Source: Armatimonadota bacterium
Lineage (GTDB): Bacteria; Armatimonadota; SYMT01
DNA: 64,000 nt
Reading direction: 5' to 3'
Assembly: GCA_041690135.1 (NCBI GenBank)
Contig: JAWLHY010000016.1
Coordinates: forward strand, 125,906-189,905
The notes under the pieces were generated by a model that worked only from the letters and a program-made list of their open reading frames with translations, ran no database searches and had not been told where the DNA came from. The translations under genes were made by a program, and so were the position numbers. Below are positions 1 through 64,000 of the stretch, one piece after another. Each line of letters opens with the position of its first letter. Within the stretch, counting starts at the first letter, position 1.

Positions 1-1638
1 GCGGCATCGATCGAGCGGGAACTCTCCAGCAACGTCCGCACCCTCCGGGCGCTGGCCGAGTCGGAGTACCTGGATCAGGACGATCTGAAGGCATTCCACG
101 CGCAAGCGATGCGAGTGCAGAGCACTCAGCCCGGGTGGCTGACGGTCCTCTTGCTGAATCCGGATGGACGCCAACTGGTCAATTCTGCGCGGCCCTGGGG
201 AACGTCCCTAACGGGCGCGCAAGAGCCGGATAGCCTGCGTGCAGTCGTGAAAAGTGGCCGGCCCGTGGTCGGGCGCCTGGCCCGAGGAAAACGAGGGAAC
301 TGGGCTTTTCCCGTCCGGGTGCCCATCAAACGGGCGGGCGAGATCCGCTATGTGCTCACCGCCGCTGTGACGTGGGAGTCGCTGGCGGACGTGGTCGCCC
401 ACCAGCTGCCGCCTCAGGAAGAATGGACGCGGGTCATCGTGGACCAGTCCGGTCGAATCGCGGCGCGGACTCGCAATCCCGAACAGTGGGTCGGACAACT
501 CGGCACCCCTTCCTTCATTCAACGGTCCGCCGCTTCCGCAGAGGGAGTTTACCGCGACCGAACAATGGAAGGGACCTCGGTCTATGTAGCCTTCAGCCGG
601 GTCCCGGGTAGCGGCTGGACCGCCGCGGTAACGGCTCCCGTGCTCGTTGTCGAGAAGTCGGTACGCAGTTCGCTGGCAGCGGTTCTGGTCCTGGGTCTGG
701 TGCTACTACTGGCCAGTGGAGCGGGAGCATTCTACCTCTCGCGACATGTGTCACAGGGGATCATCTCGGTAGCCGCGGCCGCGGAAGCCCTGGCACACGG
801 CGCACGTCCCGTTTCCAAGCCGGCGGGGATTACAGAGGTTGCCCGCCTGGGAGAAGCGCTGGAGCGCTCCGCGGCCCTGCTCCAGGCACGCGAGCGAGAA
901 CGGGATGAACACTTACATCAGGCCGAAGCGGCGCGCGCCGAAGCAGAAGCGGCCAGCCGCGCCAAGGACGAGTTCCTCGCGATGCTCGGCCATGAACTGC
1001 GCAATCCCCTCTCCCCTATCCTCACCGCCGTGGAGATCATGAAGCTGCGGCAAGCAGGCCAGCCTCGAGAGCTCGGCGTCATCGAGCGGCAGGCGCATCA
1101 CCTGACGCGCCTGGTGGACGATCTCCTGGATGTCTCCCGGATCACCCGCGGAAAGATCGAGCTGCGGAAGGAGTCGGTGGACCTGGCCGGCGTCGTCGCC
1201 CGCGCCCTGGAAATGGTTAACCCGCTCCTGGAACAGCGTGAGCATGAGGTTGCAGTCGTCTGTGGCTGCGACGCGCTGCGGGTGGTCGGCGACCCGGTGC
1301 GCTTGGCCCAGGTGATGGCCAACCTCCTCACCAATGCGGCTCGCTATACCGAGCCCGGCGGCCGCATTGAGGTGGTCTCCGAACGGAAAAGCAACCAGGC
1401 CGTGATCCGGGTCAAGGACAACGGCCAGGGCCTCGCCGCCGACCTGCTGCCACGCGTGTTCGATCTGTTCGTCCAGGGGCCGCGCGCCCTTGCTCGGCAG
1501 GAGGGCGGATTGGGGATTGGCCTGACCCTGGTGCGCAGCCTGGTCGAGATGCACGGCGGCACCGTCGAAGTATCGAGCGACGGTCTGGGGAAAGGGAGCA
1601 CCTTCACCGTGCGGCTTCCGCTGGCAGATACCGTTTAA
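1..1638 (+). CDS. Membrane sensor histidine kinase (Cache-like sensor, TM, HAMP-like, HisKA, HATPase); 5'-truncated by window edge
   Basis: Frame open from base 1; H-box EFLAMLGHELRNPL, N-box QVMANLLTNAARY, G boxes DNGQG and GGLGIGL; no receiver domain. Confidence 0.93.
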   Translation, partial: AASIERELSSNVRTLRALAESEYLDQDDLKAFHAQAMRVQSTQPGWLTVLLLNPDGRQLVNSARPWGTSLTGAQEPDSLRAVVKSGRPVVGRLARGKRGNWAFPVRVPIKRAGEIRYVLTAAVTWESLADVVAHQLPPQEEWTRVIVDQSGRIAARTRNPEQWVGQLGTPSFIQRSAASAEGVYRDRTMEGTSVYVAFSRVPGSGWTAAVTAPVLVVEKSVRSSLAAVLVLGLVLLLASGAGAFYLSRHVSQGIISVAAAAEALAHGARPVSKPAGITEVARLGEALERSAALLQARERERDEHLHQAEAARAEAEAASRAKDEFLAMLGHELRNPLSPILTAVEIMKLRQAGQPRELGVIERQAHHLTRLVDDLLDVSRITRGKIELRKESVDLAGVVARALEMVNPLLEQREHEVAVVCGCDALRVVGDPVRLAQVMANLLTNAARYTEPGGRIEVVSERKSNQAVIRVKDNGQGLAADLLPRVFDLFVQGPRALARQEGGLGIGLTLVRSLVEMHGGTVEVSSDGLGKGSTFTVRLPLADTV

Positions 1639-1771
1639 TCATCCGAGCTTTGTGGCATGCCACAGTTGCACTTGGCCGGCATCGCCTGACGCAAATCCCG
1701 TGTCCGGGTCAGTCACTTGCCTGGAGACCGGGATCACCGTATCGAGGCCGGTCCGCAAAGGAGAATGCCGG

Positions 1772-2644
1772 ATGTTTCGCCGTATCGAAGCCTTACAGTA
1801 CCATGCCAAGCCGGACAAGCCGGATCCTGTATTCGCTCGCCAGCTCCAGGAAGTCCTGGGAGGCCAATGGGGCGAGATGAGTGTGATGATGAGCTATCTC
1901 TTCCAGGGCTGGAACTGCCGCGGCCCGGCCAAGTACCGGGACATGATCCTGGACATCGCCACCGAGGAGATTGGGCACGTGGAGATGCTGGCGACCATGA
2001 TCGCCCGGCTCCTGGAGCGAGCGCCCCTGGAAGCGCAAGAGGATGCCGCCCGCAACCCGATTGTGGGTGCGATCATGGGCGGCACCGATCCCCAGGCGGT
2101 GCTTGCCGGAATGAACCCGCAGCACATTATCGTCACGGGCCTGGGCGCCAGCCCCACCGACAGCGTAGGCTACCCCTGGAATTCCCGTTACACCATCGCC
2201 AGCGGCAACCTCCTCGCCGATTTCCGGTTCAACGTGACGGCGGAGTCGCAGGGGCGCCTCCAGGTGACCCGCCTGTGGGAACTGACGAATGACAGCGGGG
2301 TCCGCGACATGCTGTCGTTCTTGATCGCCCGCGACACGATGCACCAGAACCAGTGGCTGGCCGCCATCGAAGAACTGGAAGCGGAGGGACTGGAAGCTAC
2401 CCCGGTGCCGGTGACCTTCCCGCAGGAGAAGGAGCTGCGCGAGGTGTCGTACCAGTACATGAACTTCTCCGAGAGTATCCAGAGCCAGGATGGCCGCTGG
2501 GCGAGCGGACCCGCGCCGGATGGCAAAGGAGAGTTCCAGTACGTGGCGGATCCCCAGCCCTTGGGAGAAGTCCCCGACCTGGGCATGGTGGACCCGCGCG
2601 TTCACGGCACCGCCAAGAAGCCGATCCCACCCCTGGCGGCATGA
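1772..2644 (+). CDS. Manganese catalase family protein
   Basis: LQEVLGGQWGE, DIATEEIGHVEML, NVTAESQGRL and ARDTMHQNQW motifs; AAGGAG RBS before ATG 1772. Confidence 0.93.
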   Translation: MFRRIEALQYHAKPDKPDPVFARQLQEVLGGQWGEMSVMMSYLFQGWNCRGPAKYRDMILDIATEEIGHVEMLATMIARLLERAPLEAQEDAARNPIVGAIMGGTDPQAVLAGMNPQHIIVTGLGASPTDSVGYPWNSRYTIASGNLLADFRFNVTAESQGRLQVTRLWELTNDSGVRDMLSFLIARDTMHQNQWLAAIEELEAEGLEATPVPVTFPQEKELREVSYQYMNFSESIQSQDGRWASGPAPDGKGEFQYVADPQPLGEVPDLGMVDPRVHGTAKKPIPPLAA

Positions 2645-2664
2645 GGTAGTCCACGGCGATGTTC

Positions 2665-2695
2665 GCGAGCCGAAGCTCCCGTGGCTTCGGCTCGC
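2665..2695 (+). terminator. Stem-loop/terminator after Mn catalase
   Basis: GCGAGCCGAAGC-7nt-GCTTCGGCTCGC perfect 12-bp inverted repeat; weak U tail. Confidence 0.6.
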
Positions 2696-2702
2696 TATTG
2701 GG

Positions 2703-2731
2703 TTTAGAGGTGGGACCGAGCCGGCTATAAC
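2703..2731 (+). promoter_or_regulatory. Possible sigma70-type promoter for the phosphoesterase gene
   Basis: TTTAGA-17nt-TATAAC upstream of GTG 2765. Confidence 0.4.
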
Positions 2732-2764
2732 TCACGGGCAAAGCACCGCCTGCTTGTACTACCC

Positions 2765-4747
2765 GTGAAGCTCGTCGATCTCGTTAACTTTTTCAAAAGC
2801 CCGCACGACCGCGATATCATCGCGCATCGCACCGCGCCGCCCGGTCCGCGCGGCTACACTCTGGAACTGCCGCAGCCGCCGGATCCCGAGCGGTTTGTCT
2901 TTCTCGCCCTGGGCGACAGTGGCGACTCCGCTGCCGTGGGCGCGCAACAGTCTCCACAGGACGCTGTGGCGGCCTGCCTGGCGGAAGACGCAGCCCTCCC
3001 CGAAAGCCAGGGGGATGCCCGGCTGGTGGTGCACACTGGCGACGTGGTGTACATGACCGGCGAGCGACGGATGTACGACCGCAACTTCCGGCGGCCCTAC
3101 GCGCCCTTTCTCACGGCCGGCAGCACGGTCGATCACCTCGTGTTCCGGCTGCCCTTCCTGCCGGTGCCCGGCAACCATGATTATTACGATTACTCGGGCA
3201 TCGTCAGCTGGTTGACCCGCACTCCCATCCTGGGGGCGGGAGTGGCGGCGGTGGCTCGCGAGTTGTTCGGTTTTCACCTTCCACAGGGCGGTTCGGACAT
3301 GGGGGCTGCCTATATGCACGCCTTCGTGGCCGGGAGTGCGGCCGAACGCGATGCCCCTTACGAGCTAGGGCATCGTACCCGCATCCCCAACCGCTACTAC
3401 CGGTTCCGCGTGGGAAATGCGGACTTCTTTGCCCTCGATTCGAATACCCTGGAAGCGCCTCCGCCCAATGGGCACCTGGACGCCGAGCGTGAGGATGCAG
3501 CGCGACACGTGCGGGCACTCGAACGGCGGGCTCGCGCGCTCAGCCGACAGATCGAACGCGATGAGCGGGCCGTTGAGAAGTGGCTGCAGAGCGAGCGCGA
3601 ACGGGCTGCCGAGGATGTGGAACGCCTGGCGGAGCTCCGGGTTTCCGGCCTGATGGTAGGCTCGGCGCTCGACAACCTGGCAACCGCTCTCCGGAACCTG
3701 GAGCCCGCTACCCCTGCTTGCGGACCGCCGGCGGACGAAGCAGCGCATCTCGCCCAACGCTGGCGAGATGCGACGGCGGAAGTGGTACCTGGCGGAAGCT
3801 TACGAGCGAACATTGATGCACTGGAGAACCTGGATGGAGCCGCGGATCGCTGCTGCGAGCTCCTGGATCGGCTGGAAGTTTGCTTTACGGAACTTCCGGC
3901 GGGGTCCGGGCGTGAGGCACTGGAGGCGGCGCGCGATGCGGTGTTGCGCGCGACAGCGCGCTGGCGGGACTACGAATGCGGGAGCCCGCCGGCAGACTTG
4001 TGCGAGCGGCTGCGGCGCCTCTCGGCCCGTGCCCTGGATGTCCACCGTCACCTGGCATTGGAGCGGCGGCGTGTCGACCGCCGGCCGGAGGATCACGATG
4101 CCGCGCAACTAGAATGGCTGCGAGAGGGGCTGGAACAGTCTCTTCGCGACAACCCGGATGGTTGGCGGATCGTTTACCTGCACCAACCGCTCTACACAAC
4201 GATCGGAAACCACAGCGAAAACCATGACGTGGTGGGGGTACGCGAGAACCTGCTGCCCTTACTGCGCGACCGCGTCCACCTGGTGCTTGCCGGTCACGCG
4301 CACGCCTTCGAGTGGTTCCGCTCGGACACGCTTCCCACTACGGGACTGGTGGTGACCGGTGGCGGTGGTCAACCCTGGCTCTGGCGCTCGATTCTCGACC
4401 CACGCCAGATCCGGCGCTTCCGCTCCCTCTACCAGTCGCTTCGGGACGGGGGCGCAATGGAGTGCGCCCTGGCCGGGTTCGGCCCGCCCGCGGCGGACGG
4501 CGAACGGGGAGGGCTTTACCACTACCTGCGGGTCGAGGTCACGCCGGACAGAATCCTGGTCACTCCGGTAGGTGTGCGGCGCATAGACAACGGGTATCGG
4601 CGGGAAACCCCAATGCCGGTCTACCACGTCCCGGAGCTACCTTCCGAACTCCCGGTGGGGAAACCGCTCTGGCAGCGCCGGTTCTTAAGTGGAATCGAGA
4701 TCCGCCGGGGTGAGCCGCCACAGCCCCTGTGGGCCAACGAACTCTGA
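2765..4747 (+). CDS. Calcineurin-like metallophosphoesterase (purple acid phosphatase-like motifs) with large helical insertion
   Basis: LGDSG, GDVVY, GNHDY, YLHQP and GHAH metal-binding motifs; about 215-aa helical insert. Confidence 0.85.
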   Translation: MKLVDLVNFFKSPHDRDIIAHRTAPPGPRGYTLELPQPPDPERFVFLALGDSGDSAAVGAQQSPQDAVAACLAEDAALPESQGDARLVVHTGDVVYMTGERRMYDRNFRRPYAPFLTAGSTVDHLVFRLPFLPVPGNHDYYDYSGIVSWLTRTPILGAGVAAVARELFGFHLPQGGSDMGAAYMHAFVAGSAAERDAPYELGHRTRIPNRYYRFRVGNADFFALDSNTLEAPPPNGHLDAEREDAARHVRALERRARALSRQIERDERAVEKWLQSERERAAEDVERLAELRVSGLMVGSALDNLATALRNLEPATPACGPPADEAAHLAQRWRDATAEVVPGGSLRANIDALENLDGAADRCCELLDRLEVCFTELPAGSGREALEAARDAVLRATARWRDYECGSPPADLCERLRRLSARALDVHRHLALERRRVDRRPEDHDAAQLEWLREGLEQSLRDNPDGWRIVYLHQPLYTTIGNHSENHDVVGVRENLLPLLRDRVHLVLAGHAHAFEWFRSDTLPTTGLVVTGGGGQPWLWRSILDPRQIRRFRSLYQSLRDGGAMECALAGFGPPAADGERGGLYHYLRVEVTPDRILVTPVGVRRIDNGYRRETPMPVYHVPELPSELPVGKPLWQRRFLSGIEIRRGEPPQPLWANEL

Positions 4748-4820
4748 CCCGGTGAAGCTGATTCAGAACTTGTGCGGAAGGTGAGAGCAAACCTGGCGTG
4801 GTCTCTTGCCTGCACCACCG

Positions 4821-6218
4821 TCACCCGAACAAGCGCACGAGCGGTGAACCCGTACTCAAAGGGATCGGGCGCCCGAGAGGATCGACCAACTCCGTCGCGG
4901 GGTGGATACCGAGGGCATGGTAGAGGGTGGCGGCCAGGTCTTCGGGTGTTACGGGGTCGGAAAGGGGGTAGGCGGCGTCCCGGTCGGAAGCACCGTAGAC
5001 CTGCCCCCCGCGGATACCCCCGCCGGCGAGCACCACGGTGTTGCAGGCGGCCCAGTGGTCCCGGCCCGCGTTCTTGTTGATCGTAGGGGTCCGGCCGAAC
5101 TCACCGAGGCAGATGACCAGGGTTTCCTCCAGCAGACCCCGCTCGTGGAGATCGGCGATAAGCGCGGAAAATGCACGGTCGAACGGCGGAAGGAGGCTGC
5201 CTTTCAGCTGCTTGAAGTTGTCCGCGTGGGTATCCCAGAAGGCATCGTCGCGCATCCAGTTGACCGTCACCAGCCCCACTCCGGACTCCACCAACCGGCG
5301 GGCCAACAGTAGCCCCTGGCCGAACGGGTGGGAGCCGTACTTTTCGCGCACCGGGGCGGGCTCGGCCTTCAGGTTCCAGGCTTCCCGCGCAGCCGTGGAA
5401 AGCGTGAGTTCCAGTGCCCGGCGGCGATGTTCGTCGAACCGGGACGTCGCGGCGACCGGCTCCAGCGCGCGCCACCGGCGGTCGACGTCTTCAAGCAGGG
5501 ACCGCCTCCGGCTCAGGCGACCGTCCGGCAGTGCGATCTCCGGGTGGAACGGCCGGAAATCCGGGCGACTGGGGTCCTGGCTCAGGAATAGCGGATCGTG
5601 TTCCGCACCGAGAAAGCCCGCGAAGAAGCCCGGGAAGATGTGGTTGTTCGCGGAGACTTGATTCGCGGGTGCGTTCAGACTGACGCCGGAAGGGATGGGG
5701 CCGGAGCCTGGGCGCAACTTCCTCACCACGGCGCCAAAGGTGGGGAAATCGGTGGCCTGGTTTTGCGGATTGGTGTTCGGTCGAGCGTGGCGATGGCCGG
5801 TGAGCATGTAGTGCATCGCCACGGTGTGCGTGTTGTCCGGGTGGGTCACGGAGCGCACGAACGCCAGGTGTTCCGCCTGGCGCGCCAGCAGGGGCAAATG
5901 TTCGCACACGGAGATCCCGGACACGGTGGTGGGAATCGGGCGGAACTCCCCACGCACCTCGGCCGTGCCCTCGGGCTTCATGTCCCAGAGATCCTGGTGC
6001 CCCGGCGCTCCAAACAGAAAGGCGACAATGCAGGACTTCGCCCGACCGAACGACCGTGGGGGCGCACTCCCAACAGCAACCGCTTCGGCAGCTGCGGCGC
6101 GACCGCAAAGCAGCTCGGGAAGGATCAGCCCCCCGAACCCCAGGCCACCGGCGCGAAGCCATTCACGCCGGCTGATCCCTTCGCACAATTTGAGCGGTCC
6201 GTCCCCAACTGAAAGCAT
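4821..6218 (-). CDS. DUF1501 family protein
   Basis: SRREWL Tat-like N-terminus; WDMKP, LLARRLVESGV, WDTH, GEFGRTP and GRDHW motifs. Confidence 0.9.
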   Translation of the reverse strand: MLSVGDGPLKLCEGISRREWLRAGGLGFGGLILPELLCGRAAAAEAVAVGSAPPRSFGRAKSCIVAFLFGAPGHQDLWDMKPEGTAEVRGEFRPIPTTVSGISVCEHLPLLARQAEHLAFVRSVTHPDNTHTVAMHYMLTGHRHARPNTNPQNQATDFPTFGAVVRKLRPGSGPIPSGVSLNAPANQVSANNHIFPGFFAGFLGAEHDPLFLSQDPSRPDFRPFHPEIALPDGRLSRRRSLLEDVDRRWRALEPVAATSRFDEHRRRALELTLSTAAREAWNLKAEPAPVREKYGSHPFGQGLLLARRLVESGVGLVTVNWMRDDAFWDTHADNFKQLKGSLLPPFDRAFSALIADLHERGLLEETLVICLGEFGRTPTINKNAGRDHWAACNTVVLAGGGIRGGQVYGASDRDAAYPLSDPVTPEDLAATLYHALGIHPATELVDPLGRPIPLSTGSPLVRLFG

Positions 6219-6330
6219 GGCGCCCCGTCCTTGCCCGAGTAGGACAGCGGACCGGAGCCGGGGTTTCGGGAAACATGGGGCCGCCGCACCTGAAGCAGCG
6301 AACGTGCGCTATCTGGGACGCCAATACAAC

Positions 6331-6366
6331 AACGGGGGGTCCGGAGAACTCTCAGGCCCCCCTGTT
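6331..6366 (-). terminator. Intrinsic terminator closing the gdh-cNMP operon
   Basis: Minus strand AACAGGGGGGCC...GGACCCCCCGTTGTTGT GC-rich stem just after the stop at 6389. Confidence 0.6.
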
Positions 6367-6388
6367 TTCGCGACTCGTCCGCCCGAGC

Positions 6389-7249
6389 TTAGCGAGGGTA
6401 AAGGGAGACGGTGATGATGTGCCAGACCACCATCTGTACGGCGACGGCGGTGAGTAGCAGGTGGTAAAGGGTCCAGCCGCGCATGAACCGGTGGTAAGAT
6501 CGAAGGACCTCCACCTGGTTCAGGTCGCGGACCAGTTGACGCGCCTCCATCGAGAGGGGCGTTAACTCAGCGGCCGCCGCGTCCACCTGCCCGTCCCAGA
6601 AGTTCCAGTCCGGCATGCGCCACAGGTTGGCGCTCCGCCGAGCGGCCATCGCACGCACCGCCCGGTCCACATCCTGCTTGCTGAACTTCGGCGCGCCGGG
6701 GCCTTCCGCTTCCGCCAGGGTGTAAAGGCGGGTGAGGATGCGGTCGCGACTGGCGTTGATCTCGGTCAGGACCGACGGGGTGTACTCGTGGCGAACCATC
6801 CACCAGCGGATGAGTGTCTGGTAGAGCCATCCGAAAACCCCGGTTCCTACCGTGCCCCAGTAGCCGATCTGGAGCGCGGTCAGGAAGGGGGAGCGAAATT
6901 GGAACCCGCTGTGGCAGCCCAGCAAAACCAGTGCGATCAGGCCCAGGACGAGGTGGGCGCGATACCAGAATTGGAGCGTGCCGCTGCGGCTCCGGTAGGA
7001 GATCCTACGCAGACCGTAAAGTGCGAGAAAGGCAAACAGCACCGTGCCGGCCAGGCCGTAATAGCGACCCCATTGCGTGGCGGCCGGAACTTCCGCGCCG
7101 GCCGTGGCCTGCAAGTAGAACCAGATCAACCCACCACTGAGCAGCCACGCCAGTACGGTGAGCACCCGGTAACCCGTACGCGTGGGCCTGGTGGCGACGT
7201 CGGGTCGAACCGCCGCACCGGGAATAGCTGATGAATCGGAAGCTCCCAT
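6389..7249 (-). CDS. Multi-pass membrane protein with two H-x13-H pairs (ferric reductase-like putative di-heme b domain)
   Basis: About 5 hydrophobic helices; WYRAHLVLGLIALVLLGCH and WTLYHLLLTAVAVQMVVWH; start ATG 7249 or GTG 7255. Confidence 0.75.
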   Translation of the reverse strand: MGASDSSAIPGAAVRPDVATRPTRTGYRVLTVLAWLLSGGLIWFYLQATAGAEVPAATQWGRYYGLAGTVLFAFLALYGLRRISYRSRSGTLQFWYRAHLVLGLIALVLLGCHSGFQFRSPFLTALQIGYWGTVGTGVFGWLYQTLIRWWMVRHEYTPSVLTEINASRDRILTRLYTLAEAEGPGAPKFSKQDVDRAVRAMAARRSANLWRMPDWNFWDGQVDAAAAELTPLSMEARQLVRDLNQVEVLRSYHRFMRGWTLYHLLLTAVAVQMVVWHIITVSLYPR

Positions 7250-7417
7250 AACCACCTGGTCTACCGGCTCTGCCGCCGGTTGTCGTTTCGCTGTATGAGC
7301 CGGACCCGCTACGGAGTCCGTGCGTTCCCTTCGCCGGGTACCCGAAGTGGCCTCCCGCGAAACCCGATCCTTCGGGAGGGAGATGGGACCGCAACTACGG
7401 CTTCGGGCGTGCGCAAG

Positions 7418-9739
7418 CTAACCTTCCGGAGCGCCATTCGCCGGTTTCACCGCCTGGGTAGATACTTCGGCTCCAACCGGATTTGGGGTCGCCGGTCGGG
7501 CGGGTACTGCCGGCTTTTCGGGCTTCTCCGGCTTGCCGAACTCAACTTCGATCGTGGTGTGCCCCAGGTAAAGGCCCCCCTGGTACACCGCAAGGGAAAG
7601 GACCTGGGGGCCCGGCGTGCGACACGTCAGCGCGTAACGCGTCTGGCCCTCCAGGATCTCTGCCGCGTGAACGGGCAACTGCAACTGGCGCATCGGCCCG
7701 CCGCCGCCGATGCGAATAGTATCGGAAGCGATCATGAAGAAGTTCAGCTTCAGTACGGAAACGCCATGTTCGGGCCTCCGGCAGTAGATCTTCAGGCCTT
7801 CGCCCGATGGTCCGACGCGCACGTCCAATTCCGCGGGCTTCCCGGCGACCGGGGGGTGAGCCCAGTTCGTCTCCACGATCAGCTCCCACTGCTCATCCGA
7901 GGGACGGTTAGCATGGGTCTCCACCGGCGCGGGTTTCGCCAGCGCTTCCGCAAACTGGCGGTCTCCGTCAATCCGGATCACCGCGCCGGTGGGGCAACTC
8001 TGCACGCATGCCTGCTGAGGACGTCCGTGGCACAGGTCGCACTTCACCGGATAGTTCTTGCCGGATTTGCTCTCCGAGCCGGTTGAGCCTTCGCCACCGG
8101 CCTTCCGGAACATGCGGAGGACCTGCTGCACCAGCGAGAGGGGCTCCTGCTGGCGCACCTGGTCGGCCGGTACGATCTGGATGCTTCCATACGGGCAGCC
8201 CTGGCTGGGGTCCGCGCACTTACCGCACCGGATACACCGATCGTACTCGATGAACACCGCTCCCGAACCCGCCTCGCGCTGGAGAGCGTGCGTGGGACAA
8301 ACCTCCGCACACAGCGCAAACTCGCAGTGCTGGCAGGAGTGCGACAGCCGCACCTGGGGCAGCACGTCCTCGTCCTGGCGCATGTTGTCCCAGAGGAACC
8401 GGTTCAGGCCGTCCGGATGTACCTCCTGGCAGGCTGTCACGCAGTTGTTGCACCGGATGCAATCGTCCATGCGGACACCCAGCACCCAGTTGCCGGCGAT
8501 GTGCTGGGTTTCCATCATCCAACCCAGGCGGACGGCCCGCTGCGCATCGTCCTCCAGTTGTTCATTCATCACACGTCGCTGGCGGGTCATCGACACCAGC
8601 TTCTTGCGGACGTCGGCGTGACGCGCGACGATGTCCTGAAAGTCGGCCGCCGGAATGCGAATGGCATCCACCCGCTGGAGGGCGGCCACGGTCTGCCCGC
8701 GCCGGCCCGTCTCTCCGGGTTCGGGGAGGAGGGCCATCTCCCCCACCGTCTCTCCGGTCCGCACCCAGGCGATGGGACGGGGGCCGCGAGCGGTTTCCTC
8801 GACCACCAGCATCGTGCCGTTCAGCACGACATAGAGTGCGTCCGCCTCCTGGCCCTGGAAAAAGATCGGCTCGTACGGCTCAAAGCTCTCGAGCGTGCCG
8901 ATGTCCCGGATGGACTCGAGCTCCGCGACCTCCAACCCGCCGAAGAACGAGGTCTTGCGGAGTTGCCCGATCATCGCGTTCTGGCGGTAACGCTCCTCCA
9001 CCAGCGTCTTGAAGATCTTACTCTTCTTCCGGAGCTCGGCCACCGCGGAGCGGTCGCACTCCAGCACCAGGCAGTCGCCGCGCGCGGTGATGGTGGCGCT
9101 GCGGGTCTGGTAGGCGAGTACGGCGATCTCACCGAAGAAGTCGCCCCGCCTGGCCACAGGGTGGGGACCGCCCGCAATGTGAATCTCCGCCTCGCCTTCC
9201 AGGACGAAGAACATCGTGCCGCCGTACTCCCCTTCGCGCACGATCGCCTCACCGTCCCGGTAGAGACGACAGGAGGATTCGCGAAGTACCTTTTCGAGGC
9301 TCTCCACGGGCAGGTCGGCGATCGGTCCGAGGCCAGCGACGAGGGGGCTATAGAAGTCGACGCTGAAGCGGTTGGGCACTCCGCACAGGAGGGCGAGCAG
9401 TTGCGGTTTGCACTCCAGGACGGCACTGCGCTGCCGCGCAACCAGCTTCTCGGAGAAAGGCTGACCACGAAGTCCGCTCCACTGACCGTAAATCCGGGTG
9501 GGCGGGACATCAGCGCCGGGCGGGGCCTGGTCGGCAGGGTGTACGAGGCCCGTCAAAACGATATAGGCCCCGCGGAGCGTCTCGGGGTCCGAGAGGACTT
9601 CCCCCGGCACCAGTTGCCAGCACCGTGCCTGCTCCAGTGCCTGGCGGTACCGGTGCGCATCGGGAAGCTGGAGGAGTTCGGCAAAGAACTCGCTTTCTTC
9701 AAGGGCGGCTTGCAAGGGAGTGCGACCCGAAACACTCAT
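7418..9739 (-). CDS. Tandem cyclic nucleotide-binding domains fused to a DmsB/NrfC-type 4x[4Fe-4S] domain and a C-terminal beta-sandwich
   Basis: FFGEIAVL..RSAT and VGEMALL cNMP cassettes plus one degenerate N-terminal copy; CIRCNNCVTAC, CQHCEFALCAEVCP, CIRCGKC..CP, CDLC..CVQSCP. Confidence 0.9.
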   Translation of the reverse strand: MSVSGRTPLQAALEESEFFAELLQLPDAHRYRQALEQARCWQLVPGEVLSDPETLRGAYIVLTGLVHPADQAPPGADVPPTRIYGQWSGLRGQPFSEKLVARQRSAVLECKPQLLALLCGVPNRFSVDFYSPLVAGLGPIADLPVESLEKVLRESSCRLYRDGEAIVREGEYGGTMFFVLEGEAEIHIAGGPHPVARRGDFFGEIAVLAYQTRSATITARGDCLVLECDRSAVAELRKKSKIFKTLVEERYRQNAMIGQLRKTSFFGGLEVAELESIRDIGTLESFEPYEPIFFQGQEADALYVVLNGTMLVVEETARGPRPIAWVRTGETVGEMALLPEPGETGRRGQTVAALQRVDAIRIPAADFQDIVARHADVRKKLVSMTRQRRVMNEQLEDDAQRAVRLGWMMETQHIAGNWVLGVRMDDCIRCNNCVTACQEVHPDGLNRFLWDNMRQDEDVLPQVRLSHSCQHCEFALCAEVCPTHALQREAGSGAVFIEYDRCIRCGKCADPSQGCPYGSIQIVPADQVRQQEPLSLVQQVLRMFRKAGGEGSTGSESKSGKNYPVKCDLCHGRPQQACVQSCPTGAVIRIDGDRQFAEALAKPAPVETHANRPSDEQWELIVETNWAHPPVAGKPAELDVRVGPSGEGLKIYCRRPEHGVSVLKLNFFMIASDTIRIGGGGPMRQLQLPVHAAEILEGQTRYALTCRTPGPQVLSLAVYQGGLYLGHTTIEVEFGKPEKPEKPAVPARPATPNPVGAEVSTQAVKPANGAPEG

Positions 9740-9752
9740 GAAACACCACTAT

Positions 9753-10307
9753 CTAGAAGGACCACTCTGTGAATAGTCGGCGCCGGAGCTCATCCAGATC
9801 CGCCGCCTGGGTAGATGTTCGGCGGACCTCCGGGAGTTCCGTGACCTGCTCCACCGCGAGTGCGGTCAACTCCCGCCCGGCCAACTCCAACCGGCGGGCG
9901 AGTACCTGGGCCGCCGCCAGAACAAACTTGTGGGTCCAGGTATCCACGCGCCGCAGGCCCGTTTGGAAGGCCGGCTGCGATATCCGCCAGAGGACGGCCG
10001 GCTCCTCGACCGTGGCGGTCGCGGTCCGCGGGGTGTCCAGCAGCAGGCCGATTTCCCCAAAGATCGCCCCGGCCGCCAGCTGCGCCACGTCCCTTTCACC
10101 TGCCCCGGGTCCGGCCATGCGAATCCGCACCTTTCCCGAGACCAGCAGATAAACCGAATCCCCCGGATCACCCTGGCGGAATAGGACCTCACCCGCTGGG
10201 AGGCGGATTTCCTCCAGCAGACCGGCCACCACTCCCGCTTCCCAATCCTGCAATTCCTGGAAGCAGCGGAACTGGCGAACCGCCTCAATACTGATTTCGG
10301 TTCCCAT
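9753..10307 (-). CDS. Stand-alone cyclic nucleotide-binding domain protein (no HTH)
   Basis: LFRQGDPGDSVYLLVSGKV and IFGEIGLLLDTPRTAT; helical C-terminus. Confidence 0.9.
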   Translation of the reverse strand: MGTEISIEAVRQFRCFQELQDWEAGVVAGLLEEIRLPAGEVLFRQGDPGDSVYLLVSGKVRIRMAGPGAGERDVAQLAAGAIFGEIGLLLDTPRTATATVEEPAVLWRISQPAFQTGLRRVDTWTHKFVLAAAQVLARRLELAGRELTALAVEQVTELPEVRRTSTQAADLDELRRRLFTEWSF

Positions 10308-10314
10308 GGCCCTC

Positions 10315-11550
10315 CTAAACTCCTCGCAGCACGGTCGCCTTAGCCACGCGCCCCAGGCCGACCACGAACGCCGCCTGTCGCCACGAGAGATTCCGCTGGC
10401 GAGCCACGTCGCGGACCGTGCCGTAGCTCGTGGTCATGATCTGCCGGAGGCGTTGGTTCACTTCTTCTTCCGTCCAGCGGAAGCATTGGATGTTCTGCGT
10501 CCACTCGAAGTAGCTCACGGTGACGCCCCCGGCGTTCGCGAGGATATCCGGAATCACCGGAATCCCTCTCCCCACCAGAATCTCGTCCGCTTCGGGCTCG
10601 GTAGGTGCATTGGCGGCCTCGATGACGGCTCCCGCGCGCATTTCGCGGGCGATGTCTTCGGTGATCACGTCTCCCAGGGCCGCGGGAATTAGCAGGTCCA
10701 CCTCCAGCGTCAGAAGCTCCTCCTGGGTGATTCGCGAAACTCCTTCCGCCTGGTATTGGGAGAGCGGCCGGCGTTGCCGGGCATAACCAGCGAGGGTGGG
10801 AATATCGAGACCGTCCCGGTGGTAGATCGCCCCGCTCACGTCGCTGACGGCAACAATTTTCGCTCCGGCCGCATGGGCGATCTGCGCGGCAAAGGAGCCG
10901 ACGTTCCCAAACCCCTGGATGGCCAATGTCGCGCCGGCCAGGGAGCGGCCGAGGTCGCGCAGGTACTCCTCCGCAATACAGATCACACCACGGCCGGTGG
11001 CGGCTTCGCGCCCCTCACTCCCATGGAGCTCCAGGGGCTTCCCCGTCACCACTGCCGGCGAAAAGCCGTTCAGCTTGGAGTACTCGTCCATGATCCAGGC
11101 CATCACCTGCGCGTTCGTGTTCACATCCGGCGCGGGGATGTCGCGCTGGGGGCCGATTTCCTGACTGATCCGCTGGACGAACTTCCGCGTCACCCGCTCC
11201 AGCTCGCCGTGCGACAACTCGTCCGGGTTGCAGGAGATCCCGCCCTTCGCTCCACCGTAGGGGATATTCACGACCGCCGTCTTCCAGGTCATCAGGGAGG
11301 CGAGTGACCGCACGTCATCTTCGTCCACGGTCGGATGATAGCGAAGCCCGCCCTTCATCGGTCCCCGGGCGGAGTTGTGTTGGATGCGGTATCCCGAAAA
11401 CACCGCCAGTTCCCCGTTGTCCAGCTCCACGGGAACACTCACGATGTGCTCGGCTTCGGGCGTCAACAGCAGCCGCTCCACCCTCGAGCCGAGGTGCATG
11501 ATCCGTGCGGCCTGACGAATGTAGTAGTTGGTTGCCTCGGATGCCTTCAT
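10315..11550 (-). CDS. gdhA: Glutamate dehydrogenase (Glu/Leu/Phe/Val dehydrogenase family)
   Basis: RGPMKGGLRYHP, MTWK, GGAKGG, DIPAPD, GREAATGRG, IQGFGNVG, NAGGVTVSYFEW; GGAGG RBS before ATG 11550. Confidence 0.95.
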   Translation of the reverse strand: MKASEATNYYIRQAARIMHLGSRVERLLLTPEAEHIVSVPVELDNGELAVFSGYRIQHNSARGPMKGGLRYHPTVDEDDVRSLASLMTWKTAVVNIPYGGAKGGISCNPDELSHGELERVTRKFVQRISQEIGPQRDIPAPDVNTNAQVMAWIMDEYSKLNGFSPAVVTGKPLELHGSEGREAATGRGVICIAEEYLRDLGRSLAGATLAIQGFGNVGSFAAQIAHAAGAKIVAVSDVSGAIYHRDGLDIPTLAGYARQRRPLSQYQAEGVSRITQEELLTLEVDLLIPAALGDVITEDIAREMRAGAVIEAANAPTEPEADEILVGRGIPVIPDILANAGGVTVSYFEWTQNIQCFRWTEEEVNQRLRQIMTTSYGTVRDVARQRNLSWRQAAFVVGLGRVAKATVLRGV

Positions 11551-11678
11551 CTCCCCCTCCTGTGGCCGGTCTCTTGTTCTACCCGGAAGGTTGGTTGCAC
11601 CTCCGCTTCCGCTCATTTCAATCTTTAGTTTGCATTCCTCTCGTCATCGCGCCGTTTCGCGTGCTTAAATAAGGTGAC

Positions 11679-12371
11679 ATGATCGCTTATCTTCGCGGGA
11701 TCATCCGGCACCTGGACGACACGTCGGTCGTGTTGGACGCAGGCGGAGTCGGATACGAAATTCTCCTCCCCACCATCGAGGCTAAGGCCTTGCGGTCGCG
11801 CGTGTTGCGCGAAAGCGCGGCACCCGCAGCCGCGGAATCGGACGGCAGCAGTGCGGGGAGCGCGCCCGCGTCCGCCGTCGTCGAAGCCGAGACGGCGATG
11901 TGGATCTATTACCACGTCGCCGAACGCCAGCCGCGGCCGTTGCTGATCGGCTTCCATCAGCGGGATGACCGGGAGTTCTTCCAACTCCTGCTTTCGGTCT
12001 CCGATATCGGACCGGCCGTAGCCGCCCGCTCGATGACCATCCCTGTTTGCGACTACGCGGATGCCATCGAACGGCGAGACGTGCGCACGCTGGGGACGCT
12101 GCCGGGAATAGGCAAGCGGAAGGCGGAGCAGATCGTGGCCACGCTGAAGGGGAAGGCGCTGCGGTTCGCCCTGCTTCCGGCGCCGGAGATCTCCGAACCG
12201 GAGACGCCGGTTGCGGACTTTGCGGCCGATGCCGCGGCGGTCCTCGAGAATATGGGGCACCGGCCGGCGGAAGCGCACCGAATGATTCAAGCCGCGCAGG
12301 AACGACGTCCCGATATCTCGGACGTCCAGGGCTTACTTGAGGAAGTCTGGCGAGAGAGGCAAACGCAATGA
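11679..12371 (+). CDS. ruvA: Holliday junction branch migration protein RuvA
   Basis: MIAYLRG..GGVGYE N-terminus; HhH motif LPGIGKRKAEQI; overlaps ruvB start. Confidence 0.92.
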   Translation: MIAYLRGIIRHLDDTSVVLDAGGVGYEILLPTIEAKALRSRVLRESAAPAAAESDGSSAGSAPASAVVEAETAMWIYYHVAERQPRPLLIGFHQRDDREFFQLLLSVSDIGPAVAARSMTIPVCDYADAIERRDVRTLGTLPGIGKRKAEQIVATLKGKALRFALLPAPEISEPETPVADFAADAAAVLENMGHRPAEAHRMIQAAQERRPDISDVQGLLEEVWRERQTQ

Positions 12372-13405
12372 GAGAGCGATTGGTGGGCGGTTCCGAGCTT
12401 CCGGGCGAAGAGCGCGTGATGGCTTCCCTGCGCCCCCGGGCGCTGGAAGAGTACATCGGCCAACAACAAGTGATCCGGCCTTTGCGCATCGCCATCGAGG
12501 CCGCGCGTCGCCGGTCGGAACCGCTGGACCATGTTCTCCTGCACGGACCCCCGGGTCTGGGCAAGACGACTCTGGCCCACATCATCCGCCAGGAGATGGG
12601 CGTGGAGATCAAGTCCGCCATCGGGCCGGCCCTGAAACGCCCCACGGACCTGATGGGTCTGCTGACGACGCTCGGCGCGGGGGACGTCTTCTTCATCGAC
12701 GAGATCCACCGGCTGGACGCTGCCTTCGAAGAATACCTCTATCCGGCGATGGAGGATTTCTCCATCGACTTTACGCTCGACAAAGGCGCCAATGCGCGGG
12801 TGATCAATTATCCGCTCCGCCGGTTCACCCTGGTCGGAGCGACGACAATGACGGGACTGCTTTCCGGTCCGCTGCGAGGTCGCTTCGGGCTTACCTACCA
12901 TCTCGACTACTACCATCCGGACGATCTGAAGACCATCATCCTGCGATCGGCGTCCATCCTGGAAGTGCCGATCGAAGAGAGCGGCGCCGAGGAGATCGCC
13001 CGGCGCTCCCGCGGAACTCCCCGCATCGCGAACCGGTTGCTCCGGCGGGTTCGGGACTACGCGGAGGTGGAGGGCAATGGGGTTGTAAATGCGGCCGCGG
13101 CGGATGCGGCCCTGAAGCTGGAAGGCATCGACAACCTGGGGCTGGACCGGCTCGATCGCGAATTGCTGCGGGTGATCATCGAGACCTACCAGGGCGGTCC
13201 GGTCGGGATCGAGGCCCTGGCGGCCACGCTCAATGAAGAACAGAGCACGCTCGTCGAGGTCGTGGAGCCGTATCTGCTCAAGATCGGCTTCCTGGCTCGC
13301 ACGCCCAGCGGACGACGCGCGACGCCGCTCGCCTACTCCCACATGGGCATTCCCATGACCGGCGGCGGAGGCGCCGGTGGACGCCAGGGCAACCTGAGCC
13401 TTTAG
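12368..13405 (+). CDS. ruvB: Holliday junction branch migration helicase RuvB
   Basis: LRP..L.EYIGQ, GPPGLGKTT, FIDEIHRL, YPAMEDF, RGTPRIANRLL, GGPVG. Confidence 0.98.
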   Translation: MRERLVGGSELPGEERVMASLRPRALEEYIGQQQVIRPLRIAIEAARRRSEPLDHVLLHGPPGLGKTTLAHIIRQEMGVEIKSAIGPALKRPTDLMGLLTTLGAGDVFFIDEIHRLDAAFEEYLYPAMEDFSIDFTLDKGANARVINYPLRRFTLVGATTMTGLLSGPLRGRFGLTYHLDYYHPDDLKTIILRSASILEVPIEESGAEEIARRSRGTPRIANRLLRRVRDYAEVEGNGVVNAAAADAALKLEGIDNLGLDRLDRELLRVIIETYQGGPVGIEALAATLNEEQSTLVEVVEPYLLKIGFLARTPSGRRATPLAYSHMGIPMTGGGGAGGRQGNLSL

Positions 13406-13413
13406 ACCGGCTC

Positions 13414-13728
13414 TTACACGTATCCGGGCGGTAGGCTGCCCAGCCCGGCATTCACCGGCAGGAGGTAGATGGCGGTTTGGAGGCCATCGGGCGAGCATTC
13501 CGTCTCGAGCCGGAGGTTCCCCTCCCGGACGAGACGGTTCACCGACGCTTTGATCTCCTCCACGGTGAAGGTGGCGCCGAACTGCTGCATGAAGACGCTG
13601 AGCACCGGCGGACTGTAGGCCCGCCCCGGACCATCCGTGGCCCAGCGTCGCGCGGCGGCGTCCTGTCTGGTGATTGCCGCCAGCAGGAGCTCATCCAGGG
13701 CTGTTTCGAGAGGCGTGCGCACGTCCAC
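13414..13728 (-). CDS. Small hypothetical protein, possibly winged-helix-like
   Basis: GTG at 13728 after purine-rich RBS, 10 bp downstream of the receiver gene; FTVEEIKASVNRLVREGNLRLE. Confidence 0.5.
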   Translation of the reverse strand: MDVRTPLETALDELLLAAITRQDAAARRWATDGPGRAYSPPVLSVFMQQFGATFTVEEIKASVNRLVREGNLRLETECSPDGLQTAIYLLPVNAGLGSLPPGYV

Positions 13729-13738
13729 GATTCCCCCC

Positions 13739-14167
13739 CTACCCACGTGCGGCCAGTTCGGCCAGGGTCTGCTCCAGGGCGCCAAGCGCGACCGGCTTGA
13801 CGAAGTAACGCTCGAAGCCGGCTCGGTCGGCCCGTTGAAGAGCATCGGCACCGCTGAAGCCACTCATGGCGAGAGCTGGGATTGTTTCCCAACCGGAACG
13901 CGCTCGTAGTTCTTCCAGGAGGTCGCAACCATTGCCGTCCGGAAGTCCGATATCGGACAGGATCACATCCGGCGGCTCCGTGACCGCTCGCGCCCCGGCG
14001 GCATCGGCCACCGCCAACACCATGTGGCCCATCACCTCCAGGATCTCGGTGATCGTCCAACGTGCGTCGGCAAAGTCCTCGATCAGGAGAATGCGTAGCG
14101 ACGCCGGTCGGACGTCCGTCGCCCGTTTGATATCCGGCTGCCCCGACCCCAACGACACCATGGTCAT
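13739..14167 (-). CDS. Single-domain response regulator (receiver)
   Basis: ILLIED, PDVILSDIGLPDGNG (phospho-Asp), ALAMSG, YFVKPV. Confidence 0.9.
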   Translation of the reverse strand: MTMVSLGSGQPDIKRATDVRPASLRILLIEDFADARWTITEILEVMGHMVLAVADAAGARAVTEPPDVILSDIGLPDGNGCDLLEELRARSGWETIPALAMSGFSGADALQRADRAGFERYFVKPVALGALEQTLAELAARG

Positions 14168-14345
14168 GGCCCCTGCTCCTGTCCCGTTTCCCTACTTTAC
14201 TTGCGCTGCTTTCTCCTCGAAGCCTCCGCTAGTGGGGCGGCGACCGACCGAGGGCAATGCAACTTATGTAGCTCTACCCCTACCGGCGGGGGTACAAACA
14301 GGCGTGGGTGTCAAGAAGTGTACATGAGCCAGGCACGGAGTGAGA

Positions 14346-15545
14346 TCAGCGCTCGAAAGAAAGCGGAGACTCAGAACGAATGTTGGCCACCCGCAGGTGC
14401 CGCTGGCCGCTCAGGATCTCCGTCAGCGGCTCGCGGAGGATGGCGCCGCGCCAGCCGGTAAATACGAATGGCTCCTCCGCCTCGGTGCGCGAGAGACACC
14501 AGCGGACGACTTCCTGAAGATCCGCGTTGGTGGCCAGGAGGGCTGGGTCGACCTTGTGCTCGGCCGCCAGGTTGTTGGCGGCCAGCGCCAGAATCTGGGT
14601 GAGCAGACCGAGTTGGGGCGGATCGTCGCGGCGCAGTGATGCCGGGAGTTCAGTGTCCGGAAGTTGGAGCGCCCTCTGGACGGCTCCCACAATCTGGCCG
14701 CCCAGGTGCCGGACGGAACCGCGGTCCATACCGCGCAGTTCGTACAGGCTGGCTTGGGTCGCGGGCTTCCGGCGGGCCACTTCCGTGAGGAGCTCATCCT
14801 TCATCACGCGGCGGGGCGGTATGTTCTCATCCCGCGCTTGCTGGTCACGCCAGCGCCATAGTTCCCGCAGCACGGCCAGCTCCCGCCGGTTCATATTCGT
14901 GCTGCCGGGGACTTTCCACCAGCGCTCTTCCTGCTCCGCCGCCACGATCCGCTCGGCGGAGCGCCGGCATTCCGCCTCGATCCAATGGATCCGATCCTCC
15001 CCGCCTCCCGGCGCATGCAGGTTGCGGGCCTCGTCCAGGAGACTGCGACGCACAGCCAGCAGGTAGCGGACATCGTCGGCGGCGTACTCGATCTGGCGAG
15101 CAGTGAGCGGACGTTTGCGCCAGTCCGTGAACGTCTCGCTCCCGCTAAGCTGCACGCCCAACACCTTACGGACCAGATTCGTGTGGCTAAGGGGATAGCC
15201 GCATCCCACGAGGCCGGCGGCGATCTGCACATCCATCAACCGCTCGGGGATCCGGCCGGCATAGCGAAGACAAAACCGGAGCTCTTCGCGCGCGGCCAGC
15301 ACCACCAACTCGCGCGCCGGGTCGGTCATTACCTTCCACAGGCCGTGCAGGTCGGCCACCGCGAGTGGGTCGACGATCCAGATCCCTTCTTCCGTGGCGA
15401 TCTGAATCAGGCAGAGGTAGGGTTCGTAGGTCCCTTCCCCAATGAATTCCGTATCCATCGCCACTTCCCCGGCGCGTTCCAGGGCGGCAATGAGCGGGGT
15501 TAGTTGCTGGCGAGTGCTGACGTACTCGAGCGGGCGGTCCGGCAT
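14346..15545 (-). CDS. rnd: Ribonuclease D (3'-5' exonuclease + HRDC)
   Basis: AMDTEF, LCLIQIA, DWRKRPL..QIEYAADDV, HRDC LWRWRDQQARDENIPP. Confidence 0.92.
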   Translation of the reverse strand: MPDRPLEYVSTRQQLTPLIAALERAGEVAMDTEFIGEGTYEPYLCLIQIATEEGIWIVDPLAVADLHGLWKVMTDPARELVVLAAREELRFCLRYAGRIPERLMDVQIAAGLVGCGYPLSHTNLVRKVLGVQLSGSETFTDWRKRPLTARQIEYAADDVRYLLAVRRSLLDEARNLHAPGGGEDRIHWIEAECRRSAERIVAAEQEERWWKVPGSTNMNRRELAVLRELWRWRDQQARDENIPPRRVMKDELLTEVARRKPATQASLYELRGMDRGSVRHLGGQIVGAVQRALQLPDTELPASLRRDDPPQLGLLTQILALAANNLAAEHKVDPALLATNADLQEVVRWCLSRTEAEEPFVFTGWRGAILREPLTEILSGQRHLRVANIRSESPLSFER

Positions 15546-15693
15546 AGTGAATGACTGTTCTGAGGCTGGAAGCCGGCGAGAGCACACCTACCGGTGATCT
15601 CGCTCCTTCCGCGACCATTGATCTGCGAGAAAGTTGTTGCGTTTTGCTTCCCCATTGTACCACTCCTCGCCGCTCCCGTCCCGAAGCGGAAAG

Positions 15694-17220
15694 CTATGTT
15701 TGGTAAGCCCGTTCGTCTTCGGAACTGCCGATCTCCAGAAAGTCGACTACGATCGTGCTCCCCTGTCGCGTGACCGCTCCGAGGGCGAGCTCCGGGATCG
15801 GTTCGAATGGAATCGTTCCGCTCAGCGTCACCATTGCCGCCTGGATGGGCGGAAGGTGCACGCCGCGCGGAGGCTTCAGGTCCGTCCAGAAGGCCCGGCC
15901 CTCGTAGATCACGGTTCCCTTGAGTGCCTTGCGTAGTTTCCAGGTGTCCCCCGCGGGGAGTACTTCCTTGACGCGTGCCATCCCCTTGATGATTCCGCGC
16001 TCCCGCAGGATGACTTCCTGGCCCGGCTCCAACAACTCGCCCGCATGCATCGTGGCGGTGACTTTGGCGGTAAACAGGCTTCTTCCCGGCGCGGCCGGGG
16101 TTGCGCGGTACTGGAAGAGCATCCAGAGAGGCGTGCCTGCTTCCGGCGGGACCCCCAGAGTGTCCAACAGGTCGGTCCGTTCCGGCCGCTCCGGCTCGAA
16201 CAGGTAGAAGAGTTGGAACGTGCTCCAGAGACTGCTCGCTCCTTCGTGAGAGCGAAAGAAGAGCTCTTCACCCGTGGAATGGAGTTCCACCGGCATGCGC
16301 GGCGCCGGGCGGAGCTCCGCCTCTTCCGCACGGAAACGCGCATACCGGCCGCGGTCGACCTCGCCGGAGAGGACCGCCTCCATCACGGCGCAACCCGCTT
16401 CGCCGCAGTGCGTGCACCCGGGAAACCGGCATTGAGCGGCGAAGGGGACGGCTTCGGGCAGCAAAGTGGACAGGCGGTCGGACTGAGTGTCGAGCGTGTC
16501 CAGCTCCAGCCAGTCGAACCCTGGCGTATCGGCGATGAGCCCTCCACCGGGCAGCGGATAGAGCCGGGTGACGTTCGTGGTGTGCGGTCCGCGCGGGTTA
16601 TCGGTCCGCCAGCGGCCTACCTTCACTTCCGCCCCCGTGAGCGCCCGGATGAGGCTGGACTTGCCGACGCCCGAACCGCCCCAAAAGAAGGAAAGCTTGC
16701 CCCGCAGGTGCTCACGCAGCGTTTCCAACCCGAGCTCAGCTTCCGCGCTGGCATAGAGGACAGGGATGCCCATCCGCTCATACGGCTGCATCAGGCGCCG
16801 GATCTCCGTCGCGGGCGCGAGGTCCATCTTATTGATGCAGATGGCTGCCGGTAGCGGCACGCCCCGCGCCAGGGCCAGGGCGCGGTCCATCAGCTCAAAG
16901 TGGATGCCGGGATCGCGTGCCGCCGCCACGAACACCACCTGGTCCGGGTTCGCAAGGACCACCTGCTCCTGTCCCCCACCACCCTCCACCCGACGGCGCT
17001 TTCGCTCGCGACCCGATCGGGAAAGCTGGTTCCGTCGCTCCAGGATCCGCTCGACGACCCCGGTGCACTCGTCCACCCGGCGATATTCCACACGATCCCC
17101 CACGACCAGCCGCGCGGCTTCGTGCTTCAAGCGGCCCCGCAACAGGCACGGGAGCGAAGCGCCGTCTTCCAGCACTTCGCACCGGGCTCCATAGACAACA
17201 CTTACAATCCCCACCGGCAT
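15694..17220 (-). CDS. rsgA: Ribosome small subunit-dependent GTPase A (RsgA/EngC) with about 200-aa C-terminal extension
   Basis: OB-fold VGDRV, circularly permuted NKMDL / GGSGVGKSS / HTT / DTPG, Zn motif CRFPGCTHCGEAGC. Confidence 0.9.
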   Translation of the reverse strand: MPVGIVSVVYGARCEVLEDGASLPCLLRGRLKHEAARLVVGDRVEYRRVDECTGVVERILERRNQLSRSGRERKRRRVEGGGGQEQVVLANPDQVVFVAAARDPGIHFELMDRALALARGVPLPAAICINKMDLAPATEIRRLMQPYERMGIPVLYASAEAELGLETLREHLRGKLSFFWGGSGVGKSSLIRALTGAEVKVGRWRTDNPRGPHTTNVTRLYPLPGGGLIADTPGFDWLELDTLDTQSDRLSTLLPEAVPFAAQCRFPGCTHCGEAGCAVMEAVLSGEVDRGRYARFRAEEAELRPAPRMPVELHSTGEELFFRSHEGASSLWSTFQLFYLFEPERPERTDLLDTLGVPPEAGTPLWMLFQYRATPAAPGRSLFTAKVTATMHAGELLEPGQEVILRERGIIKGMARVKEVLPAGDTWKLRKALKGTVIYEGRAFWTDLKPPRGVHLPPIQAAMVTLSGTIPFEPIPELALGAVTRQGSTIVVDFLEIGSSEDERAYQT

Positions 17221-17431
17221 ATTGGTGTGTTACCCCAAAACGACCACGACCGCGCCAGGGCCTCTGCCCCGAATAGATCGCGAAGCCGAAAAGGGCCACC
17301 CCATCGGGCAGCCCTATTCCCCTACCGCAGCAGAGGTGGCCGGTGGTAAACGGATACCGGACATACGAAGCATTCAGTGGAAAGCTGATAGCATTCCGCG
17401 GCCTGCTCGTGGTGAAGCCCGAGGGGGAAGA

Positions 17432-18790
17432 TCAGGACGATCCACCTCCCATGTCTCCGGGTTGTGCGGGGAATCCGCCTTCACCCCCGAAGGGGTTAGC
17501 CGCCGGTGTTTCTCCGCCAAACCCGCCGAACGAACTGCCCGATCCCTTCAGGGGCGATCCGCCTGGGACAGTTCCTCCTTTGCCGCCACCCTTTGTCGGC
17601 GCGGTGGGGAGTGGCTTCCGGGTCGGGACGTACGCCTTGTGGAAACCGCTTCCGACCCGCTGGAGGTTGTTCCCGGCCACCTTGTAGAGCGTGAGCCAGT
17701 AACCGCGCTCGCCCTTCTCATTTACTCCCGGTTCCGCCAGGACGATCATGTTGTCACCGACCCCGATGGTCGTGCTTCCCAGTCCCAACGCCGTTCCGGG
17801 AAGCGAGGGCATCCCCATCATTCCGTAGGCCTCTCCCATAACTCCGGGATACCCGCCGGCCGCAGGCGCAGGCAGCGCAGTCGGAGGCTGAGACGGCCTT
17901 GGCGTAGGAGTGGGCCGAGCCCGCATGTCCGGCGCCACGGCTGTGGGTGCTTCCGGTGCGACCCTGGGAGCAGGCACAGTCGCCATTCCGGGATAGCCGC
18001 TGCCAAAGCGGAAAAGGCCGCCTGTCGCAGGTGCTTCCATTCCTGGATATCCGAACATTCCGGAGTATCCCCCCAGCCCGCGTGCCGTGGGGATTGTCCC
18101 CCACTCACTGCTCCAGGGCGCCAGCGGTCCCTGGAAGACCTCGCGCCGCCCGTCCACTTCCAGCACGGGCCAGGTTTTCAGGAGAATCCCGTTGACCTTT
18201 TGGGGGTCCGGAGCAATCTCGAGGGCTGCCTGGCGGGCGATGGTCTCCAGTACGACGCCCACCGGGACCCGCCGCGCCCGCACGCTGAGGCGGATGTCGG
18301 CCGGCACGTCCTCATCGACCCGAATCTCCCATCCGGCGGCCTTGCTGATCGCCTGCGCCGCCTGGCGTACGGTGGCATCCTTCAGTTCCACCTCGGCAAC
18401 GACGCGGCCCAGAGCCTCGATCCGTTCTTCCCGTTTCGCCTCGCGTTCGACGCTCGCCATGAGCGCCTCCAGCCGCCTCAATTCGCCTTCTGCGCCGTTC
18501 AGTTGCACGAGCGTGGCCTGACCGGCTTCCACCTGGGCCTTCATCAACCGGTACGCCTCTGACGCCGACTTGTGCTCGGCCTCCAGAAGTCTCAGGCGCT
18601 CGCCGGCCGGGATGGGACTGGGAGCGTAAGCACCACCTCTCACGAACCCAAAACGGCTTTCCATCGGGGCTGAACCGCCACTCTCGAAGCCTCCAGTTCC
18701 GCCGGCCTGCGCTTCCGCTGGGCAAGCCGCGGTTCCAACGATCAGCGCCGCCAGCCCCCATCCACACCCCAATCGGATCTGCCGTTTCAT
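17432..18790 (-). CDS. Secreted protein with STN/secretin-N-like domain and Gly/Pro-rich tail
   Basis: Signal peptide; VELKDATVRQAAQAISKAAGWEIRVD..LSVRARRVPVGVVLETI; start overlaps anti-sigma stop. Confidence 0.7.
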   Translation of the reverse strand: MKRQIRLGCGWGLAALIVGTAACPAEAQAGGTGGFESGGSAPMESRFGFVRGGAYAPSPIPAGERLRLLEAEHKSASEAYRLMKAQVEAGQATLVQLNGAEGELRRLEALMASVEREAKREERIEALGRVVAEVELKDATVRQAAQAISKAAGWEIRVDEDVPADIRLSVRARRVPVGVVLETIARQAALEIAPDPQKVNGILLKTWPVLEVDGRREVFQGPLAPWSSEWGTIPTARGLGGYSGMFGYPGMEAPATGGLFRFGSGYPGMATVPAPRVAPEAPTAVAPDMRARPTPTPRPSQPPTALPAPAAGGYPGVMGEAYGMMGMPSLPGTALGLGSTTIGVGDNMIVLAEPGVNEKGERGYWLTLYKVAGNNLQRVGSGFHKAYVPTRKPLPTAPTKGGGKGGTVPGGSPLKGSGSSFGGFGGETPAANPFGGEGGFPAQPGDMGGGSS

Positions 18791-19854
18791 TCCAATTTCT
18801 CCTTCCAGAAGCCCCATAAGCGTTCCTCATCCAGGGACACCAACAGCAACTCCGCCATGGGCCGCTCGGTGGTCACGAGGGCCTGTTTCCAAAGAGTGCG
18901 TCCGGACGGCTCCGACCAGTAAGCCGCGGCGCGCGCCACTCCCGGGGTATCTTCTCCCGCTCGTTTCACCTCTACCGTAATCGCCGGAACCTCGGGCGCG
19001 TTGCTCACCTTGACTTCAAGTCCAGCCTGCAGGGCGGCGCCGGCGGCGATTTGAGCGCGCACCTGCTGGTCATCCAGAAGCGTCACTTCCGCCGGCTGGG
19101 AGGTGGTGTCCAGGACCAGTAGTTCTCCCGCGGAATGCGTTGCCGTCTCCTCCGGCCGCCACTCGAGCCGGTTCTGGGGGTCCGGTTGCACGACCGGCAA
19201 CGGATGAGCGGCAACCGTACGCGTGTGGACGAGCCGCCGCAGTTTTCTCCGCGCCGGACCTCTCCGACCGTGTGTACTCGCCGCCCGCTCAACCTTCACC
19301 AACGCCGGGGAAGTTTGGCGCAAATCGCGGAGCGCCTTCGGCCGGGAAAGCGCGGACACATCCGGGCAGACAGCGGATCCAGGAGACGGCCGGGAAGACG
19401 ATCTGGAGGACGGAGCGGCCGCAGGGGTCTCGGAAGCGGGACCCTGGCGGTGAGGTCCATTCAGTGCCATTGCGACGGCACTTTCCCGTTCCGGGAGTTC
19501 CGGAGAGGTGGATCGGGCTCCGAATGCCGCGAACAGGCACACGACCGTCACCGTGGCCGCCCCGGCGAGAAGCGGCCAACGCCGCCGCTCCCGGCGCGCA
19601 AGAACGCCGGAATCCGCCAGGGCCCGGGCAAAGAGTTCCTGGGAAACGTCTTCCGGTAGGCACGCGACCGTGGGACGGGCATCCCGGAGGCGGCGGTCGG
19701 CTTCCTCCAGTTCCCGGAGTTCCCCAGCGCAAATCTCGCAAATGGCGGCATGCTCTTCGACCCGGTGCCGGGCAGCGGGATCGAGGTCGTCCGCATGGTG
19801 CGCGGTCAGCGTCCGCCGCATGCGGAAGAAATGGATAGAGCGGTTGAGGTTCAT
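18787..19854 (-). CDS. Zinc-finger (zf-HC2) transmembrane anti-sigma factor
   Basis: HAAICEIC (HxxxCxxC), one TM helix, coupled to the ECF sigma gene. Confidence 0.8.
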   Translation of the reverse strand: MNLNRSIHFFRMRRTLTAHHADDLDPAARHRVEEHAAICEICAGELRELEEADRRLRDARPTVACLPEDVSQELFARALADSGVLARRERRRWPLLAGAATVTVVCLFAAFGARSTSPELPERESAVAMALNGPHRQGPASETPAAAPSSRSSSRPSPGSAVCPDVSALSRPKALRDLRQTSPALVKVERAASTHGRRGPARRKLRRLVHTRTVAAHPLPVVQPDPQNRLEWRPEETATHSAGELLVLDTTSQPAEVTLLDDQQVRAQIAAGAALQAGLEVKVSNAPEVPAITVEVKRAGEDTPGVARAAAYWSEPSGRTLWKQALVTTERPMAELLLVSLDEERLWGFWKEKLE

Positions 19855-20405
19855 CCTGCCCCCTCATAGCACTTCCGGAACTCCGCGCGAGCCCGGTGGA
19901 GACGCATCTTTACGGCGGGAAGGGAGACCCCCAGGACCTGCGCGATCTCCGGTCCGCTGAGGCCTTCCCAGAACTGCAGCACCAGCACGACGCGGTGCTC
20001 TTCACTCAACTGCGCCAGCGCCGCGCGTACCGCGACCCCTTCGACTACGGCCGGCGACCGGTCCGCCACATCGGCGGTGAACTCCGTCAGTTCCAGCGTT
20101 TCCCGGCGCTTCCGAAGCAGTCCCAACGCTTCGTTGACCGCGATGCGATAGACCCAGGTCTTGAGGGCGCTGTCACCCCGAAACCGGGGGAGTTCCCTGA
20201 AGGCGCGGACAAAGGCCGCCTGGGTGGCATCTTCGGCGTCTTCGGCGCGTCCGGTGAGGCGGAAGCAGAGGGAGTAGACCAGGTCGCGATAGGTGCTGTA
20301 AAACCGTTCCAGCGCCCAGGGCTCGCTGCGCCGCGCCGCGGCTACCCAGGATTCTTCGGCGCATCTATTCCGGCGTAGCCATAGCGCACAGAACGCGGTT
20401 TCCAC
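19851..20405 (-). CDS. ECF RNA polymerase sigma-70 family factor
   Basis: DAEDATQAAFVRAF, TWVYRIAVN, region 4 EIAQVLGVSLPAVKMRLHRAR. Confidence 0.93.
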   Translation of the reverse strand: METAFCALWLRRNRCAEESWVAAARRSEPWALERFYSTYRDLVYSLCFRLTGRAEDAEDATQAAFVRAFRELPRFRGDSALKTWVYRIAVNEALGLLRKRRETLELTEFTADVADRSPAVVEGVAVRAALAQLSEEHRVVLVLQFWEGLSGPEIAQVLGVSLPAVKMRLHRARAEFRKCYEGAG

Positions 20406-20544
20406 TCGCCCTCTCCTCGCACGGGAAAGTTGGCCGTATCAGCAAGCGCCAGGTGGTCCGGACGCCGGGCGACGGCCCTTCATTCCCTTTGATGGATGGA
20501 GAGCGTGAATGGTCACGGGTGAGCGACCCGGTTTTTTCGGAAGG

Positions 20545-21348
20545 CTAGGAAGCGGGGGCCGGCGCAGTCCGCCGCGGCTCCCCTTCGCCTTGTGGGGCGG
20601 GAGAGGCGTGCTTCTGTAACCAGAACCACCAGACGACCGAAAGGCCGATGACCAGAAAGGAAAAGGCCTGGGCTTCCGTCAGTCCGAACGCAAAGACGTC
20701 GGCCGTAACTCCCTTGCGGAGCGCTTCGATCGCGAAGCGATAGACGGAATACCCTCCCAGGTACAGGGCCAGGATTTGACCGTTTCGGTGCGGTCGTAGG
20801 TAGGCCCGCGCCAGCAGGGCCGCCAGCACCAGGTTGATGCCCAGCGCATACAACTGCGTGGGATGGTAGTGAAGCCCCACCTGCCCCTCCCGGAACGGCA
20901 TTCCCCAGGGTAGGTCGGTCGGAACCCCGTAGCAGCAGCCGTTGAGGAAGCAGCCCACCCGGCCGATGGCATATCCCAGGGCGAGCCCCGGACCGGCAGC
21001 ATCCGCCATCGCCAGGATCGGGATTCTCCGCCACCGCATGTACAGGGAGCCGGAGATGATCCCCGCCGCCGCGCCCCCGTGGAACGACATGCCGCCTTGC
21101 CAGATGGCGCCGATATGGCTCACGTCCCGTGAGAAGGTCTCCCAGTTCAGCAGCACAAAGAGGAGGCGTGCCCCGAGGATGCTGGAGAAGAGGATCACCA
21201 CGGCGGCGTCGAGGAAGGCCTCCCCCGGCAGGCCGCGCTTCCGGGCCAGGTTGGCGGAGAGATAGGAGCCGGCGATGAACCCGAGCACGACCATCAGGCC
21301 GAAGGAATAGAGCTTGATTGGACCGAGTTCGAAAATTATGGGATGCAT
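20545..21348 (-). CDS. lgt: Prolipoprotein diacylglyceryl transferase
   Basis: GARL, GGMSFHGG, IGRVGCFLNGCCYG, HPTQLY, RFAIEALR. Confidence 0.95.
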   Translation of the reverse strand: MHPIIFELGPIKLYSFGLMVVLGFIAGSYLSANLARKRGLPGEAFLDAAVVILFSSILGARLLFVLLNWETFSRDVSHIGAIWQGGMSFHGGAAAGIISGSLYMRWRRIPILAMADAAGPGLALGYAIGRVGCFLNGCCYGVPTDLPWGMPFREGQVGLHYHPTQLYALGINLVLAALLARAYLRPHRNGQILALYLGGYSVYRFAIEALRKGVTADVFAFGLTEAQAFSFLVIGLSVVWWFWLQKHASPAPQGEGEPRRTAPAPAS

Positions 21349-21395
21349 AACTTAAATATTGCGTGCTGCGTATTGCGTGCTCGAACCGCCTTGCC

Positions 21396-21944
21396 TCAGT
21401 GGCCGGGCAGGTCGGTGGCTCCGTGATCTTCTCTCGGGCTGGGGCACGCCGTAGGCGTGTCCTCGGTGGCTCTAGCTTCCTCCGCAGGCTGGAGAAAAAG
21501 GAAGTAGACCATCAGGCAGACCGCGCCCACAGAGATGGCGCTGTCCGCAATATTGAATACGGGCCACTGGAACCAGTCGTTGACGTCGATGAAGTCGATC
21601 ACCTTGCCGAGGCGGAGGCGGTCGATCATGTTGCCGATAGCCCCCCCGAAAGGCAACGACAAACCGAGAACCAGCAAAGGATGGACCGGCTCACCGCCCT
21701 CCAACAGCCGGTGACGGTAGATCAGGATTCCGGCCACGGCCGCCAGGCCGGCAAGGGCCAACAGCGGTCCCGCGCCCCGAAGTTGACCGAAAGCCATTCC
21801 GGTGTTGTAGACGTGGGTGAAGGAAAGGAACCCCGGCAAGACGGATACCGTGCCCCGCGGGGCCAGCCAGGTCTCGGCCGCGTACTTGGTCCACTGGTCG
21901 ATTCCCACCACCAGGACCGCGATGATCCAGAACCCTATCCGCAA
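21396..21944 (-). CDS. lspA: Lipoprotein signal peptidase (signal peptidase II)
   Basis: DQWTK, NTGMAFG, GGAIGNMIDR, VIDFI, FNIADS; probable TTG start at 21944. Confidence 0.93.
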   Translation of the reverse strand: MRIGFWIIAVLVVGIDQWTKYAAETWLAPRGTVSVLPGFLSFTHVYNTGMAFGQLRGAGPLLALAGLAAVAGILIYRHRLLEGGEPVHPLLVLGLSLPFGGAIGNMIDRLRLGKVIDFIDVNDWFQWPVFNIADSAISVGAVCLMVYFLFLQPAEEARATEDTPTACPSPREDHGATDLPGH

Positions 21945-22252
21945 ATCGGCGCCTTCATTTCCCGAGATAAGGGGAGGCAGAATCCCAGGCCTCCCGTTCA
22001 TCCTCATCGAGTGGGATGAGGAATGTCAAGTAAGGGAACCCCATTAGATCCATCGGAAGTAGCAGCCGTTCCTCTCGGACTTGCGAGCTAAGATGGAGAG
22101 CTCCCGGCTCACGTGCGGAGCCTGGAGCCCACGGCTGTATGCACCGGGCGCCGGGATCGCGCACCTTAGCACCTGGCGCAAACCGCCGCTCCGAGTATTC
22201 CGCGCCGGTTCTCGATGTTTTCGCGTCGCTTTCCGAGTGTCACTGGTCGCCA

Positions 22253-25200
22253 ATGAGACTACCCTACGCCTTCCGTGTCATCCTGGTTACGCTGCTGCTC
22301 CCGCTTCTCTTTACGGCACTCCTCGCCCGTCAGGGAACTGCGGGGGTGACCGCCAGCATTTTGCTGGTTACCAATTCGGCCGACTCCGGGCCGGGATCTT
22401 TCCGGGACGCACTTAACCAGTCGAACCAGCTCGCGGGTCATCAGCAGATCCACTTCGCTATCGACGGGGCAGGACCCCATGTGATCACGCCCGTGGACCC
22501 CCTTCCGGACGTCGTGGATCCGGTGAGCATCGACGGATATACCCAGCCCGGCGCCGTAGTGAATACCGACCCAAACGCGGTGACTGCCAGCCTGAAGGTG
22601 CAGATCAGCGGAACGAACATCAACGAAGGTTCGGGGCTGACCCTCCTCGCGGGGGACTGCGACATTCGCGGCCTTTGCATTACCGGCTTCACCTTCGGCC
22701 AGGGAATCCTCATCACCGAAGGCGGCAATAACGTCATCCGGGGCTGTTTCCTGGGAATGAACCCGGACGGTGGGCAGCCGTCTACCAGCACCAACACGAC
22801 GGGCGTCGTCATCGACAGTTCCTCCGGCAACCGCATCGGGGGGACCCTGCCAGAAGACCGCAACCTGATTTCCGGACAGAAGGGCGCATTCGGGGAACCC
22901 GGTTACGGCGTGGTGGTTGCCGGGTTCTCGTCGGCGGGCAACGTGATCGAGGGCAACCTCATCGGGCCCACCCGGACGGGGGCCAACTCGATCCTGAATG
23001 ACCAGATCGGGATCTTCATCTCCAACGCGCCGGAGACCCGGATCGGTGGAACCCAACCCGGTAGCCGGAACCTGATTTCCGGAAACGACGATACCGGAAT
23101 TCGCATCGAAGGGCCGGGTGCAACCGACACGCTGGTCCAGGGGAATTTCATCGGCACGGACGTGACGGGCGCATATCCCGTTCCCAACTTCGGGCACGGA
23201 ATCCACATGCTGGACGGCGCCAGCCGCACCGTTGTCGGGGGAGCCACGGCGGAGGCGCGGAACGTCATTTCCGGCAACGCGGATTGGGGCGTCTACATCG
23301 AATCGTTCGAGTCGCAGAGTGATAGCACGGTGATCCAGGGCAACTATATCGGCACCGATAGCGAGGGCGCGGAGGCGGCGCTCAACGGCCAGGGCGGTGT
23401 TTTCGTGCTCGACAGTCCCTACACACAGATCGGTGGTCCCTACCCAGGCGAGGGCAACACCATTTCCGGCAACGGCGCGATCCTGGGCGCGGGTATCCAC
23501 CTGGAAGGCACCGGCACGGTTTCCACCTACATCCAGGGGAACCGGATCGGCACGGACGCGACGGGCACGCAGCCGCTGGGTAATGTGGGCGAGGGCATCC
23601 GGATCAACTCGGCCAGCGATACGCAGGTCGGGGCAACCAGCATCCCACCCACCTCCGCCCTCGGGCGCCAGTCTTCCTACACACCCGGGAACATCATCGG
23701 GGCGAATGGCGCGGGGATCATCATCTACGCGCTGGCGGGCGGCACGCCGTTCAATAACCGGATCGAGGGCAACTTCATCGGCACGGACGCGACAGGATCT
23801 CTGAACCTCGGAAACGGAACCGTTGGAATTGAGATCCGCAATGGCGAAAGCAATCCCGTGGGCGGTGTGCTCCCCGGCGCGGGCAATACCATCGCCTTCA
23901 ACGGAGAGGCTGGAGTGGCGATCAGCCAGAGTTCCCGCTTCAACCCCATCCTGGGCAACCGCTTCTACGCCAACGGTTCCATCGGCATTGACCTGTCATT
24001 GGGTCAACTCCTGCAGAACGGGCCTACCGCCAACGACCCGGGCGACATCGACAACGGGCCGAACGACCTGCAGAACTTTCCGGTCCTGACCGGCGTGCAG
24101 AAGGGCACTTCGACGGTCATCGACGGAACACTCGACAGCAAGCCATTGGAAACGTTCCGCATCGAGTTCTTCAGCAGCGACACCCTGGACCCGTCCGGCT
24201 TTGGTGAAGGGCAGCGCTACCTCGGTGCCACCAACGTCACCACGGACAGTAGCGGCATGGCCATCTTCTCCACCTCCCTTCCCGTGCAGTTGGGCTCTAC
24301 GGAAGTGGTCACGGCTACCGCGACCGACTCGCTGCGCAATACGTCCGAGTTCTCCGGCCCTCCCGGTGTAGCGGACACCACGCCCCCGGTCATCGTCGAT
24401 TGTTCGGTCACTCCGCTCCAGTTACCGCGCGCGGGCGGCAGCGTGACCGTACGAGCCACGGTCACGGATAACCAGAAAGTGCAGGACGTGGTGGTCTACT
24501 TCTTGCCTGGAAGCGTCGGGACCGGCGCACGCGCCCCGGGGATACGCCGCAGCATCTCCGCCGCCAGCGCTATCAACACCACCCTGCAGCCCATTGGAGG
24601 GGATGTTTACGAGGGAGCGGTCGTTCTGCCTCCCAACGGCACGCAGGCGGACCAGGTGTACGAGGTTCTGCTGATCGCCAGCGACGTCGCGGGGAACCCG
24701 GACAGTGAGTACTGCGATCCGGTAACGGTCAGCGGAAGCGCGGATACAACTCCCCCCTTCGTCTCCGAATGCGGATTCAACCCCACCCAACTCCCTCAGG
24801 CTGGCGGGAAGATCGATCTCTACGTGGTCGCGACTGACGACACAGCGGTCGCAGTGGTACGCGCCCGCATAGCGCGCCCGAACGGCACCAATACCGTCTT
24901 CGATCTGGTGGCCGGGGCGAACAACCGGTTCACCGGCTCTTTCACGGCGCCCGGCAACTTCTCGGGCTCTCCACAGCAGTACGGGATTTACTTCGAAGCT
25001 TTGGACGCGGGAGGCAACCTAAGGGACGTCACCTGCGGGTTCGCAACGGTGGCGGCTGACCAGACAGCTCCCGCATTCATCCGCTGCGATCTCTCCCCGT
25101 CCGTGCTCTCCTCTCAGGGAGGTACCGTGGCGGTGACCGCGGAGGTAACGGATGACGTCGCCGTGTTCCAGGTGGTAGGCTCCGTGCGCCGTCCGGACAA

Positions 25201-26401
25201 CTCCACCGCGGATTTCGCGTTGGTCCGCCAGCCGGACGGCACCTTCCGTGGGACGTTCTTAGCTCCGGCGAATACCGCCACCGCCGACCAGACTTACACC
25301 GTCACCCTCAAAGCCCGGGATACCTCGAACAATGCCGCCGAACAGCTTTGCGGCTCGTTCGTGGTCGCCCTGCAGGACCTGCTGGCGCCGGCGCTGTCCG
25401 CCCCGCAGGTTTCTCCTCGTGCGCTGCCGAATGCGGGCGGGGAAGTTGCCGTCGCCGTAACAGCGACAGACAACATCGGGGTGGAGCGCGTAACCGTGGT
25501 GCTCGTCCGGATCGGCGAAGCGCCCGTGACCGCCGAACTTGCGCCGCAAGGAGGCGGCTCGTACACGGGCACCGTGATCCTACCGCCGAATACAACCACT
25601 CGCGATCGGATCTATGGGGTCGCCTTCTCCGCCGTGGATGCCACGGGCAACCGCACCACTCTCGAAGCCGGAGCGGTGACGGTCCAGGCCACCGACCGGG
25701 AAGCTCCGCAGATTGCCAACTGCCGGGTGTCCCCGCGGACACTCCAGCCGGCTGGAGGGGAGGTGACCCTCGAGGCGACGGTTCGCGATAATGTAGCCGT
25801 CCAGTCGGTGGTGGCCACCGTCACCCTACCGGACGGCTCCGAGATATCGGTCCCCCTCCAGCGCACGACCGGCGATGCGTTTGCCGCCTCCTTCACCGCC
25901 ACCGAGAACCGGACGAACGCCCCCGAGGTCTACCAGATTCGCCTGACCGCCACTGATCCCAGCGGCAACACCCGTCACGTGGACTGCGGACGGGCCACGG
26001 TGGGGCCGCGGCGGCCGGGCCGGCTCCGCCTCTCTTCCAGCGGCATCGAGTTTGGGCGAGTCGAGCGGGGGGAGATCGCCACCAAACGGTTGGTGCTGCG
26101 CAACGACGGGTCCGATACCCAGATCGTGGGGTCGATCCAGCTACTCCTGCCTCCCTTCCAGGTATTCATCGACGAAGGCGGCAAGTTGAAAGCAATAGCG
26201 GCCCAGGGGAAGACGGGTGAGCCGGTGAGTGTTCCGCTGAACCTGGGTCCGGGAGAATCGCTGGCGTTGGTGATCGAGTTTGCTCCGGAGCACCTGGGCC
26301 GGTATCGGCAGCTTCTGCAGATCGAGACCAACGATCCCATTCGGCCCCGCATCCGCGTGCGCGTCTCGGGGCACGCCTGCCGGCTGGTGCGCCGCCGGTA
26401 A
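22253..26401 (+). CDS. Large exported surface protein: parallel beta-helix repeats, five Ig-like repeats, C-terminal ASH/choice-of-anchor-D-like domain
   Basis: Signal peptide; VTNSADSGPGSFRDA; repeated GNxIGTD / RNxISGN; five DxxxP..SP..L...GG.V repeats; IEFGRV..LVLRNDG..IETNDP. Confidence 0.85.
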   Translation: MRLPYAFRVILVTLLLPLLFTALLARQGTAGVTASILLVTNSADSGPGSFRDALNQSNQLAGHQQIHFAIDGAGPHVITPVDPLPDVVDPVSIDGYTQPGAVVNTDPNAVTASLKVQISGTNINEGSGLTLLAGDCDIRGLCITGFTFGQGILITEGGNNVIRGCFLGMNPDGGQPSTSTNTTGVVIDSSSGNRIGGTLPEDRNLISGQKGAFGEPGYGVVVAGFSSAGNVIEGNLIGPTRTGANSILNDQIGIFISNAPETRIGGTQPGSRNLISGNDDTGIRIEGPGATDTLVQGNFIGTDVTGAYPVPNFGHGIHMLDGASRTVVGGATAEARNVISGNADWGVYIESFESQSDSTVIQGNYIGTDSEGAEAALNGQGGVFVLDSPYTQIGGPYPGEGNTISGNGAILGAGIHLEGTGTVSTYIQGNRIGTDATGTQPLGNVGEGIRINSASDTQVGATSIPPTSALGRQSSYTPGNIIGANGAGIIIYALAGGTPFNNRIEGNFIGTDATGSLNLGNGTVGIEIRNGESNPVGGVLPGAGNTIAFNGEAGVAISQSSRFNPILGNRFYANGSIGIDLSLGQLLQNGPTANDPGDIDNGPNDLQNFPVLTGVQKGTSTVIDGTLDSKPLETFRIEFFSSDTLDPSGFGEGQRYLGATNVTTDSSGMAIFSTSLPVQLGSTEVVTATATDSLRNTSEFSGPPGVADTTPPVIVDCSVTPLQLPRAGGSVTVRATVTDNQKVQDVVVYFLPGSVGTGARAPGIRRSISAASAINTTLQPIGGDVYEGAVVLPPNGTQADQVYEVLLIASDVAGNPDSEYCDPVTVSGSADTTPPFVSECGFNPTQLPQAGGKIDLYVVATDDTAVAVVRARIARPNGTNTVFDLVAGANNRFTGSFTAPGNFSGSPQQYGIYFEALDAGGNLRDVTCGFATVAADQTAPAFIRCDLSPSVLSSQGGTVAVTAEVTDDVAVFQVVGSVRRPDNSTADFALVRQPDGTFRGTFLAPANTATADQTYTVTLKARDTSNNAAEQLCGSFVVALQDLLAPALSAPQVSPRALPNAGGEVAVAVTATDNIGVERVTVVLVRIGEAPVTAELAPQGGGSYTGTVILPPNTTTRDRIYGVAFSAVDATGNRTTLEAGAVTVQATDREAPQIANCRVSPRTLQPAGGEVTLEATVRDNVAVQSVVATVTLPDGSEISVPLQRTTGDAFAASFTATENRTNAPEVYQIRLTATDPSGNTRHVDCGRATVGPRRPGRLRLSSSGIEFGRVERGEIATKRLVLRNDGSDTQIVGSIQLLLPPFQVFIDEGGKLKAIAAQGKTGEPVSVPLNLGPGESLALVIEFAPEHLGRYRQLLQIETNDPIRPRIRVRVSGHACRLVRRR

Positions 26402-26427
26402 CCTTCCGGCGAGATCATCGCGAGCGA

Positions 26428-26459
26428 TAAGGGATGCCGGAGTGGTCCGGCATCCCTTA
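26428..26459. terminator. Probable bidirectional terminator between convergent genes
   Basis: TAAGGGATGCCGG-6nt-CCGGCATCCCTTA perfect 13-bp inverted repeat. Confidence 0.75.
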
Positions 26460-26465
26460 CGCACT

Positions 26466-30104
<3,639 letters not shown>

Positions 30105-30245
30105 GGAGTGAGGGAGCGACCCGGGTGCGGCGCCTTCTGGGACCGTACTGTAATGTTATCCTGTTCGACAGGATACACGGAAGGCTCAACAGGTTTTTCG
30201 CCGTCGGCTCTTTGGGGCTCCGGAATCGACCCAACTCCCAGGCTT

Positions 30246-30272
30246 CCGGGGCGGGCGAGACGCCCGCCCTAC
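30246..30272 (-). repeat. REP-like palindrome (GTAG-type)
   Basis: Minus strand GTAG-GGCGGGCG-TCT-CGCCCGCC-CCGG; 26/27 identical to 42917-42943. Confidence 0.7.
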
Positions 30273-30312
30273 TCCACTCGCCACCGGCTCCGTTCGTCCT
30301 CTTCGCACATGC

Positions 30313-32562
30313 TTACGCACTCACCGGGATGGCTATCTGGATCCGGGCTTCCATAGGGGGGTAACATTGGCGCTCGTCGCAGGCCTGAATTCTCACCAGC
30401 AGCTTTGCCGGATAGGCGCCCGGAGACAGGTCCGCATCCGCCTCCAACTCCACCGAAAGCGTCACCGAACCGGAGTAGACGGAAAGGGCATCGTCCTGAA
30501 ACGGCGCCTGGTGGGCTTCTCCAGGTGGGTAGTGGTACCCGACTACGGTGAAGCCGGGCGTCTCCTGAACTTCGATCACGGTGGGAATGAGGTACTCCTG
30601 AAGGGGCGCGTGGCTGTTGATGTGATTTCCCGGCGCTACGTCGAGCACGATATCGATGCGGATGCGCCCGCCCGGAGCGACGGACGGTTGAGAGAGGTTG
30701 GCTTCCACCTCCACCGCGTCGGCACCGGCGATGCGGATGCCGCCGGGCCACTCGCGGAGGTATTCGTTTGCGGCGACCAGCATGTTCGGAAAACCGGCGG
30801 GTAGTTCGTCCATGAGGGGCGATGCCAGGGCCAGCATCTCCGCGGCCTGCCGCCGGTGGTCCTCATCCCCGGTAATGTGGGCCGCGCGGATGTGGGCCAG
30901 GACCGCCATGGAAGCCCCGGACGGGGTGGCGCCATCCTGGAACCCCTTGGCACGGGTGATGAGCTGCTCGTGGTCGTGGCTGGTGAAGTAGTAACCGCCG
31001 TCGGTCGCATCCCAGAAGCGAGCTTCGAGTTGTTCCAGCAGCCGCAAGCCCTCGTCTTTCCACCGCTCGTTGCCCGTGGCCAGGTGGAGGTCCAGGAGCG
31101 CAAGCGACAGATAGCTGTAGTCTTCCAGGTAGGCGTTCAGCCCCGCCTGGCCATTGCGATAGGAACGGAGGAGGCGGCCTCCCTCCCGCATCCGGGTCAG
31201 CACGAATTCGGCGGCATGTTCGGCGGCCTCGCGGTACCGGTCGTCCCGCAACACCCGGTATCCTTCCGCAAACGCACGGATCATCAATCCGTTCCAGCCG
31301 GAAAGGATCTTGTCGTCCAGCAGCGGATGGACACGTTTCTCGCGGTGCTCCCACAGCTTCCGGCGCAGGGCGCCGAGGCGGGCGTCCAGATCCTCCACCC
31401 CGGTGTGCAACTCCTGGGCCCAATCATCCAGGTTGCGATTCAACAAGTTGGGGATGCTGTGCCCCTCCCAGTTGCCACCGCGCGAGATGTCGTAGATGCG
31501 GCAGAAAAGGGATCCATCCTCCGCCCCGAGCACCGCCTCGACTTCCTCCGGGTCCCAGACGAAAAACTTCCCTTCCACCCCTTCGCTGTCGGCGTCGGTC
31601 GTGGAGTAAATGCCGCCTTCGGGGTGGGTCATTTCCCGCAAGATGTAATCGAAGATCTCCCGGGCCACCCGGCCGTAGAACCAGTTCTGCGTCTCTTCAA
31701 AAGCGAGCGTGTAAACTCGGGATAGAAGGGCATTGTCGTACAGCATCTTCTCGAAGTGGGGCACCAGCCACTTCTCGTCCACGCTGTACCGGTGGAAACC
31801 GCCGCCTACCTGGTCGTACATTCCGCCCCGTGCCATCATTTCGAGCGTGTGGTCGGCGATGCGCAGCAACCGCAGATTGTTCTCCTGGTGGTGGCGTCGA
31901 AGGAACAGCTCCAGCCGCATGCTCGGCGGGAACTTGGGGGCCTGCCCGAAGCCCCCGTAAGCGGGCTCGTAGCCGCGCTCGAACGCCTGGACCGCGTTCT
32001 TGACCAGCGTTTCATTCACGGCACCCTGGCCCTGTGCCCCGCCGGTAAACTGCTCCATTGCCTCGACGACACGATCCGCCTGGGTGAGGACCTCCGCCCG
32101 TCGCTCCCGCCACGCCCGCGCCAGTTCCCGCAACAGTGTCGGGAACCCGGGTCGCCCCCAGCGGTCCTCCGGCGGGAAATAGGTGCCGGCATAGAACGGC
32201 TTGAGATCCGGCGTCAGAAAGACCGACATCGGCCAGCCGCCGCTGTGCGTGATGAGCTGGGTGGCCGCCATGTAGATCTCGTCCAGGTCCGGCCGTTCCT
32301 CCCGGTCCACCTTGATGCACACGAAGTCCTGGTTGAGTTGCTCCGCGATCGCCTCGCTTTCGAAGCTCTCCCGCTCCATTACGTGGCACCAGTGGCAGGC
32401 GGCATACCCGATGGAGAGAAAGATCGGCTTGTCCTCTTCCCGAGCAAGCCGGAGCGCTTCCTCGCCCCAGGGATACCAGTCCACCGGGTTGTGGGCATGC
32501 TGCAACAGGTACGGGCTCGTCGCGTCGATCAGGCGGTTGGTGTGTTGATGTTGAGCGCTCAT
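30313..32562 (-). CDS. YyaL/SPATA20-family thioredoxin-domain protein (DUF255) with C-terminal DsbD-N-like domain
   Basis: [46 protein letters not shown]; tail [20 protein letters not shown]. Confidence 0.92.
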
Positions 32563-32811
32563 CAGGCTTTCCCCCGGCAAATTCTCTCCTATTTATCCCC
32601 CAGGGCTGCGGAAGACTACCCCCACCGTAAGTGAGGGCGCCAGGGTGTGAAGCGGACAGTAACGTACAGGACGGGACGTTCTCCACATGCTCGTCACGCA
32701 TTGCAAGGGAGTCGCCACGAACAAAGGGAGGGGCGTTGTGTCTGTTATCTCAACCGTTTAGAGGCGATTGACCCGGGGATTGAGCGCCGAGAGGGGCAGA
32801 GGCAGTAGTTT

Positions 32812-33840
32812 ATGCGTGGGTTTACTAACCAGATGCGGTTCGGGGCGGCGGCGGTGTTAGTGCTCGGAGGGGCGGCCTGGAGCGCTCACCTCCACCAGGA
32901 GACGCCCCCCTACTCCGGAACGAGCCCGCAACAGATTCGAGAACTGGCCCAACGCATCCAACAGCAGCCGACAAGCAATACTCCCCTGTTCGTCCAGACC
33001 ACTGGAGACCGAGGCTTTGAGATGCGCCGCTCAAGTCCCACGGTTCAGGTGTCTTCCACCCGACCCACCCCGGCGTCCACGCCGCCGCCTTCGCCTGCAA
33101 GCGAGGCCGGTGCCGGCGCGGCGGAGACGGATACGGCCGTCCCCACCGCTCCCGCCAACCCGGTCCAGAATATCGCCCTGATGGGGGTGACCCACATGGG
33201 GGAGGATGATCGAGCCTGGTTGGTGGATGTGGAAAGCCAGGAACGGGAAGTGGTGGGAGAAGGCGAAGAGGCCTTCGGGTTCACCCTCAAGACGATCGAC
33301 GACGAACAGGTGCTTCTGGTACGCGGAGACGAAGAATTTACCATCCGGATGGGCGACAAGCATATTCCGCCGCCGCCGGGCAGCGAAGCAGTCGCCGCTT
33401 CCACTCCGGCTTCCACGATGCCGGTCTCCAGCTACGGCGGCCCCTCGGGACGCTCGGACCGCCGGAGTCGTTTCTCCGGTTCGCCCAGCCGATCCTACTC
33501 CGGCAGCTCGAGTTCGCGCAGTTACGACCGTTCGTCCCGCTCGGATTACAGCAGCAGCCGCTTCTCCGGTCGCAGTTTCCCGTCTTCCAGCTTTATGTCG
33601 GGAGCCTTTGGGAACAGCCGTAACAATAACCGCACGCCTAACTTCAACCGCCCGACCTCGAACCCACAGGAGGCCCGTCGCCGCAACGTGCGCCTGGTGG
33701 GGGGCGGCGACCCGATCGAATCGCCCGACCCGTTCAGCAATCCGCAAACTCTGCGCCGCCTCGGCAGCACCAGCAGCAGCGCCTTCGGGTCCAGCAACGC
33801 CCGCTCCAACTCTCGCAACAGCAACAGCCGTGGTCGCTAA
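32812..33840 (+). CDS. Hypothetical exported protein with GspC/PilP-like beta domain and Ser/Arg-rich tail
   Basis: N-terminal hydrophobic helix; IALMGV..RAWLVD..VGEGEEAFGFTLKTIDDEQVLL; low-complexity C-terminus. Confidence 0.65.
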   Translation: MRGFTNQMRFGAAAVLVLGGAAWSAHLHQETPPYSGTSPQQIRELAQRIQQQPTSNTPLFVQTTGDRGFEMRRSSPTVQVSSTRPTPASTPPPSPASEAGAGAAETDTAVPTAPANPVQNIALMGVTHMGEDDRAWLVDVESQEREVVGEGEEAFGFTLKTIDDEQVLLVRGDEEFTIRMGDKHIPPPPGSEAVAASTPASTMPVSSYGGPSGRSDRRSRFSGSPSRSYSGSSSSRSYDRSSRSDYSSSRFSGRSFPSSSFMSGAFGNSRNNNRTPNFNRPTSNPQEARRRNVRLVGGGDPIESPDPFSNPQTLRRLGSTSSSAFGSSNARSNSRNSNSRGR

Positions 33841-33902
33841 CCATTTGCTGGATCTATCTTCTTGGTTGGTCGTGTAGACCCGTAAAGTAATGTCACGGCC
33901 CC

Positions 33903-33952
33903 AGTCCGCGGAGGCGGACTTCGCGCCTTTCCAGCTTGCGACTTCCAGTCGC
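33903..33952. repeat. REP-like double hairpin
   Basis: AGTCCGC-GGAG-GCGGACT followed by GCGACT-TCC-AGTCGC, between convergent genes. Confidence 0.55.
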
Positions 33953-34053
33953 CTGTTTGCCGGAGTAGCAGCCTCGCGCCTTCCCTTCGAGTGGAACCGG
34001 TATGCCTGGAAGGTGCCGCAGGAGTGACCCTTCCCTGCCGGTTCAACGGAGGC

Positions 34054-34578
34054 CTACCAGGGAACCAGCCACTTCAGATACCACGACAGCAGTTTCCGCG
34101 TGCAGACAGCCACGATCCAGGTGACCAATCCGCCGGCCGTCGCAAATACCCCCAGCCCGAGAAAGAGGGCCCCCACGCCGGCGATGAGGTACAGAAGGGG
34201 CAGTCCGCACCCGCAGCAGAACAGTAACCCTATGCCCGCGAAGGCGCCAAACGTGCGGGGGAGCAGACTGGAGATCAGCCAGGTGAGGGGCAGCCAGGAT
34301 CGTTCGACGACTCCTTTGGCGGCGCGGGCGGCGGCGTCGCAGGTGCGCATCCCCTCGACTACTTTCCGTGCCTTGCGAAGAAGCCGGGCGCGATGCCGGC
34401 GGTCCTCCGCCAGCCCCTCGTCCAGCGTCCTCCCGTAAGCGTCCTGCTTGGCGACCCCTTCTCCGGCAGTTGCCCCGAGTTTTTCCGCAGTCGTGTCCAG
34501 TTCGCTCGCGGATGCCGGAGCCGTTCCGGACGGGACGGACTCCGCTTTCCTGGTTGATTGCAAGTGCCTTCTCTGCAT
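34054..34578 (-). CDS. Hypothetical membrane protein
   Basis: ORF fills the gap; hydrophobic C-terminal half with CCGC; start uncertain. Confidence 0.45.
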   Translation of the reverse strand: MQRRHLQSTRKAESVPSGTAPASASELDTTAEKLGATAGEGVAKQDAYGRTLDEGLAEDRRHRARLLRKARKVVEGMRTCDAAARAAKGVVERSWLPLTWLISSLLPRTFGAFAGIGLLFCCGCGLPLLYLIAGVGALFLGLGVFATAGGLVTWIVAVCTRKLLSWYLKWLVPW

Positions 34579-34795
34579 GGGATGTTGTTCGAGAACGGCA
34601 GCGCCCTCGACCGATCTCCGATATCCGCCTTCTCTTTCAACGCAAAGGTGACGCACGAGGGTTCTCCCTGGTGCGTGAAGTGCGACCCTTCGGGCAGGCT
34701 CGGAGATATACATTAGCCTGCGCCACCCGAGTCACGGTGCGGATGACGACCGTGGGTGAGTTCGAATGCGGACGGGTAAAGAGGCGAGGAAATTC

Positions 34796-36613
34796 ATGGA
34801 AAACAGGACAATGACTGACAGAGATTTTGCTTCGCTCGGCCTCTCGCCCGAAACGCTGAAAGGGATCGAGACTGCCGGCTACGACAACCCCACCCCGATT
34901 CAGGAACAGGCGATCCCCATCCTGCTTCAGGGGCAGGACCTGATCGGTCAGGCTCAAACGGGGACCGGCAAAACGGCCGCGTTCGCGCTGCCCCTGGTGG
35001 AGCGACTCGACCCGCGCGCCAACCAGCCACAGGCGCTCATCCTATGCCCCACCCGAGAGCTTGCGGTGCAGGTTTCGGAAGCGATCTACACCCTGGGCCG
35101 CGGGGGTGGGTATCGGGTGCTGCCCATCTACGGCGGCCAACCGATTGACCGGCAGCTCCGCGCCTTGCGGGCGGGAGCACAGATCATCGTCGGAACGCCG
35201 GGACGCTTGCTCGATCATCTCCGCCGGGGAACCCTTGACCTGACGGGGGTGAAGACCGTGGTCCTGGATGAGGCCGATGAGATGCTGGCGATGGGCTTCA
35301 TCGAAGACATCGAACTGATCCTGGATGAGCTTCCCGAAGAGCGCCAGATCGCCCTCTTTTCCGCGACGATGCCGGCCCCCATCGCGCGCCTTTCGCAGAA
35401 GTATCTCCATGACCCGCAGCGGGTGACGATTGCCGCGGAGCCGCACACCGTACCACAGATCCGCCAGTGCTACTATGAGGTTTCCCCGGCGCAGAAAGTC
35501 GACGCGCTCAGCCGTATCCTCGATATGGAGACGCCCGGACCCACCATCATTTTCTGCCGCACGAAGCGGGAGTGCGACGAGTTGGGAGAGCACCTCCGCG
35601 GTCGGGGTTACGTGGCCGATACCCTGCACGGCGATCTGAGCCAGCAGGAACGGGACCGGGTGATGCGACGTTTCCGCCAGGGACAGGTGGATTTGCTGGT
35701 GGCTACCGACGTGGCGGCCCGCGGCCTCGACATCGAGACGGTGACCCACGTGATCAACTACGACATCCCGTGGGACGTGGAGTCATACACGCACCGCATC
35801 GGACGGACCGGTCGTGCCGGTCGCGAGGGCGATGCCATCACCCTGGTGAGCCCGCGGGAACGGCGGCAGTTGAAGCTGATCGAGCGGGCCATCGGCACCC
35901 GGATCACGCCGGTCCGTCTCCCCACCGCCGCGGATATCGCCGCGCGCCGCCGCGAAGTGTTCAAGCAGTCCGTCCTCTCGGCGCTGGAAGAGGGGAATCT
36001 GGACGAGTTCCTGCTCACTGTGGAAGAACTCTCCGATCAGCACGAGCCGGCCGAGGTTGCGGCGGCAGCCCTGAAGTTGCTGTGGAGCGAGCAGAAGATT
36101 GATGCGCCGGTTCACGCCGTCGAAGCACAAGATGAAACGCGTCCGGAAGCAGGGATGGCGCGGCTGTTCATCACCGTGGGTCGCGAGCACGGCCTCCGCC
36201 CCACCGATCTCGTTGGGGCGATCGCCAACGAATCCGGGCTTCCGGGACGGGCTATCGGCGCCATCGACATCATGGACCGCTGCGCCTTCGTGGAAGTGCC
36301 GGTCGACGCCGCCGACCAGGTGATCCGCGCGCTGGGTCGCACCACGCTCCGGGGCCGGAAGGTGCACGTGGAGCGCACCCCCGCCGGAATGGAAGGCTTC
36401 CGCCCCGAGAGTACACCTGGAGCGGGAAACGGCAAGGGGGAGGCTACCGGTCGTCCGTTCAAGCCCGGAAAGCCGCGTAAAGGTGAGGCGCGCGCCGGGT
36501 TCGGCGGCCCGCGGGGCGACCGATCCGGACCGGCAGGCCCGCCGCGTCCCAAGGCCGGGAGGCCCTTCTCCCCGGCGAGGAAGTTCAAGCCGGGAAAGCG
36601 GGAGCAACCATAA
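34796..36613 (+). CDS. deaD: DEAD-box RNA helicase DeaD/CsdA type with DbpA RNA-binding domain
   Basis: Q motif, AQTGTGKT, PTRELA, DEAD, SAT, HRIGRTGRAG; RLFITVGR..DLVGAIANE; basic tail. Confidence 0.95.
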   Translation: MENRTMTDRDFASLGLSPETLKGIETAGYDNPTPIQEQAIPILLQGQDLIGQAQTGTGKTAAFALPLVERLDPRANQPQALILCPTRELAVQVSEAIYTLGRGGGYRVLPIYGGQPIDRQLRALRAGAQIIVGTPGRLLDHLRRGTLDLTGVKTVVLDEADEMLAMGFIEDIELILDELPEERQIALFSATMPAPIARLSQKYLHDPQRVTIAAEPHTVPQIRQCYYEVSPAQKVDALSRILDMETPGPTIIFCRTKRECDELGEHLRGRGYVADTLHGDLSQQERDRVMRRFRQGQVDLLVATDVAARGLDIETVTHVINYDIPWDVESYTHRIGRTGRAGREGDAITLVSPRERRQLKLIERAIGTRITPVRLPTAADIAARRREVFKQSVLSALEEGNLDEFLLTVEELSDQHEPAEVAAAALKLLWSEQKIDAPVHAVEAQDETRPEAGMARLFITVGREHGLRPTDLVGAIANESGLPGRAIGAIDIMDRCAFVEVPVDAADQVIRALGRTTLRGRKVHVERTPAGMEGFRPESTPGAGNGKGEATGRPFKPGKPRKGEARAGFGGPRGDRSGPAGPPRPKAGRPFSPARKFKPGKREQP

Positions 36614-36644
36614 CGGCGAGCACCATTCTGGAATAGAGACAACG

Positions 36645-36681
36645 ATGACCGACGGGAGCGACACTCCCGTCGGTCATTTTT
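36645..36681 (+). terminator. Intrinsic terminator after deaD
   Basis: ATGACCGACGGGAG-5nt-CTCCCGTCGGTCAT followed by TTTT. Confidence 0.85.
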
Positions 36682-36890
36682 GTGCAGAGTGGCGGTTCAA
36701 CGGGCACCCTGAAGGGAACAGTAGGCTTCAGCAGGCCCAACTCGCGAAAAGCGCCTTCCCCGACGGAATCTGGCGCAATCTGTCCGGGACGCATCTCCCC
36801 CGTGTCACGCAGAGGTGTCCCACGCGTACAAGGGGTCTGCAGGGGCGAAGTGGATCGAAACTTCGCCGGTAAGGGAATCAGGAGCAGCTC

Positions 36891-39677
36891 ATGCAGAAGA
36901 ACCCTCCCCTCGCGGATCCGGCGCACGACTTTCTGCGCACCGAGACCCAGCCGCTCGACGTCTTCTTCCGGCCCCGCACCGTGGCGGTCATCGGAGCGAC
37001 GGAGACCCCGGGGAGTGTGGGACGCACGCTCCTGCAAAACCTCATCGGCGCTCCCTTCGGGGGCACTGTCTTTCCGGTGAACCCGCGGCGTCCGAACGTG
37101 CTTGGCATCAAAGCTTACCGGAGCGTCTCCGAGGTCCCCGACCCGGTTGACCTCGCCGTGGTGGTTACCCCGGCCCCTACCGTTCCGAGCATCATCCGGG
37201 AGTGCGCCAGCCTGGGGGTAAAGGGAGCGATCGTCATCTCCGCGGGCTTCAAAGAGGCCGGAGCGGAAGGGGAGGCCCTGGAACGGCAGATCCTGGAGAC
37301 GGCCCGCAACGGCCGGATGCGGATCATCGGCCCCAACTGCCTGGGTGTGATGAGTCCGCTGACCGGGCTGAACGCCACGTTCGCGCAGGCAATGGCCAGG
37401 CCCGGCAGCGTGGCGCTGGTCAGCCAGAGCGGCGCGCTGCTCACGGCGGTGCTCGACTACAGCCTCCGTGAAATGATTGGATTCAGCGCCTGTGTGTCGC
37501 TCGGCTCGATGTTGGACGTGGGCTGGGGCGACCTGATCGACTACCTGGGGAACGATCCACGAACTCAAAGCATCGTGCTCTACATGGAGTCGATCGGAAA
37601 TGCTCGGGCTTTTCTTTCCGCGGCGCGAGAGGTGGCCCTTACCAAGCCGATCATCGTGATCAAGGCCGGACGAACGGAGGTGGGGGCCCGCGCGGCAGCT
37701 TCCCACACCGGGGCGCTTACCGGCAGCGATGAGGTCCTGGAAGCGGCCTTCCGCCGCTCAGGCGTGCTGCGGGTCGGCAGTATCGCGGACCTGTTCTACA
37801 TGGCGGAGGTTCTCTCGAAGCAGCCCCGCCCCTCGGGCCGCCGCCTCACGATCTTGACGAACGCCGGCGGCCCGGGCGTGCTGGCGGCGGATGCGCTGAT
37901 CGCGGGCGGTGGAGAACTGGCGCCCCTCTCGCCGGACACTGTGGAAGCGTTAAACCAGGTCCTACCGGCTCATTGGAGTCACGGCAATCCGGTAGACGTA
38001 TTGGGTGACGCGGGTCCGGACCGCTACGCGCAGGCGCTGGAAATCGCCGCCAACGACCCCCAAAGCGACGGGCTCCTGGTGATCCTTACTCCCCAGGCCA
38101 TGACGGACCCGACCCTCACCGCGGAACGGCTGCGCGAGTGCGGGGCGAACTTGCGGAAACCGCTACTGGCAAGTTGGATGGGGGGAGCCAGCGTAGCCGC
38201 CGGAGAGGCGATTCTCAACAGGGTGCGGGTGCCCGTTTTCCCCTATCCCGATACGGCCGCGCGCGTCTTCAACTACATGTGGCGGTACAACGACAACCTG
38301 CGCACCCTTTACGAAACCCCAGTGGCGGCGGTGGATCCCCTGACGGCCGATTCGCGCCGCCGTCAGGGCGAAGCCCTTCTCGAACGGGTCCGCGTCAGTG
38401 GCAGAACGTTACTGACGGAAGCGGAGAGCAAGGCACTGCTGGCGGCGTACGAAATCCCCACCGTTGAGACCCACGTGGCGGAGACCGAGGCCGAAGCGGT
38501 GGCGGCGGCGGAAGGCATCGGTTATCCGGTGGTCCTGAAACTCCACTCCGAAACGATCACCCACAAAACGGACGTCCAGGGGGTACGGTTGAACCTCCAT
38601 TCCGCGGCGGAGGTCCGCAGCGCCTTTCAGGAGGTCCGTGAGGCGGTCACCGAGCGTGCGGGGGCGGAGCACTTCCAGGGGGCGACCGTCCAACCGATGA
38701 TCCGCCTGGAGGGCTACGAGCTCATCCTGGGTAGCAGCCCGGACCCGCAGTTCGGTCCTGTACTGCTGTTCGGCACAGGCGGCCAACTGGTAGAGGTGTA
38801 CCAGGACCGCTCCCTGGCACTACCTCCGGTGACCACCACCCTCGCCCGGCGGCTGATGGAACGGACCCGCATCTTCACGGCCCTGCAAGGCGTACGGGGC
38901 CGCCCCCCGGTGGACCTGGAGGCCCTGGAAGCGCTGATCGTCCGCTTCGGAGAACTGGTGGTGGCTCACCCGTGGATCCGGGAGATCGACATCAATCCGC
39001 TTCTGGCCTCTCCCGAGCGCCTGGTGGCGTTGGACGCTCGGGTCGTGCTGCACGATCCGGCCACCCGCGAGGAAGATCTTCCGCGGCCCGCCATCCGTCC
39101 TTATCCCGTCCAGTATGTGTTCCCCTGGACCCTCCGCAACGGCACGCCGGTCACCCTCCGGCCCATCCGGCCCGAGGATGAACCCCTGATTGTGCGCTTC
39201 CATGAAACACTCTCGGAGCGGAGCGTCTACATGCGGTACTTCCAGGCACTCAACCTGAGCCAGCGCGTGGCGCACGATCGCCTGCTGCGGATCTGTTTCA
39301 ACGACTACGACCGCGACCTCGCGCTCGTGGCCGATTACGAAGAGCCGGCGGGAGGTGGGCACGAAATCCTGGGCGTCGGTCGCCTCACCCGGACCGGGGG
39401 CCGCAATGAGGCCGAGTTCGCCCTTCTGGTGAGCGACCGATATCAGCACCTCGGCCTGGGGGAGGAATTGCTGCGGCGTATCATCGACATTGCCCGCGCG
39501 GAAGGCCTGCAAACGGTCACCGCGGAAGTCCTGGCGGACAACGAGCCGATGCAGCGCCTCTGCCGCAAGCTCGGGTTCTCGCTCCAGCCGCTTACGGATG
39601 ATCCCCGGGTTTTCTGTGCCCGCCTGGATCTCCGCAGCCGCACGGAAGCGACCGAAGACCGGTCACGAGCCGCATAA
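36891..39677 (+). CDS. Bifunctional acyl-CoA synthetase (NDP-forming)-like/GNAT protein lysine acetyltransferase (Pat type)
   Basis: CoA-binding [28 protein letters not shown]-grasp HKTDV; C-terminal [19 protein letters not shown]. Confidence 0.93.
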
Positions 39678-39821
39678 TCTCAGGCCGACCATCCCGGCTG
39701 GACCCTTTTCGCCCCTCAAGTCCTCGCCGGCGGCGCGAACCTCTCTTTCCGTTAGAGAGACTTGGGCTCCGAGGGGGGCCAAGGGCTAGGCGTTTCAGTT
39801 TTTTCCACTGCGGCTTACTCT

Positions 39822-39905
39822 GTCGCCCCTTCGGGGCTGTTCTGCGCTGGCGTCAAGACCGGGGGTTCGCACCCCCGGCTAATCTCTAGTCGCCCCTCCG
39901 GGGCT
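39822..39905. repeat. REP-like triple hairpin element
   Basis: GTCGCCCCTTCGGGGCT and GTCGCCCCTCCGGGGCT direct copies flanking CCGGGGGT-TCGC-ACCCCCGG. Confidence 0.7.
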
Positions 39906-40050
39906 ACGAACCGGTTCTCGGCAGGAACTGAATTGCGTTGAGGCCGAGGGGATATCACCCCGGACACCGCGGGCGGCGAAGTTAACGGACAAGGGGACGA
40001 TTACGCTCTGGCCACCATGCGAGCCAGCACCGCCCAACACCCACCGCCGA

Positions 40051-40083
40051 ACCCCTGACCCCTGACCCCTGACCCCTGACCCC
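40051..40083. repeat. Heptamer tandem repeat (ACCCCTG)4 plus partial copy
   Basis: Read directly from the sequence. Confidence 0.9.
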
Positions 40084-40101
40084 CAGAAAAAGATGTAACC
40101 C

Positions 40102-40141
40102 ATTTCTACACGCTGTCGTCTTGTCTACAAGAAGTAGAAAT
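40102..40141. promoter_or_regulatory. Putative BlaI/MecI/CopY operator pair
   Basis: TCTAC-n5-GTAGA (40124-40138) and degenerate TCTAC-n5-GTCGT (40105-40119), about 30 bp upstream of the repressor gene. Confidence 0.6.
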
Positions 40142-40168
40142 TCGGCGCGGAGGAAGTGAGGATAGTCG

Positions 40169-40561
40169 ATGGATCACCCATCGCTCGGAGAGCAGGAAAT
40201 GGAGATCCTGCGCTACGTGACGGACCACGGGCCGGTGACGGCGGGACAGGTCGCAGAAGGATATGGAGAGGAGCGAGGTCTCGCGCGGACCACGGTCCAC
40301 ACCGTGCTGGAGCGTCTCCGGAAGAAGGGCTACTTGTCGCGCAGCCGGCGCAAAGGGGTGTTCACCTACTCCCCCGCCCTCTCGCACTCCGACGTGCTCC
40401 AGGGGCAGGTCCAGCGTTTTGTGGAGACCACGCTTCGGGGATCCCTGGCTCCGGTCGTCGCGTATCTCGCGCGCTCCCGGAAGCTATCGGATGCGGAACT
40501 CGCGGACCTGGAGCAGCTCGTGGATGAATTGAAGCGCGCGCAGCAAGAGGAGGAAGCATGA
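40169..40561 (+). CDS. BlaI/MecI/CopY family transcriptional repressor
   Basis: LGEQEMEILRYV, LARTTVHTVLERLRKKGYL, LSDAELADL. Confidence 0.93.
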   Translation: MDHPSLGEQEMEILRYVTDHGPVTAGQVAEGYGEERGLARTTVHTVLERLRKKGYLSRSRRKGVFTYSPALSHSDVLQGQVQRFVETTLRGSLAPVVAYLARSRKLSDAELADLEQLVDELKRAQQEEEA

Positions 40562-42882
40562 CGCTCTGGCTTTCCTGGATCAATGCGACCGCGGAACTCT
40601 GGTGGACCGCCGTCGTGCGCGCGTCCTGGCAAGGGGGCCTGGCCATTATGGCAGCATGGTTGCTCTGCCGTTTCGTTTCCGCCCTCTCCCCGGTCGCCCG
40701 GTGCTGGATCTGGCGCTTCGCCTACGCCCGCCTCTTCGTGGCCCTTTTCTGGGGATCTCCAATCCTACTGCCGCTGCTGCCGGGCAATCCGGGCAGGCAC
40801 AGTCCTCCCCTCTCCCCTCAAGCGGAGGCACCCATCGCCGGCGCGCCTGCCGCTGCCCCGACACCAGTTGGTGACCGGAGCACGTCCCTCTTCGGCGCGG
40901 TGCCCGCCGCTCCGGGAGTGGAGACCATCCGCCCGGCCATCCAGAGCAGTGAGGAGCCAGTTACACCGGCTTCCGTCGTTCCCCGTCCGGAGACAGTCGC
41001 CCTGCTGCTCTGGCTTGTCGGTGTCGCCGTCTGTTGTCTGCGACTGGGGCGAGCCTGCCATGCCGCATCTCTTCTTCGCCGCTCGTGCGCGCCGATCCGG
41101 GAGCCGGGGTTGATCTCCCTCCGCGACCAGGTGGCCGCGACGATGGGGTTTCGGAATCCACCGGTTCTGCTGGCCGGTCCGGAGCTGCGCAGCCCCCTCC
41201 TGCTGGGAGGGCGCCGGCCCGCAATCGTCCTACCCTCCGCCCTCCCACAGGCATCGGAAGCCGAGCTGCGCCTGATCCTGGGTCACGAACTGGCCCACCT
41301 CCGGCGCGGCGACCTGCACTGGAACTGGATGGCTGCCGCGGCGCACATCCTGTTCTTCTTTCATCCCCTGGTCTGGCTGGCGGGCAACGAGTGGCGCCTG
41401 ACCCAGGAGATGGCCTGCGACGAGTTGGCGGTCCGCGCCACCCGCGCCGGGGTGGGTGACTATGCGGAAATGCTCTTGAAGATCGCGTCCATCGCCGGAC
41501 GCGAACCCCGGCTGGCACTGACCGCGGCGGGCGCCGGACCCCATCACCTCCGGGCGGTGTGGACCGAAGACTCGCCGGAGTACCTGAAAAGGAGATTGAC
41601 GATGCTGCGACGCTACGTCCCCGGCAACCGCTTCCCCCGTCCGATGGTCCTTACCGCGACGCTGCTGGCAGCCGGCGCTCTGTTGCTGGTCCCCTGGCAG
41701 GTGACTGCCCAGGAACCCGCGGACCTCGAACTGACCATGGCATCTCCGGCTGAACATGCGCCGGGACAGTCGACAGAGGAAGTGGGTGAACCGGGGGTGC
41801 TCCACTCTGCGCAGAATGATGTTGCTCCGAACCCCGCGGGTATTGCTGTTCCGCCGCCGTTGGTTCAGGAAGTGGGACCGGAAACTCACCCATCCGTAGC
41901 GGATATCGCGCGGGCGGAAGGAGCCGCCACCGGCCCAGCCGTTGTAGCGCCGTCTACTCCCGCACCGCCCGCAACCATCGCGTCGCCGAACCTGGCGGAT
42001 CAGTGGGAGGACGTCCTGATCCTGGAAGCCCTTCGTTACCTGCGGCTTTCGGATGAGCAGGTCCGCCACCTGCTACCGGCGGCCCGCTCGGCGGAGGAGC
42101 GCCTGGCGTCGCAAGCACAACAGGAGAAGCAAATCCTGGCGACCCTGACCCGGATTGCCCGGGAAAACCGATCCGCCCTCCTGGCAGGGCGCCTGGGCGG
42201 ACGGCAGAAGGACGCCCTCTTCCTGGAGAATCTCCGGAAGCGCCGGCGCGCCGAAGCAGAAGAGAAGATCGTGGCTTCCGCAATCACCCAGGTGCTCGCA
42301 ATCCTCAGCCGTGCGCAAACGGTGCGTGCCAGTCTTCTGACCCTCGGCGAACCCGTGCAGGAGTCAGCGCAGCCACTTAGCCCGGCGCTGCTTAGCCCGG
42401 AAGCCGGTTTTGTGCTGGCGGAACCGCAAGACCCGGATTTCGGGAAAACGTTGGGTAATAAGGCGCGCGAGCGGGTTCAAGCGGTGCGGGAGCGGTGGGA
42501 TGAACGACACCTGCTGGATGCCAGGAAGCAGCTCTCGCAGCGCTATCCGGAGGATGTAGTCAACTCCGCCCTCATTCCGTCGTTCCTTGATCTGGTCGTA
42601 ATAGATACTGCATTGATTGACGCATCGGGAAACGGGGACCTGAAAGTCCAATTTCGTGCAACCGGAAGGAAGGACGGCGCGGAACAGAACCCACTGCTGG
42701 CCCAGGCCCGGAAGGAGTTGCAAGCCATCCAGTCGCGCTCGAGCAGATCCCTGGGCCAGATCCTGATGACGGAGGCGAGTCGGGAGGACCTGGAAGTCGC
42801 CCTGCGGCCGTTCGTCCGTAGGCTGTTCCTCAGCCCCCGGCTGCGCGCTGTCCTCGAGGCCCGGCTGGGCCTGCAGCGGTAG
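40558..42882 (+). CDS. M56 (BlaR1-like) metallopeptidase with non-penicillin-binding C-terminal domain
   Basis: TM helices, HELAH zinc motif, FFFHPLVW, EMACDELA, LKRRL. Confidence 0.9.
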   Translation: MTLWLSWINATAELWWTAVVRASWQGGLAIMAAWLLCRFVSALSPVARCWIWRFAYARLFVALFWGSPILLPLLPGNPGRHSPPLSPQAEAPIAGAPAAAPTPVGDRSTSLFGAVPAAPGVETIRPAIQSSEEPVTPASVVPRPETVALLLWLVGVAVCCLRLGRACHAASLLRRSCAPIREPGLISLRDQVAATMGFRNPPVLLAGPELRSPLLLGGRRPAIVLPSALPQASEAELRLILGHELAHLRRGDLHWNWMAAAAHILFFFHPLVWLAGNEWRLTQEMACDELAVRATRAGVGDYAEMLLKIASIAGREPRLALTAAGAGPHHLRAVWTEDSPEYLKRRLTMLRRYVPGNRFPRPMVLTATLLAAGALLLVPWQVTAQEPADLELTMASPAEHAPGQSTEEVGEPGVLHSAQNDVAPNPAGIAVPPPLVQEVGPETHPSVADIARAEGAATGPAVVAPSTPAPPATIASPNLADQWEDVLILEALRYLRLSDEQVRHLLPAARSAEERLASQAQQEKQILATLTRIARENRSALLAGRLGGRQKDALFLENLRKRRRAEAEEKIVASAITQVLAILSRAQTVRASLLTLGEPVQESAQPLSPALLSPEAGFVLAEPQDPDFGKTLGNKARERVQAVRERWDERHLLDARKQLSQRYPEDVVNSALIPSFLDLVVIDTALIDASGNGDLKVQFRATGRKDGAEQNPLLAQARKELQAIQSRSSRSLGQILMTEASREDLEVALRPFVRRLFLSPRLRAVLEARLGLQR

Positions 42883-42916
42883 GAGGTGACTGCCTGGCAG
42901 CAACACATGGTAACCA

Positions 42917-42943
42917 CCGGGGCGGGCGAGACGCCCGCCCCAC
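42917..42943 (-). repeat. REP-like palindrome (second copy, GTGG variant)
   Basis: CCGGGGCGGGCGAGACGCCCGCCCCAC between convergent genes. Confidence 0.7.
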
Positions 42944-42957
42944 CCGCCACCCAACCG

Positions 42958-43281
42958 TCACTCTGTGGCCGAGGTGCGGATGTGGAAGATCTCCTTGAGC
43001 TCCCCCACGTCCGGAGTGCCGTCTGCTTTCAACACGAAAAGGGGACGTAGGGTCTCCGACCAGCGCTGGTGGACCTCGGAAGCCCACAGCTTGGTCCACG
43101 CCTCTTCGTCAACGATCTCGGAGAAGAGGAAGAGATCCGGATCGCTTTCGAAGATCGTCATCGTGGCGATGCCGCTGCGCTCAATCTCGGCAAAAAGGTC
43201 CGGCCAGAGGTTGTCGTGCAGGCGCTTGTACTCGGCAAAGGCGCCGGGGCGCAGCTTCATGGTGAATGCGTGGCGGGTCAT
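42958..43281 (-). CDS. rhaM: L-rhamnose mutarotase family protein
   Basis: AFTMKLRPG..EYKRLH..LWP..GI..MTIF; QRW; LKEIFHI. Confidence 0.85.
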   Translation of the reverse strand: MTRHAFTMKLRPGAFAEYKRLHDNLWPDLFAEIERSGIATMTIFESDPDLFLFSEIVDEEAWTKLWASEVHQRWSETLRPLFVLKADGTPDVGELKEIFHIRTSATE

Positions 43282-43392
43282 GCGGGCTCCTCCCTCCGGG
43301 TCAATACAGGGTGCCGTCCGAGGCTGGCCTGGGAGGCTTCCGGTGGAGAAGTTGGCGCAGGATTAGTCGGTTTCCTGCGCTGCAATTGCCTG

Positions 43393-43818
43393 TTATCGAC
43401 CGGCGCCGGTCACCTCGGGCGGCGCATACACACCCTGGGCCGCTCCCGCTCCCGGCATTCCGCCGCCACCGGTGACCTCCGGAGGCGCGTAGACTCCCTG
43501 CGCATCGTTACCGCCTGCGGCCGCCTTCGCCGCGCCGGGCGCCGGTTGTCCCGTCATCTCGGGCGGTGCGTACACTCCCTGCTGATCGGCGCCCGGACCC
43601 GCGGCCATCGGTGCGCTCTGCTGCCCGAAGGCCATCCAGAGCCCACCCGCCACGACAATCAGAATCACCACTCCGGCGATGATTGCGACGACCGGTGAGT
43701 TGAGGTTGAATCCCTCGCCTGCCGGGGCGCCGGTCTTCCTGGCGTTCTTTGCTGCTTCCTTCTGTTTGGGCTCCGGGCGTTTTCCGTCGCCCTGGCCCAG
43801 CTTGACGACTACTGCCAT
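43393..43818 (-). CDS. Single-pass membrane protein with three QGVYAPPE(M/V)TG repeats
   Basis: Basic N-terminus, one TM helix, repeats at 43550-43581, 43469-43500 and 43406-43437; RBS AGGGAG. Confidence 0.75.
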   Translation of the reverse strand: MAVVVKLGQGDGKRPEPKQKEAAKNARKTGAPAGEGFNLNSPVVAIIAGVVILIVVAGGLWMAFGQQSAPMAAGPGADQQGVYAPPEMTGQPAPGAAKAAAGGNDAQGVYAPPEVTGGGGMPGAGAAQGVYAPPEVTGAGR

Positions 43819-43830
43819 GGGAATCTCCCT

Positions 43831-45129
43831 TCAGAACAGTTCGTTCACCGGTTGGCCGTGGTACACGATGGGCAGGGGGCGACCGTCGGGAGTCAAGTAT
43901 TCCTTCTCGTAATCCACCCCGAGCGCCTTGTAGATCGTGGCCGAGAGATCGGGCACCGACACGGGCCGATCGGTCGGCTCGCCGCCCACGTTATCGCTGG
44001 CGCCGATTACCCGGTTCAGCTTGATGGGACCGCCGCCGAGCGCGACCGGGAAGACCCGCGGCCAGTGATCGCGACCGGCCGCCGGGTTGACCGTCGGGGT
44101 GCGCCCAAACTCTCCGAAGGCAACCACCAACGTATTCGCCAGCATCCCGCGCTGGTCCAGGTCCTCCAACAACGCGGAATAGGCCTGGTCGAACGGTGGC
44201 AGCAACTCGTTCTTGAGGCGCGAGAAGTTGTCCGCATGGGTGTCCCAACCGCCATTGGAAACGGTGACGAACCGCACGCCGGCTTCGATCATGCGCCGGG
44301 CCAGCAGACAGCTCTGTCCCAGCCGGTGCATCCCGTAGCGCTCCCGCAGCTTCTGCGGTTCCTCCGAGATCGCAAACGCCTTCTTCGCCGCGGGAGAGGT
44401 GATCAGGTCGATGGCGCGGCCGAAGAAACCGTCGAGAGATTGCGACACTGGCCCCCGCTTCTCCGTGTCGGCGCGGAACCGGTCCAGAGAGGCCAGCATG
44501 CGCTGGCGGCGGTCGAAACGCTTCTCGGTCACGGACGAAGGCGGGCGAATCTCCTTGACGCTGAATCCGTTTTTCGCGGGGTCTTCGGTGATGCTCAGCG
44601 GATTGTAGAGGTCACCCAGGTAACCCGCCCCCTCCGACTTGATCCCCCCTAGCAGCACGTAGGGCGGAAGGCCGGCCTGGAAACCTTTCTCGCGCCCCAC
44701 CACGGAGCCGAACGAAGGGTAGGTGAGGCCCGGATTGAAAGGATAACCGCTCTGCACCTGGAACTGGGCCGTGTCGTGGTCTCCGTCGGTGTGGTTGACG
44801 GCGCGCAAGAGCGAGAACTTGTCGGACACGCGGGCGACCTGAGGGATGAGCTCGCCGAACAGTTCCCCGTTCTTCGCGCGGGTTACGCCGAACTCGCCCC
44901 GGATCTCTTTCGAGGCATCCGGCTTGGGATCGAACGTTTCGTGGTGGGAGGGGGCACCTACCAGCCAGAGCATGATGCAGTTCACGTCGGGCGCGGCCGC
45001 CTGTGCCGCCTGTGCCCGCAGGACCTGCGGCAGCGACAACCCGAACGCGCCCAGAGCTCCCAGCCGGAGAAACTCTCTCCGCCCGACGCCGGTGCAATCC
45101 CGCTTACGCCCGAACTCTATATCGAACAT
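43831..45129 (-). CDS. DUF1501 family protein
   Basis: RREFL Tat-like signal; GAPSHHETFDPKP, CLLARRMIEAGV, WDTH, GEFGRTP, GRDHW. Confidence 0.92.
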   Translation of the reverse strand: MFDIEFGRKRDCTGVGRREFLRLGALGAFGLSLPQVLRAQAAQAAAPDVNCIMLWLVGAPSHHETFDPKPDASKEIRGEFGVTRAKNGELFGELIPQVARVSDKFSLLRAVNHTDGDHDTAQFQVQSGYPFNPGLTYPSFGSVVGREKGFQAGLPPYVLLGGIKSEGAGYLGDLYNPLSITEDPAKNGFSVKEIRPPSSVTEKRFDRRQRMLASLDRFRADTEKRGPVSQSLDGFFGRAIDLITSPAAKKAFAISEEPQKLRERYGMHRLGQSCLLARRMIEAGVRFVTVSNGGWDTHADNFSRLKNELLPPFDQAYSALLEDLDQRGMLANTLVVAFGEFGRTPTVNPAAGRDHWPRVFPVALGGGPIKLNRVIGASDNVGGEPTDRPVSVPDLSATIYKALGVDYEKEYLTPDGRPLPIVYHGQPVNELF

Positions 45130-45204
45130 TTCCTGGCTCCTCTTATCCACTTTCGAGCGGATGCCCGGTTGGGGCCCGGCCCACCGGCTGCCGATCCTCT
45201 TCCG

Positions 45205-47766
45205 TCAATGCTGTAACAGGAATTCCTGGGAGTTCAGAAGGGTCCAGAGCAGGTCTTCGAACCCCTCGCGTTTCTTCTCGGCCTCCTGCAGGAAGCCGAG
45301 GGCCGCGGCCAACTCCTGGGGTGTTGGGTAGCGAGACAGCGTACCCGCGTACAGGCGCCGGATGATCTCCGCGTCCGGCTTCCCCGCTTTGACCAGTGTC
45401 GCCACCACGCCGTTGTCGTCGCTGATGCGCCCCTGGATATAGTCGCTGTTGACCAGGAAGAGGGTCTGCGTGAGATTGGGGCTGTTGCTCCGCTCGCATT
45501 CACACGTCGTCGCGCGGGCTGTCCGGCCGAAGGTATCCAGGAGGCTGACGCGGGCCAATCCCGGGTCCGGCAGGGAGATGGCCCGGTAACCGGCCGGGAA
45601 ACCCGAGAATTTTTCGGGACGTCCGGTCGCCTGGCCGATCGCATCCAGCAGTGGCTCCGCCATCAGGCGACGGGCGCGGTAGTAGGTGTAGAAACGGTCG
45701 TCCCGTTCGTTCGCCGGGGTGGGACGAGAGGACACCTGATAGGCCCGCGAGCTGACGATGGTACGCATCAGGTGTCGCAAGTCGAAGTTATGCTGTACGA
45801 AATCCCGTGTGAGGGCATCCAGGAGTTCTGGATGGGTGGGGGGATTGGAGACGCGCACGTCATCCACCGGCTCCACCAACCCGCGGCCCATCAGCCGGGC
45901 CCAGACCCGGTTGACGATATTTCGTGCCACGAACGGGTTCTTCGGGTCTGCCAGCCAAACCGCCAGCGCCCGGGGGCGCTCCTCCCCTGCTACCCGAACA
46001 GGATCACTGCCCAGCGGGGTCGGCGCCAGGCCCACGGCAGTACGGGGATGCTGCACCTGGCCCTCGGCCGTGTGGAGGATCAGGAGGTCCGTTTCCGACT
46101 GCTTGCGCTTGATGCCCGGGAAGAAGGCGGCCAGTCCATAGTAGTCCGCTTGCGTCCATCTTTCAAACGGATGGTTGTGGCACCGGGCGCATTGCATTCG
46201 CACTCCGAGAAAGACCTGGCTGGTAGTCTCCGCCAGATCTTCCGGTGTCTTCGCGGCATTGTAGAAGTTGGCGGCGCCATGTCGCACGGCCGAGCCCCGG
46301 CTGGCAACGAGCTCCCGGACCATCTCGTTGTAGGGCTTTCCGGTCCGCAAACTGGCGCGAATCCAGTTGTGAAGTGCCCAGAGCCCCTTTTCGCCGGAAG
46401 TCTTCTTGGTATTCCGCAGCAAGTCTCCGAAGTAGAGCGCCCAGTAGTCGGTCCATTCCTCGCTGGCGATCAGTCGATCGACCAGGCGTTCACGCGCCCG
46501 ACTAGGACCTGGACTAGAATTAGGAAGGACCTTCCTGCTGCGCCTCTCCCCCGTGCTCTCCGCTCCCCCGCTCCCCTGCGCTTTGCTCGAGGGACCCGCC
46601 TGATGTTCCGCATCGCAGTCCGCAAGGAATGTCTCCACCTGCTCTGGTGTAGGCAGGGTGCCGGTGAGGTCGAGAGAGGCGCGGCGGAGGAACTCGGCGT
46701 CCGTTGCGGGCACGGAAGGAACGAGGCCGAGCCGCTGCCATTCGCGCTGCACCAGGGCATCGATGAAGTTGGTCCGCGGCAGATCGGGATAGCGATCCAT
46801 CCGGGCGAAGGGTGCGGCCACCCGGGCGACGGCTGCCTGGCCCTGGTAGCGGACCACGATCGCGGCGGCGCCTGGGGCGACTGCCCGGGTCAGGCCCTCT
46901 CCGCTAACGGAGGCAACTCCATCGTTGCCGGAGTTGTAAAGGGCCAGGCGCGTCACATCGCGGGTCGAGCCGTCGGAATAGTGCGCGGTCACCTGAAGTT
47001 GTTGGACTTCGGCCCGCTTGAGCAGCCGGTCGCTCGGGGTTACCGCCACCCGGACGACAGAAGGTTCTCCTTCCCGCGGACCTGGAGCCCCCTCCGCTAC
47101 CCACCGCTGGAGGGTTGCGAGAGCAGTCGATCCGGGAGACAGGCGCATGCCTCCGGCGTGGGGAAGCGCCAGAGTTCCTTTCAGCAGCAGTAGACTGCGT
47201 TCCGGAGACACGCGGTTCACCCGTCGCCCGCCCCCTTCGTGCAACAGCGCTGTGTAGTCGGCGTCCGGGTCATAGCCCAGGAGCGACAGGCGAAGACCGC
47301 CCCGGCCGAACTGTCCCCCGTGGCATGCTCCCTGGTTGCAGCCGGCCAGAGTCAATGCCGGGATCACGTCGTTCAGAAAAGAGACCTGCCGCTCCGCCCG
47401 CGAGTTGCGAGCCTCCACGCGGACCGTGGTCTCCACCGTCCGGCTACCCGCGGGCGCGTACCGGATCCGGAGGGCGAACTTCCCGTCGCGCAGGGCGTTT
47501 ACGCGGCCTCCGGTGATGCTCAACGTTTCCTTAGGGGGGAGGTACGTCGCTGTACGGGTAACGTCCAGCCGTCGTCCGTCCGGGTACACGGCGGTAACGA
47601 GGAGTTGCCGTTCGTCGCGTTTGCCGTCGAGTTGGAGTACCGCCGGCGTTACCTGCAGGACGGGTGCCGGGGCCGCCTTCTTCGCGGGACGAACCGCACG
47701 GGGCGCGGCGGATGCGGGAGCGATCCCGATCGCCCCGACGGCGAGAGCGCAGAGGAACTGCCTCAT
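45205..47766 (-). CDS. DUF1549/DUF1553 (PSD1-type) protein with Ig-like (Big_2) domains
   Basis: Signal peptide; GCNQGACHG, FLRRASLDLTG, QCARCHNHP, NRVWARLMGRG, CECER, LLNSQEF. Confidence 0.92.
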   Translation of the reverse strand: MRQFLCALAVGAIGIAPASAAPRAVRPAKKAAPAPVLQVTPAVLQLDGKRDERQLLVTAVYPDGRRLDVTRTATYLPPKETLSITGGRVNALRDGKFALRIRYAPAGSRTVETTVRVEARNSRAERQVSFLNDVIPALTLAGCNQGACHGGQFGRGGLRLSLLGYDPDADYTALLHEGGGRRVNRVSPERSLLLLKGTLALPHAGGMRLSPGSTALATLQRWVAEGAPGPREGEPSVVRVAVTPSDRLLKRAEVQQLQVTAHYSDGSTRDVTRLALYNSGNDGVASVSGEGLTRAVAPGAAAIVVRYQGQAAVARVAAPFARMDRYPDLPRTNFIDALVQREWQRLGLVPSVPATDAEFLRRASLDLTGTLPTPEQVETFLADCDAEHQAGPSSKAQGSGGAESTGERRSRKVLPNSSPGPSRARERLVDRLIASEEWTDYWALYFGDLLRNTKKTSGEKGLWALHNWIRASLRTGKPYNEMVRELVASRGSAVRHGAANFYNAAKTPEDLAETTSQVFLGVRMQCARCHNHPFERWTQADYYGLAAFFPGIKRKQSETDLLILHTAEGQVQHPRTAVGLAPTPLGSDPVRVAGEERPRALAVWLADPKNPFVARNIVNRVWARLMGRGLVEPVDDVRVSNPPTHPELLDALTRDFVQHNFDLRHLMRTIVSSRAYQVSSRPTPANERDDRFYTYYRARRLMAEPLLDAIGQATGRPEKFSGFPAGYRAISLPDPGLARVSLLDTFGRTARATTCECERSNSPNLTQTLFLVNSDYIQGRISDDNGVVATLVKAGKPDAEIIRRLYAGTLSRYPTPQELAAALGFLQEAEKKREGFEDLLWTLLNSQEFLLQH

Positions 47767-49808
47767 TTCGCCACCCCCTTCACCGTGAGGTGGATCAGCG
47801 GCGTGCTGGGATAGGGACGATCGATCCGGTAGTCGTGGCCCATTCCCCGGATGAGGGCGAAGGTGTACTCTCCGGCGGGCAGGTTCTTGGGCAGTTCTAG
47901 TTTAAAGTCCAGTTCGCGGGCTCCCTTGGGTACCGGCATCGTTCCCTTGAATTGGGCCGGCGATCCCCCCAGACTGAAGACGCACTGTACGGCGTTCAAC
48001 GCGAAGGGAGCATCGTAACCGGCTATTCGGTCGATCTTTACGGGGATGGTCAGCGTGTCCCCGGCACTGCCGGCGATGTCCCGCACGGGGGTGTGCAACT
48101 GGAACTCGGTTACGGGGCCCACCGCCGCCACGCATCCGCCGGAGGGTCGCCAGATCGTCTCGCCGTCCTGGTCGCGTTGGGCTCGCGGGAGGGAGCGCTT
48201 CACCAGCGGCTTTCCATCCACCAGAGCTTCCCCTTCCAGATAGAACGGCACGACGGTCCCCGGCTGCGCGTCCGGTGGCGCGGTGATCGTCATCAGCACA
48301 GTGGTCTGCGCCGAAGTGATGATGCCCTCGCTGCCCTGGTACCCGGGCGGAAGGCCCTTCACCCGCACCCGCACCGGACCCTGGAAGCCGTGCTCCCGCC
48401 GGATCAATGCCAGGAAAGCGCCGGTCCCTCCCCCACCCTTGAGCAGGACATTGTCCCACCAGGTCGTCAGGTGGAAACCCTTCTCCAGGCGCGTGATGGT
48501 GACCCGGTAGACGCAGTCCGGATCGCCCCGCCCCGCCACGTCGCGCAGCAGGAAGCTGTACCTACCGGCGGCCGGCGCCGCGAAGTGGAGGGCCGGGTCC
48601 CGGCTGGCGAGACCGTAGGCCAGGCCGGAGTCGTCGTTGCCCGCGACCTGCTTGCCTTTCTCATCCACCACCAAAAGCGTGAGATCCACCGGCGAGGCCA
48701 GGACGCGGTCGGCCAGTACCTCGATGCTCACCGCCTCCCCCTGGGCCAGGTTGAGCGCGAAGGAATCGACGTCCCCTTCCTTCTCCAGCCGCCCGTTGAA
48801 GACCATGCCGACCGCAGCCGGGTTCGCCTGCTGGGCGGAGTCGTTGGGTTCGGCCTCGAGCCGCTCCGGCAGATCGCCCACAAGGAAAGGACGCGTGTTC
48901 GCCAGAGTCTCCAGGGGAGCCACGTTGGAAATGTGATCCGCCTTACCGCCCGCGGCAACGCGGGCCTTCAGGGGAGTGTCGCCGGCCGCATTGCGGATAT
49001 CCACTTCCACGGACTGACCACGCTGCGCTCCGGCGGGATAAATGGAAGTGGCCCAGGGCTTCTCGGTGACGGTGAGGCGGTAGGAAGCCGCGACATTCCC
49101 CTCATAGCCGAGATCGCGCACTTCTACCACGTACTCGCCGTCATTTGGCGCCCGGAACACCAGCAGCGGGTCAGGGGTGTGGAAGTCTTCGCACTCCTCT
49201 ACCAGGCGTCCCCCGGCATCGTAGATGCGCATTACCGGATCGACGTTCCGGCGGCCTCGCCCCTCGCCGACCGAATGCGTCGCATCCAGCACGTAGCTTT
49301 CCACGGCAAGCACCAGCGGCCTACCGGCTTGCGCGTTGAAGCGATAGCAGTCGATGTCTTCCGCGGGGCTGAACCGCCCGTTGACCACCACTGGATGGGG
49401 AATGGACGGCGCTTCGCTTGGGGCGTTGTTGGCCCCCTCTTCCCGGATCTCCGGGAGCCGCCCGATCATGAACGGGACCGGGTCCGTGACTCCAAACTTT
49501 CCCACCAGGCGGATCGAAACCGGACCGAGGGGCGCATCCGGAGCGAGGATGAATTCCGCGCTGGCCTCGGTGCTGCTCACCCCCTTGAGCGAACGGACTT
49601 CAATTCCAGACCCTTCCACCAGTACGCGAGTCGGTGCATCGATGTGCTTGCCGATCAGCGTGATCGGGACGGTCTGCCCCCGCTGCCCCCCGAGCGGGTA
49701 GGCGGCTCGCAGGTCCATCACTTCCGTGATCTTTACCTGGGCCGCTGCGGACCCCATCAACGCGAGAGAGAGGATGAGGACCCCCGAATACTTGAGTCGT
49801 AAACTCAT
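47763..49808 (-). CDS. PPC (pre-peptidase C-terminal)-domain repeat protein
   Basis: Signal peptide; YPLGGQRG, EAEPND, NGR..GDVD, NDD..DP.L.F.AP..G.Y; 4-bp overlap with the next gene. Confidence 0.85.
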   Translation of the reverse strand: MSLRLKYSGVLILSLALMGSAAAQVKITEVMDLRAAYPLGGQRGQTVPITLIGKHIDAPTRVLVEGSGIEVRSLKGVSSTEASAEFILAPDAPLGPVSIRLVGKFGVTDPVPFMIGRLPEIREEGANNAPSEAPSIPHPVVVNGRFSPAEDIDCYRFNAQAGRPLVLAVESYVLDATHSVGEGRGRRNVDPVMRIYDAGGRLVEECEDFHTPDPLLVFRAPNDGEYVVEVRDLGYEGNVAASYRLTVTEKPWATSIYPAGAQRGQSVEVDIRNAAGDTPLKARVAAGGKADHISNVAPLETLANTRPFLVGDLPERLEAEPNDSAQQANPAAVGMVFNGRLEKEGDVDSFALNLAQGEAVSIEVLADRVLASPVDLTLLVVDEKGKQVAGNDDSGLAYGLASRDPALHFAAPAAGRYSFLLRDVAGRGDPDCVYRVTITRLEKGFHLTTWWDNVLLKGGGGTGAFLALIRREHGFQGPVRVRVKGLPPGYQGSEGIITSAQTTVLMTITAPPDAQPGTVVPFYLEGEALVDGKPLVKRSLPRAQRDQDGETIWRPSGGCVAAVGPVTEFQLHTPVRDIAGSAGDTLTIPVKIDRIAGYDAPFALNAVQCVFSLGGSPAQFKGTMPVPKGARELDFKLELPKNLPAGEYTFALIRGMGHDYRIDRPYPSTPLIHLTVKGVAK

Positions 49809-49846
49809 TCCCTGCTGACCTTACCGGCGTAACGCCCTTCCGCAGC

Positions 49847-49864
49847 TTCTAAAACGATTGAGAT
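49847..49864. promoter_or_regulatory. Putative LacI-family operator (copy 3)
   Basis: TTCTAAAAC/GATTGAGAT, 14/18 identical to the perfect copy, about 40 bp upstream of the PPC gene. Confidence 0.65.
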
Positions 49865-49911
49865 GCCGTTGCCGCCGCATAGTTTCGCTTTTCAGCGGCT
49901 CCACAACGCGA

Positions 49912-49941
49912 ACCGGCCCCGTGTGTGGACACGGGGCCGGT
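49912..49941 (-). terminator. Stem-loop after the DUF1559 gene
   Basis: ACCGGCCCCGTGT-4nt-ACACGGGGCCGGT perfect 13-bp inverted repeat. Confidence 0.7.
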
Positions 49942-49954
49942 AGGTGTGTAGCGC

Positions 49955-50710
49955 TCAGGGCGCAGAGGGGTTAACGCCGTACCGCGGCCACCAGAGCCAT
50001 TCCGCCTCCGGCCGTGTGACCTCTGCCCCTCTGCCATCACCGGCGCCGTAGATGGCGAGGTTTTGCCAGCGAATCCACTTGACGTGCCCATCCAGGAAAC
50101 CAATATTGCTGCCGCCGTGATGCCGGGTGTACTGATCTCCCGGCTCCAACGGGCCGCCGTCTCCCCAGGGGAGAAGAATGCGGCTCCGGTTCTCGTTGGC
50201 GAAAGCCATCGCCGCCGCCCATCCGAAGGCGATGGAAGCGTCTCCGAAAAGGGCGACCCGTGCCGGTTGCGGACAAATGCCGGCACTGGCCGGCCCCGCT
50301 CCGCTCGACATCGGAAAGCTCTGGGTCAATGTGAGGCCCTTGGGGGGGTACTGTCGCCCAGAGCTACCGATACTGCCGGTGAGCTTGAAGCGCGCGCTCG
50401 GGCAGTTGTACACGTCCTCGTTCTTGGTGTAGGGCGTGATGGCTTCCCACCAGCAGAGCATCGCGGGATTGTGACCGCAGTAATTGAGTGGCCAGGCCGT
50501 GTTCGCATAGCCGACGGGACCCTGGTCGTCGTAGTCCGTGAAGTACATCATGAAGCCCATCGACACCTGCTTGCAGTTGCTGAGGCAAGAGGTCTGGCGG
50601 GCCTTCTCCCGCGCCTGGGCAAACACGGGGAACAGGATGGCTGCAAGAATAGCTATAATCGCAATCACGACTAGCAGTTCGATAAGGGTGAAGCCGGATC
50701 TTCGTCGCAC
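49955..50710 (-). CDS. Prepilin-type N-terminal methylation domain protein (DUF1559, H-X9-DG)
   Basis: [39 protein letters not shown]; [16 protein letters not shown]; AGGAGG RBS before GTG 50710. Confidence 0.95.
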
Positions 50711-50855
50711 GGTGTCCTCCTTGTGAGGCGCCGCCATTCTTCGGAACGGCCGAGCCCGAGCGGGGTCTCGACACGACCTGCGGAATGGCTCGATCGCTGT
50801 ACGCCTGGCGATCTACGGTTAGAGGCCGGTGTTTGGCCGGCGCATCCCCAACACG

Positions 50856-50873
50856 CTCTCAATCGATTGAGAG
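50856..50873. promoter_or_regulatory. Putative LacI-family operator (perfect palindrome)
   Basis: CTCTCAATCGATTGAGAG, perfect 18-bp palindrome with central CG. Confidence 0.75.
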
Positions 50874-50960
50874 AATCGGATTGACAGAGAGTTTCACCTG
50901 GAGATTGCGGATATCCTTTTCCAATTTGATCGAGGCGACGTCATTTTTTTCACTTGACGC

Positions 50961-52694
50961 TCACGGCCCGGCTATCTCGTGGTAGCGGCCTGCAGCAAGC
51001 CCTTCCACCACCTGTTCTGTTCCCCCAGGCCACCGGATCACCACTCGTGCGGCGACCGGTGTTGACCCCAGGCCGAACAGGAGGCGCAGATCGTTCTGCG
51101 AGCAGTAGCCGGACCCGGAGCGTACCTCTTCGACCTGATCCCCGCCCGCACCGCGGACTGTCACCCGCGCGCCGATTGCCGAGCGATTGCCGCTCCGTCC
51201 ACGGAGGCGAAGACCCAACCACTGCCGCTCGTTTCCGCCGTCGTTGCGCAGGAGGATAGGCGGCCCGTTCAACCGCATCATCAGGAGGTCGGGATCACCG
51301 TCATTGTCGAAATCCGCGGTCGCCAGGCCCCGGGCGACGGCCGGCCGCTGGAACGGGGCTCCTACCTGGTCCGACACGTCTTCGAACCGCCCGCCCAGGT
51401 TGCGGTACAGGAGAGGAGGCTGGGCGGCGCCGATGTCGGAGCGGACGCGCCCGATGGTGTCGAACACATGGCCGTTCGCCACCACCAGGTCCTTCCAACC
51501 GTCCAGGTCGTAATCGAAGAGATCCGCGCCGAAACCCAACCGGAGGAGGCTGGGGGTCCCGATGCCGGAATCGACGCTCCGATCGGAGAACAGGCCCTTC
51601 CCCTCGTTGCGATAGAGGCTGTTCATCTCTTCCGAAAAGTTGGCGACCACCAGGTCGAACCGGCCGTCGTTGTCCACATCGCCCGCGTCGGTTCCCATGC
51701 CGGCCTGGGCTTCTCCGTTCTCCCCCAGCCCCACTCCGGCGGTCCAGGTGATGTCCTCGAAGCGCCCTTTCCCATCGTTCCGATAGAGCCGGTTGACGGA
51801 CCCGTCATTCGCCACGTACAGATCGGGGTCACCGTCGTCATCCACGTCGGACCACACGCAGCCTAGCCCCTTCCCGGCTTCGTCCCAAACGCCCGCTTCG
51901 CGGGTGACGTCGGTGAACGTCCCATCGCCGTTGTTCCGGTAGAGCGTGTCCGGCACCCCATCAAACTGGGACGGCGGGCAGTAGGCGGGGACCTTTCCGG
52001 GTAGATAGCACGGGGGCTCCTGGCCGGGCCGGTAACGGACGTAATCCGTCACGTAAAGGTCCAGGTCACCGTCGCCTTCCATGTCCGCGAATGCAGCGCT
52101 GGTGCTCCAGCGGCTGTCCCCTGCTCCCGCCTTTGGCGTTACATCGGAGAAGGTGCCGTCGCCGTTGTTCCGGTAGAGCTGGTTCGGCCCGTAGTGAGTC
52201 AGGTAGAGATCGAGGTCACCATCGTTGTCGTAATCCCCAACACAACATCCCTGCCCGTAACCCACGGAGCGAATTCCGGCACGTTCCGTTACCTCTTCGA
52301 AGCGAACCCCGTCCCGGTTACGGAAGAGGCGACTATCGTTCCGGCGTGGGGCGCCGCCGGGCGTGGCGCCGGAGTCTACCAGGAACAGGTCCACCCAGCC
52401 GTCATCATCGAAGTCGAACCAGCAGGCACCCGAGCCGGTGGTCTCCAGAAAGTGGCGCTCTCCGGTGGCGCCGCTGTGATGCTGGAAGTGCAGACCCACC
52501 TGGGCCGTGAGGTCGGTGAAGCGTACCGGTAGGGGTGGCGGCGCGCCCGGAGACTGCGTGGGGGCCGCCGCACGCGTTGCCGGAGGCGGCGTGCGGCTTC
52601 CTGCGCAACCGATGGCGACCGACAACCATCCCGCCGCCAGGCAGCAGCGGAGCGCGACAGCGCGGACCCCCGGCCTAACGAGGAGAGTTCTCAT
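50961..52694 (-). CDS. CRTAC1-family lipoprotein (FG-GAP/VCBS repeats + ASPIC/UnbV)
   Basis: Lipobox AIGC; repeated DxDxDGDxDL and LYRNxGDGTF; SNRSAIGARV..GSGYCSQN..FGLG. Confidence 0.93.
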   Translation of the reverse strand: MRTLLVRPGVRAVALRCCLAAGWLSVAIGCAGSRTPPPATRAAAPTQSPGAPPPLPVRFTDLTAQVGLHFQHHSGATGERHFLETTGSGACWFDFDDDGWVDLFLVDSGATPGGAPRRNDSRLFRNRDGVRFEEVTERAGIRSVGYGQGCCVGDYDNDGDLDLYLTHYGPNQLYRNNGDGTFSDVTPKAGAGDSRWSTSAAFADMEGDGDLDLYVTDYVRYRPGQEPPCYLPGKVPAYCPPSQFDGVPDTLYRNNGDGTFTDVTREAGVWDEAGKGLGCVWSDVDDDGDPDLYVANDGSVNRLYRNDGKGRFEDITWTAGVGLGENGEAQAGMGTDAGDVDNDGRFDLVVANFSEEMNSLYRNEGKGLFSDRSVDSGIGTPSLLRLGFGADLFDYDLDGWKDLVVANGHVFDTIGRVRSDIGAAQPPLLYRNLGGRFEDVSDQVGAPFQRPAVARGLATADFDNDGDPDLLMMRLNGPPILLRNDGGNERQWLGLRLRGRSGNRSAIGARVTVRGAGGDQVEEVRSGSGYCSQNDLRLLFGLGSTPVAARVVIRWPGGTEQVVEGLAAGRYHEIAGP

Positions 52695-53956
52695 TCCAGG
52701 GCGCCTCCGGGCCGGTCGGGGAGGATACCCATTTCGGAAAGCGCCTTCCGCGCGGCCGTGTGTCCAGGATGGGCGAGCAAGGCCTTTCGGAAGCGCCTCT
52801 GCGCCACCTCCCGCTGGCCCTGCGCCAGGAAGATACGCCCAATACGGTAATGGGCATCCGCATCGCCGGGATTACGCCGGACCCGGGTTTGGAGTTGGGT
52901 CAAATCCAGGCTTGTTTCCAGGAGCGGTTGCACTTCTTTGAGCCGCTGCGCTGCCTCTTCCGTGCGGCCGAGGCGCTGGTAGGCACGCGCCAGGTTCATG
53001 CGTGCCGCGAGGTGCTGTGGATTGCGGTGGACCGTCTGCTCGAATGCCGAAGCTGCTGCCTCCGCATCCCCCATTCGCAGCGCGGCACGACCCAGGTTAT
53101 AGTGGATCAGCGCATCCTCCGGGGCTAGCCGGGCAGCCCGCTCCAGAAGTCCGCGGGCCTTCTCGGTGGCATCGGTAACTCCGGAGTCCTCCAGGTAAAT
53201 CAACGCCCGCACCTGGAGCGCTTCTGCACTGTCGGACTGCAGCGCAATCGCCCGATCGGCCGCCTTCGCCGCTTCCTCCAGCCTTCCCATCCGCAGCGCC
53301 GCGTCGGCGCAGGCGAGGTGCGCGCCGGCCAGCTCGGGTTCGTGCCGGGCGGCTTCCCGGAAGTGCTCCAGGGCTTCTCCGGGACTATCGAGCATCAAGA
53401 GGAACTGACCGAGGAACAGCCGGGGACGAGCACTCCGGGGTGCGAGCTGAACGGCCTTCTCGAATAGTCGCAGCGCCTCGGGGTAGCGATCGAGGTCCTG
53501 GTACAGCTTTCCGACCTCAACCAACAGCCGGGGCTCTTCCCCGGCCAGTCTCTCGGCCGCTGCGGCGGACTCCCGGGCGCCGGCTTCATCTCCCGTCGCG
53601 ATCCGAATCCGGGCGAGGCCAAGACGAAACGGGGCCTGATCCGGTGCCAACCGGACGGCCTGCCGCATGGTAATATCAGCCTCGCCGGCCTGTCCGGCCG
53701 CCAGAAGGGCCATTGCCAGTTGGGCCTGCGCTTCAGGGTTGTTGGGAAGTGCTTCCGCCCGCTGTTTCAGTTGCAGGAGGGCATTCGTTTGGGGCGCGCG
53801 CGAGCCATGGGATGGGTGCGCGGCGGCGGGCAACCGCGCCCGCTCCTGTTCCCAGCGCACCCGCACGAATAGTGCGCCTCCCAGTAAGGGGAGCGCCAGA
53901 AGGCCCAGCGCAAGAAGCTTCCGACCGGCGAACAGGCCCAATGTGGGTGCCGACAT
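52691..53956 (-). CDS. Tetratricopeptide repeat protein, membrane-anchored
   Basis: N-terminal TM followed by many TPR units (A..LAP, LG..Y); 4-bp overlap with the CRTAC1 gene. Confidence 0.88.
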   Translation of the reverse strand: MSAPTLGLFAGRKLLALGLLALPLLGGALFVRVRWEQERARLPAAAHPSHGSRAPQTNALLQLKQRAEALPNNPEAQAQLAMALLAAGQAGEADITMRQAVRLAPDQAPFRLGLARIRIATGDEAGARESAAAAERLAGEEPRLLVEVGKLYQDLDRYPEALRLFEKAVQLAPRSARPRLFLGQFLLMLDSPGEALEHFREAARHEPELAGAHLACADAALRMGRLEEAAKAADRAIALQSDSAEALQVRALIYLEDSGVTDATEKARGLLERAARLAPEDALIHYNLGRAALRMGDAEAAASAFEQTVHRNPQHLAARMNLARAYQRLGRTEEAAQRLKEVQPLLETSLDLTQLQTRVRRNPGDADAHYRIGRIFLAQGQREVAQRRFRKALLAHPGHTAARKALSEMGILPDRPGGALE

Positions 53957-54015
53957 GGGTGAAGGTTCACTCCCGGAACAGCATTCACCGGACCGGCACC
54001 CCTCACCTGCGAGAA

Positions 54016-54033
54016 TTCTCAAACGTTTTAAGG
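54016..54033. promoter_or_regulatory. Putative LacI-family operator (copy 2)
   Basis: TTCTCAAAC/GTTTTAAGG, 12/18 identical to the perfect copy, between the lacI stop and the TPR start. Confidence 0.55.
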
Positions 54034-54038
54034 CCGGC

Positions 54039-55079
54039 TTAACCCCCGGCTCCACAGGAGCGCCGGACCACCAGACGGGGGGCGACAACGACCCGCTGGG
54101 CGCGGTGTTCCGTGCCGGACTGTTGGATCCGCCAGATCAGCACCTCGACCGCCCTCTCGGCCACCTCGGACATCGGTTGCTCCACCGTGGTGAGAGGTAC
54201 CGCCGTGTAGGCGGCTTCTTCCAGACCATCGAACCCGACCAGCGCAATTTCTTCCGGGATCCGGACGCCATGCTGGAAGAGGTACTGCATCGCTCCGATG
54301 GCCACGCGGTCGTTGACGCAGAAGAGAGCCGTTGGGGGCTGGGGCAGGGAAAGTGCCTGCCGCGCCACGTGGTGGCCGTCTTCGAAAGACGGCATGGGGG
54401 CCTGCGGGGAAAGCAGGAGGGTCGGGTCCGGTTCCAGCCCCGCCTCCCGCAGGGCGCGCTCGTAGCCCTGGATGCGGTTTCGAAGGAGGGGCGCCACGGC
54501 GCTGGCGGGTACGGTCAATGCGATTCGGCGGTGACCGAGAGCAAGGAGGTGCCGGGTAGCCAGATACGCGCCCTGCTCGCGGTCGACCGTCACGATGTCG
54601 GCCCCATCCAGTCCGAGATTATCCAGGGTCACCACGGGGAGACCATGATCGGCGAGCCGCTGGATCGCCTGTCGCCCCTCGGGGAAGGCCAGGCCGCGCG
54701 AGCCGAGTACCAGGAGCCCCTCCACCCGCTGGCCCAGAAGGTCATCCACCACTCGCTCCGGATGCTCGGGCTGCCACGCCAGGTCGGTCAGGGTGACGCT
54801 GAATCCATGGGAAAGAATGGCCTCGGCCGCCGCCCGCATTCCTAACCAGGCGATCGGGTGACTGAAGCTGGCTCCGGCGATCCCGATACGGTTGCTGCGT
54901 CCCGTGCGGAGCGCGCGCGCGAACCCGTTCCGGCGATATCCCATCCGGACAGCAGCCTCTTCCACCCGCTGCCGGGTGGGAACGGCAATCCCTCTCGCTT
55001 CCGCCTTGCCGCTGAGGACAAGGGAAACCGTGGTGATCGACAGCCCCGTTTCTTCTGCAATGTCTTTGATGGTGATCAA
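54039..55079 (-). CDS. LacI family transcriptional regulator
   Basis: TIKDIAEETGLSITTVSLVL HTH; ARALR hinge; LGHRRI; VGFD..PLTTV.QP. Confidence 0.95.
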   Translation of the reverse strand: MITIKDIAEETGLSITTVSLVLSGKAEARGIAVPTRQRVEEAAVRMGYRRNGFARALRTGRSNRIGIAGASFSHPIAWLGMRAAAEAILSHGFSVTLTDLAWQPEHPERVVDDLLGQRVEGLLVLGSRGLAFPEGRQAIQRLADHGLPVVTLDNLGLDGADIVTVDREQGAYLATRHLLALGHRRIALTVPASAVAPLLRNRIQGYERALREAGLEPDPTLLLSPQAPMPSFEDGHHVARQALSLPQPPTALFCVNDRVAIGAMQYLFQHGVRIPEEIALVGFDGLEEAAYTAVPLTTVEQPMSEVAERAVEVLIWRIQQSGTEHRAQRVVVAPRLVVRRSCGAGG

Positions 55080-55220
55080 GGGCGTTCCGCCGGGGGTGGC
55101 GCCGGAAGGGAAGAAGCTCCGCGGGAACGGCCGCGGAGAGGCCGACTGCGGTGGAAGCCTAACTGCCGACCCTTGACTGATCTTAACACGCGGATCGCAG
55201 CGCGACCCAGGCCGTGACGG

Positions 55221-55946
55221 TTAGCGGGTCAGCACCACCAGGAACTCCCGGTTTCCTTCCGTACCGAGCACGGGCGAGACTTCGACCTCACTCGGCCGGA
55301 AGCCGGCGGCTCGACCGCAATCCAGCACCTTCTCCACCGCGAGAGTGTGCTGCCGGGGATCCTTGACGATTCCCCCCTTCCCGAGCCCCTGGCGCCCCAC
55401 CTCGAATTGCGGCTTGATCAGGGCTACAATGCGGCCGTGTGGAGACAGCAGGCGCGCCACGGCGGGCAGCACCTGCGCCAGCGAAATGAAGGAGACGTCC
55501 ACCGCGGCCAGCGACGGCACTTCCGGCAACTGCTCGAGGTTCCGGATGTCTGTCCCTTCGAGTACCGTAACGCGTGAGTCTCCGCGCAGGTCCGGGTGGA
55601 GTTGGTCCCGTCCCACGTCTACCGCAAAGACGTGGGCGGCGCCCCGGCGGAGCAGACAATCGGTGAATCCACCGGTCGATGCGCCTACGTCGAGGCAGGT
55701 GAGGCCGGCGGGATCGATTTGGAACCGGTCCAGGGCTGCTTCGAGTTTGAGACCACCCCGGCCCACATAGCCGATAGGGTCACCCGTCACTACCAGTTGA
55801 TCGGTGTCGCCGATCCGGTGTGCGGGGCGAGTGACCGGTTTGCCGTTCACTTCCACCAGACCCGCGCGGATCGCTTCCTGCGCCCGCTCGCGCGAAGCCG
55901 TCAGGCCACGCTCCACCAGCGCCACGTCCAACCGTCGCTCCGCCAT
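55221..55946 (-). CDS. tlyA: TlyA family rRNA 2'-O-methyltransferase
   Basis: S4 domain RLDVALVERG; YVGRGGLKL, LDVGASTGGFTD, DVSFIS, LIKPQFE, GNREFL. Confidence 0.95.
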   Translation of the reverse strand: MAERRLDVALVERGLTASRERAQEAIRAGLVEVNGKPVTRPAHRIGDTDQLVVTGDPIGYVGRGGLKLEAALDRFQIDPAGLTCLDVGASTGGFTDCLLRRGAAHVFAVDVGRDQLHPDLRGDSRVTVLEGTDIRNLEQLPEVPSLAAVDVSFISLAQVLPAVARLLSPHGRIVALIKPQFEVGRQGLGKGGIVKDPRQHTLAVEKVLDCGRAAGFRPSEVEVSPVLGTEGNREFLVVLTR

Positions 55947-55950
55947 GGGT

Positions 55951-56970
55951 TCAGCAGGGAAACGGACCGGTTGAGCCTCGCGGTACCAGCGTGGGAGCCA
56001 CCGTGAGACACTGTGCTTCCAATGTCCGGTATTCGGGGTCGAGAATGCAGAGGGCAGCCCGGCTTCCGACCTGGGAGCGACATTGATCCACCGTGGACAG
56101 GGGCGGCGTCAGCAGGTCGCCCCAGGGATCCGCATTGCAGCCCATGATGGAGAGATCGTCCGGAATGCGCAGTCCAAGACCGGTTGCCGCTTGAATCGCC
56201 CGAGCGGCGAGGCGATCCGACGCGCAGAAGAGCGCGGTGGGCCGGTCTGAAGCGGTGAGGATGCGCCGGGCGGCACGCGCGCCATCCCCCTGCGCTTCCA
56301 GATCCGGTATGATCCACTCCGGTCGCATAGCCACTCCCTGGATTGCCAGCGCCGCCTCAAACCCCTCCCGGCGCTGCTGGGAAAACACGCTGTCGGCGTA
56401 ACCGACGAAGCCGATGCTCCGATGGCCCAGCCCCAGTAAGTGCTCACCCGCGAGCCGCCCGGCGGCGACGTCGTCTACCAGCACGGCGGGCAGCACCAGT
56501 CCCTCGATCTCCCGCATCACCAGCACGATCGGAATGCTGCGCGCGACGTTTGAGACGACCTCTGCTTCTGCGCCGGACTGGGTCGGGTAGAGGATAATGC
56601 CATCCACCCCCTTGGACTGGAGTGTTTTCAGGTGGCGGATCGCCCGTTCGGGTTGGTGTTCGTGCACGGAGACGAAGGTGTGACACCCCGCCGTCTCGGC
56701 CGTCTGGTTGAATCCCTGCAAAACTTCCGGCAGGAAGGATGCTGCCACGTTCGAGACGAGGATTCCCAGGGTGAACGTCTTGCCCTGCCGCAGACCCCGC
56801 GCCGCCATATTGGGCCGCCAGCCAAGCCGTTCGATCTCCGCCAGCACCCGTTCGCGCGTCTTCGGGGAGATGTCGGGCTTACCCGCGATGGCCCGGTGCA
56901 CCGTCATCACCGAAACGCCCAGGCTCGCCGCCAGATCCCGGATTGTTTTGACCTCTGCCGTACTGTCCAC
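55951..56970 (-). CDS. LacI family transcriptional regulator
   Basis: TIRDLAASLGVSVMTVHRA HTH; PNMAARGLR; LGHRSI; PPLSTVDQ. Confidence 0.93.
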   Translation of the reverse strand: MDSTAEVKTIRDLAASLGVSVMTVHRAIAGKPDISPKTRERVLAEIERLGWRPNMAARGLRQGKTFTLGILVSNVAASFLPEVLQGFNQTAETAGCHTFVSVHEHQPERAIRHLKTLQSKGVDGIILYPTQSGAEAEVVSNVARSIPIVLVMREIEGLVLPAVLVDDVAAGRLAGEHLLGLGHRSIGFVGYADSVFSQQRREGFEAALAIQGVAMRPEWIIPDLEAQGDGARAARRILTASDRPTALFCASDRLAARAIQAATGLGLRIPDDLSIMGCNADPWGDLLTPPLSTVDQCRSQVGSRAALCILDPEYRTLEAQCLTVAPTLVPRGSTGPFPC

Positions 56971-57248
56971 GCCCCATCCTTAACGATGTCGCATCCTGCC
57001 AGGCTACAGGATACCCCACCTGGCAAACAGATTCCTCCTCGCGTTGTGGGCGGCAGGGTGCCTGGAAGACCTGCAGTTCGAACAAGCTGGCTCCCGACCC
57101 TTGGGTGGCTATGGTCTTGCACGCACTCATCTCAACCAGGACAGGGCAAGCAGAGCCGATGCCCCTCCGAATCGGGTTCGCCAGACGGGTGCCGATCGTA
57201 GGGTCAACTCCCACGCCCCTACTCACCACTCACCACCTCTCCCCTTCA

Positions 57249-58277
57249 CTACTCACCTACCGGTGCCTCCGGATGGATCAACCCCTCGGACTTCAACTCA
57301 GTCCACATGGCCGTCGGAATGGGGTGTCGCATCCATGCCAGGTTCTGCTCCACTTGCGCGGGATGGTTGGCGCCGGGAATGACGGAACCCACGCAGCGAT
57401 GTCCCAGGGGGAACTGGAGGGCGGCGGCGCCCAGGGGCACGCCGTGCCGCTCGCAGACCGCGGCAATGCGCCGCGCCTTTTCCACCACCGGCGCTTCCGC
57501 TTCCTGATAGCGGTATCGAGCTCCCGGACGGGGGCCCGTGGCCAGGATACCGGACGAAAACACCGCGCCGATGACGACTCCGACCCCACGCTCCGCGCAG
57601 AGAGCGAGATCCGGCGCCAGTGCTTCCTGGTTGAGGAGCGTGTACGGCATCGCCACCAGGAAGAAGTCCAGTTCGAAGCGCTCCAGGAAGCGCGGGATCA
57701 TGCCGGCGTAGTTGATCCCCGCACCAATCGCCCGGATCTCACCGCGCTCCTTCAGCTCCCGCAGGGCGGCGTAGCCTCCCCCCTGCTCCAGCTCCGCAAA
57801 ACGCGCGGCGACCCCTTCTTCCGAATCGAAGTGGCCGAAGTCGAGATCGTGGATCAGCAGTGCGTCCACCGTGTTGAACCCCAGCCGCATCAGGCTCTGT
57901 TCGTAGGAGCGCAGCACGCCCTCCCGGGTGTAGTCGTAGCGGAAGTCGAACTGGAGCTCCGCCAGGCGGAGGTGTCGCCGCAGGCTCTCCTCGCTGGTCG
58001 GCCGGAAGTAGACGCGCCCGACCTTCGTGCTGATGATGAACGTGTTACGGGGCTTCGTCCGCAGGACCCGGCCCAGGCGCAGCTCGCTCTTGCCGTTGCC
58101 GTACCAGGGAGCAGTATCGAAGTAGCGGATACCGGCCGCGTAGGCGGCTTCCACCGTCTCCTCAGCCTGCGCCTCCGGGGTTTCCTCGAGACGATCGCCC
58201 AGCGGCGCGCCTCCGAACCCCAGGCGCGACACACCAAACCCATTTCTCCCCACCTTTTGGCGTGCTAACGGATCCAT
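57249..58277 (-). CDS. Aldo/keto reductase, D-threo-aldose (L-fucose) dehydrogenase-like
   Basis: LGFGGAPLG, FDTAPWYGNGKSE, STKVGR, FRYDYT..SL.RLG, IHDLD. Confidence 0.88.
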   Translation of the reverse strand: MDPLARQKVGRNGFGVSRLGFGGAPLGDRLEETPEAQAEETVEAAYAAGIRYFDTAPWYGNGKSELRLGRVLRTKPRNTFIISTKVGRVYFRPTSEESLRRHLRLAELQFDFRYDYTREGVLRSYEQSLMRLGFNTVDALLIHDLDFGHFDSEEGVAARFAELEQGGGYAALRELKERGEIRAIGAGINYAGMIPRFLERFELDFFLVAMPYTLLNQEALAPDLALCAERGVGVVIGAVFSSGILATGPRPGARYRYQEAEAPVVEKARRIAAVCERHGVPLGAAALQFPLGHRCVGSVIPGANHPAQVEQNLAWMRHPIPTAMWTELKSEGLIHPEAPVGE

Positions 58278-58345
58278 AGTTCCCCTCGTGCGCCTGGCTG
58301 ATCAACCAGGCGCAAACAAATACGGAAGCAGCACTCAACCTTGAT

Positions 58346-59689
58346 TCACTTCGAAGCCTTCATCCGAGCGATGACAGACTGCAACTTCCGGCGAGCCGAC
58401 TGCGCCGCGCGACCCCCATCCTCAACTCGTAGGGGTTTCTTCTCATCAGGGTCGGCAGTTACATCGTAGAACCGGCCGTCGTCATAGAGTTTGTAGCGCC
58501 GGTCACGCGCGTACACGTACCGGGTGAACTGGTCCTTATCCCACCCCGGCCGGGGATCGTAGTCGCAGAACGTCCACTCGCGAGGTTGTCCTTTCCGTCC
58601 GCGAAGCTGCGGCAGGAAGCTCCGCCCGTCGAGGCCCGCTGGCCTTTTCCCTCCCGCCGCGTCGAGCAGGGTGGGAAGGAAGTCCGTCGCGTCCACCAGG
58701 TCGTCACACACCCGTCCGGCCGGCGTCGTACCCTTCCAACTGGCGATCAGTGGCACGTGCGTTCCGGCGTCCGTTGTCAGTCCCTTGCCGCCCCGGAACT
58801 CGGCTCCCCGGAACCGGGACACGATTTTCTGGTTCGTGCCGTTATCGCTGTAGAAGAGGATCAGCGTGTTCTCCCGCAGGCCGAGCTCTTCCACCCTCGC
58901 AATCAGGCGGCCAATACTCTTGTCCAGGTACTCCACCATTCCGGTGAAGTGGCGAGGGTCGTCCTCGTGGCGCTTCGCCGGATCGGACCAGGCCGGGGTA
59001 TCCGGCGCGGGCGAGAACGGGTTGTGGGGGAGCGCCATGGAATAGTAGGCGAAGAAGGGCCGGTCGCGATGACGCGCCATGAAGTCGCCCAGAAAGTCCA
59101 CCCACACGTCCTCGCCGTACTTCCCTTTCAGGGTGCGCAGCCGACCGTTCTCGCACACCGTGGGGTCGGCATAACGGGATCCTTTGTCCTCCGTATGCCC
59201 CGTGTGCCAGAGGTTGTACTCGTTGAAGCCGGCGTCTTTCACCTGCATCCCGATCCCACGTCGCGCGGCGGCGCCGGGGTAGTCCAGGGGGTCGTAGCTG
59301 GTGAACTGCCACTTGCCGGCCATGCAGGTTGCATAGCCGTTCTCGCGCATCCGGTGACCGAACGTGCGCTCCTTCGGGTCCATGATGCCAAAGGCCACCC
59401 AGTTGCGAAAACGGTACTTGCCGGTCATCAGCTCCAGCCGGGTGGGCGTGCACAGCGGCTGAGCGTACGCGTGGGTGAAGCGGACCCCTTCCCGAGCCAG
59501 GCGGTCCAGGTTGGGCGTGCGGTAGGAACTCCCGCCGTAACAACCCAACCCCTCCACGCCGAGATCATCGGCCAGGATCAGCAGGACGTTAGGCGGCCGG
59601 TCGCCGCGGGCGCCTTCCGCCATTCGCGACGGAAGAACGCCCCCGGCGAGCAGGACCACCAGGAACCCCAGTGGCTTCCAACAGATCAT
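58346..59689 (-). CDS. Formylglycine-dependent sulfatase, exported
   Basis: Signal peptide; PNVLLILADDLG; CTPTR (CxPxR); GKW; SDNG; GGKG. Confidence 0.92.
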   Translation of the reverse strand: MICWKPLGFLVVLLAGGVLPSRMAEGARGDRPPNVLLILADDLGVEGLGCYGGSSYRTPNLDRLAREGVRFTHAYAQPLCTPTRLELMTGKYRFRNWVAFGIMDPKERTFGHRMRENGYATCMAGKWQFTSYDPLDYPGAAARRGIGMQVKDAGFNEYNLWHTGHTEDKGSRYADPTVCENGRLRTLKGKYGEDVWVDFLGDFMARHRDRPFFAYYSMALPHNPFSPAPDTPAWSDPAKRHEDDPRHFTGMVEYLDKSIGRLIARVEELGLRENTLILFYSDNGTNQKIVSRFRGAEFRGGKGLTTDAGTHVPLIASWKGTTPAGRVCDDLVDATDFLPTLLDAAGGKRPAGLDGRSFLPQLRGRKGQPREWTFCDYDPRPGWDKDQFTRYVYARDRRYKLYDDGRFYDVTADPDEKKPLRVEDGGRAAQSARRKLQSVIARMKASK

Positions 59690-59694
59690 GGAGA

Positions 59695-61224
59695 TCACCA
59701 GGTAGACGTGCGGAACGGCGATGCCGGAAGACCAGCGCCGTTGACCAGGTTTCCCTCCGGATCGGCGGCCCAGGAGTAGCGCACCGCGACCGGCTTTTCT
59801 ACCTCGGGGGAGGAAACGATCACTCGACGGCCAATGACCCGGGCCCTGGCGGGCTTCCACTGCTTGTCGGCGCCGGCGATCTCGAACCCGCGGAGTTCCC
59901 CATCGCGAGCCTTCAACCCTTCCGCGTGGGAGAACCGGACCTCGATGCTGTCGGTGTGGACGCGGTGGTTCTTCGGCAGCGGTCCCGACCACTCCAGCTC
60001 CTCCCCGTAAACGTTAGCGCGGGCCCATAGGGAAAGCCGTAGCCCGATATCCTGCTTGTTCTTGGGGTGAATATCGTTGTGCTCCCCGATGTCCATGTTG
60101 GTGGTCATCCCGGTGTTGGGGAGGGCCAGCGTTTTGAGCATCCCCTCCCGGACCAGGGGCCAACCCGAGGCCTGCGTCGTGTAGTTGGGAAGCTGCACCC
60201 AGGCAAACGGAAAGTCGCCCTGCCCCCATCGCTCGCGCCAGACCTGAATCATCAGTCCCAACTGCAGGCCGTACAGGGCGCCTCGCTCCGCGCTGGAGCC
60301 GTTGTTCTCGCCCTGGTACCAGATCGCACCCCGCATCGCAAAAGGGATCAAGGGAGCGATCATGCCGTTGAACAGGCTCGACGGAGCGTGCGTGTGGTAC
60401 CGGGGGTTCACCGGCCGCTGCGGCTGGCGGGGTGGGGTGCGACCCTCGGCGCGGGCCTTCGCGGCTACCGTCCGCCACCGCGCGATCTGCTGATCGTAGG
60501 CGGCGAACGCGCTCGCCAGGTTGAAGCTGGCGGCGCGCTCCTCCCAGGAGGCCAGCATTTCCTTCAACTCGGGCCGCGCAGCCTGGGCCGGGTAACTGGT
60601 CCACGCCTCGACCGGCGTTCCTCCCACGGAGGAATTGATCAGGCCCACGGGCACTCCCAGCTTCTGGTGCAGGTTACGGCCGAAGAAGTAGGCCGTCGCG
60701 GAGAACGATCCCACGGTCTCCGGTGAACAGACCACCCACTTCCCACCGCAGTCTTCCTGGGGAGTGGTCGCCGTCTTCCGAGCTACGGTGAACATGCGAA
60801 TCTGCGGCAGGTTGGCCGCCGCCTTCTCCTGCTCGAAGTTGTTCGAACGCTCGACCGTCCAGGCCATGTTCGACTGTCCGGAGCCGAGCCACACTTCACC
60901 GGCCAGCACATCGTTGATGGTGAGGGTGTTCTTCCCGCGCACGCTCAGCGTGTGCGGACCGCCCGCCTTGAGATCACCGAGCGAGACCTGCCAGCGACCA
61001 TCCCCACCGGCGTGCGTGGTGCGGGACTGGCCACCGATCGAGACGGTCACCTCTTCGCCCGGATCCGCCCAGCCCCACACGGGCGCCTCAGTGTTCCGTT
61101 GGAGCACCATATGGTCCGAGAAGAGCGCGGGGAGCTTGACCTCCGCCGCAGCAGGGTTCGCCGCCAGGAGCAGCGGAGCGAACGCCAGCACCCCGGGTAT
61201 GAGACGAGAGATAGGACGCGACAT
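59695..61224 (-). CDS. Sialate O-acetylesterase (SASA/SGNH) family protein, exported
   Basis: Signal peptide; FSDHMVLQR, GEVWLGSGQSNM, WYQGE, DIHPKNK, LPASPFRT. Confidence 0.92.
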   Translation of the reverse strand: MSRPISRLIPGVLAFAPLLLAANPAAAEVKLPALFSDHMVLQRNTEAPVWGWADPGEEVTVSIGGQSRTTHAGGDGRWQVSLGDLKAGGPHTLSVRGKNTLTINDVLAGEVWLGSGQSNMAWTVERSNNFEQEKAAANLPQIRMFTVARKTATTPQEDCGGKWVVCSPETVGSFSATAYFFGRNLHQKLGVPVGLINSSVGGTPVEAWTSYPAQAARPELKEMLASWEERAASFNLASAFAAYDQQIARWRTVAAKARAEGRTPPRQPQRPVNPRYHTHAPSSLFNGMIAPLIPFAMRGAIWYQGENNGSSAERGALYGLQLGLMIQVWRERWGQGDFPFAWVQLPNYTTQASGWPLVREGMLKTLALPNTGMTTNMDIGEHNDIHPKNKQDIGLRLSLWARANVYGEELEWSGPLPKNHRVHTDSIEVRFSHAEGLKARDGELRGFEIAGADKQWKPARARVIGRRVIVSSPEVEKPVAVRYSWAADPEGNLVNGAGLPASPFRTSTW

Positions 61225-61301
61225 CAGGAGCACCTTTCGGGATCGAAATTGGTTTCCTTCAACTTCGGACGCGGAAGCGCCTCTGACCTCCTCCGCTACG
61301 T

Positions 61302-61754
61302 CTAGCGTCCCGTTAACACCACGTATCTTCCCGAAAACTCCACGGCTCGCTGACCGTCTTCCTCGATCGTTACATGGAGTTCCAGACGCGCTCGGCCCCG
61401 TCGGCGCAGGATTCGCACGAATGGCTCCAATGCCGTTTCGGGGGGCAGGCTGCACTGTGCCTCGAAGTCACGGGTTACCGGTCGGAGGTAGTGGATCGTG
61501 CTGTCCTGGATCACGATCTTTCCGGGTAACGCGTGTTCCCGAAGCACGAGCCAGAGCAGGCTCCATCCTGCCAGGGTAACCACCGCGTTCAGGCTTCCGG
61601 CAAAGGCCGTGTCCTTGTGGTTGATGTTCGGGGCCAGCGGTGCCGCCAGTGTGAGGCACCCTGCCTCGAAGCGGGCCACGCGGAGCCCCAGGTGGACGGT
61701 TAGCGGGATCTCGTCGTTCAGCGTTTCCTGGAGTTCGGATAAGTAATGGGTCAT
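61302..61754 (-). CDS. YiiD C-terminal-type hot-dog thioesterase
   Basis: IPLT..LG, APLAPNINHKDTAFAGSL, LAGW, YLRPV. Confidence 0.88.
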   Translation of the reverse strand: MTHYLSELQETLNDEIPLTVHLGLRVARFEAGCLTLAAPLAPNINHKDTAFAGSLNAVVTLAGWSLLWLVLREHALPGKIVIQDSTIHYLRPVTRDFEAQCSLPPETALEPFVRILRRRGRARLELHVTIEEDGQRAVEFSGRYVVLTGR

Positions 61755-61889
61755 GGCACTCAGTATAGTGCCGCCGGAGCCATCGTTAGCCTCCGCTGGG
61801 AGCGGGTAATACAGGTCGCGCGTGCCAGGAGGGGATCCGGAAAGTACTCGCGTCCGCGGATGGCGGGAATCTCAGGTTAGGAGTGGGGG

Positions 61890-62723
61890 ATGGGCGCCGA
61901 CTGGCTCCAGTGGGCTCGGAGTCTGGATCCGGTAGTGCAGGCACTGCTGGCGGGCGGCTTTACATGGCTGGTAACGGCCATTGGCGCGGCGTTGGTCGTT
62001 CTGCGGCGCGAGATGCCCCAGGCATGGCTGGATGCCATGCTGGGCTTCGCGGCGGGGGTCATGTTGGCGGCCAGCTTCTGGTCCCTTCTCTCCCCCGCCA
62101 TCGAGATGGCGGAAGCACAAAACGTTCCGGGATGGCTTCCCGCGAGTATCGGCTTTGTGGCGGGAGCCGTCTTCCTGGGCATTGCCGACCGCTTGCTTCC
62201 GCACCTCCATCCCTTTCTCCCCATCGAACGGGCGGAGGGACTCCCCAGTTCGTGGCAGCGCGCAACCCTACTGATCCTGGCGATCACGCTGCACAACATT
62301 CCGGAGGGCCTGGCCGTCGGGGTAGCATTCGGGGCCGCCGGGCTGGCAGCAGAGGGCAACGCCGGACCGTTGTTCACATCCGCGGTCGTCCTCGCCGCCG
62401 GCATTGGGCTGCAAAACTTCCCAGAGGGAATGGCTGTGGCCATGCCCCTGCGGCGCGAAGGAGTTTCGCCGTGGAGGTGCTTCCTGGCAGGTACCGCCTC
62501 CGCAGCCGTTGAGCCGGTGGCCGCGGTCATTGGGGCGGCTGCCGTATTGACCGTCCGCGGCCTCCTTCCCTACGCCCTGGCCTTCGCGGCCGGAGCCATG
62601 GTCTATGTGGTCGTGGAAGAGCTCATTCCCGAGGCGCAGCAGAGTGGACGGACGGACCTGGCCACCGGCTCCACGGTGTTCGGGTTCACGGTGATGATGA
62701 TCCTGGATGTGGCACTTGGCTGA
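61890..62723 (+). CDS. ZIP family metal transporter (GufA/ZupT-like)
   Basis: GFAAGVMLAAS, LHNIPEGLAVG, QNFPEG, AFAAGAM..ELIPE. Confidence 0.93.
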   Translation: MGADWLQWARSLDPVVQALLAGGFTWLVTAIGAALVVLRREMPQAWLDAMLGFAAGVMLAASFWSLLSPAIEMAEAQNVPGWLPASIGFVAGAVFLGIADRLLPHLHPFLPIERAEGLPSSWQRATLLILAITLHNIPEGLAVGVAFGAAGLAAEGNAGPLFTSAVVLAAGIGLQNFPEGMAVAMPLRREGVSPWRCFLAGTASAAVEPVAAVIGAAAVLTVRGLLPYALAFAAGAMVYVVVEELIPEAQQSGRTDLATGSTVFGFTVMMILDVALG

Positions 62724-62765
62724 CCGGCGGGTAGAATCCGCTGATTCTACGATCCGCTATCTAAC

Positions 62766-63635
62766 ATGTCGCGACATCCTTCTTTCATCTGGAACCTGCT
62801 GCGTTCGGAGGCGGCGCAGCGATTGACCGGCGCGGACTCCGCCCACACCTGGGACGCCATGAAGTCCGCCTACGACCACACGCGATCCGGCAGCTTCCGG
62901 GTCGAAGAGGACCAGCAAAGCGATCCCGACTACCGCCTCTCCCGCCTCTGCTTCCGCAAGCGCGATGGACACTCTATAGCGGGGCTGTTACTCCGCCCCG
63001 CGTCACCCGACCCCTGCCCCTGTGTCGTCCTCCTCCATGCGCTCTCAAGTGATAAGGAGACGATGATCCGTCATTTCGGTCGGGCTCTCGCTGCCCGCGG
63101 GGTGGCGTCGCTGGCGCTGGATGCGCACCTGCACGGCGAGCGGCGCGCGGACAGTTCCGAGCGCCTCCATCCGCTGCAGTACCTGGACCTTGCCCGCGAG
63201 ACCATCATCGAATACCGCCTGGCGCTGGACCAACTGGCCTGCCGGTCGGATCTGATCCCCGGCCGTTTCGGGCTGCTGGGCTACAGTCTCGGCGCCATGA
63301 TGGGCACCATCCTGGCCGCCGTTGACACCCGGATTGCAGCGGCCGCCCTGCTGGTAGGGGGCGATGTCGTGCGGAATTACCAGGACCACCTGCCGTCCGC
63401 CGTTCATGGGCTTTTGCGCAACGTGACGCCATCCAACTTCGCGCCCCACATCAGCCCGCGTCCGGTGCTGTTCATCAACGGGCGCCGGGATACCACTGTC
63501 TCCCATCAGGCGGCGGAGATGCTGCACGAAGCGGCCCAAGAGCCGAAGGAGATCGTCTGGGCCGATGCCGGTCACCTGCTCCCACCGGAAATCGCCGAGC
63601 GCGGCGTGCAGTGGCTGGTAGACCATCTTCGCTGA
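62766..63635 (+). CDS. Alpha/beta hydrolase
   Basis: GYSLG nucleophile elbow; NGRRD and AGH catalytic Asp/His. Confidence 0.85.
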   Translation: MSRHPSFIWNLLRSEAAQRLTGADSAHTWDAMKSAYDHTRSGSFRVEEDQQSDPDYRLSRLCFRKRDGHSIAGLLLRPASPDPCPCVVLLHALSSDKETMIRHFGRALAARGVASLALDAHLHGERRADSSERLHPLQYLDLARETIIEYRLALDQLACRSDLIPGRFGLLGYSLGAMMGTILAAVDTRIAAAALLVGGDVVRNYQDHLPSAVHGLLRNVTPSNFAPHISPRPVLFINGRRDTTVSHQAAEMLHEAAQEPKEIVWADAGHLLPPEIAERGVQWLVDHLR

Positions 63636-63667
63636 TGGGTTGTGGAGGGATTGCAGGCAGAAAACAA

Positions 63668-63700
63668 CGAGCCCCGGTCTCCAGGGGAGACCGGGGCTCG
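63668..63700 (-). terminator. Terminator of the rRNA operon (likely bidirectional)
   Basis: CGAGCCCCGGTCTCC-AGG-GGAGACCGGGGCTCG perfect 15-bp stem followed by TTGTTTT on the minus strand. Confidence 0.85.
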
Positions 63701-63708
63701 GAAAGTAT

Positions 63709-63824
63709 TCTGGCGACGACCTACTCTTCCACCTCTGAGAAGAGGCAGTACCCTCGGCGCAGCGGGCCTTAACTGCCGTGTTCGGGATGGGAACGGGTGT
63801 TACCCCCGCGCTATTGCCACCAGA
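63709..63824 (-). rRNA. rrf: 5S ribosomal RNA
   Basis: Minus strand TCTGGTGGC...CACCCGTTCCCATCCCGAACACGG..GTTAAG...GAGTAGGTCGTCGCCAGA. Confidence 0.97.
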
Positions 63825-63947
63825 AAGGGGTCGGGTTGTCAGCTCCGGCCGGGGCCGGGCGCACACACCCTGAAGACTGTAGAGCGGGAAGGGGGGAGTA
63901 GAGACGATCTTCACGTCACCGGTATAGCGGCAATGTAAATGAGGGAT

Positions 63948-64000
63948 GATCAAGCCCTCGGCCGATTAGTACGGGTGCCCTCAAGCCATTGCTGACCTTA
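63948..64000 (-). rRNA. rrl: 23S ribosomal RNA, 3' end (partial)
   Basis: Minus strand ...GTACTAATCGGCCGAGGGCTTGATC, a typical 23S terminus, about 120 nt before the 5S gene. Confidence 0.9.

Follow-up and report, generated by a model that had tools for sequence, protein, structure and literature searches.

The two genes at positions 6389-7249 and 7418-9739 of the window, by which we mean the whole 64,000-nucleotide stretch analysed here, encode a four-histidine membrane protein and a protein combining cyclic nucleotide-binding (cNMP) domains with iron-sulfur clusters, and they probably form a so far uncharacterised module for transmembrane electron transfer. They are preceded by genes for an accessory glutamate dehydrogenase (GDH) and a stand-alone cNMP-binding protein, so that the locus comprises two conserved modules of two genes each, probably co-transcribed (Table 1). 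The best explanation, which we favour with some confidence, is that a transmembrane electron conduit whose coupling is set by cyclic nucleotides (module A) lies beside a GDH/cNMP pair (module B).

Results

Organization of the locus

As a sequence-only reading of this DNA had proposed, the four minus-strand open reading frames are co-oriented and closely spaced; the gaps, given there as 7, 13 and about 165 bp, measure 7, 13 and 168 nt. The gdh frame would extend to 11616 if its earliest potential start codon were used (10315-11616). The frame of the membrane gene spans 6389-7255, and its ATG at 7249, which has AGGTGG five bases on its 5' side, yields the 286-aa form, matched at 100% identity in our search; a start at GTG 7255 would bring the gap to the Fe-S gene to 162 nt. 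In relatives this junction measures 2 nt (L027) or 91 nt (L011), and in L028 the Fe-S gene ends at about the start of the transmembrane match. After the last stop codon comes a hairpin (GUUGUUGUAUU tail), and 7 of 200 shuffled sequences fold equally well. A pattern scan for terminators returned 5 terminator-like sites against 5.5 expected by chance, and this hairpin was not on its list. Support for the shared terminator claimed earlier, a hairpin with a U-rich tail, is thus weak. At some distance (4 kb), on the opposite strand and past two unrelated genes, the window carries a Mn-catalase gene (1652-2644).

Table 1. Features of the four-gene locus, with positions in the window.
Feature	Position	Strand	Details and basis
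GDH, accessory paralogue	10315..11550	-	411 aa from ATG 11550; Pfam ELFV_dehydrog and N domain
Stand-alone cNMP-binding protein, 184 aa	9753..10307	-	Pfam cNMP_binding as sole family
Fe-S protein, 773 aa, cytoplasmic	7418..9739	-	Degenerate cNMP-like, two cNMP, four-[4Fe-4S] and Ig-like domains
Degenerate N-terminal cNMP-like domain, about residues 31-126	9362..9649	-	hhalign
cNMP domain 2, residues 158-239	9023..9268	-	Best Pfam stretch; canonical phosphate-binding cassette
cNMP domain 3, about residues 266-388	8576..8944	-	Second Pfam stretch; NCBIfam stretch 266-388
Four-cluster [4Fe-4S] electron-transfer domain, residues 423-592, 16 Cys	7964..8473	-	Invariant Cys, PDB sequence matches
C-terminal Ig/MG-like beta-sandwich, about residues 615-744, then Pro/Ala-rich tail	7508..7897	-	Structure model
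Spacer between Fe-S and membrane genes, 168 nt	7250..7417	-	Sequence
Membrane protein, 286 aa, 5 TM	6389..7249	-	Structure model, invariant His
Terminator-like G+C-rich hairpin with U-rich tail	6323..6362	-	3' of membrane gene; -34.1 kcal/mol, z -1.73

A four-cluster protein with cNMP domains

The 773-aa protein matches Pfam cNMP_binding over two stretches (E = 1e-33, 115.6 bits against a cut-off of 27.5) together with eleven Fer4 families, and inspection of its N-terminal sequence revealed no signal and no Tat motif. Three cNMP domains, the first of them degenerate, had been proposed, and they are borne out by the two Pfam stretches and by a profile-profile comparison of domain 1 with cNMP domains (hhalign, probability 93.5%, E = 2.2e-7, 97 columns). 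The phosphate-binding cassette of cNMP domains follows the motif G-E...R-[ST]-A. Domain 1 has lost it, and shows YGQW and variable residues instead of FGE/R-T-A. Across 25 relatives, G203, E204, A206 and R213 of domain 2 (cassette FGEIAVLAYQTRSAT) are invariant, as are G333, R347 and T350 of domain 3, in which E334 is at least 90% conserved and the cassette keeps its G, E, R and T while carrying an insertion (GEMALLPEPGETGRRGQT). Domains of the cNMP type can bind other ligands; the organism's own genome encodes six nucleotidyl-cyclase domains above the Pfam cut-off.

The 16 cysteines that the earlier reading had arranged in four groups are all invariant in 25 relatives (C427/430/433/437, C469/472/477/481, C502/505/508/515 and C567/570/578/582), with a CxxCxxCxxxC group followed by three of the CxxCx(n)Cx(3)CP type. 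Compared with the PDB, a profile of the Fe-S region finds HycB3 (7qv7_A, E = 9e-17; the alignment covers profile positions 22-204 and includes the four Cys groups), ArrB (6cz7_B, 3e-16), HycB (7z0s_B, 1.5e-11), PsrB (2vpw_B, 1.3e-8), the AOR-type Fe-S subunits AorA (8c0z_C, 2.9e-8) and 6x6u_B, and also NarH (1q16_B). These matches support the proposed DmsB-type electron-transfer fold as one of the HycB/ArrB/PsrB/DmsB type. None of the named NCBIfam equivalogs (DsrO, HydN, NrfC, ArrB, DmsB) was reached; DsrO came nearest with 60.8 bits, its cut-off being 200. The structure model of the four-cluster part is poor (pLDDT < 50). For the Ig-like part, pLDDT ranges from 67 to 93 per 10-residue block, and the fold matches are generic beta-sandwiches (Z 8-11.3), including the FixG-related 2r39 at Z 8.0. 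This domain is present in 26 close relatives and absent from the homologue in genome G077.

A membrane protein with two conserved histidine pairs

The model of the membrane protein (pLDDT 80.3, pTM 0.67) comprises helices at residues 25-48, 59-84, 92-114, 121-154 and 234-283, in an N-in/C-out topology of five TM segments, the N-in orientation fitting the charge distribution, with a cytoplasmic helical insert of about 105 residues between TM4 and TM5. H99 and H113 lie on TM3 (helix 92-114) and H263 and H277 on TM5 (helix 234-283), which have the same orientation. These two H-x13-H pairs had been noticed in the sequence-only reading, and all four histidines are invariant in 20 close relatives. 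Among 54 relatives with a mean column identity of only 24%, the four histidines and G137 are the sole invariant columns, which is far beyond chance.

The window protein itself matches no Pfam or NCBIfam family, and no solved chain was matched by sequence. Its 54 relatives give weak Pfam matches to DUF4405 (PF14358, 27 relatives, best E = 6.8e-6), Ferric_reduct (PF01794, 8 relatives, best 3.4e-6) and Ni_hydr_CYTB (PF01292, 8 relatives, best 0.002), three models that the window protein does not match at E <= 1; the relatives' matches lend some support to the putative ferric-reductase-type scheme of haem b ligation suggested earlier. The nearest Atlas clusters bear the automatic name 'Ferric reductase like transmembrane component' (score 0.95). 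Foldseek gave no match to the model at E <= 0.001, and the hits of a VIA fold search (a designed two-haem bundle at Z 8.2, STEAP4 at 7.1, cytochrome b561 at 6.7) are all within the noise of helical models. According to a preprint, a DUF4405 protein has been purified and binds haem b (bioRxiv 10.1101/2024.03.13.584918). A profile of the membrane protein retrieved 1483 relatives at E <= 0.001; within the phylum, 5 of the 401 genomes that were sampled have a member of the family.

The Fe-S and membrane proteins as a unit

In all seven loci with readable upstream DNA, the membrane gene shares a gene string with a cNMP/Fe-S homologue, directly downstream of it in the window, L009, L010, L011, L027 and L028, and with two genes between them in L008. 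The two are also found fused: when 23 proteins found with the membrane-family profile that were longer than usual or atypical were scanned, 11 turned out to be single polypeptides with cNMP, Fer4 and a C-terminal membrane domain, one joins Fer4 to the membrane domain, and in another (P0250) the membrane domain comes after a region in which seven CxxCH motifs lie between TM segments. A model of the complex scored 0.63 (runs 0.60-0.66) against 0.00 for the best of three controls, a verdict of 'supports binding'; of 157 solved complexes 116 score this high, as do 2 of 215 mismatched pairs, but both counts are only approximate for the present case because our own alignments were used and haem was included. 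The runs share at least 52% of contacts, with a partner pLDDT of at least 77. On the Fe-S side the predicted interface involves residues 422-453 and 573-585 (Cys groups I and IV), and on the membrane side residues 79-96, 144-163 and 253-268, that is, the cytoplasmic loops beside H99 and H263. Part of this pass may reflect likeness to solved complexes of four-cluster proteins with cytochromes b. Because of the adjacency, the fusions and the complex model, we regard the two proteins as a functional unit, as had been anticipated.

An accessory GDH paired with a cNMP-only protein

Both Pfam domains of the GDH score above their cut-offs (ELFV_dehydrog 4.1e-77, N domain 2.2e-55; 259.6 and 186.3 bits for the two), and the NCBIfam GdhB/GdhA matches all fall under theirs. 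The genome has two other GDH copies, 51% and 34% identical to this one. Orthologues of the window paralogue (77-79% identity) are confined to genomes also carrying the Fe-S/membrane module. The 184-aa protein matches Pfam cNMP_binding (3e-22, 78.8 bits against a cut-off of 27.5) and, in agreement with the earlier reading, no HTH family or DNA-binding domain in the same search. Its cassette (FGEIGLLLDTPRTATA) keeps FGE...PRTA in four orthologues; the C-terminal part is helical and ends in a conserved EWSF tail.

In each of the four carrier genomes (window; G086, contig C91; G005, contig C17; G035, contig C49) the cNMP-only gene comes directly after gdh, and in two of the four this pair adjoins the Fe-S/membrane pair. 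The string of gdh, cNMP-only and Fe-S genes recurs in G086; in G005 the two pairs are on different contigs, and in G035 the gdh/cNMP pair is followed by glycoside hydrolase and glycosyltransferase genes. No gdh was found beside the module in G077, L027 and L028, nor among the commonest and sampled annotated neighbours of 80 flavoprotein-type loci (see below). The window operon is thus best read as two modules side by side, and of the earlier proposal that gdh is co-transcribed with the redox system, the pairing with the cNMP-only gene (4/4) stands but adjacency to the Fe-S/membrane pair (2/4) is not general. In three same-family genomes and one same-order genome without the membrane family, orthologues were found neither for the cNMP-only gene (E <= 1e-15) nor for the window gdh paralogue (best 52% identity). 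That modules A and B go together is seen in three genera with both versus four with neither, all of them related genomes and not an independent sample.

Electron entry and exit

The locus contains no gene for a cytochrome c, flavoprotein or catalytic partner, and among the annotated genes from 109 to 14167 the Pfam annotation includes no multihaem-cytochrome or porin family. Adjacent cytochrome c genes are missing from three close-family loci (window, L027 and L028); the cytochrome c adjoining the module in sister genomes is encoded elsewhere in this genome (contig C17). Relatives offer what the window locus does not. Most of the more distant Fe-S-region hits carry a Pyr_redox_2/TrxR-like FAD/NAD(P)H domain, and from 427 confirmed genomic stretches of this flavoprotein type the best 80 were kept as loci, with titles from Acidobacteriota, Proteobacteria and Nitrospirales. 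Among these best 80 of 427, 73 loci extend 900 nt or more beyond the flavoprotein-type gene, and in 62 of these a membrane-family ORF lies directly 3' of it (the other 11 have no adjacent membrane-family gene); an ORF with at least three CxxCH motifs is present in 59 of 79 loci, 47 of which have a 9- or 10-CxxCH ORF just after the membrane gene. The neighbouring ten-haem cytochromes in relatives carry FHA domains. Multihaem cytochrome genes also flank the membrane gene in G005, G086 and G077. A different arrangement is found in L008, where the Fe-S and membrane genes are separated by genes for a cNMP-bearing TPP enzyme and an aldehyde:ferredoxin oxidoreductase (AOR), an arrangement that suggests a specific donor. 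It is the only locus among those examined with an AOR beside the Fe-S homologue, and a search of the window's own genome with this AOR as query found none.

The electron entry point, described earlier as unexplained, is indeed missing from the window locus, but relatives supply a TrxR-like flavoprotein or the AOR/TPP pair; in the explanation that we favour, the GDH itself is not the entry point. At the other end, the recurrence of multihaem cytochromes c as extracytoplasmic neighbours favours electron export or import over the production of reactive oxygen species (ROS), which the sequence-only reading had entertained. Judging by gene neighbourhoods, the output is likely to be periplasmic multihaem cytochromes, usually ten-haem, rather than ROS.

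Discussion

We propose that module A would work as a transmembrane electron conduit, in which the terminal cluster (ligated by Cys group I and C582) of a cytoplasmic wire of four [4Fe-4S] clusters is predicted by the complex model to dock on the cytoplasmic face of the 5-TM protein. The latter would hold two stacked b-type haems, an inner one on H99/H263 and an outer one on H113/H277. Electrons would pass between a cytoplasmic donor, presumably encoded away from the locus in this genome, and periplasmic multihaem cytochromes c. On cAMP or cGMP, the two intact cNMP domains would set the coupling of the wire to the donor or to the haem protein. Module B would consist of the accessory GDH and its dedicated 184-aa cNMP protein, a putative cNMP-dependent regulator or partner of the enzyme. 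The two modules are found together and both have a cNMP input, so they may be co-regulated.

Other explanations deserve consideration. The two haems could join the Fe-S wire to the menaquinone pool, in a cNMP-regulated module of the NarH/NarI or FdnH/FdnI kind. The architecture, a four-cluster subunit on a dihaem b anchor, is that of known quinone-coupled enzymes, the Fe-S part does match PsrB (2vpw_B) and NarH (1q16_B), eight of 54 relatives weakly match Ni_hydr_CYTB, and the pair has no cytochrome c gene beside it in the window, L027 or L028. However, we identified no motif for a quinone site, the membrane domain of one relative is fused to a multihaem domain, and genes for multihaem cytochromes lie beside the membrane gene in G005, G086, G077 and most flavoprotein-type loci. 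We give this reading a small, though real, chance. Quinone-linked and cytochrome-linked readings are not mutually exclusive. It is rather improbable, in our opinion, that all four genes constitute one system in which glutamate oxidation by GDH feeds the Fe-S wire under cNMP gating. GDH reduces NAD(P)+, and the locus encodes no flavoprotein to pass electrons from NAD(P)H to the clusters; furthermore, the two pairs are on separate contigs in G005, glycoside hydrolase and glycosyltransferase genes follow the gdh/cNMP pair in G035, and gdh is not beside the module in G077, L027, L028 or the annotated neighbourhoods of the 80 flavoprotein-type loci. What speaks for a single system are the gaps of 7 and 13 nt, the string of three genes that recurs in G086, and the fact that the gdh paralogue, the cNMP-only gene and the module come together in four carriers and were not found in four non-carriers. 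We can also infer, and only infer, that the TPP enzyme and AOR of G086 could turn 2-oxoglutarate into succinate and deliver the electrons to the wire.

The presence of three sensor-type domains in a 773-aa protein, with a stand-alone cNMP protein next door, and the FHA domains on the ten-haem cytochromes of relatives, which suggest heavy regulation, could also mean that clusters and haems report redox state while the cNMP domains integrate a second messenger, with no net flux. Such a sensor seems very improbable to us: a Pfam search found no output domain (HTH, kinase, cyclase or phosphodiesterase) in any of the four proteins, a four-cluster wire with two stacked haems is built for transfer over distance, and relatives carry an NAD(P)H flavoprotein and ten-haem partners. 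Least probable is a NOX-like oxidase that would turn O2 into superoxide, or reduce Fe(III), directly at the outer haem. The weak Ferric_reduct matches of eight of 54 relatives, the ferric reductase-like names of the Atlas neighbours and a Mn-catalase gene (1652-2644) 4 kb away would fit with it, but the 286-aa protein has no FNR-type FAD/NADPH domain, dedicated multihaem partners are conserved in relatives, and the catalase gene is on the other strand, beyond two unrelated genes.

The conduit that we favour resembles several known systems in part. The cytochromes b of the DUF4405/ferric-reductase kind (NOX, STEAP, MsrQ, FezC) likewise have two His pairs on two parallel TM helices as their most conserved residues; half of the window relatives match them weakly, and transmembrane electron transfer is presumably common to all, although the window protein itself matches none of these families. 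Its five TM segments and 105-residue insert contrast with the six TM segments of the DUF4405 model (bioRxiv 10.1101/2024.03.13.584918). Its partner is an Fe-S wire, whereas DUF4405/ferric-reductase systems use a flavinylated or FNR-type flavoprotein, and it lacks the FAD/NADPH dehydrogenase domain that NOX has fused to its haem domain. HycB (of formate hydrogenlyase and HDCR), ArrB, PsrB, DmsB, NarH and AorA (of tungsten aldehyde oxidoreductase) have the same four Cys groups as the Fe-S protein, but in the latter the four-cluster part is joined to three domains of the cNMP type and one Ig-like domain, and the window contains no gene for a molybdo-, tungsto- or hydrogenase partner. NarH docks on the membrane cytochrome NarI, and the window Fe-S protein is predicted to dock similarly. 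The Tmc and Hmc complexes of sulfate reducers follow a common logic with the module, in which a cytochrome b in the membrane stands between a multihaem cytochrome c on the periplasmic side and an Fe-S protein in the cytoplasm. Their cytoplasmic subunit is of the HdrD/CCG type and their cytochrome b is NarI-like, neither with the cNMP domains that the window module has.

There is also a close likeness, by description, to ptdABCDEFG, which a preprint presents as a putative porin-cytochrome cluster of Alpha- and Gammaproteobacteria, Nitrospirales and Planctomycetes, with no function assigned there (bioRxiv 10.1101/2023.11.21.568154). It encodes PtdE, which binds cNMP and has 4Fe-4S clusters, the ferric-reductase-like membrane protein PtdF, the FAD/NAD(P) oxidoreductase PtdC, and three cytochromes with five (PtdA), four (PtdD) and ten haems (PtdG). 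The titles of our 80 flavoprotein-type loci (best of 427) cover Alpha- and Gammaproteobacteria and Nitrospirales; none names Planctomycetes. The ptd cluster has a cNMP/Fe-S gene and then a ferric-reductase-like membrane gene, as in the window (7418-9739, 6389-7249), and the tetra-haem and ten-haem cytochromes on either side of the pair in its relatives follow the gene order of ptd. At the window locus there is neither a cytochrome c nor a porin nor an FAD protein, and what it has in their place is a degenerate third cNMP domain, an Ig-like end, and the gdh and cNMP-only genes in front. In the literature searched, a similar pair turned up only in this bioinformatic naming of PtdE/PtdF, and we found no description of post-translational cyclic-nucleotide control of an electron-transfer chain. 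The earlier statement that no characterised system has this composition holds, with the qualification that a PtdE/PtdF-like pair has been named, without an assigned function.

The core pair belongs to a large, widespread and uncharacterised family. To this family the window adds a flavin-less form with an Ig-like end, and a conserved pair of gdh and cNMP-only genes that co-occurs with the module, and the sister locus adds an AOR and a cNMP-bearing TPP enzyme inside the module itself. If the gating is real, it would offer a handle on how bacteria throttle extracytoplasmic electron transfer. A bolder reading, to which we would assign only a minor probability, is that a second messenger gates a respiratory-type wire directly, with cAMP or cGMP, once bound to the fused domains, coupling the four-cluster protein to the two-haem membrane conduit or uncoupling it, and that in this lineage the same signal controls the accessory GDH via the stand-alone cNMP protein. 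Were it true, a single switch would turn on both the oxidation of amino acids and the discharge of electrons to the outside of the cytoplasm.

Gene arrangement in the window

The four-gene feature is real and coherent. All four ORFs are on the minus strand, between window positions 6389 and 11616, and are separated by gaps of 7, 13 and 168 nt, so that the co-oriented arrangement proposed by the sequence-only reading stands. The product of the last gene is identical to the 286-aa protein, which was returned at 100% identity.

Features of the four-gene string and of its surroundings (window coordinates)
Feature	Position	Strand	Matches and signals
gdh	10315-11550 (ORF open up to 11616)	minus	Pfam: both GDH domains
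cNMP-only gene, 184 aa	9753-10307	minus	Pfam: one cNMP_binding domain, no other family
Fe-S gene, 773 aa	7418-9739	minus	Pfam: two cNMP_binding stretches and eleven Fer4 families
membrane gene, 286 aa	6389-7249	minus	AGGTGG ahead of ATG; no Pfam family
ruvA and ruvB	11679-13405	divergent from gdh	upstream of gdh
DUF1501 gene	4821-6218
metallophosphoesterase, 660 aa	2765-4747	plus	downstream of module; Pfam match confined to residues 436-514
Mn catalase	1652-2644	plus	downstream of module
dCache histidine kinase	109-1638	plus	downstream of module

The signals flanking the string are less clear. A shared terminator had been claimed, and a G+C-rich hairpin with a U-rich tail is indeed present 3' of the membrane gene, but its statistics are weak and the total of the terminator scan is at chance level (5 sites versus 5.5 expected). 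The spacer between gdh and ruvA/ruvB, whose length goes from 62 nt (11617-11678) to 128 nt (11551-11678) depending on the choice of gdh start, must hold promoters for both sides; the promoter scan found no sigma-70-like site in it, and yielded 0 sites versus 0.9 expected. We considered the DUF1501 gene as a fifth member and rejected it, given that the hairpin lies in between, that related loci, where examined, do not have the family as a regular neighbour and that it is abundant. DUF1501 or DUF1549/DUF1553 genes are found close to the module or to the gdh/cNMP pair in three related loci as well (L110:3839-5167, L011:3705-6779 and L030:1956-3647). Because genomes of this kind have these families in great number, the proximity may be due to chance.

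The Fe-S and membrane genes are one unit

The 773-aa protein has the composition initially proposed, with three cNMP domains, the first of them degenerate, and 16 Cys in four groups. Besides the domains recognized by Pfam, profile-profile comparison recognizes a third cNMP-like domain, in degenerate form, in its first 130 residues (93.5% probability, E 2.2e-7). Among 25 relatives all 16 Cys are invariant, as is the G-E...R-S/T-A cassette of cNMP domain 2, and domain 3, whose cassette has an insertion, retains its G, E, R and T. The final ~130 ordered residues are confidently modelled as an Ig/MG-like beta-sandwich, for which fold searches returned generic beta-sandwich matches only. The Fe-S part of the model is unusable (pLDDT <50, alignment of 6 rows), so the four-cluster fold is assigned from sequence. 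This region has 26 full-length relatives; remoter matches share only the Fe-S half, most of them together with a TrxR-like Pyr_redox_2 domain. A search of the window's own genome gave no further copy of the Fe-S protein.

The model of the membrane protein shows five TM helices and a cytoplasmic helical insert (pLDDT 80), and its charge distribution fits an N-in, C-out topology. The two His pairs noticed in the sequence, H99/H113 on TM3 and H263/H277 on TM5, are confirmed as invariant in 20 close relatives, and in an alignment of 54 relatives these four His and one Gly are the only invariant columns. The protein itself has no match in Pfam, NCBIfam or PDB sequences. Searching PDB sequences with the family profile gave a best E of 0.18, all such matches being unrelated; Foldseek with the model gave no match at E <= 0.001, and a wide fold search returned generic helical bundles only. 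Nevertheless, we predict a divergent two-haem cytochrome b, because weak Pfam matches among the 54 relatives are to DUF4405 (27), Ferric_reduct (8) and Ni_hydr_CYTB (8), because the closest language-model clusters are auto-named ferric-reductase-like, and because a DUF4405 protein with four central His is described as purified and shown to bind haem b (bioRxiv 10.1101/2024.03.13.584918).

These two genes are one unit. The membrane family is rare, being present in 5 of the 401 genomes sampled in the phylum, 4 of them within the window's own family, and a cNMP/Fe-S homologue lies in the same gene string as the membrane gene at all seven loci with readable upstream DNA (a count that leaves out L026, uninformative since it starts at the membrane gene). 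The Fe-S gene immediately precedes the membrane gene in the window, in L009, L011, L027 and L028 and also in L010, a distant locus, and two genes intervene in L008, the locus of the sister genome G086. The related-locus search with the closer alignment of the membrane family yielded only 2 genome and 4 metagenome loci, and with the single Fe-S protein, 1 locus. A profile search of the membrane family across 1.84 billion representatives returned 1483 relatives at E <= 0.001. Among 23 long or atypical matches that were scanned, 11 are single polypeptides comprising cNMP, Fer4 and membrane domains, one combines Fer4 and the membrane domain, and ten have no Pfam family; one of the 23 has its membrane domain preceded by TM segments with seven CxxCH between them.

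Structure prediction points in the same direction. A complex of Fe-S residues 405-773, the membrane protein and two haems passed with a score of 0.63, versus 0.00 for the best of 3 controls. Of 157 solved complexes, 116 reach this mark, as do 2 of 215 mismatched pairs; these counts apply only approximately, because custom alignments were used and haem was included. The runs have 52% or more of their contacts in common, with a partner pLDDT of 77 or above. In the modelled interface, Cys groups I and IV face the cytoplasmic loops beside H99 and H263, which would be the geometry expected for cluster-to-haem transfer. Likeness to solved four-cluster/cytochrome b complexes may account for part of this pass. 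Together with the linkage and the 11 fusions, the model argues for the proposed coupling between the Fe-S protein and a putative haem protein.

gdh and the cNMP-only gene are a second pair

The initial proposal also had gdh in the core system, where it probably does not belong. In all four carrier genomes (the window's own, G086, G005 and G035) the gdh paralogue stands next to the 184-aa cNMP gene, and this pair adjoins the Fe-S/membrane pair in two of the four, the window and G086 only. In G005 the two pairs are on different contigs, and in G035 GH97 and GT4 genes come after the gdh/cNMP pair. The window's own genome has two further GDH copies, with 51% and 34% identity. In three same-family genomes and one same-order genome without the membrane family (80-98% complete), we found no orthologue of the cNMP-only protein at E <= 1e-15, and the best gdh match is 52% identical. 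Co-occurrence, with both modules in three genera and neither in four, hints at a link between them, in a small sample of kin genomes. We do not read GDH as the electron entry point, because it makes NAD(P)H and no product of the locus can pass NAD(P)H to Fe-S clusters.

The stand-alone nature of the 184-aa protein holds, cNMP_binding being its sole Pfam family. The stand-alone cNMP proteins (window:9753-10307, L008:1303-1851, L110:6509-7060 and L111:5682-6230) share a conserved C-terminal helix ending in L-R-x-R-L-x-[ST/A]-E-W-S-F, in which we recognized no known motif.

Electron entry and exit in relatives

The lack of an electron entry point is true of the window locus and does not extend to all of its relatives, many of which have a fused TrxR-like domain, and one of which has an aldehyde:ferredoxin oxidoreductase (AOR) with a TPP enzyme, as a putative entry point. 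Flavoprotein/cNMP/Fe-S proteins are encoded in 427 genomic stretches, and carriers of this form include cultured strains of Tahibacter, Alcanivorax, Pseudomarimonas and Fontimonas. Among the best 80 of these 427, examined as loci, a membrane-family ORF lies directly downstream of the flavoprotein gene in 64. When only the 73 loci whose downstream DNA reaches 900 nt are counted, the figure is 62, and the other 11 have none adjacent. An ORF with at least three CxxCH is found in 59/79 flavoprotein-type loci, 47 of which have a 9- or 10-CxxCH ORF just after the membrane gene, and a four-CxxCH ORF is often upstream. From the fusions, the downstream membrane ORFs and the multi-CxxCH ORFs that follow, the chain of the wider family reads as a putative path from an NAD(P)H flavoprotein through cNMP domains, four clusters and two haems to multihaem cytochromes.

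Three ten-haem proteins that were scanned, from among those encoded after the membrane gene in flavoprotein-type loci, carry an FHA domain. This phospho-threonine-binding domain is N-terminal in L046:6824-8656 and L063:9289-10974, and two are C-terminal in L030:9417-11666. Proteins of 560-700 aa with an HbpS-like domain recur in the clusters (L010:4941-6728, with a lipoprotein-like N-terminus, L030:11638-13554 and L063:11313-13391). The BLAST cluster with an HbpS-like example covers 55/80 loci and 91 genes, and its size and lengths suggest that it includes ten-haem cytochromes, so the true HbpS-like count is below 55/80. A copy in the window's genome (G000:C20:85868-87352) is 50% identical and unlinked to the module.

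The link to multihaem cytochrome c genes extends to the window's own subfamily. In G005 and G086 the Fe-S gene is preceded by one whose product has five haem motifs (four CxxCH and one CxxxCH), and in G077 four multihaem genes surround the Fe-S/membrane pair. Contig C17 of the window's genome encodes an orthologue (313 aa, 39% identity) of this small cytochrome, and next to it a protein of 1389 aa that combines LVIVD repeats with nine CxxCH (L017:10074-14243). This protein and L056:754-4632, the two scanned, belong to a set of 1230-1390 aa with nine or ten CxxCH, and both have LVIVD repeats by Pfam. Such a large protein is encoded upstream of the flavoprotein gene in L056, L059, L060, L071 and L108, that is, 5 of the 11 loci without a membrane-family gene.

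Of the two genes between the Fe-S and membrane genes of L008, the first (5091-7163) encodes a TPP enzyme that ends in a cNMP domain, and the second (7138-9282) an AOR. The four-cluster wire has sequence matches to Fe-S subunits of solved AOR-type enzymes, and a cNMP-regulated 2-oxoacid decarboxylase feeding AOR is a testable candidate donor pathway in the sister genome. In the window's own genome, no AOR was found using that of L008 as query, and TPP-enzyme matches have only 30-32% identity and no cNMP domain.

A variant within a barely described family

Contrary to the initial supposition, a composition of this kind has a precedent. By gene composition as described, its closest published counterpart is the ptdABCDEFG cluster, which was named in a study of marine MAGs and is stated there to be of unknown function (bioRxiv 10.1101/2023.11.21.568154). 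In that cluster PtdE combines a cNMP protein with 4Fe-4S clusters, PtdF is a ferric-reductase-like membrane protein, and the genes around them encode a porin, an FAD protein and penta-, tetra- and deca-haem cytochromes. Unlike the cluster described there, the window locus has neither cytochromes nor porin, and it would therefore be a stripped variant of the ptd kind. Our literature search found the ptd name in that preprint only, and no functional study joining cNMP binding with 4Fe-4S, thioredoxin reductase, ferric reductase, cytochrome b or transmembrane electron transfer.

In the mechanism that we propose, the membrane protein would hold two haems b, electrons would pass between a donor in the cytoplasm and multihaem cytochromes in the periplasm, and cNMP would control the coupling of this transfer; the 184-aa protein may be a cNMP-dependent partner of an accessory GDH. 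Nucleotidyl cyclases are present in the window's genome, with 6 domains above cut-off. The window module is a fresh variant within a barely described, uncharacterised family, whose interest lies in a possible second-messenger control of electron transfer.
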